DNA of 59,222 bases. Origin: Catajapyx aquilonaris. Its lineage: Eukaryota. The notes under the pieces are model-generated. The model had not been told where the DNA came from, ran no database searches, and worked only from the letters and a program-made list of their open reading frames with translations. Below, one piece after another: positions 1 through 59,222 of this stretch. The stretch covers positions 62,001 through 121,222 of the forward strand of contig KZ538120.1 in NCBI GenBank assembly GCA_000934665.2. Reading direction: 5' to 3'. Position 1 is the stretch's first letter. Each line of letters opens with the position of its first letter. Both the position numbers and the translations under genes were made by a program.

Positions 1-1978
1 CCTCCCCATTTCGCGAACACGTTACTAGCCCATATAACTTAACAAATTGCCATCATTCGAGACAAAGGCCAGAGTTGACTTCCCTTACACAAATGATCGT
101 CGTTAATAATGGATGTTGATTAAGTGCTATAAAAAATTCAGGTTTCTTCTCACCTCTTTCTACAGCTGTTGAAGCTCCATTACTGGCATTAGATGGGCAT
201 CAGACGGATGAAGATGGTGTTATGTCACGAGATGTTGGTCGGATGCAGATGGGCTGATAAAGTTTCCCAATACACATAAAGTTTTGGGGGTAATTGGGTT
301 GGAGGAAGAGATTTCCAACTGATGAGAACTAGGCTAACTCGCTGGGTTTGTGGGGACCTTTAGTAGCTAATGCAAAGCTTATTTCCACATGGATGCCTAG
401 AGTAATTGGGACACTTTAGAGGAAGTTGTTTCATGGCCAACTTTACGCCTGTAGGTTATACCTCACGTTGTACAAGAGTGAGGTTGTGTACAAGTCAGGA
501 TAGAAACATCGGACTGTCCCGTGTCCGAACCGTTACCAAAACTGCAGGAGAATTTGGCCCGTCATCCGAAAACGTGATGCAAGACTTTTGCTTCGTCATG
601 ACCTTTCCGAACGAGACACGGAGGGCTGTTCCCCCCCTCCCCCCTCCCCCCCGATATTGACCGCACGTGTTGTTTCAACCAAGGTTGGCGTATCGCATTA
701 AGTGGGAACGAGTGGATTAATTGGTCATCACGTGGCACAGATTAGCCCTTCCAATCCCATCCATAGCTGGCATTAATGGTCGCGTCCACAGCCCGAAATT
801 TTTTGGGGGTGGTGTTACGTCCCCGAAGCGGTAAACTGGTTCCGATGACATGTAATGCAGGCATGTTGACGATGCAAAATACACCCCAATCCCTCGCTTT
901 TATATAACCCTGATGTCAAGCCTATATAGGATGGGTACGCCAGTAGGGTCTGACTTTGATGCATCGTGTGCATGTGCAACACATATTTTCAGTAGGACCT
1001 GTCCGAATTCACTCCCAGGATCGTTTGTGTGCGCAGAAACATGCGGTCGGGGGGGACCCATTTTTCAGAAGCAGTTTTAGGCCATTTGCAGACGAGTAAA
1101 AGGAACCTGGAATTCAACCAAGAGCACATGAATTCAAATAAATATATTTATTGCATTGCTACCATGTGGAAAATTTTCCAACAGCACTTAAACTGGAGGG
1201 ACAAATAAATTGGGTTACATGTACCAATTGCGCTCACATTCCTGTCTCAACAAGCAAGTCCGGTTTAAGTTTACCACACCCTATCGTACAGTTTTCTAGA
1301 TTTTTCCTGGCCAGTAGAAACTTTACGAAACTTTCTGGTGACACTTTTTTTTGGCTTCGTTTCTCTCTCCTCACTCTTTTATTCAGGGAAGTGTCACATT
1401 CAACACTTGGTGCGGTCGCGCTGAGCATTAGGTCTCGTTGTACCCTGAGGCCTATTTCTGTACCTAGAAAATCGAGGATGGAAACTATGGAAACAAGCAG
1501 CCTCCACACCAAAAAAAAACTACTACTGCTGCTGCCTGTTTTTGGCTCCGCCCAGCCTCACCTTGACAACGTGCCGTCCTCTGGACCAATCAGAAAGCGA
1601 GCCAGGTGATCGATTGTGTGTCCCCAACACCCACCACTTCCGCCCACTCACTAAAATCCTCCGGCAGCAGTGTCGCCACGTTTTTGGCCCCATTTTATCT
1701 CATCCCACCCACCCACCCACTACAGCTATTACCACATGGAAAAAAATAACACCCTCAACACCGCTTTGTTGCTGGTTGTTGGGTTATTTATTAGAGTACA
1801 GAGAGGGTTGGGGGGGGGGGGGGTAGCCCCCAATTTTTTAATTTTGCGCCGGTATGCTATTAGGCTTAATTGGCATAACCCCCTGATGGGGGGGGGGGGG
1901 GGGATGGGGATTGTTACAGCACGTGATGCGGGGCGTGGATGTGAAAAATTGCGGCCATATTGATAATTAGCCGAAGTG

Positions 1979-2072
1979 TGACGTGGCGAGCACCGATTGG
2001 TTCATTAGCTAATATGCAAAATGTACGTGTGACGTGGCCAGCGCTGATTGGCTAATCAACTAATATGCAAAT
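1979..2072 (-). promoter_or_regulatory. Two 51-bp-period copies of a composite TGACGTGG / CCAAT-N9-CCACG (ERSE consensus) / octamer-like element
   Basis: CGTGG-N9-ATTGG at 1982-2000 and 2033-2051 (reverse complement CCAAT-N9-CCACG). TGACGTGG at 1979 and 2030. ATGCAAAAT at 2014 and ATGCAAAT at 2065. Function is inferred only. Confidence 0.45.
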
Positions 2073-2142
2073 CAAGCATCACCTTTGCAAATTTCAAACC
2101 TAAATTTTCACATTTCAGTAGGCCCCTTAATCGAGCTAATAC

Positions 2143-2410
2143 CTGTACTCCCGATTATCCGGGTGCGGATTATACGTGCATCGCCAGAACAAATGAAAAT
2201 AAATCAAAATCTGAAAAATTTCAATTTGTCTCGCAACCAAAGAAAATAATAGACGATTTCCAGGAGACAAGCTAAAAATGTGTGGTACATTTTAAATTTT
2301 GATTAAACCTGATTTAAAGCAGCATACACTATTACTGTATTTATAACCATTTTCCGATTATCCGTGTTTTTCTTTTGTAGGGCCATTAGCCCGGATAACC
2401 GGGAGTACAG
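2143..2410. mobile_element. MITE (non-autonomous Tc1/mariner-pogo-like DNA transposon), about 268 bp
   Basis: 21-bp terminal inverted repeats CTGTACTCCCGATTATCCGGG (2143-2163) and CCCGGATAACCGGGAGTACAG (2390-2410) with 1 mismatch. TA directly right of the element and one base from its left end. Subterminal GATTATMCGTG repeats and an AT-rich noncoding interior. Confidence 0.8.
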
Positions 2411-2925
2411 TATAACCCATTTCTATTATTATACTGTAAAGGTTACTTGCAAAGTACGTGTGACTTTTCTAGTTAATATGTAAAATTACATGCAAACGTG
2501 GCCCAGTGCCGATTGGCTAAAAAATTACGTGCAAATTTATTCACGTCAGCACTTTTGCAACTTTTGCAATTTCGACATCCACGCCTGAGCGCACCACACT
2601 TGTTTTTTATTATTATTTTCCATCCATGTTCTTCAGTGGCGGGAAAAGTAAAAGAGTCGAGGGAAAAAAAAAAGTTGAGCTCTTTGAGCTATTAATGCGG
2701 CCTGAATAATAGGAAATGGAGGCTCCAATCCCTCCGCCCCTTCCGAATTGATGCGCCAGAAGTCTCTCGGGCGGAAATATGATTGCATGTGAGGTGATTT
2801 TGATCTAAGATTGAGTCGGATCTAATTCGAGCGCAATAATAGGACAGAGAGAGAGACAGAAAAGAAGTATATACGTATATGGTATGGGAGGCTGAGCAGG
2901 CAAAAAAGCAAACCCAGAGTGGAAA

Positions 2926-3022
2926 ATGTGGCAACGTGGCATTGTCTCTGCTGTGCTGCTGCTGCTGCTGCTTCTCCTTTCCGTTTCCATGGCGACTCTC
3001 GAAAGGAACATGAGAGTATCTG
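2926..3022 (+). CDS. IA-2: IA-2 coding exon 1, signal peptide MWQRGIVSAVLLLLLLLLSVSMATLERNMRVS(G)
   Basis: AAAATG start context, in-frame stop upstream (TGA 2893-2895), poly-Leu hydrophobic core, donor TG|GTAGGA in phase 1 that joins correctly to the GCLF exon. Confidence 0.8.
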
Positions 3023-6000
3023 GTAGGATGTATAAAGTTGGACAGCACGCCGCAAGAGCTGCTGCGGAATGGTGGGGGGGGCTGTTTCTTGGAGATGGTG
3101 GGGGGAGAAGAGGAAGAAGCTGGTCAAGTTTCAGATCAATCATGTTGTGACGGAATTGCAAAAAAATATGAGGGGGGGGGGGTTCAGTGTCGAGCAGGAA
3201 GTGAGCACATCACTGGAAGTCACGCTTCAGTTTGTCGCACAATAAACTGGTTGTGTTCAAAAGGAAATATTATTAATTTTAGAGGCTATAACAATATTAG
3301 TTACATCATTGGCAACTGTAGACCTCTCGTAAGTGAAATGCATCCATTCAGTATAATATTTATAACTGATTATAGTGAACCCGTTGCCAAAACCTACAAT
3401 CAGTATGAGAGTGATGATTTTTGTTTTATTTCATTTATTTGCGATACCCCTTTCGAGGGCAGTACCCTTTTTGGGGGAGAGTGACAATTATATTAAAAAA
3501 TTTAATGAGATGGTCCGACGATTTACCACGCAGTACTATTCTTCAGGCATAGATGGCGGACTCTCTCTCTCTGCACACTCCCACCACCCTCAGGTCGTGC
3601 AAGATATAGCGATACTATCAGGTCGGACAAACGGAGAGAACAAGGCTATTAGGAGAAAGATATTTTTGTACACATAATAATAGATGAAACTATCCAAAAT
3701 TACTGACAAAAATTGAAGTGGTGTAGTTCTGGACAAATTGAAACTTTTGAGGTAATTGCTTAGAATACACTTTTTAATAAATAATTTTTCAGCAAATTAT
3801 ACGATGAAGCCGATTTATCGATACTATTTTTTAAACCAAGTACGTAGATTTTTTTCTGCTAGTAAATTGTAGGCTACTGTACACCATGTAGTTAAAATCT
3901 ATGGCACCTATATTACGTAACCTCCGTGTCCAAAAAATCAACCCTTGCAGCACCCTTAGCGACTAAACGGGTACAAGTTACGTTAAGTACAAGTTGCAGA
4001 AGTTGGTAGGGGCCAAAATTTCATAAATTATGCTTAATGTGCAGGGGCCCATTTGGCCCTCATCTCTGAGAGAGAGGGAGGGGTTGGAACGAAGCGCAGT
4101 TGGGTCATCTTACAGCTTGTTTTCCGGTGCTGGGCTGAACGGTTTGCCTGGGCTGGACGATTTACATGCGCCTTGGGAGGGTCAGGGTATCGGGTTAACA
4201 CGTAATGGCTGGGAAAGGCGAGAAAAGGAAGACAAATGATGTTGGGGAGAGGGGGGGGGGGGGGAAAGGTCCGGGGGAAAACACACTACAAAACTATAGG
4301 TTGGGGGGAAATTAATGGAGCAACCGACGGAGCCCAAAATGCATCTTTTTATCCGGAACCCCTGACTGGATTCAAGTCCCGGAAAGAAACCAGCGGGATA
4401 TGAAATCAAAGGGATGTAGGACACAAAAGGGAGTGGCGGAGTTTCTTGGTTGGGGAGGAAGGGTAGGAGGGTTGGGATTGATTGATGACACGAAGCGGTC
4501 TACTGGATGTATATGTGCATGTTGGGAATCAAATTTCGACACGCGAAAGGCCGTGCCTCTCAGGCCGATTAGTTTGGAGGAATCAAATAGTGTGCATCTC
4601 ATCCAGTGGGTTTCGAGGGTAGTGTAACGTTGGGGGGGTCAACCATACTGTAAGTCACGTAAAAGTACGGACATAAAATCAACATTTACGTTCACATTGA
4701 AGAACATTATCAATAAATAGTAGGCTGTTATTTTATTAAGTGCAGTATTGTAATTTAAAATAAGGATTGTAAGAAATAAATTAATTGTAATAAATCCTGA
4801 ATTTTATTCCAATGTTCGGTGGGTTTTCTTGGGGTTTCTGCCGTTTCTTCCCACGATCAACTGCAGCAACCACCAATCGGTAGTTATTAGTCTTAAATAT
4901 ATATTAGTGCAATACACGACAGTTTATAATCAGCGATATTAATTCTAAATACCGTAAGTAAACTTTATATTATCAGCCACCTCAAAAAATTAAACTTAAA
5001 AATTTGTGTTTGTCCAAAAGTGACGGTACGTGACATCGAGGCTTAGGGGGGATGATATAAGAAGCGGAAAACTAGCCAAACTATTTCCATGTAGAAGCAA
5101 AATTTGGCAACTGCTCCTAGTCTCGGATGTTAAACCAGTCGGATGCACTGAATAATTCCAGTGGGCCGCTGACATTTAAGTGGGGGCTTTTGTACCTCGC
5201 GGCCAGCATTGTTCGTCCGCACAATAACAAGTACATAGTCCCATAATTACCGCGATTTTTAGAGCCGGATTTTAGCTGCAGTGTTTGCTATAAAATGTCG
5301 GATCATATAAAAGGAATGACTGCGGAGACGCTTCAGAAGAGTACACATCATTTTTAGTCGAAAGAGTATGGCGTGGGATTTGTGTGGTGCAACTTCGGAT
5401 GACGTGTGGGGGGTGCCATGACGGCCTTCTGTATAGACGTGACGTCAAAGGGTAGAAATGCGGGGGCAGAGGAAAAGCCTTCCCGTCCTTGTGCCTTGGA
5501 TAATGAATGGGAAAGGCACACCCGCATGGATCGATCACTGGGCCTTGTTGGGTTCATTGAGCCCCCCCAGACTTTACCCAAACCTATCTTCTGCACCCTG
5601 ATATTTTGGTCACGGAGTATTTTTTTATTCATTTCTTAAAACCCCCCTCTACAGAACTTTGCTCAAGTTGCTCTTTTTTGTAGAAGTAAAAAGCTGTATT
5701 TATGCCTGGTTGTATGGATGCTTATTAAAGGCACCAGATCGGATAAAGGGCCGGTTGTATCGACCCAGTAATAGATAAAATCTCCAATTATGTGTAGGTA
5801 TTCGCAGAAAGCAATTATAAAATTTTTATACGAGTAGCTATGAGTTGATGCAATTGGTCCGAAAAATATGATTCATTGTTGTAGACCTATTTGTTACCAG
5901 AAATGTTAAAACCCGTTATATTGACCAGTGTATGCTCCGTTGTTTAATTGCTAATTAAAGCAAATTTCTGATTATTTACATATAGCCTGGTGTACTAACC

Positions 6001-9000
6001 GCGCGTTAATAAGAGCGTTTATTCGTATAATCTTTGTTCATTCAAACTGGCCATTAATGTATCCGACCTACAAGGGAAGCATCTGATATTACGTATATGA
6101 TATCCGTAATCATATTACATAATCTGAGATTTTCCCTTAATTTGCTTTCATATAACCTGGCCTGAATATTAGGCTTAATTGACGCTGGTTATTAAGGCGG
6201 GGATTGCGGAAAGCTTATGCCGACGCTTGGTTTATTCTGTCAAGCTGATTACACCCTAATAATTGCGGAGTTAGGAAGTAATGAAATCCTGAAGGCAAGA
6301 TTGTGACCCACTTATTTACAATGCTGACTGGGAGATGCTGCTTTTATCTTTTGCATCAAACAGCGAGGACAGTCGTTGACATTGTAATATTCCACTTTTC
6401 ATTTTTTTTGTGCAGATTTTCACGTGATTTTGTATTGTTTGAAAATATTGCGGTGGGTTGCATTATTTGTTGTTCATTTTTGCTACCTATTTCGTAAGAA
6501 AATATGCTGTTTAACATATTTTGTGATAAACACAGTGGATATCCAAAAATAAGGAGAGGTTACTATCATCATTACAAAATGTGACCAAATAATTTTGCAA
6601 TTTAGCGATATACTGCGTCTAACTAGACCTCCAGAGGCTATTAGGCTGCGTAAGTGACAGGATATCGCCTCCTACATTTCAATTACTCTATACCATTGCA
6701 TACTAGCCCAAAGTAATATGCATTCATATGAAGGAAACATCACGCCCAGCGTATATAGTGAAACCCATTATTGAAGCTGGCCATATCTGGAGGGTGCAAA
6801 AATCCAATGCGCGACCCGCTTGATTCGCGAAAATAGATCTGTCCTGAATTGGAGGATGGGGTTTGCGGGCAGTTGCATAGGAAGTTGATTGGATCGGATC
6901 GTCCTCCTCGATCGAGCCCAATCCTACAAAGACTCCCCGAGGATGTCCCCAAGAGCCCCTTGATAGGATCTGCCTCTCTCCCACACACACCCAGAACCCC
7001 CACAAGAAAAGTTTTTTTTTTGATGGGGGTGGGGGGTGGGGGGTGGAGAAGAAATTCCCTGCCTGCCACATTATGGGGGGCTGGGCTTTTGGGAGCAACG
7101 TGGGTCGCATCCCCAAAACGCCTTCTAATGGCGCCCTTTTATGGGTAGTAAAAAGTGAGGGAGGGAAAAGAAGGGGGGGGGGGAACAATGCCTTTGCCCT
7201 TTTTACCAAGAAAGCTGTTGGAAAGCATACTCAGANGGGGGCGTTACTGTGGCTATTCATTATTCGGTTATGAACTCAATTAAGGGGCTGGAAGTGAGAA
7301 ACAATAAATTTGGGGGGAGGTCGCCGTTTGTCTGTGGGATTTCAGGTGTAATGGCTACCAGGAACACATGCATATTGATCAGGTTTTGTCTTTGGAGATT
7401 ACTCCCTCGATTGAATATTCATGGGGACAGGGCTGGATTTAGCTGCTTGCCTTTACCTGGACTGGCAACTGGACTATTTTTTATTAATCGAGCTGGGAGG
7501 AGGTAGACACGGGGTTTTCTTACGGATGCAGGTGTTTTGGGACGTGCGATAACTTAATCAGTGCGATGCGCATGTAATTTTTATGACTTCTGGTATCAGT
7601 GAACTCTATAGGTTCCTCATACAATTTAAGCGAACTATTGATGGTCAGAGCTGGATACACCTTTTTGTCTGCGCAGCAATTGTTGATTACTCTTTTGTCA
7701 CAGCACTGATAATAGTGGATTACCTGTACGACAGAGCATTTTAAAACTGCTGCGTACTTTTTCGAATGTATGTGCTTGACCTCAATACATCATGCAGCTA
7801 CTACCGCACTGACTGTTTAATAAATAATTTGCCGCAATGCTGACAATATGCATTATGAAGCTATTGTCTAAATATTTGCATGTACTTCATTCTCGATTTT
7901 TTTATACTTGATATGCATCAATAATCAATATGTTCAGTTATATACTGCACCAGTTGTTATGCACAAAGCCATTTCTTATTTAGATGTTTTTACACACTAG
8001 CCTGAAAAGTGGAGGCGTATTTACGAGTTACCTCTATAGCATTATGCATCAGTTTTCTCCACCCACCTGATCTTCGTCCTTCATGAACACCCACACACTT
8101 TCAGATGCTATAAAATAGGGGTATTGATTATGTCTCAATACAAACCTACACTGTTGACACCCCCGCCTTAGGAAATCAAATCTGGTGGGATAAACTAACA
8201 GGCTCTGCAAAAGATGCTGATTGGACCAGAAAAGGCCAACGGGGGGGTTAGTCCATGACGACTTCCAGTTAATGCGGTTTGTATGGTGTCTGCCAACATC
8301 AATTTTGACGGGGTAAATGCAAAGGGATAGGTTGCTATGCACTAGTTATCCGGATTGAGTCTGTCTCCCAGGGTTACAAATGAATAGGAACAGCAGCAGG
8401 TGCGTCTGCCAACTGCTCCCCAGTCGAATGACGAGAAAGAAGACTGACTACTCGTCTTGAAAATCAATGTCGACCATTGCATGTTTCATGATGAGGGATT
8501 GTTTGTGGCCTCGCTTTAGAGAACCCGCATATATTTCAAAAGGGGGCAAGTGAGACAATGACAGATGCTTTTGAAGCATCCTTTCTACTTCGAAGACTTA
8601 AAATTTTGGGAATAATAAACACTGCTTTTTTGTCTGTCTTTCCAGGCTGTCTATTCAGCGAGACCCTCTGCGAAACGGAATACGAATGGTGCTACGATGG
8701 TAAGTTACATGTCATGCACATCAACGCGCAATAGATATTTTATCTGGCGAAGACACGTGAATAAAAATGGCATGTCTGGATCATAATTCGTGACCATATA
8801 TAACCCCGCTTGGAATGTCAAAGGGTGCAAATATACGAGCTCGTAAATATATGAGCACTTTATTTGCGATAGGATTTTTTTTGTATTCAGATTTTTTTTT
8901 TATTCTTTGCAAATCGGGAGGAAGGTTTAAGAGCCTTGCGACGATTTACGGGCTCCGATATGCCACATCGCATTAATATCGGCATATTTTATTTCCTACA

Positions 9001-12000
9001 CTTTCCCACTTCCTCCTTAGAAGAGAGGGGCGTCACGGCCAAGTGACATTTTATTTCGCTTCATAAATCTGGGTCCCGTCGACTTCCCAGAATTGAAGAG
9101 CCCTCCCCCCACTTTCCCCATTTATGCGACGACTTTTTTTAAAGTCCTCCCCCAATGTAAAATAATGATGGCTTTTACAAGGACCTTAATTGCCTGCGAT
9201 AGGTTGTTGGGAAATATTTCATCCTGCTCCAGCTAATCGGGTTGTAGCTCTTGGGGACTCGCGATTTCGGGGGATTCCCGGAGATTGAGATCTAATGTGA
9301 GCGATTGTTCCAGGCACTATTTCATTCAGCCCGGAATTGAGGGTTCCGGGATTGTATTTTTTTTGCGTATTGCATATGCAGGAAACTCCGTTTGACGGAT
9401 GCGGATACGAGAGGTGTCAATATCTCCGGTTTATATAACGTATGGGAACTGTTCGATAGATTTTCATCTTGATGGGATATCGGAGCCAAATGGCAGTGTA
9501 ACTTGCTGATTGTGTCGGGTACGATTTATCTGGATGCAGCTACATATTGTGGAGGGGTGGTAATAAAAGGGGGGCAATTGCATGTTTTAAGCCGGTAGAC
9601 AAATTAGGGGTTGGTCTAGCAAGTGCAAATAAGCAGCGTGAGAATTAGGCTGGAAATGCATTAGAGGCAAGCAGATGCGTTAAGTGCTGCATTGTTGCAT
9701 ATTTAACGATTTAAAGGTTGTGTAAGAGTAGCAGGTAGCAAACTTTCAATTTAGACTGTTCATAGCTAACATTAGGAAAAAATAATTCGTTAAAAAGATG
9801 GGAGATATATGGCCTGAAGCGTGAATTAATATTTGCCGTCTGGTGCTCTTGTTTGCTTATGACTTATGTGTGCCTGTAAGGTTTAACTGCAACTGCATTA
9901 AAATTAACTGAGTCTGAATAATAATGTGACCTTTCAAGTCGCACCACAAAAACGATTTTATGTATACCATGAAAACTGTACAGTAAACACATATACTGCA
10001 GGGAGCCATAAAGTGACGACAGCCGAACTGTATATAACATGTTAGAATGCACTATAACACATTCAGAGGATGTGACCTTGACAGGGGAAATATTACACGT
10101 GTTTGACGCATTTTTGATGACAGTAATATTTTAATGGCGATGCAAAATAAATAACCGCTAATTCCACACATGTCCATCATTAGCATGCTCTTTGCTTTCA
10201 AAAAATTATTTGCCGGATTACGAACTAATGCAGTGTCCATTAGCCAGCGCAGTATAATTTGTACATTTTTAAAACCAAGTTTGACATGTACTGCACATCA
10301 TTTCTTAAATGTATAATGCTGGTAACACATGACCCGAATTTCAGAGAAATTGCAGGATTTTGAACGGTTTGAAATTTGCATATTGCATTATTTCGTGCAG
10401 GATTTTTAAACGTTTTTATATGTGGCTGTTACTTATCAGGTATCTTCTTTTCTTCTTTTTTTATTCAATATGATTTTTTATTCAATTCCTCTCACCCCAT
10501 TGGTACGTAGCCAAGATGTCCAAACAAAATCCCACCGATTATCATGTAACCGTCCTAGAATTGCTCATTTGAGAAATTTCTTTTCGTCGCAGGAAGAGAC
10601 TATATATACACTTTGATCTAGTGCTTTGCGGGGGTAGAGGTTGTGGGGGAAGTTGTGTTTCTCGCTATGGTTCCCCCCCCCCCCCCNCCCCCCCCCTCCG
10701 AGGGAATTAATTGCGATCGTGGGTCGATTCGATTCTCCCCAGTCCTGCAAACAATCGGCCAATCCAAAAGACTAAATGAGGTGAGAGACGAGGGAAGAGA
10801 GTCGAAAGTGACGTTGATGTCTGTGAAGAAAAGGGGAAGGCGGCAGGCACATGCTTGATTTTCTGCCTGATAACGCCCTTCACAATGAAAGCAAAGGCGG
10901 AGGTTTCTCTCCAAGAAATAGAGACTTGCCGAGGTGAAGAACCTCGAGGAGGGGGAACCAGATTTGGGTTTGCCAAAGGAAAAGGGAAATGAAGAGGGTG
11001 ATAAGGCCTGAGGGTGGGGGTGGAAAAATACATCAAGCATGATGCCAGAAAGGTGTAAGGTGTCACTTCAGGTTAGGTTTCCTCGATTGAATGACCTAAT
11101 TTGTGGGGCAGGAATAATGGAATCCAGTGAAAGGATGTGCATTACAAGCTTACGTGTTGATGGGATTTAATCCAGTTTTTTAAAAGCCAGTCGAAGCTTG
11201 ACGGTAAGCATGTTGTGTTGTATATAAAAATGGGATGCAAATGTTTGGCCGTTTTAAGGAAAAAGATATGTTTTATTCCGTTTGCGAACACTTTGCACAC
11301 ACAGATTCGCGGTAATGCTTTTAATTCCGTCACTATTCTAGGCGTACGTGGAAATGTACTGCATGTCGAGGGCTTGGGTATAAATAGTGGCTGCACTAAT
11401 TTGTCAGCGGAAATGACACACATTTATGAAGAGCTTTTTGATGTGTCAGCCTACAGGTTCGCATTAAAACGTCAATGTAAAAGATGAATAATTATTTTAT
11501 TGATGAAGATATACACACTTTATTTCATTTCTTGGCAACTGGTACATTTCTTACTGCTTGTAGACAGATGTGACCACTGGTCGATACCATACCAGGTGAA
11601 CCTAATTTGTTCAACTCCTTCCGACCTGCTCGTTCAGCGTCGGATACCACCGTCTATAGTAATTTTATAAAAGCAGCGTTTTGTTCCCTGGATTTGGAGG
11701 AATAAAAGGGGATCTTTTCCTTCCTTTCAGATTACGCCTTCGGTCGTTGTCTGCCATTGGATGGGTCAATCGGAGACGATGACCTCTATCGGTGAGTTGA
11801 CCGGTTCTGATTTATTTGGCTCCTGGCTTTTCGATTGGTAGGAAAAGGAAGAATCCGCCACAAACGACCAAACTTATCTGGTGGGGGGCCAAATAATCCG
11901 CCAACCGAGCCTTCCTTCCCATATTTTTGGGCTATGGGACATTTTGCAACTTTCTCCCACATTTTTTTGTTGCTTTTTTGGCGAATCAACCTTCTACTTT

Positions 12001-15000
12001 TTTTCCCTAGATTTGATCTGGACCGGAGCTCTCTACACGCCTTGGAAAATGAGATGCAACGTCTGTTCGCACTCGGATACAGATGGAGCCACATTTACAC
12101 CCAATGTGTGCTCCAGGCCCTTCTCGTCTCATTCAGATACGAGTGAGTAACATAATTTGGCCAATTTAGCACAAATAATGGGGATACGTTTTTGTGTACG
12201 TGCTCAGTTTGTGTGCTGCCATTTTTTTTTAAAAGGTTGTACCCATATTCTCTATCTTTTTTTTTGAGGTCGTAAACGCCACAACGACCCCAACGTACCC
12301 TGGCTCCGTAGTTCTAAGTTGGGGGACTTTATTAACCATAAAAGCATGTTGCAGGTGGGCTATCTTTGGCGAAATGGTCTGCACACCAACAGTGGCTTCG
12401 CAGATCATTATTTTCCCAAACCCGAGAGCCTGAACTGCCCCACTAGGCAAACTTTCTACCCCTCCCCTTAAAATAAAGCCACCCCACTGTAATATTATAT
12501 CCGGATCCGGAAACTGTTCGCCAAAAGAATTCATTACGACACATTGCACCCGCTTCACGCTTAATATACCCAAAAGTCTTGTTCAAACACAATTACTCCT
12601 GTTGACTTTGTGTTACTTTTTTTTGCAATTACGGACGTTTAAATATGCTTTTTTCTCTCTCCCCCTTCCCGAGTTTTAAACTTGGAAATCTCTTGATATT
12701 GTCCGAGTCAATAGTAATAACATTTTCGCTTGGCATTAGAGCCGTTGCGTTGATGTATATGGAGGGGTATAGATGGCATTGCAGGCCATTGGCGCAGTGG
12801 TCCCACAAACTTCATCCGGACGCCGCCTCGTGTTATTGCCCGGAAAGAAGAGGCTCCGGGTATTATTTTTTAGTGCCGGTACTACCGTCGGACAAGTTTT
12901 TTTTTCTGGTGGGTATGCTGAAAGCGAAATTGCTTTTCCTGGAAAGTGGGTCTTACCTTGCTGTTTGCTTCAACTGCGTGGATTTTACCACCAGAGTGAT
13001 GCTTTCTTGGAGCACTTAATTTCTGTAATTGCATTGCCATGAGTGGTGCCTGAAACGTGTGTGTCTGTTCCTTGCAGCATGAGTTACGATGAGGAACTGT
13101 GCAACCAGCTGGTGGACCAAGATCTGGAAGGAGCGTTAAGGGCCATCGAAGGAGATGATCAGGTACTGCGACTTGGCAAACAAATTTTCTGAATATTACG
13201 GATAATTGAAAAGGAAGTAAGGCTTGAAAAGGAAGCGGAAGGGCCACATTTGGCATCTCAAGCTAGGGCTGCACTTATTAGGCGGCAATCTCCGTCTAGC
13301 TAAAGAAGTGTGGACCAGGAAGGTCGATACGTTCTCTCCATTTTGGGCCTCTCCAAACTGAATTTGCCGGACTGGAAGTCGAGGCTTGCCTGCTGCTCCC
13401 CATCCAGTAAAGGGGGGAATGGAAGGGAAAGGGGGAGGGTTCTTTCCTCTGCTGGTGTGGCAGTTGCCAGCCATGAATAATTGAGCAGGCGGCCGATGTA
13501 CCTGCTACAACACTAATGGGAGGAGGAAGACTCTCTCTCTGCTTCTCTCGGGCTTGAATCATTTTCTAGGGAGTCTCTTCAGTCCACCCAAAACGGGTTC
13601 ATGCACCACTTGCACCTTACAAACTTGTGAAATATTTGACATTTTCATATACAGAAAGTGGACCCATTGGACCTGGCTGTCGTGCGGTTCACTCCAAGTG
13701 CCAACGAGCCGCACTCTGAATTTGCTGACGAAGTTTACTTTCCGACCGTTCAAGACCAACAGGACAGTGCAGATGATATCGAGAAGAATGGTAAGTACGA
13801 CTCACCGTTAAGGTGTTATATATTTTTTGCAAATAACTCTTGACGGAAAGTTATAATTATGGCCTGTGCGTGACAGTGTATGGCAACAGGTGAGGTGATA
13901 GAACAAGCCAAAAATTTTCTCGCGTGATGGCCGCCACAGGGGGTCACACCCCACCTGAAAAAAAGCCTTGTGTACCACCTGTTGAAGAATAATCTGTATC
14001 CCGCACTTATTTCAAGTGCAGGGTGTACAATGAGGGGTTGGGGAATCCCCTAGTGGCAGTTAAGAACCTCCCCATTTTCCCTGGGTCCAATCCGGGCGAT
14101 TAGCATCGCCGTAAATCAAGCCTCTCCCAACGGCAGTCGTTAATAGTTAGGAGGGCGCGTTACAAATGGGCTGCAAGTGCAACTAACATACGCCACGCAG
14201 ATTATTTAAGCTCATTTATAGTATGGGAGGGGAGGGGGAATATATCGAGGGTGGCTGCCACGTAATAGAATTTGAGTGAGGGGGGAGAGAAGAGTAGTTA
14301 TTATCTTTTGTTGGAAGCATCTGCGGTTCTTGGATTGGGGGAGAGTTATGCTATTATTATGATGTGGGGGGGGGGGGGGGAANGGAAATGATTAGTTTCT
14401 GTAGGAGGGATATGGGTTCATGACTAGGTGGCCTTGCTGGAGAAGCAACAAATTACAGTGATGAGGCAGCCAAGTGCCACTTATCGGCCAGGAGAGATTG
14501 ACATACAAGCACGCCAAGTTATATGGCCCTCATTTGAATGGTCGATTTTTTTTTGGTTGGAATAACCTTGGGTCCAAACGTGGTCGATGGGAGGTAATTT
14601 ATTTCGGATCACACTATCATTTTGCTGCAGGTAAAAATTTTACTTTTTACCTTTTACCTTTTAATGGTTTATCCTGAGCACGCAGGCAACCCAAGAGCCA
14701 GAGTTGTTCGCCAGTTCACATAAATGTCAGGAGCTAACAGTCGAATTTACCCTCCCCCCAAAAACGACAATACGCGCCCGATTAACTCGCAACATATTCC
14801 CACTGAATATTCATGAATTAAGAAAAACAATATACCCGGCGCATCAATAGCAGCTTAACCAAACACAACTTAATGACTAGATTAAAATTCAACAGGTACT
14901 GCAGTGTAAGCACATCATGCAAGACTAAGAACCTAATTAGGCATGCACCCTTAAATAAACCAACCAAACAAACCGGTCACATCGACACCGAATATTTTTT

Positions 15001-18000
15001 GCCACGTAATCAAGCCCAGGATTAAAAATTTTCCGGTTTTTCCGGGGGACACTCACCAGATCCTTAAATATGCCAGAGTTGGGTCGCGAACTGTGTTTTT
15101 TTTTTTCTTTTTTTCAAAAAAAAAAAATTCTCGGTGTTGCCAGGGGGATCAGAGAGAGGGCATTTACAAGTAGCCCCTGCGAGAATTTTAGAGCAAAACG
15201 GCGCCGGGTAATTCCTACGCCATTGTTATTTCAAGAAGAGAGGCCCCCGGACCGTTGATGAATAATTCGGAGACTGTTGCGAGATGACACGAGGCTTGCA
15301 CCTGCATTGCGACTTCATCTGTGCTGCTGGAATTAAAACGCGAGCTGGGGACACACATACACACTAAAAAAATTTGAATATAATGCTGCTGGTTAGAATA
15401 GGCTGGGGCTTTTCATCACCTAATTTTAAGCTTGTTTCGGACAAGCACAAAAAAACTAGGCTGGGGGGGGGGGTTGTTAACCTCGATTAGATGGGTCGTG
15501 TAATTTTTATGAGGGTTGGGAGTGCGGATTATGTTGTTAATCATGTCACTTTTGCAGCGGTACATGTCGCGTGCTGTCTGATCTGACGTAATAACTTTCC
15601 GTTTAGTGCCAGGATTTTTTTGGGGGGCAATTGCGGAACGTTTGTGCCTTGATCGTTACAAATGCGGCTCTGGGATTATTTCGCATATTTTTTGCAATAT
15701 TTTCCTTCCTTTTTTCAGGTCCTGGCGAAATCAACTACTACCCTTCATCATATGACGACGACGACGGCGAGGACATGGCTTTTGGACGGAACAAGAAGAT
15801 TGACCGGTCATTGTCGGAGAGCGTACACTTTTCAAAGGACTACAACACTCCGGATGGGTTTCGGAAGGGAGTTGAGGTGAAATGGAGGAAAAGGTCTAAT
15901 GATTTTCCGAGTGACGCTGATGAGGTACGGATGGGGAATTGATGCTAATATGTACTGGCAGTAATAAAGCGTTGGCTTATAATTGTGTGCGACAGTGTTG
16001 GTAGCGTGATTATTATTTGCGGATTCAATAGAGAACCACTGACCCATATTAAATTAGCGCATATTACAATCTAGTTTAATGGGAGTCAGAAGTAGTGCCG
16101 ACAAATAATAATTATTTGTACTGATGAAATTGTGTGCATCCGTAAACCCGTTCGACAAATATTTGTTTAGCAGACAAATATTAGTTTGACATTAATTTGA
16201 ATGGCTATTTTTTTCTAAATTGAGTTACATGTTGTTTAAATCCGACTGCCGATATTGAAATTCACCCCAGCGCATGTGCCCTCCCAAAAATATGCGATAA
16301 ACTGAATTGGACAATCCATCCCCCACAGGAGATGCTGAGCCCAGAAGAGCTGATGGAGCTGGCCAATTTTGTGTACGGAATTGAAGGCGGCTACGGTCGA
16401 GAGAGAGTGATGCTGCCGGAAGAGGAAGACGACTTGGCCGAGATGGAAGAGTCCGAGCGAAGTGGTCCTGAAGAGCTGGAGGAAGCAGCAGATGACGCAG
16501 TCTTTCTGGACGGCCCTCTTGGACTGAACGAGGGAGAAGATGAGACCGGAGGAGGAGAAGAGGAAGAAGAAACGAGTAGCAAGCCCATGTACACCGAAGG
16601 AGGACTGATTATTTTGCCAGACGACCAGAGGCAACAACAGCAACAACAACAGGAGAACGAGGAGTACGCTCAGCTTCTGGCCACACTAGCTAAGGACCAA
16701 TGGGGCTTCAAGAGGAGGGAAAGGCTCGATGTTAAGAAGCCAGGACCTTTCTTTCAGGTGAGATAAAAAAAGGACTCTTGCAAGGGCCTGCAATGCGGAC
16801 AGAATAGGTTTTTGCGGAGCTGAACTAACATCTCATGTCTGTTGCTTGGTGTGCAAGATAATATTTGGGCTGGTTTTCGTTGGTGCAGGGTATTACGTTC
16901 AATATTATTTTGGCAGCCATAGCCCTAACACACAAATCCGGATTAAATTAAATAGTTGTCGTATAAAAATAAGGCTGATCACTTCCTTTCCAGATATCAT
17001 TTCATATATTGTGCAAAATGTAATTGAACCTTTTCTGACTTGACACTCGATTGGCTGTGCCTTTCTCTCGCCCCAAATTTTACCTCCATTGCCTGATTTT
17101 TTGCGACAGAATATAGAAAAAAGTCTAAACCTATGTGTTAAATATGAATTTATGGTGATGCGAAGCATTTGCTGTTAAAATACTGTTGGACATGAAATCA
17201 TGTCTGTGCAAAATTAAAATCATGCAATGACATTCTAAGCTGCATCGATCAGATGCTTCTAATTTGGTCGATTTTATTCCATTCTATCAATAATTTCACT
17301 GCTATTCTGCTATGTAAGGAAGTTAGATTGATAAAAGCCTAAAGCCTTAGGTTTGAACCATTTTATGCAGAAAACTGAATGTAATTGAGGAAGAATTGAG
17401 AAGCAGAACACTTCTCAAATTGCTAGACAGCATTTTAAGCACACCGCACCACGAAATTACTTGACACACTTGCACTTAATGCGATGGAAAGATCCATAGT
17501 GGATCGATTGCCATGTCCCCCCCCCTCACTTATGCAGAGTATAGTAATGACCAGCTCCTGTCATTTAAAAAATTATTATTGTTTATAAAGCAAATACACG
17601 AGCTGGAATGAGGGTCAGTTGTAAGATAACAAAAAGAGGTTGTGTCAACTCGAATTACAGAAAAAAATATGTCATTATAGTCACATTATGCAGGCCTATC
17701 ACGAACGTACGTAATTTGAAATTTTGCATAATCTACGAGTAGTTTCATGTAACCCGCCTATTCGAGATTTTCTCCGAAGTTATGTTCATGCAACCGGTAC
17801 CTAGAAGCGACACGCCCTGTCAGGCCACGCAGATTATCCCATTAACAAGCATGACTCGTAACGACCGCAATACCCTCTAATTGACCAGACATCGGACAAC
17901 GACGGCAGCGGTCTCAAGTCCTACCTCCGAACCCTGACCGAGGAGGACAACGAGATAAGCAACGCTCACGGCCCATCAGACGAGTACGAGCCCATAGCCG

Positions 18001-21000
18001 AAGACATGACCCATGACGGTAAGTACACTTGATGATAAGATTTACGGGCCCTCCCTTTAATAAAAGCCAACGCCCTCTCTGTACAAACCACGCGCAGTAC
18101 TAGCAAAATCCGGGCTCCAACTCCGGATCGAGCTGCCGTCTAGCGAGCCTGAGCTGCACTCGGTGTGTGTGTGTGTATCCGGGGGAATGATTTATGGTCT
18201 TGGGAGAACCATCCTGAAAGCGGAAATATTGTCCCTCCAGCTAACCAAGCACGTGGCTGGAGAATCGCATTTAACAACTTGCCTCAAACGATTTATCACC
18301 CCACTTAATGTCTTCTTTATATCTAAAAGGCCGTGCTCTCTGAAACGAGTTTTTAATCGCGTTTTCTGGAATTCGTCACAGATCCATCATTGCGTGGAGC
18401 AAAGGTAACTAAGGCAATATGATGGATTTTTTTTTTTAAATTTAAAAAAAAAAGGCGAATCCAATCAGAGTCGCATAGTGTTGATAGCATTTGCACCTTG
18501 GGCGATTATGTGTCACATTGGATGATTGCCATCTGCAGCATATGCTCACCAATTAACTCGAGTAAGGCCTTTTGATTGGGAAGCAGGAGAGCATAGTCGC
18601 GGCAGAGCAAACACAAGCGGGTGTAATATAATCAGGATCATATCGATCTATTCCTCTCTATTCCTCCCCCCGGCTTGCTCTCCCCCACCTCCCCCATACT
18701 CTCAGTCCTCCTCCTCATATCGTTTCATGGAATATTAAACAATGAATTTGTAGTCGACCGAGTGGAAAGCACGCGGAAACTTGTTTAGCAGTCGGCAGAG
18801 TGGAGAAAAAGGACCGATTTTTTTTTTTTTGAGGGTGTATATACATGTAATGGGAAATATATTGAAATTTCCATTAGCACCTGAACTATACTATTTCTGG
18901 CTGACTGGACGCTTGTACTGTATGTACAGCAGTTGGAGGTTCTCCTTGTTTCTAGAATAATAGTTAAAAAAAGAAGGAACTTTAGTTTTTGGAAATTTTC
19001 GTGATTTTGCAAGTTAGTCTGCCTCTAGGGGCCGAATGTGCCGAGTGCGTAGTTGGCCGGGTATTTTTTTGGAACATGGTAATTTGGAGGTTGGAGCTAA
19101 AAATAATAATTTAAGCAATGTTTTCGTACCACCCCAGTACACACAAGAAAAACAAGGTTGATATGTTAGTGAAACAAAACATAGTAGTTTTCCTTGGCAA
19201 TTATTCGACCCGCATCGAATTTGCATGAAATTTCCATTGCACATGACCCCCTTCTATACGTACATTTTCCATGCGAAGGAAACACCTGTCGGCATTGCAC
19301 ACATTGGAAGGTAAGCGGCCCGTTACAAAGTTCAAGAGACAATTGCATCCCTCAGGCCACATTTTATATTTTTGAATCCCCAGCAAAAGTTTCAAGGATG
19401 AGAATTGAACTCTAGCCAAAATTATGCTTACATTATTTTTAGCCGTAATTTGAGAGTGGATGTGAAAACACTAAGCACTAAGCAGTGACCACACAAGGTT
19501 TCTATGCAATTTATTATTCCACCGGGTAAATATCCGGCACAGAGAGAGATGTAGTGAGTACACAGCAGGGGGCTTTTAGAGTATGTTGGGTGGGGGTGTA
19601 GGATTAGAACTGGCCCACCCCCCACCCTCTGCCTGGGGGAAAAAGATGAGTCCCAACTGGGGAGCTTTTAAAACTGTTTCTTTGCTCATTCGCCCCAATG
19701 TTAACTTGTAGAAAATTTCTAATTAATCCGGGGGCCGACCTGAGCTTCCGCTGGAGACCATATCCGGATCCCAGCAGTATGATATGCCTCTCCTGGTCAG
19801 TCGCGGTCAGAAGAATTTGACCATCCCCTTCACAGTGTCCACACCTCCCAGGAAAAAAGGGGGAGATAAAAGAGCTCACATTTTTAAAGCTTCAGGCGCT
19901 TTAAAAAAGTCGGGAGCGACTTTATAGGGAGTGTACAGGGTGTCAGAATTTATGTTTAGTTTACAAAATTCGTATTTTTTAAAAGAATTTTCAAGGCACA
20001 TTTTTCACATTCATTTAAGCAGGCCTTCTAGACACCCTGTACCCCATAGTTTTTTTGTCCTTTCTTTTTTTATATATACACGACGAGTAGAGCGGTGTAT
20101 CTGAAGAGAGGTCCCACAAAGGAGTGGAGGGCGGATGCGGACCAAGCCGAGGATCCTGTATCGGTGTGAATGCAGGCCTGCTGCCGGTTGCCCGGGTTAC
20201 CTGGAGGACCAGGTGCTTAGGCCGCATGCATACTGTACATGGGGATGGGGGGGGGGGGGGTACTGGGAGGGAGGGAGGGAGGGGGACTCCAGCAGCATAG
20301 GTCGATACCGCTGCTGCTGCTGCTGCACATTATTATGTAGCCTACTGCCTCGACCCCCCCCCCCCACCCTCTCCACCATGTCTGCAGTCTCCATTGTGCA
20401 GCAGGCACAACCCACCCAGAACCCACCCCATCCAAAACCGTACTATACACGCACTAGTTGTAGTGGGGGAGGATTAACATTAATGTGCTGGACGGATGGA
20501 GGATTGCACGAGTAGTTTGCTTAGTGCATTGACCAGAAATCGGGGGTGTATTCAGGGACCAGGTTTCGACCTCTTGAACTAACTCTGAACAAACGTAGGC
20601 AGGGGGATTTGACATGTCGCAGAACACTGTACGGATCTTCTTAAAAATTCAGCACATTGTTGGCTATCTACAATAGTAGGTCATTATCATGCTATCTCAG
20701 GTTGTCGCCAATGTTAAAATGGTAAATTCCTATTAACAATATATGGAACATTTTCACCTCTGATGAACCGCCCATTGGGCAAGGTCAACTGGGCCGTGAA
20801 AATACTCTCTAAATTTATGAAATTCCTGTTTTCTGAAGGATTCGTAACCTGGTTTGGATAATGTCATACACTAATTGATTGACTTACGCATAATTGTGTG
20901 GATACAATGAGTATTCCTTGCATTATGGTGTATGGCATGGGACGTAATTAAGCGCGGGTCTCGTCATAATTATTTCACGGACAAAAGGACATTGTGGAAC

Positions 21001-24000
21001 TTTGCAACATGCAGCATGACAAGTAGACTCAAAAGAGAGGGAGGAAATATTGGGAACTGCAAAACTGCATGCCGATATTTGCGACCGAAAAGTATATTGC
21101 CATATACTGTGAACCTGCATCTGGAAGAGGGAATAATTGTGTGCCATATTGCATCGGACTCTAGCCTGGAGCCAAGTTTCATCTGTCAAAAACATGGTTG
21201 GCCAGCTATGATTTTCTGCAGCAAGAAAGATGCGCAGATAGCCCGGTATAGGTGGAAAAAAAACCCTGCGTAGATAATTAAATCGCAAGCACATTTTGGG
21301 GCAAGGCCAAATGCGATGCTTGCAAAAGACCCGAAATAATGTAACTCTAGCCTGAAACATTTAACGCTCAAAAATTGAGCCCTTTTCACCGGACCGCGTC
21401 ACTCTTTGAAAAGAGCTACTCTTAAATATTTAATAAACAGGGACCAGGATATTAAAACTGCAGAGCCGCATGTGTTGATCCGCACTCCAAATACTGTACT
21501 TTTGCGAATGGAAGTTGATTGCATGACGCGTAGCTGCTGGGAGGCACCTGTGGAGCTAACAGTACAGTACGTGTGTATACATATACATGCATATACACAC
21601 AGCAGCAGCATCCAAGCCTTGTCCTGGCCGCATTATTACCATGTCGAATATTACCGGGAATGAAGTGCTTTGTGGCCTGGCCGATCATAAATCGTAGGAC
21701 CCGTCCAATTTGATGGAGCTTCCCTCGCCATTTGTGATGCCTTTCAACCCATAACGTATTTTCGAATTCAAACAAGTCTGATGCACTGGGTGGCTTTCCT
21801 CTCACTTTGGTGCTGGGCATCATTAGAGTTGCTCTTACCTAGGGGCGGTGTTGCGGAATGGGCGTTGTCTGGAACCTCGAATTAACAGGGGAAAAATAAA
21901 TAGGTTGCAACAGGGATATGATTTAAACCGGCGGATATTTGCAGTTGACTCGGCCGTTAATGTAAATAGTGTGCTAGACACATTCGGTATGTATAGACAA
22001 TATTATAACTTTGGGAAGAATAATGAAATTTTATTAAATTAATTAGTTTGCACTATGCTAACCCATGTTGACATAGTGATTTTTCATCATCTGTGACTGC
22101 ACCCCACACTACTATTTTTCAGCGAATACTGGGCAGGCATGTGCAAATAGTATATTTTAATAACAAGAAACAGCTCTTTCCCGATACTATAATAATGTTG
22201 CACTGTGCAGTATGTTGATAATGGAAATAATCATATTGAGTGCGATCATACGATCTTTACAGTATATAGGTACATCCTTACAAAAGCAAAGCAAATTCTG
22301 TGTGAAACTGCAGTTTGTCGATGATGACTAAAACAAATGCGTTTTGTGAGCGTTGGGTTCATCGATTTACACGGCTCCTTTCCTTTGGGATGGGTCTTAC
22401 AGTATACACCCCACTGAAGAACCAACCCATTGCTTTTCAAGTGGCCTTTCCAGACCAGGACAAGAACACTCATATCTATAACATAGATTCAAAGAAATTG
22501 CCTCATTTTTTTTTTTTTTTTTTGCAATCCCTTATATTTTTAGCGGCCAATATCAGATAACTCCAGGTATTGGAAACTGGTCGCATGCCCCTGACTGACA
22601 AACCTCAGGACTTGCGAATTGTCTAATAGTGTTCTCCTGTGACTGGAATCAATAACGGTTCCGAAATCACGAACGGGCGAGGACGTATCGATGGACAATC
22701 GATGTGTTCTGGCCCAGTTTTTCGCTTGGTCGGCCCGATTGGTCAGGCCGAATTCAGGGGGACCCGGATTCCTTTTTTCCTGTTTACTCAGTCCGATAGC
22801 CGCGAGGGAGACTCGTCTATATATACGTACTATAAAAAAGAGACAGAAGCTGTATGTGCTCCTTTTTTCCGCAGTCTCTTTTTACCTCTCTTCTATGTGT
22901 GTGAAAAGAAGGTAAAGGTATAGTGAAAAGAAGGAAGTGCGGAAACAAAAGGAAACCAAGGCCCTAGCTCTTCTCTTTTCCTTTGAAACCCAAGTCCGGG
23001 CCGAAATGGGTTGTTTTGAACAGAGGTCTTGCCAATTGGCAGTCGCATCCGGATTGCCCGTAAGGACACCTCGACAGACTCGAGTTACAAGCTGCCAGCA
23101 TGTTGCTTCTGTTTCCCAAGAGAAGCCCTAGCATTTTCTGTTGCCTAGGCGATCCTCACCATGTTAATCTCGGATTGTGCTCCGTCTATCGCGGCCCTTC
23201 CAGCCCTGTTGCCTTTGTCTTCAGATATAAACTGCGACACTACCAGACAGCCTGCAGAGAGAGGCGGGGTACGTTTGCGGAATAATATATATAATTATAT
23301 GTACAGTACATGTGAGATGTAAATTGCATGAATTGCCGCCGGTGCGTAACCTGTTATTTTACGTCAAGTTTATACGGCTGGCGCTTGATTATCATTGTAG
23401 CAGATACACAAACCAACGGATGACTCGCACTGTTAATGCTACAAGAGGAACCATGTACCATGTGCACATCTCACTAATATCCGGCCTTGTGTATACTTTA
23501 TTTTGTTCCACGCCAACATTTTCGCTAAATCAACTTTGCTGGTCAAATAATTACTGCGTGGAAAAATTGATGCGGATAGAAATACAACACTGATGGGGGG
23601 GGACGCATGGTAAGACTTGTGCACACAAACAATGTTACGTGTCATTTGGTGTGTTTTTACACCGTGCATGTAGGCCAATGTTTCATTTTGTTTTATAACA
23701 ACAGCTCTAGGGCAATATTGGCAGTATTGTCCAGCATCCATTTTCGCTCATTTATTGTGTATCTGATATTGCACGAATAGTTAGCTGTATAACAAGAAGT
23801 GATAAAATATTAATAAATCCCAAAAAACCACAACACGACAAAATTATGCAACGTTGCGCTATTATAACTTGCTGGTGTTGATTACACTTGGTGCACCTCA
23901 ATTTCAAGAATGACCAGTATAATCATCATTGCAAATTCCATTGTAATTTATTGACAACTCAAACGGACAACATAATAAAGTGGCGCATAATATTATTACA

Positions 24001-26613
24001 GTGGTTGAAATAAGTCATGCAGCTAGTTTAATATTGCAGCACGAAATGGTACTGTACATGATTAAACCCGGAATTACTCCACGCAAAATTGCAGATTCAT
24101 GCACTGTAAGTTTACTCGAAATAATACGCAACCTGCTAATTCTCTCCCCCCCCCCCATCCCCCATGTAATAATAATAATAATAATATATTTCATTGAAAT
24201 GGAGGCCTGCAGTCAACTCCCAGGATTCACTCCTCTCTGCATTTACATTACAACGCATTCCAAGAGAAGCACCTTGACACCACTGAGTAATTATTCCCCT
24301 CAAGCTGCACTACCCGTACATTATAATCCATGCACTTACACGCAGCCACAATGCTTCCTAGTCCTCGCTGAGTACATGCACAGTGATTATTAGAGAGAAA
24401 ACGTAATCCTATAGTGGCATTTTGGAGCGAGGCAGGCTGGAAGGAGGATCTGTGAAAATAAAGCTCTATGTGCGCAATGTGTGATTCTCTTTGTCGTCCC
24501 TGGCAAAAGCCGAGGATAGCACTTTTTTTTTTTGTTGTTGAAAAAGGCTTGCGTTTTGGGTAACCTGAAGCGCAGACACGCCCACATTTTCATTCCCCCC
24601 TATCTCCCCCCCTTATTTTTTTTTAATATAGTGTGCGTGTGACGCACATCCAAAAAGCCTTGCAGTGGTGTATATATCCCAGGTGCAGATTTGCACCTAG
24701 GTTAATGTACAATAAAAATGGGGGGAGAGGCATAATATCGGGGAAACTGTTTTTCCACTCGATGATTCAGTCGTCGGCCAAGTGCGCAAAAATGAGTCGG
24801 ATTGTTTTGAACCCCGGACTTTTTTATGCAAATTAACGAGTTGATTAGGCCTGTTAATTGATTTTGTCGCGCCAGGTGTAAGCCTATACCACGAAACGGT
24901 TGGGTAAACCATCGAGCTGAAAACTTGGAATTTAAAAAAAAAATGTATTGTATTAATAAATAATAAGAGCGCGTATGACAGATTGGAAAACAGCAGGCGT
25001 CGCTTGGTAGTTCACCTGAACTGGGGCACTTCCTTTGAAGCCCTGCCGGAAGAAAACCCAGCCGATTTGACGGTTAATTACAGACAGGGAGGCAGTGTAC
25101 TGCAGGCAGGCAAGGCAGTCCAAGGCTCATTTAAGCAGACATCAAGTCGGTCTTGACGGGGCTTCGCTTTTGCATGAATGGATTCGGACCACTTTGAACC
25201 CTGGTCCCCAAAAGGGAAGCTGCTCCTTTGACTGACGGACGTCCACGACTCGATCCCAAGCTGCTTTTACCTTTTGCTAGCCGCACCAAAAGGGACCCGA
25301 CCCACATCCATCCAAAATGGGGGGTGCACAGGAGGGACTGGAAGAGACGAGAGAAAAATAGACACAACTCTCCTTTTATATGGGGAGGATATCACGGATA
25401 GCCCTATCGCAGACTGTATTTTGAAAGGTGCTCTCAATAACACTAGTGAGATTGTCCGCTTAATAAAAAAATGTAATAACTTGTTAATAACGCGAGCGAG
25501 GATGGTTTCTCTAACTGCATGCATCAAATTGGAGGGTTTTTCTTATAGTATTAATATAATTAGCCTGGTATGAAGCTTCTACGAAATAGGTCGGAACAGG
25601 AATATGACAGAATATTGTCATGACGACAGAATAATCCGGTATTGTTCACAGCCAGGGGCGACCGCTGTTCCTGGAATTATTGACAATGAGTTTCTAACTG
25701 GAGAGTGACTTTGCTGGAAAAGCTGCTTATTGCAAAGAGTTAATGAAAGGCGTTTTTTTTCTCCATCCCACGCTCTTCTCTTTTTAAAAGTTCTGTATCT
25801 AGGCGGATGCTGTTGCCTTATTGTAAGGCGGCTAACAAAACAGGAGTGGGGGAATGGGAGGGGGGGGGGGGTCTAAGACGAGAGCGGAAGAATTAGGCCC
25901 TGAGCTGTGCGGAAATTATTTCTGGCAGTCGGCAAGAAAAGCAAAAATGTGGCTGCCATGCAACAGCCTCCAGGCTACTCTTCATTTTCCGGAGAGAAAA
26001 TTGATGCTGCCAACTATAAAGGGAGGATTTTCAGTTTTAAAGAAAAAAAATGTTGGAGGAGAAAGGGCGTTTGCGTATGGATTCTAGCAGAATACATTTA
26101 AAAAAAAAAATGTAGTAGGATTTTTATATGTCGCCCAGTTCCATAGAAACGGTGAGGATGGCTGGCAAACGAGGTGGGGTTTTCCTTCATCTGAAAACTG
26201 ACTCCGCCCCTTAACCGCCTCGACCATCTCCTGGCCTGCTGGCGACATCCTGTTGACAGGAAGTGGGGAATTATTTCCGCCAAACTTCAAAGTTGCTGGC
26301 TTTTAAAAGCGCGCGCCCGGAGTCCACCTCCATTCCCCCCCCCCNCCCACCCCCCTTCAACCACCCTCACATTTTAGCCCCCACCAACATCCCTTCCAAC
26401 CCCCACCTCTACACCTAACTTCCATCCAGTTTTGGTTATGACTGCAAGTTGGGCAAGTTTTCAGTGCAGGAAAATCGGTGGTCGCGCGGGTTCTAATTGG
26501 GATCTCACGACTACATGGCTTTTTCGTTGCTCAGACTCTCTCGTGCCAGAGGATTTGGCCAAGGGATAAACTAACCATACCCTTACAGGAGGAGGTACAA
26601 AAAGATGCTGCAA

Positions 26614-26673
<60 letters not shown>

Positions 26674-29600
26674 CAGAATCAGTGAGTTGAAATTCGCCAA
26701 AATTTGACATCTTCTACTGCAATTTTTAATGAACATGCGGAAAATGTAGGTTGCTAAAATCCTTTACTTGAAGTATACACGCAGGAAATTCATTGCAGTC
26801 AATTGAATTACAATTTAACTGTATGCCGCAACAGGCTATATAGTGGTGAGTGGTGACAAATAATGATTGGAGCTTATTTGGCATGTTTTAGGTTGGGGGG
26901 GGGGGATTTAACGGGCTTGTCCATACTCTAGGAGTGATTAGTAATTTCTGGCGCAGATTACATAAGTTTATGCTTCATGCCTCGATTTAGAGAGTGTTTT
27001 GGAACATAATTTACGGGTTATGGACACATATTACTACGTTTCATTCAACGCAAACAGTCAATGTCGACCCGATTAAGCGTAGGATTCGAACCGACGTCCT
27101 GCTTGGAAACGTTAATTGGCAGCTCAAAAATTAATTCATAAAACCATATTAATTACACTGCAAAAAATGTTACATATTATACACAAAGCGAATAATATTT
27201 TTTTCCGCTGCATATGCACTTGGTACTACATGCTGGCCGATTCCGAAGTGATTAAAAGTTTGTCTAAACCTCCCGAGCATAGGAAGTGTGAAGCAGGAAT
27301 ACGCACAACGCACACGATTCTGTTTGGTCTGATGAAATAAAACCTTTTTTTCCCCCCGAGGTCTTGCAGTTCACACACAAGTATATTCATACATAACAGT
27401 ATATGATACCCGCACTCCACCAACCGAGTGCTTAACAATAGTCTCCGTTAAGCCTATTACTCGCGGTGCACGACCATGTGGGCGATTCAGAACTCTTTCC
27501 AGATGAGTTGTCGATTCTGTTCATGCTTTTAGACCACCTTGACCCGAACTGACGCAGTACTCGATGTGACCATACGACCACTTGCAAAAATCATTGTTGA
27601 CAAATTGGCTACATTTGTTACGAATCGGTTAGGTTGAGTTGTCAATGGTTTTTTTAAAGCACAACGACAGCCTTTCAGAATATATGCCATTTCCTCGTCA
27701 TATAAAAGCCCGTGACAATATGAGAAACCAGTAGAATTCACCTCGTCTCTTTTTTCCATCCGCCGAAATGTGTCATATCGATTTGAATTCTTGGGGTAGG
27801 ATATCCTTTGAAACAGTTCGTCTCCTCCCCAACCTCCGACGATCCCCCTCCATCTCCTACCTCCCCCCTTACTTTCCAACCTCCATTTTACCTGTTGAAG
27901 CGTCCTCGTCTGCAAGCCTCCGGTTGCCATGGGGACTGTCAGCACTGGCTGTCACAACAAAACTCTTCCCTATGGCCTTCCCTGACAGCAGCCTCCAATC
28001 AGAGATCGTCCCCCTTTCTATAAGATATAATCACCTAACGAGTCATACCTGGGCACCGGGAGAGTTAGAGAGAAGGTTATTATATTACCTGTAAGTCTGG
28101 ACATCAAACGCCAGCTAGAGTTACGGTACCTAAAACTTTCATGATTATTATCACAACCAAGGACATCCGATTTATTAAAAATTTCTGCTATGTATTGGAA
28201 AAAGTATTATTACACCGTGCTACTTTCATAAGGTCACACTATATATTTAAAAAAAGAGGATGGAAATTCAACCATGAACGCGAGTAACATGATTATGTTC
28301 TGCCATTGAAGTCAGCAGGGCGAAATCACCTTTGGCGCACCGGAGTTACCAAATTGCACAAAGTGAATTAGACTGAACACTTGTCATGGGATTGAAAATG
28401 GCAAGATTACATTGTCTACTGGGATAGGGAGAAAGTAATTACGCGTGCAGGTATGTGCACCCGGATTCCTGTACAGTTTTAAAAAATATATATAAGTGGG
28501 AGAGAGGGGGGTATATTGCCTGTAGGCTTGGCTGATCTCGGGGAGAGGCTTTGAAAAAACCGCGTTGAAAGCAGCTGGAAGAAATAATGTCCCCAGGCGC
28601 CTCGTTTCATAAATGGGAAGCATTTTCCCCTTCCACCCCACCCCACCCATCCAACCCTGCCGCACTTCATTTATTGTTGCTTCTTATTTTCATTACTGGG
28701 AAAACTCCTTTTCGATATGACTACATCTGGAAACTTGACTCGCAGCAACGCACTTTTCCAGAGGCCGTTATTAAAAACCAAACATTCTATGAACATTATT
28801 ATATGAACATACTTGGGTGGTAGAGGGTGAGCCGAAAGATACTGTGCCGATGTGTTCAAAAATTAAAATTTTGTTTCTAAATGTTACAATATTTGGTACA
28901 AACACTCACAATCAGCGATGATCCGGGTTGGACAGTTGAATTTTTCAATTGGTATAGGCTTAGTGATTATAATGAAATGTGATAAAATAAAATAACTGTA
29001 TATAGGCTAGTAACTTTTGGCCCACCATGCACTGGGTATATACTATAGGTTATAAAAGGTGTTCCAAGTTCGTGGGCCACTTCTTGATAACGGAAGAACT
29101 TGGAACACCCTATGCGTATAGATTAGAAAGAAAACAATATCTCGCTTCTTAAGCTGATGCAATTAGTAAACCACACTCTTAAAACACCAAGTTAACCATT
29201 AGGCTACTAATGTGATATTACCATTATGTAGTCTCAAATATTGTTAAAAATAATTCAGTTTATGAACATGTACTGGAGGTATTTTCAATCCAGGTTACCT
29301 AAAAAAAAGTAGAGCTCCGTAAATCAGAAAAGACTGGGAACAAAACCTCGGTTAATTTAGGTCTTCTGTGTACCCTTACCTCCGTACCCCAATTATCTCG
29401 GCAATTCAGATTTCACTCTTGAGCGCACTAATCCCATCTCTTTTGCCCGGATTATTATGAAGTCGCAACGTTGATCCCGGGGTGTATATATAGTTTGCCA
29501 GCTTTCCAACCCCTCCTCCTACCATTGTTGTTTTTCCCTCCCTTGCTCCTCTCACCCCCCCCCCCTTCCCAGTCTCTCGTTTTCTAATGTTGCCTTCTAA

Positions 29601-32600
29601 AGGGCACGGAGAAGTTAAACCTGCGAATTAATGACGAGAGGTAGTGAACTGGAATTGCAATTAGCATCAGATTGATCTTCTCCTCTGAAGGGTTTAAGTA
29701 GCTGGGGGATGGGGTAGGTACTTTCCAAGTGGATCAAGATGAAGGGATATCCATGCTCTGCAATGCAGCTCTTTCTCGTTCTGCGGAACATACTCTGCTA
29801 AATTAATGCCAGAAACTGCAAAAAAAAACATCATTTTCGTGGGGCAAAAAATTGCGAGCCACAATAATATGCATAACCTTTGTTGTAGCCTATAGGCCAA
29901 CTACCCTTTTTGCTTTCTGATGGTGCTTGTCCATGATGTGCACATGGCGATGGGGGAATTGATATAGATCATAGAATAAGCTAATTTTGCGGCTCCAATA
30001 AAGTGTGAACTATAAGCGCTGTGAACCCCCCCCCCCCTCTTTTTTTGTGCGTGGGCCACCCCACACTGTAATTTGTTGATGAAATTATCGCTTCTGATGT
30101 CGGCCTATGTGTGTACTGCGCCAGGGACCTTGTCGGGGTTCATTTTGGCTTTTTGGCATAATATATGTGTTCAGATTTGACGCCCTGTGATTAGTGTGAA
30201 ACTGATGATCACCTCTTTGTACAGAGTGAATCAAGAGGACGCCCCAGTTTTCGCATATTCTCAAAACCTTTTTAGCTCTATATAGTGTAAATCCACTTCC
30301 TTTCTGCCACTTTCTGCCATCAGGTTACACGCACAGTCATACAAAAAAAAACTTAGTCTGTCTGAGACACTTCATTATTGAGTTCAGCTTCTCGGGTCAC
30401 CAGAATTGTTCACTTAAGGTGAAAATATTGGGCTCTAATTGGCAGGACCGAAACTTGTTAGTTAACAAGCAATTATTAGAACACCTCGCAGTGATTCTGA
30501 TCCTTTATATACGTTGCTAACACGCAATTTTTGTGTGCGTTACAGAAGGTGAAATGGATAACGACGCATCATCAGGAGGCGAGTCCTTCGGGAAGAAAAA
30601 CAAGACCGAGTGGGACGAAACCTCTCTGCCTTCCTCCTCCTGGGTCCAGGTAATTAATGGCGCTTAATGAATGTCTCCGCTGCTATAGTTGGCCCCTTCT
30701 TGTTTACTGGTCCTTAATAGAAAGCCCTTACGCAATATTCGCAGGTGGATGGAAGAATAATGGCTTTCTACATCTATATAAATAAAGCCGTTTGTGAGTC
30801 TGTCTGTCTCTCTGTCTGTCTGTCCGCCTGTCAACCATCATTTGCCTGCCATCTGTGCTCCACCCCCAGGCCGGGAGAGGATGGAGGTGTTGGGGGTTGA
30901 CTACGGATGGCAGGCAAATGACGGTTGCCGTTACACAGGCGGGAGAGGTTCAAGGTGTTGGAGTTGCAGGACTACAGATGGCATTGGTGGCCGGACACAC
31001 AGAAAGACAGACAGTTGACGGGGGTACTGGCAGGTGTTTTCTCTTCATTCATTTCTTCCCGGGCAACGCCGGGTGCCGTAGCTAGTTATTATATATTTTA
31101 TTAAATATTGGCCATAAGCATTTTTGTAATAAAACAGTTAAATAAAACCAGAATTTCCAGCTTGTTGGACTATTGCGCAACGAGTGGCAGCAAAGCACTA
31201 TAGGACATGCTGGAGCTTTGCCCTAAACTTGTACCAGACTGCTGGGCATGTGTATCAGATAACATTTGTGAGCCTAGCAAAACTGGCGCAACTAACTTTC
31301 ACTTGACCCCCCGGCAGGTAAATTTTAGGGGGAATCAAAATTATTGCTACACCACAGCAACTCTCAGTTTTTGGAGAGCTGGAGGGTTGCAAAATTTTGC
31401 TGAAAAGAATATTTTGAGCTCATCATCAGCAGGCTCCTGACTTTATTTCCTTGGGAGTTTCTTCAGCGGAAAAAAGTAGCTTAAGAAGACTTTGCACCAT
31501 TACTATGGGTTTTGCATAGATGGTGTCCAGAATAGAGTTGCTCTTGTGTTCCAACTTAAGTTGTCGGCATCCGCGGCCACATAGACATCAGCAGCATCCA
31601 AGAGCTTAGTCTGGCTTCGGATTTCGGCTCTTTGAGCCTAGGAAAGGGAGGGGGGGGGGGAGGGCACTACAGAAGGTGGATCTTGAGAAAGTGTGCCTCC
31701 AACATCAAAGGCTTTTGTGGGGGGAAACAAAAAGGAACATGGCTGGAATCAGGTTGAGGGAAGGGATGGTGGCGCTCGAGAGACCAACTCAGATACTCAA
31801 TCTCCGCAAAAGGCGCCGTCTCTTGCCCGCAAGGAATTACATTCATGACATTTTGCACTTGCCTCTCACTCTCATCGCGACAGAGCACATGCTCCTTATT
31901 ATCCTGCTGCTTCCTCAGGTTAATTGCATGGACTTACAGGATTTTTTAAAAATTGCAGCTACCAGACGTCCACATTTTTTGAACAATTGTTGACTAAACG
32001 TTACGATCTCATTTATTGTAGAGGGCTCTGTGTGTCCCATTGTTTGTCACCCACGTCAATTTGTCTGTCCTGTTTTTTTGGCAGTGGAGGAAGCGTTACC
32101 GTCAGAAGAAGGTGGTACCCTCTGAGGGCGACAAGGGCACCCCTGAGCCTCCTACCCAGCAGGCCACATCCGCACCCACAGGGGACCCACACCGATTCGA
32201 AGTGGTGGACACCAGCTACGCATATGTGGGCGTCAAAAAACCGTAAGTTGACCTCCTCCATTTTATTTAGGGAGCGGGGGCACTGTAGACCTGACCAAAT
32301 TGGACGTTACTCCCAATTTTTGGGTTAATGCTTGTTTTGGGAGAAAGGGAAGCCCTTGGTTTGAAAGTACGCTATTTATCTGTCCGATCCATTGAGTTCG
32401 AGGACAAAAGGGACAAAACTTTTCCGTTCGTTTGTCCCGGTTTTATGAAGCGGAAACTAGGGAAATGCGTTGATGAAAGTCTCATCAGTTTGATTTACCC
32501 CCCAGATTATAGGAACCGTGTTGACGCATTTCTTTTTGTGCACAGAGCATGGTTTTTTGGTTTGGAAATGAATAAAAATTTTGGGTGGGGGGATAAGGAA

Positions 32601-35600
32601 AGAATAAAAGAGGGGGGGTTGAGTAAATGGCGATTGGCCAACTGCTGGGGTCCGGCAAAAGAGCCCGGGCCCCTGTGTCTACAAACTGCCTGCTGTCGAG
32701 GGAAACATGGGAAACGGAGGTGGCAGAGCGAGCAAATATTTGCAGAGCGAATCGGCACACAGCTACCGGAAAGATTCCGGACCGTGGATCCGTTTTTTTT
32801 TTCAGCTTCCCCCAACATTGTAACATAAAGGAAAATTTCATTTTGGATAATAACTCCGGCTACACCTGAACTCTAAATGATATGTACAATACCTGCCAGG
32901 GGTTTGGACTTGGACATGGGGATGCCCTAGGTGATGTTCGGAAACATTATACATTTAGTCTGTTTTGACTCGAAGCAGATGTTGTATAGCTTCCTGTTTA
33001 TTGTTCCCGACTGCATAATGGGGGACTGTGCCACCTACTGCACCAATTACACTCATAACGGGGAGGAAATGGACAAGCGTTGGCGATGAATATTAAAAGC
33101 GCACCAACAAGTGCCACATATTATGCCAGCTAGTACTGCATTTTGCAATATTAATTTTACACGAATATTTTCGTGTCGTCCATTTTTTTTAGTCGGATAG
33201 CTGCAGGAACCGGTTTCAAAAATTGTTGATTGTACCCCGATAATAACACAGTGTTGATCGTTGATGCATAGAAATGGTCTGGTATATGCGTACCAATCCG
33301 CAGGGGGTCCTTTTGGGTTAAGTAGAGGCACCTGCTCGTGATGGACTGGCATGGTTTGCAAAAAAACAAGGTTTGCACACACCAAAAAAAAAAAAAATCC
33401 GTGGCCGCATAGTGGTAATCGAATTCTAGGCTGGAGCTGAGGTTGCCACACTTTTTTTTTTCCACCCCTCACTACTCCCCGGTTCCATTTTGCAGTCGAG
33501 TTGTATTTCAAAGCTGGAAGCTGGGTTTCGCATGTAGGCAACTGTGCAACGGTATTCAATAGGGCCAATGAGTAAGCTGGGGCGCGCTTGTGGTTTACCC
33601 CACCGAACCTGCGGACTTGTGCAGGGCACACATACGCCAACCATGTCCGGTTCCAACAGTGGGGGAGGGGTCCTTCTTTCACCAGCATTAGAGGCCACAA
33701 ATCAAGCTGATTTTTTTTTGAAAAAAGAGGGGGAAATATAGTGTATGTTTGGTTAATGTATGGGAGGGTTATTACGGGCTCATGCTGAGAAATTGCACGT
33801 TGTGCTTTTTCCACAAAAAATAGGTAAAAACTCATTATCATTAGAGGGCAATTGAAAAATATAACCCGTACTGGAACAGTGACCTTAGTGAATTAAAAGT
33901 AGTGATTGACCCCACCTCGAGGCATACCAGTACAGTGTGTACCAGCTGGCGAGGGCCACGTCACTCGCATATGTTGAGTACAGCTTTTCTTTGCGATTGT
34001 CAGTTGGGATCTGTGCTCAGTGCAGTGAGGATGATTTTCTGAAGGTTTGTACCTGCAATTTTTTTTTACTGTCGGGTAATTGGCTGCACCTGTGGCACCA
34101 TGGCCATCCCTGGGAAAAAAAAATTCAAGCGCATGTGAGAGAATAGCTGGAATTCCTATTATACGAAGTGGGTATAGGGGCATGCATGACGTTGGTTAAC
34201 CGAGTACATGTTCTGCGTCACATTAATAATCGATCACCTGTCAATATTTATAGCTGGTAAAATGGAAAGCCGGAGGGATGCTGATGTTGATACCGACAGC
34301 ACATTGATCGGTGTCATCATAATATCAGATGCAAGTGGAGGAAAGACTGGAGAGTAGTGGTGGGGACTTATTAGGTTTTTTTATTTTGTTGAAAAGCAAC
34401 CCCCCTGCCAACAACCCCCCCCTTTAACTTTCGGATGAATCGAATAACAGTGGAAACGGAGTGCGAAAAGGAATTCTTTGATCTGGGAGTCTGGGGGAGG
34501 AATTTCCGGGTCCCGGAGCGCAAATTCCGGGTGCACTCGTGCGACGGACCTCGCCTCCTTTGTCGCCAACTTGCTTTCGATCTGCCTGATGTGCCCTAGC
34601 TGCATGCACTTTTCTGCACTCGACGGGTACATCCCATCACACGCATTCCGACAAGGTCCAGGGATATTAATTTCTAGGATTTCAATCTAGGCTGTGCACC
34701 ACACACACGGGCTTTTCAGACGCGTAGTTCGAACCTGGTTTCATATAATAGGCGGCGTGGAAATTTGATGGATGGGAAAGTTGAAGTGACCCTCTGTGAT
34801 ATTGGGATCGTGTAATAAACCGTAATCGAGTGTTGGATGTACCTGCGTGGAAAAATTACTAATCCGCATTATTTGGGTGATTGCGACAGAAATGTGCGTC
34901 ATTTTTAAAAAATACCAGCCGTTTATACAGGTGCAACCGCACTTGAGTATAGCAAAAGGTCAAAAGCGGTATAACCTTTTACAATCTAGTATTGCTTATT
35001 TTCATGCCCTTAGGGCTTCAAAGAGAGAGAGAGAAAAAAGGGGTACAAATCGGAGAGTCAATCGCTGCACTTTATTCCTCTCAACCTCTTTTGAAAATGC
35101 GATTCCTTTCGAAATGGGGAACTGAAATTGAGACTGTTGATCAAAACATGTCTGTTTCGTTTTGCTACTGACATGTGATAAACTTCAAAAGCGGATATCT
35201 TGCAAATATGGGCACAAAAGAACCCGGGTCTGGCAATCCTGGGGATCAGGAGCCACACATGCGAATAGAATTATATGCCCGTGAACTCTTTTTCTTTTTG
35301 AGAAAACTAGGTTTATATAAAAGCAGGATGTTGCATTTCCCAGGCGATGGATAGGTCCAACTTTTTTGAAAAAGGATTTTAGCTAGTTGTGTGCCACTTT
35401 CAGATTTTTTTTAAAAAAGAGGGAGGGAAAGACTCGTACCATATTGAAGAGCTAGACTCTGTGATCGAACTTTTATAGGTCTTTTCTAGACACATGTTAG
35501 GCCAGTTGGCACATACCGCAAAATTTGTAACCACCTGCAAGTGCGGCCCGATACGTTTTATAAGCATCAAAATACAAACCGTTACGTCTTGCTTCAAGAT

Positions 35601-38600
35601 AAGTCATAACAAAAAATCTGATGAAGGTGAAAACCCAGTGTGTATGGAATGCATAGAATATTTTGGTATGGAATTTGCGTCCTTGACCATAATTCATCCA
35701 GCTGCTCTATTCAAAGGCCACCTTTGCCTCGTTAGCACATATGGCGAACTTACATAACCATCGTTGGTTGTCACGCAGATGCAGTCGGGCCACAGTGTGT
35801 ACTATAATTAAGTTATCTTTCCATCTTAATCATAGCAGAAGGACTAGTGGGATCCGCACAGGATTTGATGAGCGATGGTAGGTTATCAGCAGATTAGGCG
35901 CTGAGTAGATGGAAGCATGTCAAGGTTTAACGACAATAATGTTCTTTTGCAAAAGTGTGGTTTCATTTGTTAATGCGCGATCACTAGGGGAAGCCCCAAC
36001 AGGTTCAGATTTAGCTTCATTACGACGGAAATCAATTAGGCGCGATTTGGTGAAGTGAGAGTTGCATTGCGGGGATCATGCGGATTAGTAATAATCAGAG
36101 TGATAAGGATTTATCTACCGGGCTTGTGAGGGGTGGCTATGGAAAAAGTGTGGGAGGAAAGCAAAAGGCAGGGACGGATTTACTTACAAAGGATGTGTCT
36201 TCTTTTTTTATCACTATAGGTTCAAGTCGTACAAGGAAGGCAAGGAGTTTGTGACATTGCTGGCTGATCTGCTGCCAATACCACTATCGGCGCTATCCAA
36301 TGTCAGGTAAGGACTCATTATTTTTATGCACTGCATGACACCCAGTCTGTCACGACATGTGTGCATTACACTGGTAAAATTTTACACATGCAACATGTGC
36401 AAATTGCGAACGAACGAACCAGATTCCCTATAGTCAATGTACTTGAATGACCTATGAGATGTCCGTTTTTCGGTTAAATTTTGGAGTCTAAACTTTATGG
36501 TACGGACGCTGTTGGCGGTTTTATCCTCGCAAAATAGACTGTACTGCGGATACAAAATCCAGGGCAATTGGGACCGCATTTTCCCGGCTCACTAAAGGTT
36601 AGCATGTTGTTATGAACAGAGAATAAGCTGTACATAATGGATGGATGCCTAAATGAGAGGCTGGAGTGCTAATTTGGTCCTCTCTTCAGATTCTCAACAT
36701 GGAAAATTTGATAGATTGTAATAGACATGAGAAATAAGCATGTTACATTTTTCTCATCCGTACATGAGAATTTGTTTTTCGTGTGATGCCAAATTAACTT
36801 TTTGATTAACAAAGAAATGTCCGGTTCCTTTCTGAGCATGCTTGCTATTATTATTATTGCATAAATACATCAATTGTGTGTATACATAGAGGTTTATCCT
36901 AATTGCAGACCTCCGCCTTTTGCTGTATTGGCATAATGGCAATATTTGCAGGGGGCTACTCACTATTAAAAACTTATATTCCCAATTAATAAAAGTTACC
37001 CGTGATTTGTGTGCAGCATATTTCCATAATTTATAATAAGTTATTAATTGGTTCTCTTACGCTCATATCATGCATGGAATTAATTTGCGAAATAACATCA
37101 TTATTAGAAGCTATTTTTTGCAGTCACCGCGTCTCTTTAATGAAGAATCTAAATGACCACTATTAGTGCACCCATCGTTTGGAAATTTTGGGCTAATAAT
37201 TTCAAAGCAATGTCACACAGCAGCCGTATTGCATGAAACAGGTTGTCCATCAAGAGTGGCGTCAGATTAGCAAGCAGCACTGTACTTGCCATCTGCCATG
37301 ACGTGAACGCATACCTGGCAGGGAATGATGTCGACACCTTGATTCAAAGTGCGTCACAGTGCACTGATAACAGATGCAGTTTCATTTTGAAAGTATAAAA
37401 TCACAGTAATGCAATATAATAAATAATATATGAGTTAGAAATATTTTTCTGCAGACATGTGGCGAATATGCAGAGCAGTAAATTATAATCAACACATCCA
37501 TCAATAAGATGTCACATCTCATTATCCTGATCCCGGATGTATTTCGATTCGCAATTCGATTCGAATCTATACGTGTATATCACTTGCATCTAATTAACTG
37601 GTTCGCATCCCCCCCCCCCCCTCCCTTTTCGAAACTTGATAACTGTTGATCCCCGGAGTGATTTCAATAAGGAGTCAGCACCATATTAGAGCCTGGAAAA
37701 TCGGGCAGGAGTCGTCTCGAACATACGTGCAAAATTAGACCCGAGCAATTTCCGGGTTGTTAAACGAAGGCGGGAAAATCCTGCTGCCGCCTCTGGGCAA
37801 GGGGACTCGATTCCGGCGGATAACGAGCAGAAGGACAAGAGTGAAATTGCGATCCGAAGGCAGCAGCTCTTGCTCTAGCAACTTGCTGGCTGCTCTAGCC
37901 CCCATCGTTTGCCCCCAAGCACAATGAATTCCTCTGCCGGAAAATTGGCAGACGCCAAGGGACGGCTTGTAAAGGAAGGCCTGTCGTGTTAATGGGACAA
38001 GAGTTAATTAGCGTCGCCGTTTGTATGGTTTTCTGGGACCCCTAGCATCCTTTGTAATAAGGATCCCTACCCATTGTTCATTTCCAGACTTTTCAAAGCC
38101 TGCGACATATTATTTTTTTTAAATGTCAATTCTGTTCCTTATTTTGGCAGAGTCGAAAAGGATCAAGTGACGTTCAAGGTGGAGCCGAACGCGATGGGAA
38201 TCAACGCGACGGAAGTCACCGGACGCATTGCTACCGGTGAGTTGTACTGTCCTGTCCTGATGGTGTGTGTGCGCTGGGTTTTGGGTCGATACTACACAGG
38301 GCTGTGGCTTGCATTGTTTAGAGGCAGAGGGGAGAGGGGAGGGGGGAAAAAATCAGTGGTATCCAATATTGATGACGTGTTTATAGCACTCTGCCGGGGT
38401 TGGGTTTGCATCATTGTTTACTATCGACTGATCTGAGTCGGAAAAAAACATTGGGAACGCATAGATGGACAAAACTTGACCTAACCCATTGCAATATGAG
38501 GGATTGGTGTGGCTACTGGTGGAGCCAAAGCAACTAAGGCTTGCAGTATTTGCAAAATTTCAAAATGCAGATTTTTGCAGCAACCCCCCATAATTAATCC

Positions 38601-41600
38601 GGCTGATCACTTTTTCAGCCCAAAGTCAACAAATCCGCATTTCAAGATATCCGATTGCTTGTGATTACCGAACTTGCAGGGCAACCCAATGAAAAATTCC
38701 GGCATATCCTGATTACATTCACTTTTTACGAGATTTCAATGAAATTTCAAACTGCGATCCAAAAAAAAAGATATGGCTGGGGAACGAATTTCACAACGAC
38801 CGTCCCCCCAAAAAGTTTTCGCAGCGTGTGCATCATAGCGCCCGGCCAAATTTCAGATAGCCTTTCAGAGTAATTGAAGTGGCTGGTAGGGGGAAGGACA
38901 GGTTTGATGAAGCGGGTGCTATCGTTTTAGACGCTTCTGATTGCAAACCAGCCGCCGGATGAGCATGAACAAAAATTTACCTTGTGACGACTCTCCCACA
39001 CCACATTTGGAAAAAAAATATATACCATGCGACAGTACCATGACGTAGCTGTTTAGTGGCGTTTCATCATTATATTTACACCAGAGCAAGGGGTTGGGTG
39101 TATGCAAATATGTACTCTCTGGATGGCATAGACCGGCCTGTGGAGCTTCCCTAGTACAAATAGTCAGACGGGATTGTGGCAAGTGGGCAATTTGCCGGGA
39201 TGGGATTGGCCGCGCCTTTATTGCTACCCTATTATTAATTTCTCTCTGGGCTTTGCTTCTCTCTGTGAAAAGTCGGAAAATGATCAACGATGGGGGGAGA
39301 GGGCCTCTGGATGCAACTAGCGGCGCACCCACACGCACTCTGCGGATCCGGAAAACAAATAAACAAAGTGCCACTCACTCGACACTGCTGCTGGGATGCT
39401 GGGAGGTTTGGGAGATTAAGCCAGCGGTTGTGCTTTGCAAGCGGATTCGGCATATTCGGACATGTGCTGGTGTTTAATATCTAATGGGGCCAAATGATTG
39501 TAGCAGGGTAATTTCTAGTGGATGCTGTTCCTAATAGCATCAGATGAAAATGTAGCATCCTGTAAGGATAATTTAAATTTTTTGTGGTAAATGGTGATTG
39601 AAACCTCGGCGCAGTAAAGATGCAGAGACCAAGTTGTGGGGGATCATTATGAAACACCTTGTCTGTGGTTCGAATTCGAGGGCATTGGGATAACTTTAGC
39701 TAGCGTCATCATGCTCCCAATTCGCTCGTTAACGAGTTATTTAATAAGCTAAATTAGCTGTCACCCCAAATAGTTGTTATTTCCGGAACAAGTGAAACCC
39801 CGGGATTTAGCGGGTAAACATGTTTTGAATGGAGTTTGAATTGTCAGGCTCGATGGGAGAATAATGTTAGGACCGGGCTGCAGGAGTCCAAAACATGACG
39901 TACTCGGTCTGGATTAATATCTGAAAATACATCTGACACAAAAGATAACCGAAACCAGTGCCAAGGTCTACAAATGGACTAATTTGCAAGTAGTTTTTGA
40001 TAGCCTGGATTCGCAAGAAAGTGGGCCAAGAACGTGTTGCACGTATAGTTCATGACACGTCCCTTGTCCGCAGGGTTGTAAAAGTTTCGTCCATGTCAGT
40101 GATAACGATTATCAGAAGCCCAATCGGAAGTCGATAAGCTCCAGCATGTCACGTGACTCTGAGGCAACAGTGATCAGTTCTATCTATGGGAAGCAGCGAG
40201 TTGAAAAAATGATTTTTGTTTTTTGCAAACTTACTGTTAGTCCTATACACATCATTCCCGCAATATAACCGTAATTTAGTCTGCATACTGTACTTTGCTT
40301 ATTAAATGTTTCTTTTAACAAAATGCAATAATTAAAAAAAAATTATGATTACCTGCAATACGTTGCAAAGTTATATGCCAACAGCGCAAGCTTTAAATAA
40401 TTTCTGCATTTGATACAGTTTCCATGCTGCTCTTATTTGATATTCACTTTGCATATGAATTCAGCGAGGCGAAAACAATTTGATTTCAGTGTACCGTTCA
40501 CTGCATTGCCGTTTTTTTTCAACTTATGGGAGAAATACTGCAAGTTCATATCTGTCATAATGCATCAAGTTTCTGCTATCGAGTCATGCGAATCTGCTTT
40601 TTGATATTAATATTCCAAATATATATTCATGACTCGCTATATACCTTCATTTGCATCCACATATTGCAGAAACACTGTAGACATGCAATCCAAATGTTCA
40701 GGAAAATTTACACGTTTGACATATGTTTTTAAAACAGATGAATCCTGATTTCGCACACCTCTTAAGCCTGTTTTGCACAATTTAATATTTTAATGCTCCG
40801 TTACATTCAGTGTACAGGTTTATGGTGAAGCAAAGATTGTGGCGCTAACTATTCTATTTGTCAAAATTTCATCAGCACTTGAGCAACGTGAAGAGATTTC
40901 TTTCCGCCATTTTCACCTTGCTTTAGTGCTGGCGGTTGTAACGATTCGATAAAGTGACCCTCTGGTACTGTCAATACTCTATAGTACATCTAGTCCATCA
41001 GTTGAGAATTATTGCCACTAAATACTGCGAATACGCCCAGAAACAATCAAATCCACAGAAAACGACCATGAAATCGGCATATAGCAAAAGGCCATAGCTA
41101 ACACAATGGTCTCGAGGCTATTTTCCCTCTCGCCACTTACACAAACATCCATTTCTTTTCTCCTTCTGTGTGTTTCGATCCCCGGTAGTAAACAAGCCAT
41201 GTTTCCAAAAAAAAAAAAAAGGTGACCTGTCGAAACCCCCTGTACGTACAGTACACCTCGAGCAGAATTCGGCTCCAGCAAATGCATAAGCAGCTCCCCC
41301 AAAATTTTCGGGGGTGGCCTGAATCCGATGGGCCCCAGCTATCTCCGGTCATCCGGTTTTCCCCCGGAAGGCCCGGATATGGGCCCCACAAGCTTGCCTT
41401 TCTACGTGCCAGCCAATGGGAAGTTACCATCCCCCCCCCCTCTCTCTACTACTCTCCATTTCAAACCCCCCTCTCCTTCATCACCGGCCCCCATCCTCCA
41501 CAACAGAGCCTACAAAGAGCACCGACCACTCGTTATTTAAAACGAGGAGTCATAGTACAGTATGTAGGTATAACCATTTCCAACCCCCCACTCCTCCAAG

Positions 41601-44600
41601 CCTTGTAATGATCCTATGAATTAACTGCTTTACTACTGGCTAACGATTTCTCTCCCACTTCACAAAGGCAGATAAATCCATTTTTTGCATGCGTTTCAGA
41701 TATACCTGTGAAAAATATTTGGAGTTTTTTTAGAGGGTGGTAATCCGGTTTTTGCCTCCCCATTTTCCTCTGAAACTTGCCAATTTCACCTGAGTTCTAA
41801 ATGAGGATTGGGGAGGGTCCGGGGGATGGATGAGAGGGGACGATGAAGTAGAGGGGAGGGGGGGAGAAAAGCAATGGATCGGGGGGAGAATTACGGGGGA
41901 AGAACTGGAGTAGGATCTGTTATTACAAAGGACTCGGCTTTAAGTGATTGTCGTTTTCAAGCTTGGTTTTGTCACGTTATTGATATTGTTACGATTATGT
42001 AAACGGATGATTCAGAATTTTGGTGATATATCGTCGTTATTTTTTAATGTTTTAGAGGACTATTAGGGTTTTGTAGTAGTTCAGCCATAATTTTTTGCCC
42101 TATGGGACACTTCCGTTTTATTGTTATTGTTACGGCTTTGCAATTGGAATCGATCGGAGTTGAAAACGTAAAGCCGCAATTTTTGGCTTATAATAACTGT
42201 CACGCTCCACTGTTTGCTAATAAATTACCTTCGAATATTACAGACATATATTTTATCATTGAAAAAATGTAAAAAGAACATGACTAGAAAAATATTATTA
42301 CTTCAAGCAGTCTATAGCTGCACGAAAAGGCGAAAATAATTTTTTGGACTTTTAAAATCCTCAATAAATATATAAAAGAATTTTGAGCATACATGTTCAT
42401 CTCCTTCCTGAAGGTCTTGTCAGAGTCTCAGATTATTATGCTTTTTTTTGCATAGGTGCAGAATTTAATTTGGAGAAGCATTACACATCCAGAGGGTGTG
42501 AAGTGAGTGCACAAATGAAATTATTTACTTCCCAAGGAGTCCTTGGGATAGGAAACGAGCCGCATAGGAATTGCTCGCCAGCTAATAAGTCCACCGAAGC
42601 CATATACAGAGATAGATATATATATAGAGAGAGACCGGTGAATGGCAAAGTAATAAATTTTTCTCTCCATCCTTTCCCCCTGTTGAATCGGACCCGTCGG
42701 AGGACAAAGCCGGGAGTTAATAATCTCTGCTGGAGGCTTTTAAAACTCAATCGAGGCGTTGGCGAATCTTCCTTCTTCTTCTGCTCACATTTTAGATATT
42801 CTCCCGCCTTGATTTCCAGCTGGAACTTTAACTGGGGGAGAAATTACATAGCCCAAAGAGCTGGAAGATAATCTCTGAGCGGCTTTCAAAACTCCAATCT
42901 CCAATGAGGAACAAACTATCTGGAAGAACTTTTTTTTTTTTTTTACCTCCTCCTATACTCTTCCCTCCCAGCGGCCGCTTTTCCGTTCTTTTTTTCCCCC
43001 CCTCCAGCTTTATAATATTTCCGCTCTCCATGTTTCATTTTTTCGTCGAATTATGTGAACTGTAACGCTCGATCTTGCACCATTTCGGTCGAGTGAATTT
43101 CAGAGCTTTTCTCGGTTCACGTGACTATGCGGTGGGATGATTGTAGGCCTGTTAAGACCTGAGGGGCCTCTGCGTGTACTGCTATGCTTTGCCTCGTGGA
43201 AAGTTGGTAGGTTACTGTATAAGTGTACCAAACTTGTGTGGTAGGTAGGTATAGGGGGGCAGGTGCTCCAGAAGTACACCGCATAATGTGCTCCGCCTAA
43301 CGTTTAGTGGCCTACAGCGAAGTACAATTACCATTTCTCTAGCTTTTGCCGTGTTGATTCATGTGGTCCGACAAGTGGAGATGTACAACGTATGCCTTCT
43401 GGCTCATTTTCACGGTGTAACAGCGCGTATCTCATTTTGGAATGTGGTGTACCGCGAGGAAAAAAAATTCTTGGCGAATTTCTGTCACAGCATGTTACTG
43501 TGCACCAGACAAATGTACTGTACAATTTGCATGTGTCTGAGCTTGTACTTTATGGGCCGAATAACCGGTAACAGATAATTGACCTTTCGGCTTTTCACCT
43601 CTATATAGATTTCCCTCGTTCCCCTTAGGTTCTTTTTCTTCTCTTTTCTCCTTCCCGCCCTCCGCATTTTCTTTCCCGACTTCTTATCACACCTTCTCTC
43701 CCGAGTCCCCGAGTCTGTTTGCTGATTCTGCCGAGGAAGATTAAGGACCCGCCATGCATAAGAAATGATCCCAGTTTTGGGGGGCAAGGGGTGTCTGAGC
43801 TGCGTCTGGAGAGGAAGTAGTTGCCCTCGAGGAATTAGGTTGCGCGGACTTATAGTGCACGTATGTTTGCACAGCACCCCGACACATTACTCTGAAAAAT
43901 ATCATCAATTGCTGGGGGTTTAAAAATAAATAAATAAATAAAATTGCGAGTGTTTGTTAAAAAGCCACAAACAAAAATACACTTTGCTCCATCTCTTGTG
44001 CAGCATAATTGTGTTTGATTATGATAATGGCCTCCTTCAGGTTGATGGCGGGAGATATATTCCTTTGGAAGTTGATGAACAGCTCCTCTAGCCCCCCCAG
44101 GTTGCTATGGGAACTTCCTTCCTGATGCAGGCAGTATCGATGTGTTGGAAGAGGGTTAGTTGCTAGGATGTAGTCGGGTGCCCCCCACCCACCCACTCAC
44201 TTCTTCCTACCCACCACCCTCATTTCGGGTCCCAGTGCTCACTCATACTTTCTATGGGGACCCAAGATTCTCGGCACAACAAACACGGAATCCCCTTCCC
44301 ATGATGCTTTCTTCACCACTTGTGGGGCACACTTGACCATTTATAAACAGGACTCACGCACCATTTCAAGTCAAACAAAACTGTGCACTCAGATTGCTTA
44401 CTCTAACCAACAACAAGTGTGTGGTTGTTGGAGGTGTGTAAACAGCCCACAACTCTGCTGTCGAGGAGCTGCAACTTTATTAATTGCAAAATATTTGGGC
44501 ATGTCCATATCAGCGGGATGACCACCAGGTTTCACCGGATTAGGAAACCAGATGAGGAGAAAGCCATCATATAATAATAGGCAAGAAAGGGACAATGCAG

Positions 44601-47600
44601 TGTGCTAGGTACCCGGTGCAGAGGTCTCGCACATGATTACATCTGGGCGAGAAGCACCAGAGTGTGGGAGGAAAAGGGTTTTCCAATGGCGTTTCCAAGG
44701 CTCGGACCGGTGCTCAGGAGTATCCGAGCGCGAGATAAAGCCTGCTGTAACGTACATGTCGGCTGGAAAGTCACATGGCTGCTCCGGGAGAGTCTGCTGA
44801 GTTGACGGAACAAAAGGTAGGAATAAGTATCCAAGGGGAGGGCTTGCTGCTGCAGTTGGGGGGGACGTAATGAGGCATCCGAGCTTGGCTATTTATTTGG
44901 GCGGTCCACTGATCAATATGGCAGCATCAAAAGAAAGTAGCAAGCGGGCAGGAATCGTCCCTTGTGCTTTCCGATGCAATTTCCGGAGCCCTAGGCTTGT
45001 AACTGGCCCCTCACCAGCATTGCATTCACGCCCCCATTTTTATTGCCTTATTCCAACCCTCAACTGTATTCCAGTCCTAGCCTCACTTTAGGACTTCTTT
45101 CTTGAGGATTTTCTTCTCTCTTTTTTTTGATTCACTTCCCAACAACTTCTTCAGGGTTCCTGATCTGGGACTACGCGGGGATTTACGTTATGGGCTTTGA
45201 CTTATTGGGAGGCGAAAAAGCAAGGCTCATTAGGGCTTAATTGTGGGGTAAATATTTATGCGGATTGCTCTTTTTTTACAGATGAATTCAAGAGCACTGT
45301 GAAAAGAGAGATGGGAGTGGAGATCATCAATGAGGGCATTGGAGATAGGGTGAGTACCACATTTTTATGCGCATGTACCTTCGAACATTACACACATATT
45401 TTGTACATGATACATTTTGTGCGAAACTACGTCTGCGCAATGACCCGGCGTATCAAAAGTTGGAAGGTAGAGTTACCTGAGAGTGCATGAAAGAAGAGAA
45501 AATAAAAGCAACCTTTTTGACCATGTGTCGATTTCCTGGAATCTCTTCGGTGTATAAGATACCATCCGACCTGCTTGCTGGCTTGACAGGGTTTCAGGGT
45601 AACCAAGAGACAACTTCCTACCTTGTGTTTTGATTCTTTGAGGTCGAAAACAAGTCTGGTTGCTAAGCAAAGTTCTTTGTCTGCCTGTATCTCTTGAGTA
45701 GAAAATAATCCTCTCGGTTTGCTCATGGATCGCGAGCACCGAAGAGGACTTTCAAAAGAGCTGCTATAATTCCTCTGGAGAGGGCCCTCTTGCTGCTTTT
45801 CATGTTGCGCAGCTGGATGGGGTTATTTTTTTTTCGGTGGCCGCTCATTTCGCAGAAATGTTACATATATAGGCCAAAATGCAGCACAATTTTTTCCTGG
45901 TGTTGTTCAGCTCATCCCAATTTTCTAGCCACTGGAAGCAGAACAACAAGCTCCGGTCCATTGTTCCCCCCAGCAGCAGGAATAGGTTTTGGCACAAATG
46001 CCACATATATATCGGAAAGCAGTTCTCCGCTCGCTGTAATAACCATACCAGCCGCATTGTTTGCGACTTGAAGTGCGAAATTATTATGATTTCTGCCCCT
46101 CTTCGCACTTTCCAGAAACTCTTCATGGGTTGGGTAATTAAAACAATTGACCGCATCCGGCAGTACTTGAAGGGGGCATTGACAATGAAAGATCCCTCCC
46201 AACTGCCGCAGGAGTCAATTGGGTGTCCAGAGTAGTAAATAAATCCAAATCGCGGCGCCAAGCCCTAGTGTTTGCTCGAGACAAGCCGAGCAAATAGATT
46301 CGGAGCCGAGATTTCTAATTAGAGTTGGTCGCGTGCCTGCGCCCGTTGCCCGGATCCCTATTCCTTTGATCTTAATTGAAGACAATTTTGATTTTGGCGT
46401 CGGAATTTCCCGAGCTCGATTTTTTTTATTGTTGTTGTTTGTCGCGAGGAAGTGACGTCCTTGGCTGGAAGTTGCTGGGTGTCAGCTCATCAAACGGCTA
46501 ACTATACTTATTGCTCGTTAGACCATATAGTTTTTTTTTCTCTCGGTATATATTTTCGGTGTGTATAGCCTGGTGTGTATGCCCGGAACAGCATTGCCTC
46601 GGGAGCTACATTATTATATACGCATACGACAGAGGAGGGTTGGTACCAAAAAAAAATGTATAGTTCTGTGGGTTTGAAAAAGCAAATGAGGAAACAAGTC
46701 GGATGAGGTTTACATGCGCGTAATGCGAATGGCAAGTGGGGGCCTCCAGAGACAGCTTAGCAACCGAGGAAAACATTTCACAAAAGCAGGCGGAAATGAC
46801 GAGCACTGCCTCCAGCACCTATTATTAACTCCCACTCCACATTATGCCAATATAGCGCCGGTGGGCTTTTTTAACTGGGAAGAGAGATGGGGGGTGGAGG
46901 GGGAGAGAAATAATTAGGGGAGGGAGAAGGAGGGAGAGGGGGGTAGAAAATGCAAGCGAATTTTTGTTTGGGTTTCCGGGAGAAAAGTTGGATTTGTTCG
47001 CATTTTTCCAGAGAGAGAGAGAGGGGGGGGACATGTTGAGCGTAATTTCTCTTGGTGGAACTGTATTGGGTCTGGCGTTATAATTGGTTTTTTAAGCAAT
47101 TGTTCGTACTACTTGTTTCCGCGTGTCTATCGGGGTCACATTGATGCATGTTTAGGAGTGATAAAATTGATTTGAGAGACTGGCGGAGAAGTAACACTTT
47201 TGTTTACCTTTACAAAAAATTGTTACGCAATCGTTTCTCGGGATATTTTGCAACCTGCTTGCGTATAACATTTGTGGGCAGAAAGAAATTGAAACTGACG
47301 TTGTTTTAAGCACTGTACTATATAAGAATCGGGTTTCTTAGAAGCGACTTGATTACACGGAGCAGAAATGAAACCTCACAATTATCTACCATTATTTTTC
47401 AGACTTGAGACGAAATTACTCTTGACATATTACGGTATTTTGTTCAGTTCGCTGACAGCGAACACTCTGCACATCAGTATCAAATCAAGTCTGCTAAAAT
47501 ATTGCGTCAGAGAGAGTTCGTATAGAGTACAAGTTTTACTGGGAGGTTGAATAAGAAAGGAGTAATCCTTACTATATTGCACCGAGGCAGTTTCATAGAG

Positions 47601-49408
47601 CAGGTGACGATCGAGAATTAATATGTACAAGTGCAGTTGCCTTGTCCTACATTCTGTCTGGGTGTCGGCTTCCAAGAATTACCTCGACTCAGCTGATGAG
47701 TTTCCTGAAAGAATAGATCTGCAGTAATGTAGCTAATTGACGTTGGTCTGCAAATTAAATTTAGGAATATATTATAATGCTAAGTAGTAAGCAAAACATT
47801 ATTATTATTCTCATTTTTAAACGACATAGCTGTTTGATTCTTTGGAGTAAAATGTGAGCATATACAGTTATCACAGTTCACATTTACATATGTAATAATT
47901 TATATATAATCAAAGATCAATTTAATTCGCAAAGGGGACTGCTTAGTCAGCTGGATTGATGTGTACATTTTCATATCAAAACTGGACATTTGGATTAGCT
48001 TGTTTTATAATTCATGCTGATCCCCATTGGAAATTACAAAACTGGAGTGTTGGTCACATATGTGCACAATTAGGACCTGATAGTTCAAATTTCATGTAAA
48101 GCGTCACAGGAATGTTTCGATTTTCAAACGCGCTTTCGTGTGCATGCTTATCACGACAAAAACTGACATCAAAAATAATGAGTTGTGAATATTGCTCACA
48201 CCTGTTTATGGGTGCTTGCGGTATATTAGCTCTTGAATGCGCGTTAACCAGTCATTTGTGCTAATTCTGGCCGTGCGAATATGGTTACAGAAATGATTTA
48301 AAATTGAGTTTGCAGATTTGAAGCATAATGTCCGGTTACTGGATCATGTTGGACACATTATACGGGGTGGAGCACCACACTGCCCAAGCACTTTGTTGTT
48401 GAATATTGTTTACTCTACCAACTATAGTTCAAAAGACGTTATCTGCACGACTTTATTGCTGTTTCCTTCGGGTTGCTCTCCTTTAAACTGGTTACTGGGG
48501 TAAACAATCCCGAAGTTCATCACCTACCTCCACTTTAACTTTGGGCAGTGCACCACCATGAATTAATGCAATAATATTGAATGATGCATGATGCATGGTT
48601 TATGCCTGAAACTGTTTGCCTGAAATTGCCTATAGCTTGAAACGTATATTCAGTACACTGTAAAGTTACAGGGTGATCCATTTGAGATGTGATCTACACG
48701 CTCGGCTGCAAAGGTGTGGACAAAATTTGCTTAACAAAACTGCCATGCTGAAAGTATAGTCTCGGGCAGAAAAATCATTTTAAATATTGTATACGTCGTA
48801 GATATAAGTACTGCATGAAACGAAAAGCTGAGCGGCAGGGGACTTTTTTTTCTTCGGACGATAAGACCCGGGCTATGTTTTAATCGAGAATTAGTTATAT
48901 GCAAAAAGACAACCCGAGGGGGATGAAGGAAATATCAAGATATCAATAAATCTGTGCAGCATATTGCGGAATCTTCCTTGAAGGCAGCTTATATACAAAA
49001 ATGGGAACCAACTGAAAGCCGAATCGACTGGGCAAAGAACTTGGATGATTTCTTCTTTTTTTTACAGTGACATGGACATTTTTCATTGCGAGTTTTACTA
49101 TATTGTCAATGGCAAAATAATGGCTCATAAATTTATGCAGGGAATGCTTCGTACGAACTGGAGCGCAAAACCTTTCAATATTCATATCTAAGTCATGTGC
49201 ATTGCAGCAGCAGACATACCTTTTACGGAATTCCTTGTGGAGATAACTGCAGTATTTTTGAAAAATAAAATATCGGCCCAATATGTACGAGTTTCGCGTT
49301 CACAATACTGGATTTTAAAAACTTTATTACTGCATAAATCGAGAAACTAAGAGGAAATAACTGCCTCTCTCTGCTACTTCCAACCGACAGTATATACATT
49401 TCGGAAAG
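2926..49408 (+). CDS. IA-2: Spliced IA-2/PTPRN-family receptor-type tyrosine-protein phosphatase-like gene, 5' part (signal peptide, RESP18-homology region, pro-region, ectodomain); 3'-incomplete
   Basis: Join 2926-3022, 8646-8699, 11731-11791, 12011-12142, 13078-13162, 13655-13790, 15719-15924, 16329-16757, 17889-18018, 30546-30649, 32085-32242, 36220-36306, 38151-38236, 45282-45349, (49391-49408). All introns are GT-AG with consistent phases and the frame stays open. GCLFSETLCETEYEWCYDDYAFGRC matches the IA-2 N-terminal GCLFxxxLC...C..D..FGxC pattern, and GYRWSHIYTQCVLQ matches GxxWxxxxTQxV. VDTSYAYV...EGKEFVTLLADLL...VTFKV...INATEV...MGVEIINEGIGDR matches the IA-2 ectodomain. Family recognised from memory, not by database search. 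Confidence 0.92.
4819..4854 (+). mobile_element. Possible SINE central-domain fragment
   Basis: GTGGGTTTTCTTGGGGTTTCTGCCGTTTCTTCCCAC resembles the GTGGGTTTYCTCCGGGTRCTCCGGTTTCCTCCCAC core of widespread metazoan SINEs. No head recognised. Confidence 0.35.
8646..8699 (+). CDS. IA-2: IA-2 exon 2, (G)CLFSETLCETEYEWCYD
   Basis: Acceptor tgtctgtctttccag, donor G|GTAAGT, 54 nt, phase 1-1, Cys pattern of the RESP18-homology region. Confidence 0.93.
11731..11791 (+). CDS. IA-2: IA-2 exon 3, (D)YAFGRCLPLDGSIGDDDLY(R)
   Basis: Acceptor ttccttcctttcag, donor CG|GTGAGT, 61 nt, phase 1-2, FGxC motif. Confidence 0.93.
12011..12142 (+). CDS. IA-2: IA-2 exon 4, FDLDRSSLHALENEMQRLFALGYRWSHIYTQCVLQALLVSFRY(D)
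   Basis: Acceptor ttttttccctag, donor GA|GTGAGT, 132 nt, phase 2-2. Confidence 0.93.
13078..13162 (+). CDS. IA-2: IA-2 exon 5, MSYDEELCNQLVDQDLEGALRAIEGDDQ
   Basis: Acceptor tctgttccttgcag, donor CAG|GTACTG, 85 nt, phase 2-0. Confidence 0.88.
13655..13790 (+). CDS. IA-2: IA-2 exon 6, KVDPLDLAVVRFTPSANEPHSEFADEVYFPTVQDQQDSADDIEKN(G)
   Basis: Acceptor attttcatatacag, donor G|GTAAGT, 136 nt, phase 0-1. Confidence 0.88.
15719..15924 (+). CDS. IA-2: IA-2 exon 7, PGEINYYPSSYDDDDGEDMAFGRNKKIDRS...VKWRKRSNDFPSDADE
   Basis: Acceptor ttccttttttcag, donor GAG|GTACGG, 206 nt, phase 1-0. A possible alternative in-frame donor follows 15876. Confidence 0.82.
16329..16757 (+). CDS. IA-2: IA-2 exon 8, acidic/poly-Gln pro-region EMLSPEE...YTEGGLIILP...WGFKRRERLDVKKPGPFFQ
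   Basis: Acceptor ccatcccccacag, donor CAG|GTGAGA, 429 nt, phase 0-0. Corresponds to ORF 16332-16766 and has strongly coding-like composition. Confidence 0.92.
17889..18018 (+). CDS. IA-2: IA-2 exon 9, TSDNDGSGLKSYLRTLTEEDNEISNAHGPSDEYEPIAEDMTHD(E)
   Basis: Branch-like ctctaat then ccag acceptor, donor G|GTAAGT, 130 nt, phase 0-1. Confidence 0.85.
26612..26671 (+). repeat. (AATA)15 microsatellite
   Basis: Directly visible. Confidence 0.97.
29058..29109. mobile_element. Very short inverted-repeat element, probably an internally deleted Tc1/mariner-type MITE
   Basis: Perfect 14-bp inverted repeat GGTGTTCCAAGTTC (29058-29071) / GAACTTGGAACACC (29096-29109) with a 24-bp spacer. Ends resemble CAGGGTGT...ACACCCTG termini. 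Confidence 0.55.
30546..30649 (+). CDS. IA-2: IA-2 exon 10, GEMDNDASSGGESFGKKNKTEWDETSLPSSSWVQ
   Basis: Branch-like gctaac, acceptor gttacag, donor CAG|GTAATT, 104 nt, phase 1-0, bridges the phases of exons 9 and 11. Confidence 0.82.
32085..32242 (+). CDS. IA-2: IA-2 exon 11, WRKRYRQKKVVP...HRFEVVDTSYAYVGVKK(P); basic cleavage cluster and start of ectodomain
   Basis: Acceptor tgtttttttggcag, donor CC|GTAAGT, 158 nt, phase 0-2. Confidence 0.9.
36220..36306 (+). CDS. IA-2: IA-2 exon 12, FKSYKEGKEFVTLLADLLPIPLSALSNV(R), ectodomain
   Basis: Acceptor ttttttatcactatag, donor AG|GTAAGG, 87 nt, phase 2-2. Confidence 0.9.
38151..38236 (+). CDS. IA-2: IA-2 exon 13, VEKDQVTFKVEPNAMGINATEVTGRIAT(D), ectodomain with N-A-T glycosylation sequon
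   Basis: Acceptor cttattttggcag, donor G|GTGAGT, 86 nt, phase 2-1. Confidence 0.92.
45282..45349 (+). CDS. IA-2: IA-2 exon 14, EFKSTVKREMGVEIINEGIGDR, end of ectodomain
   Basis: Acceptor ctctttttttacag, donor AGG|GTGAGT, 68 nt, phase 1-0. GxxIxxxGxGxR end motif of the IA-2 ectodomain. Confidence 0.92.
49391..49408 (+). CDS. IA-2: Candidate 18-nt in-frame microexon (YIHFGK) of IA-2
   Basis: ctgcctctctctgctacttccaaccgacag|TATATACATTTCGGAAAG|gtgagt. Near-consensus donor, pyrimidine-rich acceptor, phase 0-0 matching the exon 14 exit, no stop. Confidence 0.68.
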
Positions 49409-51616
49409 GTGAGTTCTCTCTCTCTCTCTCTACTTTTTTTTTCTTCCCCCTGGCCAAAGTTTGAGCTAATGTTATACGAGCCCCCTGAGGAAACCAGTCA
49501 AAACGCTAAAATTGTTGAGAACCCATACACAAGATTTGGAAAGATGAAAAGTTTGGTTCTGTGAGGCTCCACCAGTGGAAAAGTAAACGTGCTCCCTAAC
49601 TACTAAGGATGTCCGAGTTCCTTTGGAGAAAGGGTTGGGTTTGGGTATATAGAGAGTGGGTGGTGTAACCATAGAAACCTGTTGCCTGGGTTCAGGAAAG
49701 GCTTCATTGCCAATCATGATACCGATACTGTGGCGCAGGAAGAGGAAAATATATGGAGAAGTTGGGAAAATATATATTTGCGGTGAAAAGGGCGAAGTTT
49801 GCAGGAAAATGTCATATTTTTCGTGTGTAATGATTGTACCAGATGCTATTCAATTTTTTGGCGGCGATTAATAAACACGAATAAAATCCTTTCATGCCTT
49901 GGCAGATCATCCATCTTCGGCTGTGCGACGGGTAATTAGGATCGCTCAAGTCTCGAGGGTACGTTAAATGTCAGGTGTAACTATTCGGATAAGTGTTGTT
50001 CCATCTGAAATTGGCGACCAAAATGACAAAATCAAGCAAATACGTGCGTGCTTGTGAAACTTTGTGATTCATTCCCAGTTTTTTTCCAATTATTTTGCAG
50101 CCTAGAGCAGTACAATGATCTTACCCAGAAAATTGAACAAGTCGTTATTTATTTCGTAACCAGAAATGAGGTTTGGAAGATTGGTTGCGGCTGATGAATA
50201 ATGTCTCGCAATATACGCTTTTGCTGCCTGGTTGCATTTTTGCCTACGCAGAATTAACCATGACTTCAGCACAACAATGCGAAATTGGCAGTCTAGAGTT
50301 TTAGGCCCCAATATTTTCAACAATTCTCCTCAAAACCGAAAGCGACTAATTTTGTTTCGGCTGTTGAACCGCCCTTGAAGACAATGGGGGTTTGTTTTGA
50401 TACGTCTTACTGGCTATTGTTCCAGAGTTTGGGGAGCGCATTTCAAGAATAACCCGCAGGGGGCCATGCCAGAGAGATACATTATAATAAAATGGCAAAC
50501 TCCTTCAAGGAGCTTGGAAGGGACTGGATATGGCATGTTGAAAGTGCGCCGTTAGCAAAGAAAATGTTTGCCTCTCTCTTCGTAGCTCCCCCCTCCCCCT
50601 TCCTATATAGTATATACCCTCATCAACTAGTAGACCGAGTCTAGTATCCAAATCCTGCGTTCGCCAACTCCATACCATTTCTTAGGACCCCCGGATGAAA
50701 TATATATGAGCCCACTCAACCATGTACTGTATTGAATTTCCCGGAGGAATCCGAGAGTCTTGTTCGCTTCTCGAAGACTGCTGGGCCTCCAGAGTTGGCA
50801 GGAGACTCTTCTGAAGAGTACAGGACCCACCGTTTTTCCACCCGAAGAAACCTTTCAAATCACGTGGAAATAGTCCACAAGTCAACTTTATTGCCGATTC
50901 AATTTTGTTGTCGATGGGTAATTGAAGGGGTTCTTGGGAAAACGAGTCTTACATGTCCGCGAAATGATTTGGCGAAGTTAATGGTCAACAGTTGCTGCTG
51001 TGGGGAATATTGCAAGTTATGTGGGTTAGAAGTGTTTCTCTCTCTAGTAATAAACGTGTTGTGACAAATAGCATGAGTAGTTTGTGGAAAAGTATTTCCA
51101 AAAATGCAGTCGTGTATGTGCAATGCATCGGGAATTATTTTTAGAAGTAAATATTGCTTACAGTAGTAGACAGTGAATAATTACGGGTTTCTTGTGAAAT
51201 TTTCCCTTTAGCAATACTAGACAAAATGTTTGTAGCACACGGTAGCACATCCTGGATGTGCATGCATAATTATGAATTTTTATCGGATTTGATCTGCTAT
51301 AATAAGCTTATTAGTACATCAGGCTTTCTGTATATTTAAAAAAAAGCATTTTGAACTAAAACGCTTTTTAGAGCTGATGAATAATGTGTATATGGTACTA
51401 GTATGCCCTTTTGTGTGGCTATATATATTTTTACAATATTTTTGCAATTATGTACTCATGGCACTATTTACCTTATTCTGTTACATACACACGGTATGCT
51501 CTTATGCTAATGTAGACTACCAGTTGTGATCAGTTTTAGAGAGGACCAAATATATAGTTTAAGTAATGAATGATATTCCCACACCCATTTGCATTTTATT
51601 AGACAGCAGATTGGTG

Positions 51617-51643
51617 AATATTGCAATATTGCAATATTGCAAT
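51617..51643. repeat. (AATATTGC)3 self-complementary tandem repeat
   Basis: AATATTGCAATATTGCAATATTGCAAT directly visible. Confidence 0.85.
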
Positions 51644-53572
51644 TAAAATATGTCAGTATGAGTCACAATAAACAGAAGCAAACAGAATCATCTCATCGCT
51701 ATTGAACGGCTGTCCATTAATTTACACGACGTTGCATTATTGAGCATATTCGGATAATTATATTATTGGGGAAATCAGCTGGTTATGGGACATTCTTCTT
51801 ACGACAACAGCAATCTAATAGTACCTCAGGCGCTAATCCTGCTGACTGGCCAATTTCCACCGAATTTTAGTCCTGGCACGCATACAAGCCACAGGTACCC
51901 AAATAATATAATCCTGGACCCACCAGCAAGCAAAGCAAGGAACGAAGAGGTTCAGCTGGGCGGTGGCAAAAGTCCCGGGAGGAAGAGCGATAGATGTGTT
52001 TACAATGACGGTCGACATGACCGCTTGGTGTCCCCTGGGTTAAAGTGCTGCTGGTTTCATTCTGTCTGTCCCGGTGCCTTTGACAAAAAAGCACCTTCGC
52101 AGTCGGTCATCAGCCCTTGGTCTGGAAAACCAGGGGCTGGGATGGGTGGGTGGGGGTACTTCAATTACCACCCTCTTCCCACCCTACCAAATCTGTGTGT
52201 TTATTTATGTGTGTGTGTACCTACGTACAGTACAGTATATATGTGAGGCCTAGCGGTCGCAATTCGCGCACACCCCTCGCTTGCTAATACGCTAGAAATT
52301 CACAGAGGGAATTTTTTACCCTAACTTAATTTGTGTGCCATCAGTAATATTTATTGCTGCATCATGAATCTGTAGGCTCTGGTCGACCTGCATCTACCCG
52401 CATTGTTGACATGGTAGGTTTTGGCCTGCAAATGCGTTCCGTGATGTGAAATGTGGAATTAGTGATAACGGGACAGGGTTAATTTGCATGGCCTCCCAGG
52501 GCTGCTCTCGATTTGCGGTATCGCAACAAAATGCCCCCCCCTCACTTCTAAATAGTTTTTGTGCTGAATATTTCAGATCCACTAAATGGTGGTGTAATTT
52601 GTCTGGCGATTTATCTCTCCCGGATTCCGTTTCAAGTCTCTCTTTTTGTCGGCGGCCCGCCTCACCAACACTTCAATTAGGAGGTCAATAAGAGCCAGTC
52701 CAAGACCCTTTTAAAAACCTAATTTGGGTCATGTTGGCCATGGGTTTTACTGATTCCACGGGTAGAGCATTAGCCCAGATTTTACATGCCTATTTTGTAT
52801 ATTTAAAACGGAATGTGTTATTTGATGAGAATAATTAGAGCCTATAGCATAAACCACACCAAAATGAACCAAAATGTAAAAAAAATGGCAATGAATGTAT
52901 GTGACCGTTTGTTATAAATGCACCGTACAATATATCTGGAGAAGCTTCTAGAGCAGGCAGAGTCTGCAAATTAAGAGTCGACATGCTCTGGCGGGTGCTC
53001 TGGTGTCACATCAACAGGGGAAGGTGTTGTGCCCTCGCCCTACTACTTCACTTCAGTTGAAAGGACAAACTGCATTCATGAAATATGTGTTTTGTCATTC
53101 CATTTCTGTGAGACTCGCTTTTCAGGAGTTGGATGTAGCAAAAAAATGTGTTGCAACGTGCCTGCAAGGAATTTGATGTGATTATTTAAGAGCCTGCAGT
53201 TTGTGACGAATTAGGTATATAGGTTCCGCCTACTAATCTTTTTTTGAATAACTTGAGGCTGTAAGATGACAAAGAGAAGAAATGCAAGAGGAATGTTTAA
53301 AATCCGCTCATATAAAATGTATTTTGCGCGGAAATGTATATAATCTTCCATAATGCGGACATCTAAAAAGAGATTGAAAGAGATTGATCATTAAGGAATA
53401 TATATTTCTGCATTTTTTATTATGTAAGGAGCGTTTTCAGCACCGTTTTAATTATATAATAATTCATACCCCGTTATCAGCCATCAGCTCTTTAGGGGGT
53501 AAGTTTTTTTTTGTTTTTCCTGGAACTCTTTGCTTTTTCATTTTACTGTGCTCGGTGGGATAGGATAGGGGC

Positions 53573-53739
53573 GGAAAGAAGCGGCTGTGGCCTATTTACT
53601 GAAGCAACTCCGGGATTTTCCTGGAAGGACCGTGGGAAACCACAGAAAACCACGGTCAGAGTTACCGGCCCCGGGATTTGATCCCAGGACCTCCCGATTA
53701 ACAGTCGGACACCATATCCCCTCCCCCAAACTGCTTCGG
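53573..53739 (-). mobile_element. Degenerate tRNA-derived SINE
   Basis: + strand GGAAAGAAGCGGCTGTGGCCTATTT...CCTGGAAGGACCGTGGGAAACCACAGAAAAC...GGGATTTGATCCCAGGACCTCCCGATT...CTTCGG resembles the reverse complement of a SINE body I recall from arthropods. A degenerate B-box (GGATCAAATCC) lies on the minus strand. Confidence 0.7.
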
Positions 53740-56700
53740 TTAGTTTTAATTAAATGTGACCCTTAGAGCAAAGATGATAATGGAAATGTGCAAGGGTCTA
53801 GCGGAGATAGGCAAAGTTTCTGTGATCCGCATGCGCATTAAACTTTAATTTTTCACATTCTCTATGCATTTTTAGTCGCTGTTTTTTGTTTACTTAGTAT
53901 TCCGAGCCCTGCTTCATTACGCTTGTATGCAGGGTGTTAAATATTTGGAGTGCACAGGTTTTTACCATGCATGCACCGGGGAATATTTAGATATTTCATC
54001 ACACCACAAAGGTAGCCTATGTGTTCAATCAAACTATTTCTGAGTGCATATTACTGTTACAGTACCAGTTAATAAATCATCGCATGCTCCAGCATTATTG
54101 GAATACTTTTTGCTGTATCGTAACAGAAACTGCAGATTCTATATAAAAAACCCTGCCAAAAAACCATTCCAATAAAACAGGACCAAAGTTGGCCTGATGA
54201 TCAAATCTAAAATCTGGACGTACACATCTGGCTGGGGGCAGCACACACTGCAACCTCCCATTTTGGAAAGGTGACGGAAAAGTAGTGACGCGAGAGCCTC
54301 CGGAGGGCCGGGCAATGCCATCAACAGGTTTTCCCCGAGTCTGCTGACAACTTGACGACCGCAGTGGGCCAACTGACCATCGGTTTTAAAGCCCCAGCAC
54401 GCCCCACAGAACACGCTTTGCACCCCTCGTCTCACTATATAGGACCTAGCACAGCTATACAGTTAACCCTACATGAAAGTCTTTGCTTTTATTATTAATG
54501 AGCAACCTGCATGTACACAAGATGATTCGTAACGAAATTTTGCGGATTCCCCCTCGCACAATAAGCTTTGAAGGATGTGGAAATGAATGCACGGTGTTAT
54601 ACAGGGAAGCCAAATTTTGAAGCTAAACCTCAAACCACTCCTAAGACGCACCTTTCCATCCTAGAAGGCCGGCCTTGCAAAAGCCCATTTTGTCGGGCCC
54701 CGCCATCCGCTGGGAAATCCGCATAATAATTAGGAGCTTCTAAACAATTAGCAGTACATGGTGCCATTAGCGTCTCGCCACCAGACCACCCCACCTTTCT
54801 ATATACGTTTGCCGGCTTACAAACAGAATATCCAAACAAACGACACATTTTTGTCTGGCCTCCCCGCCTGCTTTACCACGCACAATTTTTGTTGTTGTTT
54901 GCTCTGCTGTATATGCGCCATCATGATGAAATCTTAACATTTAATTTAATCTGGACAGTGAGGTGGTCCATGGCCCGGAGTCCGCATGTGTTTCCGGAGA
55001 AGCGCAAAATAATGGGTGCTTAAGAAAACGAGCTGGCAAGGGAACATGACATGCACCCAAGGGCCTTTAGCATTTCGAGTAGACTGCAAATGGGAGGCAA
55101 GGCTTTTCTATAGTAGTGTAGTACTAGGCAGAGCAATAACAAGAAACAGCCTCGGGAGGGGCAGGCAAAAGCAGCAAGCAGACAAGGGAAAAGGGCCGCT
55201 TGCTCGACTTCGCACCAGAACTAGCCCAAGCCAGCCTTCAAGGCAAAACAGCCTCCCTGCTTCAAAAGCCTTAGGCCTACTTCACGGATAATAAATTCTG
55301 AAATAATATTTGGCCTCCTTTGCTCAACCCTCCGGAATTTACGTACGGAAAAGTATTTTTTTAAGAGGGTGAATTTCTCCGGTTGCATCTTCTGCCAACA
55401 CAGCAAAAGCCTCTTAAATGGAACTAGACTCCAGGTGACTTCCCTGGGAAGCGGGCATTAATTAATGATGAGATGCAGCCGAGGGTATTGATGAGGCGAT
55501 CGGGTTGACTACTGAATGATTGATGCGACATGTCATTCCTGCTGGAAATGGACGTAGTAGGAACTCCAGATTCCAGCAGCTGGAAAATTCCTTGAAGTAA
55601 ATTTGAAAAAAAAGCTTGCCAAAATTGAGGGTCATTGGCGGCACTATTTGCAACAACCTCTTCCTAACTGGAAGGAAATTTCAATCTCCGGCTCAATCCA
55701 CGTCGCTCGAGAAATCAGCTCTACAAAATACGGCGCCTCCGGATAGGATGAGGCCGGATGTGGCCAATTTTTCTTGCCATTTTTTTTGCGTTCATTTAAT
55801 ATGCATTATGCTGGCTTGCAGTCATACTTTTTTTTACACTCTAGGCTCGTAAGGAAATTAAATGCCATTACCAAAATTGCTTAGCTAGTTTATTGCAGTG
55901 TGACTCTAACACTGCGGATTTTAGTTTGCTCAAATAGAATCCATTGTTGCCATATTAGAGGCGCCATGTGAATTTAATTATCCGTTGCTTTTGAAGACAA
56001 AAGATCACGCAAAAAATGAAAGGGCAAATTGCCATCCATTATTCCAGTGTGGTGACGTGCTCCGTAATATTCTTATCGGTGCATTCGGGTGGGACAACCG
56101 CAGAAACCTGCAACTGTCAACCTCCACTCGTCATTTCATTGCCAATTATATGTGCCATCATGCGAAAGGGATTTAATTAGAAAACAGGACGGTAACCGAA
56201 TTGCCACTAATAGGCCTATACGGCTGTGCATTAAAACACGCGCTCATTTATTTGAACAGATGCACAATTGCATCCTGGAATATGTAGTTGTGGAGCGTGT
56301 GCCTGGACCACACTCGTAATGGCCGAGTTTGAGAATAAATAATGACAAATAATTTGTTTGCATGCTGTCCTGATGTCACGTTGATGTTATGCCGTTTGTT
56401 CCAGCATTGTATGTGCATGTTGCATCTGCTGAAAAGGGCAGGAAAAGTTACCCGATTGCGATGTTGGAGGCTATAATTGACTTGGTGTTGACTGTACGTG
56501 TGTGTGCAGATATTCCCTAAACTAATGGGATTTAATTTTTAATGGCACTGATGCGCAGTAAACATGCTAATTTAATATCTTCTACAGCCGGTTCGGAAAA
56601 AGGAAATTACGGCCAATAACAACAAACAAGGGAAAAATGAAAAGTGGTGAAAAATTCACGACATTTTCTCCTCGCCGCCCCGTAAATCGCGTTTACACCT

Positions 56701-57856
56701 ATTTTCCTCCCTCTAACAACATTTTGCAGTATCCTTCGCAATTCAGTTGCCAAATCATTTTTCTCATACTCGCAAACACAGCAAAAAACTACTAATTGAG
56801 CACTAATGATGGCTTGGAACAATGGTTTAAAATTTAGGCCCGGTTTCTTGCCCCCCCCCCCCTCCATTGTCTCACCCCTTCCCCCTACTCATGGCCGGAT
56901 TGAGAAAACTGATGGCGCGGCATGCAAATATTATTACGGGGGCTATTGTGGGGCGGATATACGTTGGCCACTACATCCTTTTGTAGCAGCAGTAAATTGA
57001 ATCGGATCGATGTATACTTCATACAAACCCTCTCCCTTCCCCAAGAAGATACTGCCAGAGACTGAGAGAGACTGCAGTGATTTCGTTGCCTAATTCCGAC
57101 GGTGGAGGGATGGGCCTAATCGGCAAAATCTGCTTTGACGTTTTCACTCCGGACCAGCAGGTGCAGTCTTTCATCTCTGGGATGCCTGCCTGGCACTATG
57201 AAGCCCTAGATATGCCTTTGCCCAACATTCCGACCAAGGGGTGTGAACCTGAATTTTCCGTGTCTGAATTTCCTGTAGGTATATGCACCTTTTATTAGGT
57301 TTGGGCGTATAGTCACTTAAGCAACTTGCTAAACACCGGTGTGTAAAAAAATTCATGTAAAATGTTAACCATATGACCCCATACGACCTGTAACCAAAAG
57401 TCACCCTTTTTTTTTGTATAATATATGCCTCCAGCTAATTCCGTTGGACCAACTAGGCTTCTTGATCAGTGATGAGGTTATTCACATGGAACTTGCCCCT
57501 GATTTTTTTTTTTTTCAAGGCAAAAAAGTCAGCAATTTCAGAGTCAAGATTGGATAGGTTCATTTGGAAGCAAAAGTGGTATTTACATTTTGGGTTTAAT
57601 TTGAGACCACTTATTGGTCATCCCGGAGAGGGGCTTGACACAATATGGCGCAATTAGCCCCGGATTTTGGGTGGCTGCAGATTGGACTCTATTTTTTGCT
57701 GTTGTTGAACCCAGAGGATGGTGGAGTAATTTAGTAGGTTCCTGAAATGGGGGTGTAAAGTGCAGAGCGTTTTCTCGCGTTTGGGATCCCAAAAAGCGAG
57801 CTTTTCCAAAAGCCGAAGAAAAGGCTCCGTCTCTTTCTCTTCGCACCCCCCCCCCC

Positions 57857-57898
57857 NNNNNNNNNNNNNNNNNNNNNNNNNNNNNNNNNNNNNNNNNN
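57857..57898. other. Assembly gap (42 N) between a poly-C and a poly-G run
   Basis: Directly visible. Single Ns also occur in or beside G/C runs at 7236, 10687, 14383 and 26345. Confidence 0.99.
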
Positions 57899-58962
57899 GG
57901 GGGGGGGGGGGAGCAGGGAAAAAAAAACTGAAGGCAAAGACACTGAATAAACACCAGGTCGAAATTTTTGCAATCCAAACTTTTCTGAACAGTAATTTTA
58001 CATTTGATGTGACCATGTAAACATTGCTGGACCGGACCTACTTGAAGCTAGGAGGTTTTTCTACACCGCATAATTTTCCACCACGTTAGCATTCAACACA
58101 TGACGCGAATGACCTTCCAATGAATGCTCATTGAATCTGAATTTTAAAAACAGTTGGGAAGCCTAAATAAATCTACCGCCCCCCTCCCCTCTCTCTCCCC
58201 TACCCCTACCCAGGAAATAATAAAAAAAGCGAGCTTTGAAACCCAACGGCTGAGTGAATGGGTTGCAGGTGCCCAATTACGCATTCATACGGTTTCATTG
58301 AAACTTTGCACTGTTTTTTTGGGGGGGCCAAAAAAGGGAAAACAACCGCTGGTTGAATAAGTGGGCAAAACGGGAATTGCGATAACAATCGCTCGTATTT
58401 ATCCTCCCTCCGCGGTAATAAACAACAACACTGTTTTGTGGATGGAAACTGATGTGCCATCTTTTTATTAACAATTTTAAAAATCTGACCTATCGGATTG
58501 CCTGTTATGAAGCTCGAGAGTGGTAAAAGGATAGCAGTCTGTTATTTTGTACTGATCTCTGAGGAATGTCCTATCCAGAGAAAAAACTGTTGAATTCCGG
58601 GCTAAGCTGAAGATGATGGGGTTTTCTCCCTGTCAACTCGGTAAGAGCTAGAGTTATGCTTTGGAGCAAAACTGGCGAATGGTGTGTGAAGAAGGTGCAA
58701 AAAGGTTGGGTTTTCTATCGACATTAAAATGCCATCACATTTCTAATATTGGACGGGATTAAACCAATGCAATTTACGTGTCTACACACATAACATTAGG
58801 AAATTAGGATTCCCCCTCAAACCCTAGCGGATAGCAAATGGGAAAATTAATAAATAAATACATAAATAAATTACCAAACATTAGGAAATTAGGAAAGCAT
58901 TTCATACCGGGAGACCGAATGTGACAGAGGTAGGGGCACGCTGTACCAATCTACCCCCATGA

Positions 58963-59032
58963 CCTATCTTTCAGCGGATACACGCCTATTATTCAGCGGA
59001 TCCACGCCTATCCTTCAGCATATATAAGCCTA
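58963..59032 (+). repeat. 22-bp minisatellite, about 3.2 copies (CCTATYHTTCAGCGGATMCACG)
   Basis: Units start at 58963, 58985, 59007 and 59029 (partial); the third unit is more diverged. Confidence 0.85.
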
Positions 59033-59081
59033 GGAATGTAGGTAAACGTACGGGGTCTCCTGATATGAAAGCATAACCGGA

Positions 59082-59084
<3 letters not shown>

Positions 59085-59141
<57 letters not shown>
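59085..59141 (+). repeat. (TAT)19 microsatellite
   Basis: Directly visible. Confidence 0.97.
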
Positions 59142-59222
59142 GCGGTGGTGAAGCTGAACGTGATCTTTTAGATGGGATGCTACAAGAGTCGAGATGTGGG
59201 GGATGAGGAGGGGTGGGGGAGG

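What the first reader, a model, noticed from the sequence alone, without database searches (positions are those of the whole stretch)
49345..49440. 18-nt microexon with the cis-signature of neural Srrm234/eMIC regulation in the juxtamembrane stalk of IA-2
Seen: a branch-like aactaa (49345-49350), then an AG-free pyrimidine tract containing two TGC motifs (cTGCctctctcTGCtacttcc) within 30 nt of the acceptor. The exon TATATACATTTCGGAAAG (YIHFGK) is followed by a near-perfect donor AAG|GTGAGT and a (CT)n/T tract. Its phase fits exon 14. Established: neural microexons (3-27 nt, frame-preserving) are activated by SRRM3/4 or invertebrate Srrm234 eMIC proteins through UGC motifs near the 3' splice site and are enriched in vesicle-traffic genes. 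Inference: a cell-type-specific 6-residue insert between the ectodomain and the membrane. If the next exon begins with K or R it would also create an F-G-K-[KR] cleavage/amidation site. Standard annotation would probably miss it.
Basis: partly seen in the sequence, partly recalled or inferred. Interest (0 to 1): 0.75.

Follow-up and report, generated by a model that had tools for sequence, protein, structure and literature searches.

The report
Unproven 18-base candidate exon in IA-2
A tiny 18-base stretch with textbook splice signals lies deep in a long intron of an arthropod IA-2 (secretory-granule phosphatase) gene, but with no RNA data or close relatives to check, it may be a real nerve-cell mini-exon or only a look-alike.

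Summary
The sequence is exactly as described. An AG-free 35-nt zone holds UGC-CUCUCUC-UGC, then cag|TATATACATTTCGGAAAG|GTGAGT at 49391-49408, then (TC)8.5 and T9.

The host gene is an IA-2/PTPRN orthologue of a pancrustacean. The upstream exon (45282-45349) ends in phase 0 with ...GIGDR. That is the last strand of the SEA-like ectodomain, just before the stalk and membrane span in 142 orthologue sequences. The cis pattern matches the published SRRM3/4-eMIC microexon code.

It is the only 9/9 donor on either strand of the window. About 0.02-0.03 such configurations are expected per window strand under composition-preserving shuffles.

Inclusion could not be tested. No same-species or close-relative protein exists in the databases. 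None of the 142 orthologue sequences carries a YIHFGK-like insert. Two insects have different 5-6-residue alternative inserts at this junction.

The amidation idea is disfavoured: the next exon starts with K in 1 of 142 and never with R.

My odds are about 55% silent pseudoexon and about 35% real cassette microexon. If real, it is a new member of a known kind.

The parts
45282..45349 (+). It encodes (D)EFKSTVKREMGVEIINEGIGDR and ends in phase 0 at AGG|gtgagt.
   Evidence: Sequence. tblastn to the krill IA-2 protein P0006. It aligns with the G-x-G-D-K motif that precedes the stalk in 142 orthologue sequences.
49345..49350 (+). Branch-like AACTAA. It reads CUAAG, a 4/5 match to CUAAY, about 40 nt before the acceptor.
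   Evidence: The consensus comes from PMC8797185. The match is imperfect.
49358..49361 (+). Alternative branch candidate UAAC, 30 nt before the acceptor G.
   Evidence: This is inference from the general yUnAy consensus, which I recalled.
49354..49388 (+). AG-free zone of 35 nt holding UGC (49362-64), CUCUCUC and UGC (49372-74). The pyrimidine tract ends 9 nt before the AG.
   Evidence: zone length 35, two TGC. The layout matches the UCUCUC..UGC enhancer described.
49389..49390 (+). Candidate 3' splice site AG (cAG).
49391..49408 (+). Candidate 18-nt cassette microexon. It reads YIHFGK in phase 0 with no stop. Its use is unproven.
   Evidence: No RNA evidence could be obtained.
49409..49414 (+). 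Candidate 5' splice site GTGAGT. With the exon's last three bases (AAG|GTGAGT) it is a 9/9 consensus match, the only one in the window on either strand.
49415..49442 (+). (TC)8.5 microsatellite, then AC and T9, starting directly after the donor hexamer.
   Evidence: TRF. It is the only period-2 array in 45350-59222. Sequence.

Best explanation
Most likely this is a pseudoexon. A very good donor and a fair acceptor happen to lie 18 nt apart inside a CT-rich low-complexity patch, 4,041 nt into an intron of at least 13.9 kb of an IA-2/PTPRN orthologue. On this reading the spliceosome normally joins the ..GIGDR exon straight to the stalk and membrane-span exon, which lies beyond the window. The 18 nt are then skipped, or used only at trace level. 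What is shown: the sequence, the gene identity and the position and phase of the intron. That the segment is silent is inferred from base rates and from the lack of any matching insert in relatives.
For: 1. None of 142 orthologue sequences that cover this junction has a YIHFGK-like insert. These include multi-isoform RefSeq sets and transcript-derived Logan and ENA proteins of ants and bees. An old, conserved microexon is therefore not supported.
2. The acceptor is weaker than the real acceptors of this gene. Those whose acceptor displays (7 of 10) carry their pyrimidine tract up to the AG, whereas here the last 9 nt are aaccgacag.
3. The pyrimidine tract before the segment and the (TC)n after it could be one degenerate CT-rich patch. 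That would make a 'polypyrimidine tract' cheap to obtain.
4. The antisense strand, where no exon is expected, holds two configurations only slightly weaker (8/9 donor, 59% pyrimidines).
5. Chance still gives 0.015-0.034 such sites per window strand. By my estimate this is similar to the prior that a 59-kb piece of a neuronal gene holds an unannotated, lineage-specific microexon.
Against: - It is the single best microexon-like configuration of 2,543 in the window, and the only 9/9 donor on either strand.
- Of 113 in-frame open AG..GT candidates of 12-21 nt in the visible part of this intron, the next best donor is 7/9.
- The upstream layout reproduces the published enhancer architecture: CU-rich tract displaced from the AG, UGC between tract and AG, long AG-free zone.
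- Requiring one TGC as well lowers the Markov expectation to 0.003 per strand. The site has two.
- CU-rich runs on both sides of an 18-nt exon recall PTB-repressed neural exons. That parallel is recalled, not tested.
- Two insects show alternative 5-6-residue inserts at exactly this junction, so the protein tolerates an insert here.
Confidence: 0.55

Rival explanations
1. A real, alternatively spliced 18-nt cassette microexon. In neurons, or a subset of neuroendocrine cells, an Srrm234/eMIC-type activator bound at the UGC motifs helps U2AF and U2 use the weak, displaced 3' splice site. The perfect donor recruits U1. The CU repeats on both sides may bind a PTB-like repressor elsewhere. Inclusion inserts YIHFGK between the last strand of the SEA-like ectodomain (..GIGDR) and the luminal stalk, lengthening the tether by six residues. 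All steps after the sequence itself are inferred.
For: - The cis pattern matches the published code.
- The segment is 18 nt, in phase 0 and open.
- It carries the only 9/9 donor in the window.
- Chance expectation is 0.015-0.034 per strand and 0.003 when a TGC is also required.
- The upstream exon has a strong 8/9 donor, as reported for fly eMIC exons.
- The intron position is conserved in phase 0. In Diabrotica, P0034 carries 27 extra in-frame residues there that P0027 lacks. They start with V and end with K, as a retained 81-nt intron would (inference).
- Alternative 6- and 5-residue inserts exist at this same junction in Onthophagus taurus and Dinoponera quadriceps.
- The host gene is a neuroendocrine dense-core-vesicle protein.
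Against: - There is no RNA evidence of any kind.
- No similar insert occurs in 142 orthologue sequences.
- The beetle and ant inserts (FVLLKK, VVLQK) are made of residues whose codons are T-rich and end in K. That is what reading through a pyrimidine tract to a nearby alternative acceptor would give, so they are probably not homologous to this cassette.
- Fly eMIC exons are reported to have weak donors, unlike this one.
- IA-2 was not found in the one held supplement of the fly eMIC paper. Its four terms gave 0 occurrences, and the gene names I searched for were recalled.
Confidence: 0.35
2. The splice signals are real, but the product is not a protein-coding insert. Examples: a rarely used cryptic exon that serves stepwise removal of the very long intron, or an exon of another, non-coding transcript.
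For: The intron is at least 13.9 kb. Long arthropod introns are often removed in steps (recalled). The donor is perfect.
Against: - A classical ratchet point needs AG|GT juxtaposed. Here AG is followed by TA.
- After joining to exon 14, the only GT formed would shift the frame by one base.
- No Rfam family, no repeat copy and no Pfam domain on either strand marks another gene here.
Confidence: 0.07

Closest known systems
SRRM3/SRRM4 (invertebrate Srrm234 eMIC)-dependent neural microexons, as described in PMC8797185 and bioRxiv 10.1101/2024.09.17.613571 (passages read)
   Same: The segment is 3-27 nt and frame-preserving. UGC lies close to the 3' splice site. A CU-rich pyrimidine tract is displaced from the AG. 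The AG-free zone is long. The donor is strong (vertebrate pattern) and the upstream exon's donor is strong (fly pattern). The host gene works in regulated secretion.
   Different: Inclusion, tissue specificity, dependence on the factor and conservation are all untested or unmet here. Fly eMIC exons are reported to have weak donors. The branch motif is CUAAG, not CUAAY.
c-src N1 exon, an 18-nt neuron-specific exon repressed by PTB through CU-rich elements on both sides (recalled, no call)
   Same: Same length (18 nt, six residues). CU repeats lie in the upstream tract, and a CU/U-rich run lies just after the donor.
   Different: Nothing is known here about binding or regulation. It is a different gene and phylum. 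The downstream (TC)n may simply be a microsatellite.
Mini-exons meA/meB of the LAR-type receptor phosphatases PTPRD/PTPRS/PTPRF (recalled, no call)
   Same: Very short alternative inserts in the extracellular part of a receptor-type phosphatase in neurons.
   Different: Those lie in Ig domains and tune ligand binding, and they are conserved and proven. This one would lie in the stalk after a SEA-like domain and is unproven.
Alternative inserts at the same junction in insect IA-2: Onthophagus taurus X1 versus X2 (FVLLKK) and Dinoponera quadriceps X1/X2 versus X3/X4 (VVLQK)
   Same: Same intron position (after G-x-G-D-K, phase 0). Same size class (6 and 5 residues). All end in K.
   Different: The sequences are unlike YIHFGK. 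They probably arise from nearby alternative acceptors rather than from a cassette 4 kb into the intron (inference). They were seen in 2 of the isoform sets compared, with a one-residue Q variant in a third (Neocloeon).
Human PTPRN splice variant lacking exon 13, the transmembrane region (PMC11802530, passage read)
   Same: Alternative splicing of the IA-2 gene around the membrane-proximal region.
   Different: That variant skips a whole exon and removes the membrane span. It is not a microexon insertion.

Membership tests
eMIC (SRRM3/4, Srrm234)-dependent neural microexon | Length 3-27 nt, multiple of three, open in the gene's frame | tested here: met
   The segment is 18 nt. The upstream exon ends in phase 0. 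It translates to YIHFGK with no stop.
eMIC (SRRM3/4, Srrm234)-dependent neural microexon | Actually spliced into mRNA (junction reads on both sides) | not testable with these tools
   The read-laying step was not available. The nearest protein to the 143-residue exon is 57% identical, so the species itself appears absent from the protein collections.
eMIC (SRRM3/4, Srrm234)-dependent neural microexon | Inclusion restricted to neurons or endocrine cells and lost without the eMIC factor | not testable with these tools
   This needs tissue RNA-seq and a knockdown.
eMIC (SRRM3/4, Srrm234)-dependent neural microexon | UGC near the 3' splice site, CU-rich tract displaced from the AG, long AG-free zone | tested here: met
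   Two UGC lie 29-27 and 19-17 nt before the exon start. CUCUCUC lies between them. The AG-free zone is 35 nt.
eMIC (SRRM3/4, Srrm234)-dependent neural microexon | Strong branch point (CUAAY in flies) | tested here: inconclusive
   CUAAG lies 40 nt upstream and UAAC 30 nt upstream. Neither is a full CUAAY.
eMIC (SRRM3/4, Srrm234)-dependent neural microexon | Conservation of the insert in orthologues | tested here: not met
   0 of 142 orthologue sequences have a YIHFGK-like insert. Two species have unlike inserts. No close relative (>65% identity) was available, so a young lineage-specific exon is not excluded.
IA-2 / PTPRN family (host gene) | RESP18-like N-terminal cysteine motif and SEA-like 'Receptor_IA-2' ectodomain | tested here: met
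   tblastn finds GCLFSETLCETEYEWCYD, DYAFGRC and LGYRWSH..YTQCVLQALL exons, 50-65% identical to arthropod IA-2. The Pfam PF11548 match is weak: E 0.0021, 18.5 bits, below the 29.7-bit cut-off because it covers a single 28-residue exon.
IA-2 / PTPRN family (host gene) | Single membrane span followed by a PTP-like domain | not testable with these tools
   These parts are not in the window. No Y_phosphatase match occurred in 392 plus-strand ORFs. No tblastn hit better than E 0.2 lies after 45350. The orthologues used do have them.
Recursive splice site (ratchet point) | 3' and 5' splice sites juxtaposed (AG|GT) | tested here: not met
   The AG at 49389-90 is followed by TA.
Amidated peptide precursor site (x-G-K/R-K/R) | Gly followed by a dibasic pair | tested here: not met
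   The next exon is not in the window. In orthologues its first residue is K in 1 of 142 and R in 0 of 142. The FARP Pfam match to the read-through ORF (E 0.013) uses intronic residues and an 11-position model.

The most novel reading that the evidence does not exclude
The 18 nt are a genuine, lineage-specific neuronal or neuroendocrine microexon of a pancrustacean IA-2 gene. On this reading it is switched on through the UGC/CU-rich enhancer by the Srrm234 eMIC activity. It is held off elsewhere by PTB-like binding to the CU repeats on both sides. The junction between the SEA-like ectodomain and the stalk would then be a recurrent hot spot where arthropods independently evolved 5-6-residue alternative inserts, as in a dung beetle and a ponerine ant. 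Such inserts could tune the tether length or shedding of this dense-core-vesicle protein.
Probability: 0.3. Interest if true: 0.45.

Novelty: new member of a known kind. Interest (0 to 1): 0.28.

Why it matters
If real, this would add IA-2, a marker of dense-core secretory vesicles and a diabetes autoantigen in people, to the genes whose protein is re-tailored by neural microexons. It would also point to the ectodomain-stalk junction as a place where small inserts arise repeatedly.

That would be a useful but modest addition to a well-described phenomenon. If it is a look-alike, it is a reminder that sequence signals alone, even a perfect donor with the full upstream motif set, do not establish a microexon.

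Tried and rejected
**RNA evidence**
- The look-up of sequencing runs with the 429-nt acidic exon (sent as 16330-16758, one base off the true 16329-16757) listed no RNA holder. It listed one run of unknown kind, X1, with 32 million letters.
- No statement on expression follows from any of this.

**Sequence and protein look-ups**
- No whole genome is held for this window.
- The search for homologous proteins with the 28-residue SEA exon against longer proteins found no candidate.
- Exact scan of metagenome contigs for the last 30 nt of exon 14 gave 0 matches.
- Exact scan for the 18-nt segment gave 27 loci. 0 of 27 carry the exon-14 end or the intron flanks, so all are unrelated chance matches.
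- One listing of cluster members query of 10 proteins could not be made. A 5-protein subset was answered.

**Earlier notes and papers**
- Earlier notes of this scan held nothing on this genome or gene.
- Five papers hold both 'microexon' and 'PTPRN'; none has either term in its title or abstract (listing only).
- IA-2, ia2, CG31795 and FBgn0031294 gave 0 occurrences in the one held supplement of PMC8797185. Those gene names were recalled, and other supplements may not be held.

**Alternative readings considered and rejected**
- Transposon or repeat origin: no copy of 49200-49650 elsewhere in the window beyond 13-27-nt simple-sequence hits, and no repeats in 45350-59222.
- Nested gene: no Pfam family at gathering level on either strand near the site.
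- Structured RNA: 0 Rfam matches in the window.
- Recursive splice site: AG is not followed by GT.
- FMRFamide-like peptide: the FARP match (E 0.013) relies on intronic residues.
- Membrane-span exon inside the window: only two hydrophobic 19-residue stretches after 45350, neither convincing, and no tblastn support.
Full report
**Observation**

- AACTAA lies at 49345-49350.
- After the last AG at 49352-49353 comes a 35-nt AG-free zone (49354-49388). It reads gaaataaCTGCCTCTCTCTGCTACTTCCaaccgac, with TGC at 49362-64 and 49372-74.
- The acceptor cAG ends at 49390.
- The 18-nt segment TATATACATTTCGGAAAG lies at 49391-49408.
- The donor hexamer GTGAGT follows. With the last three exon bases this gives AAG|GTGAGT, a 9/9 match to MAG|GTRAGT.
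- A (TC)8.5 array lies at 49415-49431, followed by T9.

The upstream exon ends ...GGAGATAGG|gtgagt at 45349. It ends on a complete codon, so the 18 nt read YIHFGK without a stop.

**The host gene**

- A stop-to-stop ORF at 38008-38433 gave a weak Receptor_IA-2 Pfam match (E 0.0021, 18.5 bits against a 29.7-bit cut-off). The match is weak because it rests on one 28-residue exon.
- A clear 429-nt acidic exon lies at 16329-16757. A full HMMER search with it found 13 proteins at E<=0.001.
- These include Agrilus planipennis 'receptor-type tyrosine-protein phosphatase-like N' (P0013) and a partial krill protein (P0006).
- tblastn of these and later orthologues maps 11 coding exons on the plus strand (boundaries read). 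Six have approximate starts near 8646, 11730, 12009, 13079, 13649 and 15800. The other five are 16329-16757, 32085-32242, about 36218-36307, 38151-38236 and 45282-45349.
- Identity to insect and crustacean IA-2 is 46-65%. The organism is therefore a pancrustacean with no close relative in the protein collections.
- The cockroach orthologue's best solved-structure matches are the PTPRN2 and PTPRN phosphatase domains.
- Nothing after 45350 matches the stalk, membrane span or phosphatase domain. The best plus-strand E-value there is 0.2. No Y_phosphatase match occurred in 392 ORFs, and no convincing hydrophobic span was found.
- The rest of the gene therefore lies beyond the window. The intron after 45349 is at least 13.9 kb. 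The candidate sits 4,041 nt into it.

**Where the insert would fall**

In 142 of the 197 proteins held, both the G-x-G-[DNES]-x motif and the juxtamembrane YQDLCR motif are present.
- The window's ..EGIGDR aligns with that motif. The stalk of about 20 residues and the membrane span follow.
- The intron position is old. Diabrotica model P0034 carries a 27-residue in-frame insert there that begins with V and ends with K. A retained 81-nt GT..AG intron would give exactly that (inference).

**Is it more than chance?**

*In favour*
- Of 2,543 AG-(3..27 nt, in frame, open)-GT configurations on both strands, this is the only one with a 9/9 donor.
- It is also the only one with a donor >=8/9 and >=60% pyrimidines upstream.
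- It holds the only 9/9 donor in the window on either strand. The real exons reach at most 8/9.
- Within the visible part of this intron, the next best donor among 113 candidates of 12-21 nt is 7/9.
- Shuffles that keep local composition (30-, 60- and 120-nt blocks, 1,500 shuffles for each) expect 1.1 perfect donors per strand. They expect 0.46-0.48 with an in-frame open AG, and 0.015-0.034 that also have >=65% pyrimidines upstream.
- A 3rd-order Markov model gives 0.01-0.04, and 0.003 if a TGC is also required (300 simulations).

*Against over-reading this*
- The thresholds were chosen after seeing the site.
- The antisense strand has two near-equivalents (8/9 donor, 59% pyrimidines).
- The acceptor is weaker than the real acceptors of this gene, whose pyrimidine tracts run up to the AG.
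- The flanking CT-rich runs may be one degenerate microsatellite.

**Comparison with the published code**

- Passages of PMC8797185 describe fly eMIC exons. They have long AG-free zones, UGC close to the 3' splice site, long UCUC-rich tracts, strong CUAAY branch points, weak own donors and strong upstream donors.
- Passages of bioRxiv 10.1101/2024.09.17.613571 describe SRRM3/4 microexons. They have strong donors, tract and branch point displaced from the AG, and a bipartite UCUCUC..UGC enhancer.
- The site meets the AG-free zone, UGC, CU-rich displaced tract and strong upstream donor features.
- The branch motif is only CUAAG or UAAC.
- Its perfect donor fits the vertebrate pattern, not the fly one.

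**Relatives**

No orthologue sequence has a YIHFGK-like insert (0 of 142).

Comparing isoform sets of 11 species, three differ exactly at this junction:
- Onthophagus taurus X1 has FVLLKK, which X2 lacks.
- Dinoponera quadriceps X1/X2 have VVLQK, which X3/X4 lack.
- Neocloeon triangulifer X1 has one extra Q.

The further isoform sets and transcript-derived proteins show no difference there. They come from Odontomachus, Formica, Polyergus, Cataglyphis, Camponotus, Osmia and Megachile.

The beetle and ant inserts are built from residues with T-rich codons and end in K. That is what translation of a pyrimidine tract up to a nearby alternative acceptor would look like. I infer they are not homologous to a cassette 4 kb into the intron. 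They do show that the protein tolerates five or six extra residues at this spot.

**The amidation idea**

The residue that follows the junction in orthologues is A (54), T (43), I (14), V (13) or another residue. It is K in 1 of 142 and never R. The second residue is K in 119 and R in 9. Inclusion would therefore give ..FGK-[AT]-K.., not G-K-[KR]. The FARP Pfam match to the read-through ORF (E 0.013) uses intronic residues and an 11-position model. I treat it as chance.

**Surroundings**

- No repeat copies of the region occur elsewhere.
- No Rfam family was matched in the window.
- No Pfam family at gathering level was found on either strand between 40 kb and the window end.
- A recursive splice site is excluded because the AG is followed by TA.

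**What could not be done**

- The decisive test, junction reads, was not possible.
- The species and its near relatives are absent from the protein collections. The best identity to the long exon is 57%, and there was no word match for the SEA exon.
- Exact scans of metagenome contigs found nothing relevant.
- Supplements of papers other than the one file searched were not seen. They could list IA-2 microexons in other species.

**Verdict**

I weighed a chance expectation of about 0.005-0.03 per window against two priors. One is my rough prior of a few percent that this stretch holds a real but unannotated microexon. The other is the roughly one-in-five chance that such an exon would look this good.

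There is also no conserved counterpart in relatives. On that basis I put about 55% on a silent or trace-level pseudoexon. I put about 35% on a real cassette microexon, most of that with eMIC/PTB-type regulation, and the rest on other uses of the signals.

If real, it is a new member of a well-known kind, of modest interest.

Noticed in passing
orthologue proteins P0155/P0023, P0121/P0093/P0119/P0120, P0122/P0066 (not in the window): Isoforms of IA-2 in a dung beetle, a ponerine ant and a mayfly differ by 6, 5 and 1 residues exactly at the ectodomain-stalk junction. This junction looks like a recurrent site of small alternative inserts in insects.
   Followed up: partly
orthologue proteins of Dinoponera, Frieseomelitta, Andrena, Periplaneta (not in the window): A second tiny alternative insert recurs inside the phosphatase domain at ..YINASTI|TDHDP.. 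It is KS in an ant and a stingless bee, VSK versus T in Andrena and Q in the cockroach. It looks like a conserved 3-9-nt alternative splice choice.
   Followed up: no
window 1142-1606 (+): A weak CRIM1_C Pfam match (E 0.0024, below cut-off) suggests that the 3' end of a CRIM1-like gene lies upstream of the IA-2 gene on the same strand.
   Followed up: no
window 50105-50329 (-): A weak Ubiq_cyt_C_chap Pfam match on the antisense strand inside the long intron (E 0.0012, 19.4 bits against a 21.5-bit cut-off). It could be a fragment of a nested or decayed gene, or chance.
   Followed up: no
window 36197-36307 (+): An exon for the first half of the SEA-like domain (..FKSYKEGKEFVTLLADLLPIPLSALSNVR) was found only with a mayfly protein (E 0.001). 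It fills the gap between the exons at 32085-32242 and 38151-38236.
   Followed up: partly
window 57857-57898; also 7236, 10687, 14383, 26345: A 42-base run of N (assembly gap) and four single N positions.
   Followed up: no
window 59085-59141: A perfect (TAT)19 microsatellite near the window end.
   Followed up: no
window 32085-32110 (+): The exon before the mature ectodomain begins W-RKRYRQKK, a cluster of basic pairs. It lies where vertebrate IA-2 is cleaved by convertases (the cleavage site is recalled).
   Followed up: no
orthologue protein P0034 (Diabrotica balteata): A 27-residue in-frame insert after G-V-G-N-K starts with V and ends with K. It looks like a retained 81-nt intron in the deposited gene model.
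   Followed up: no
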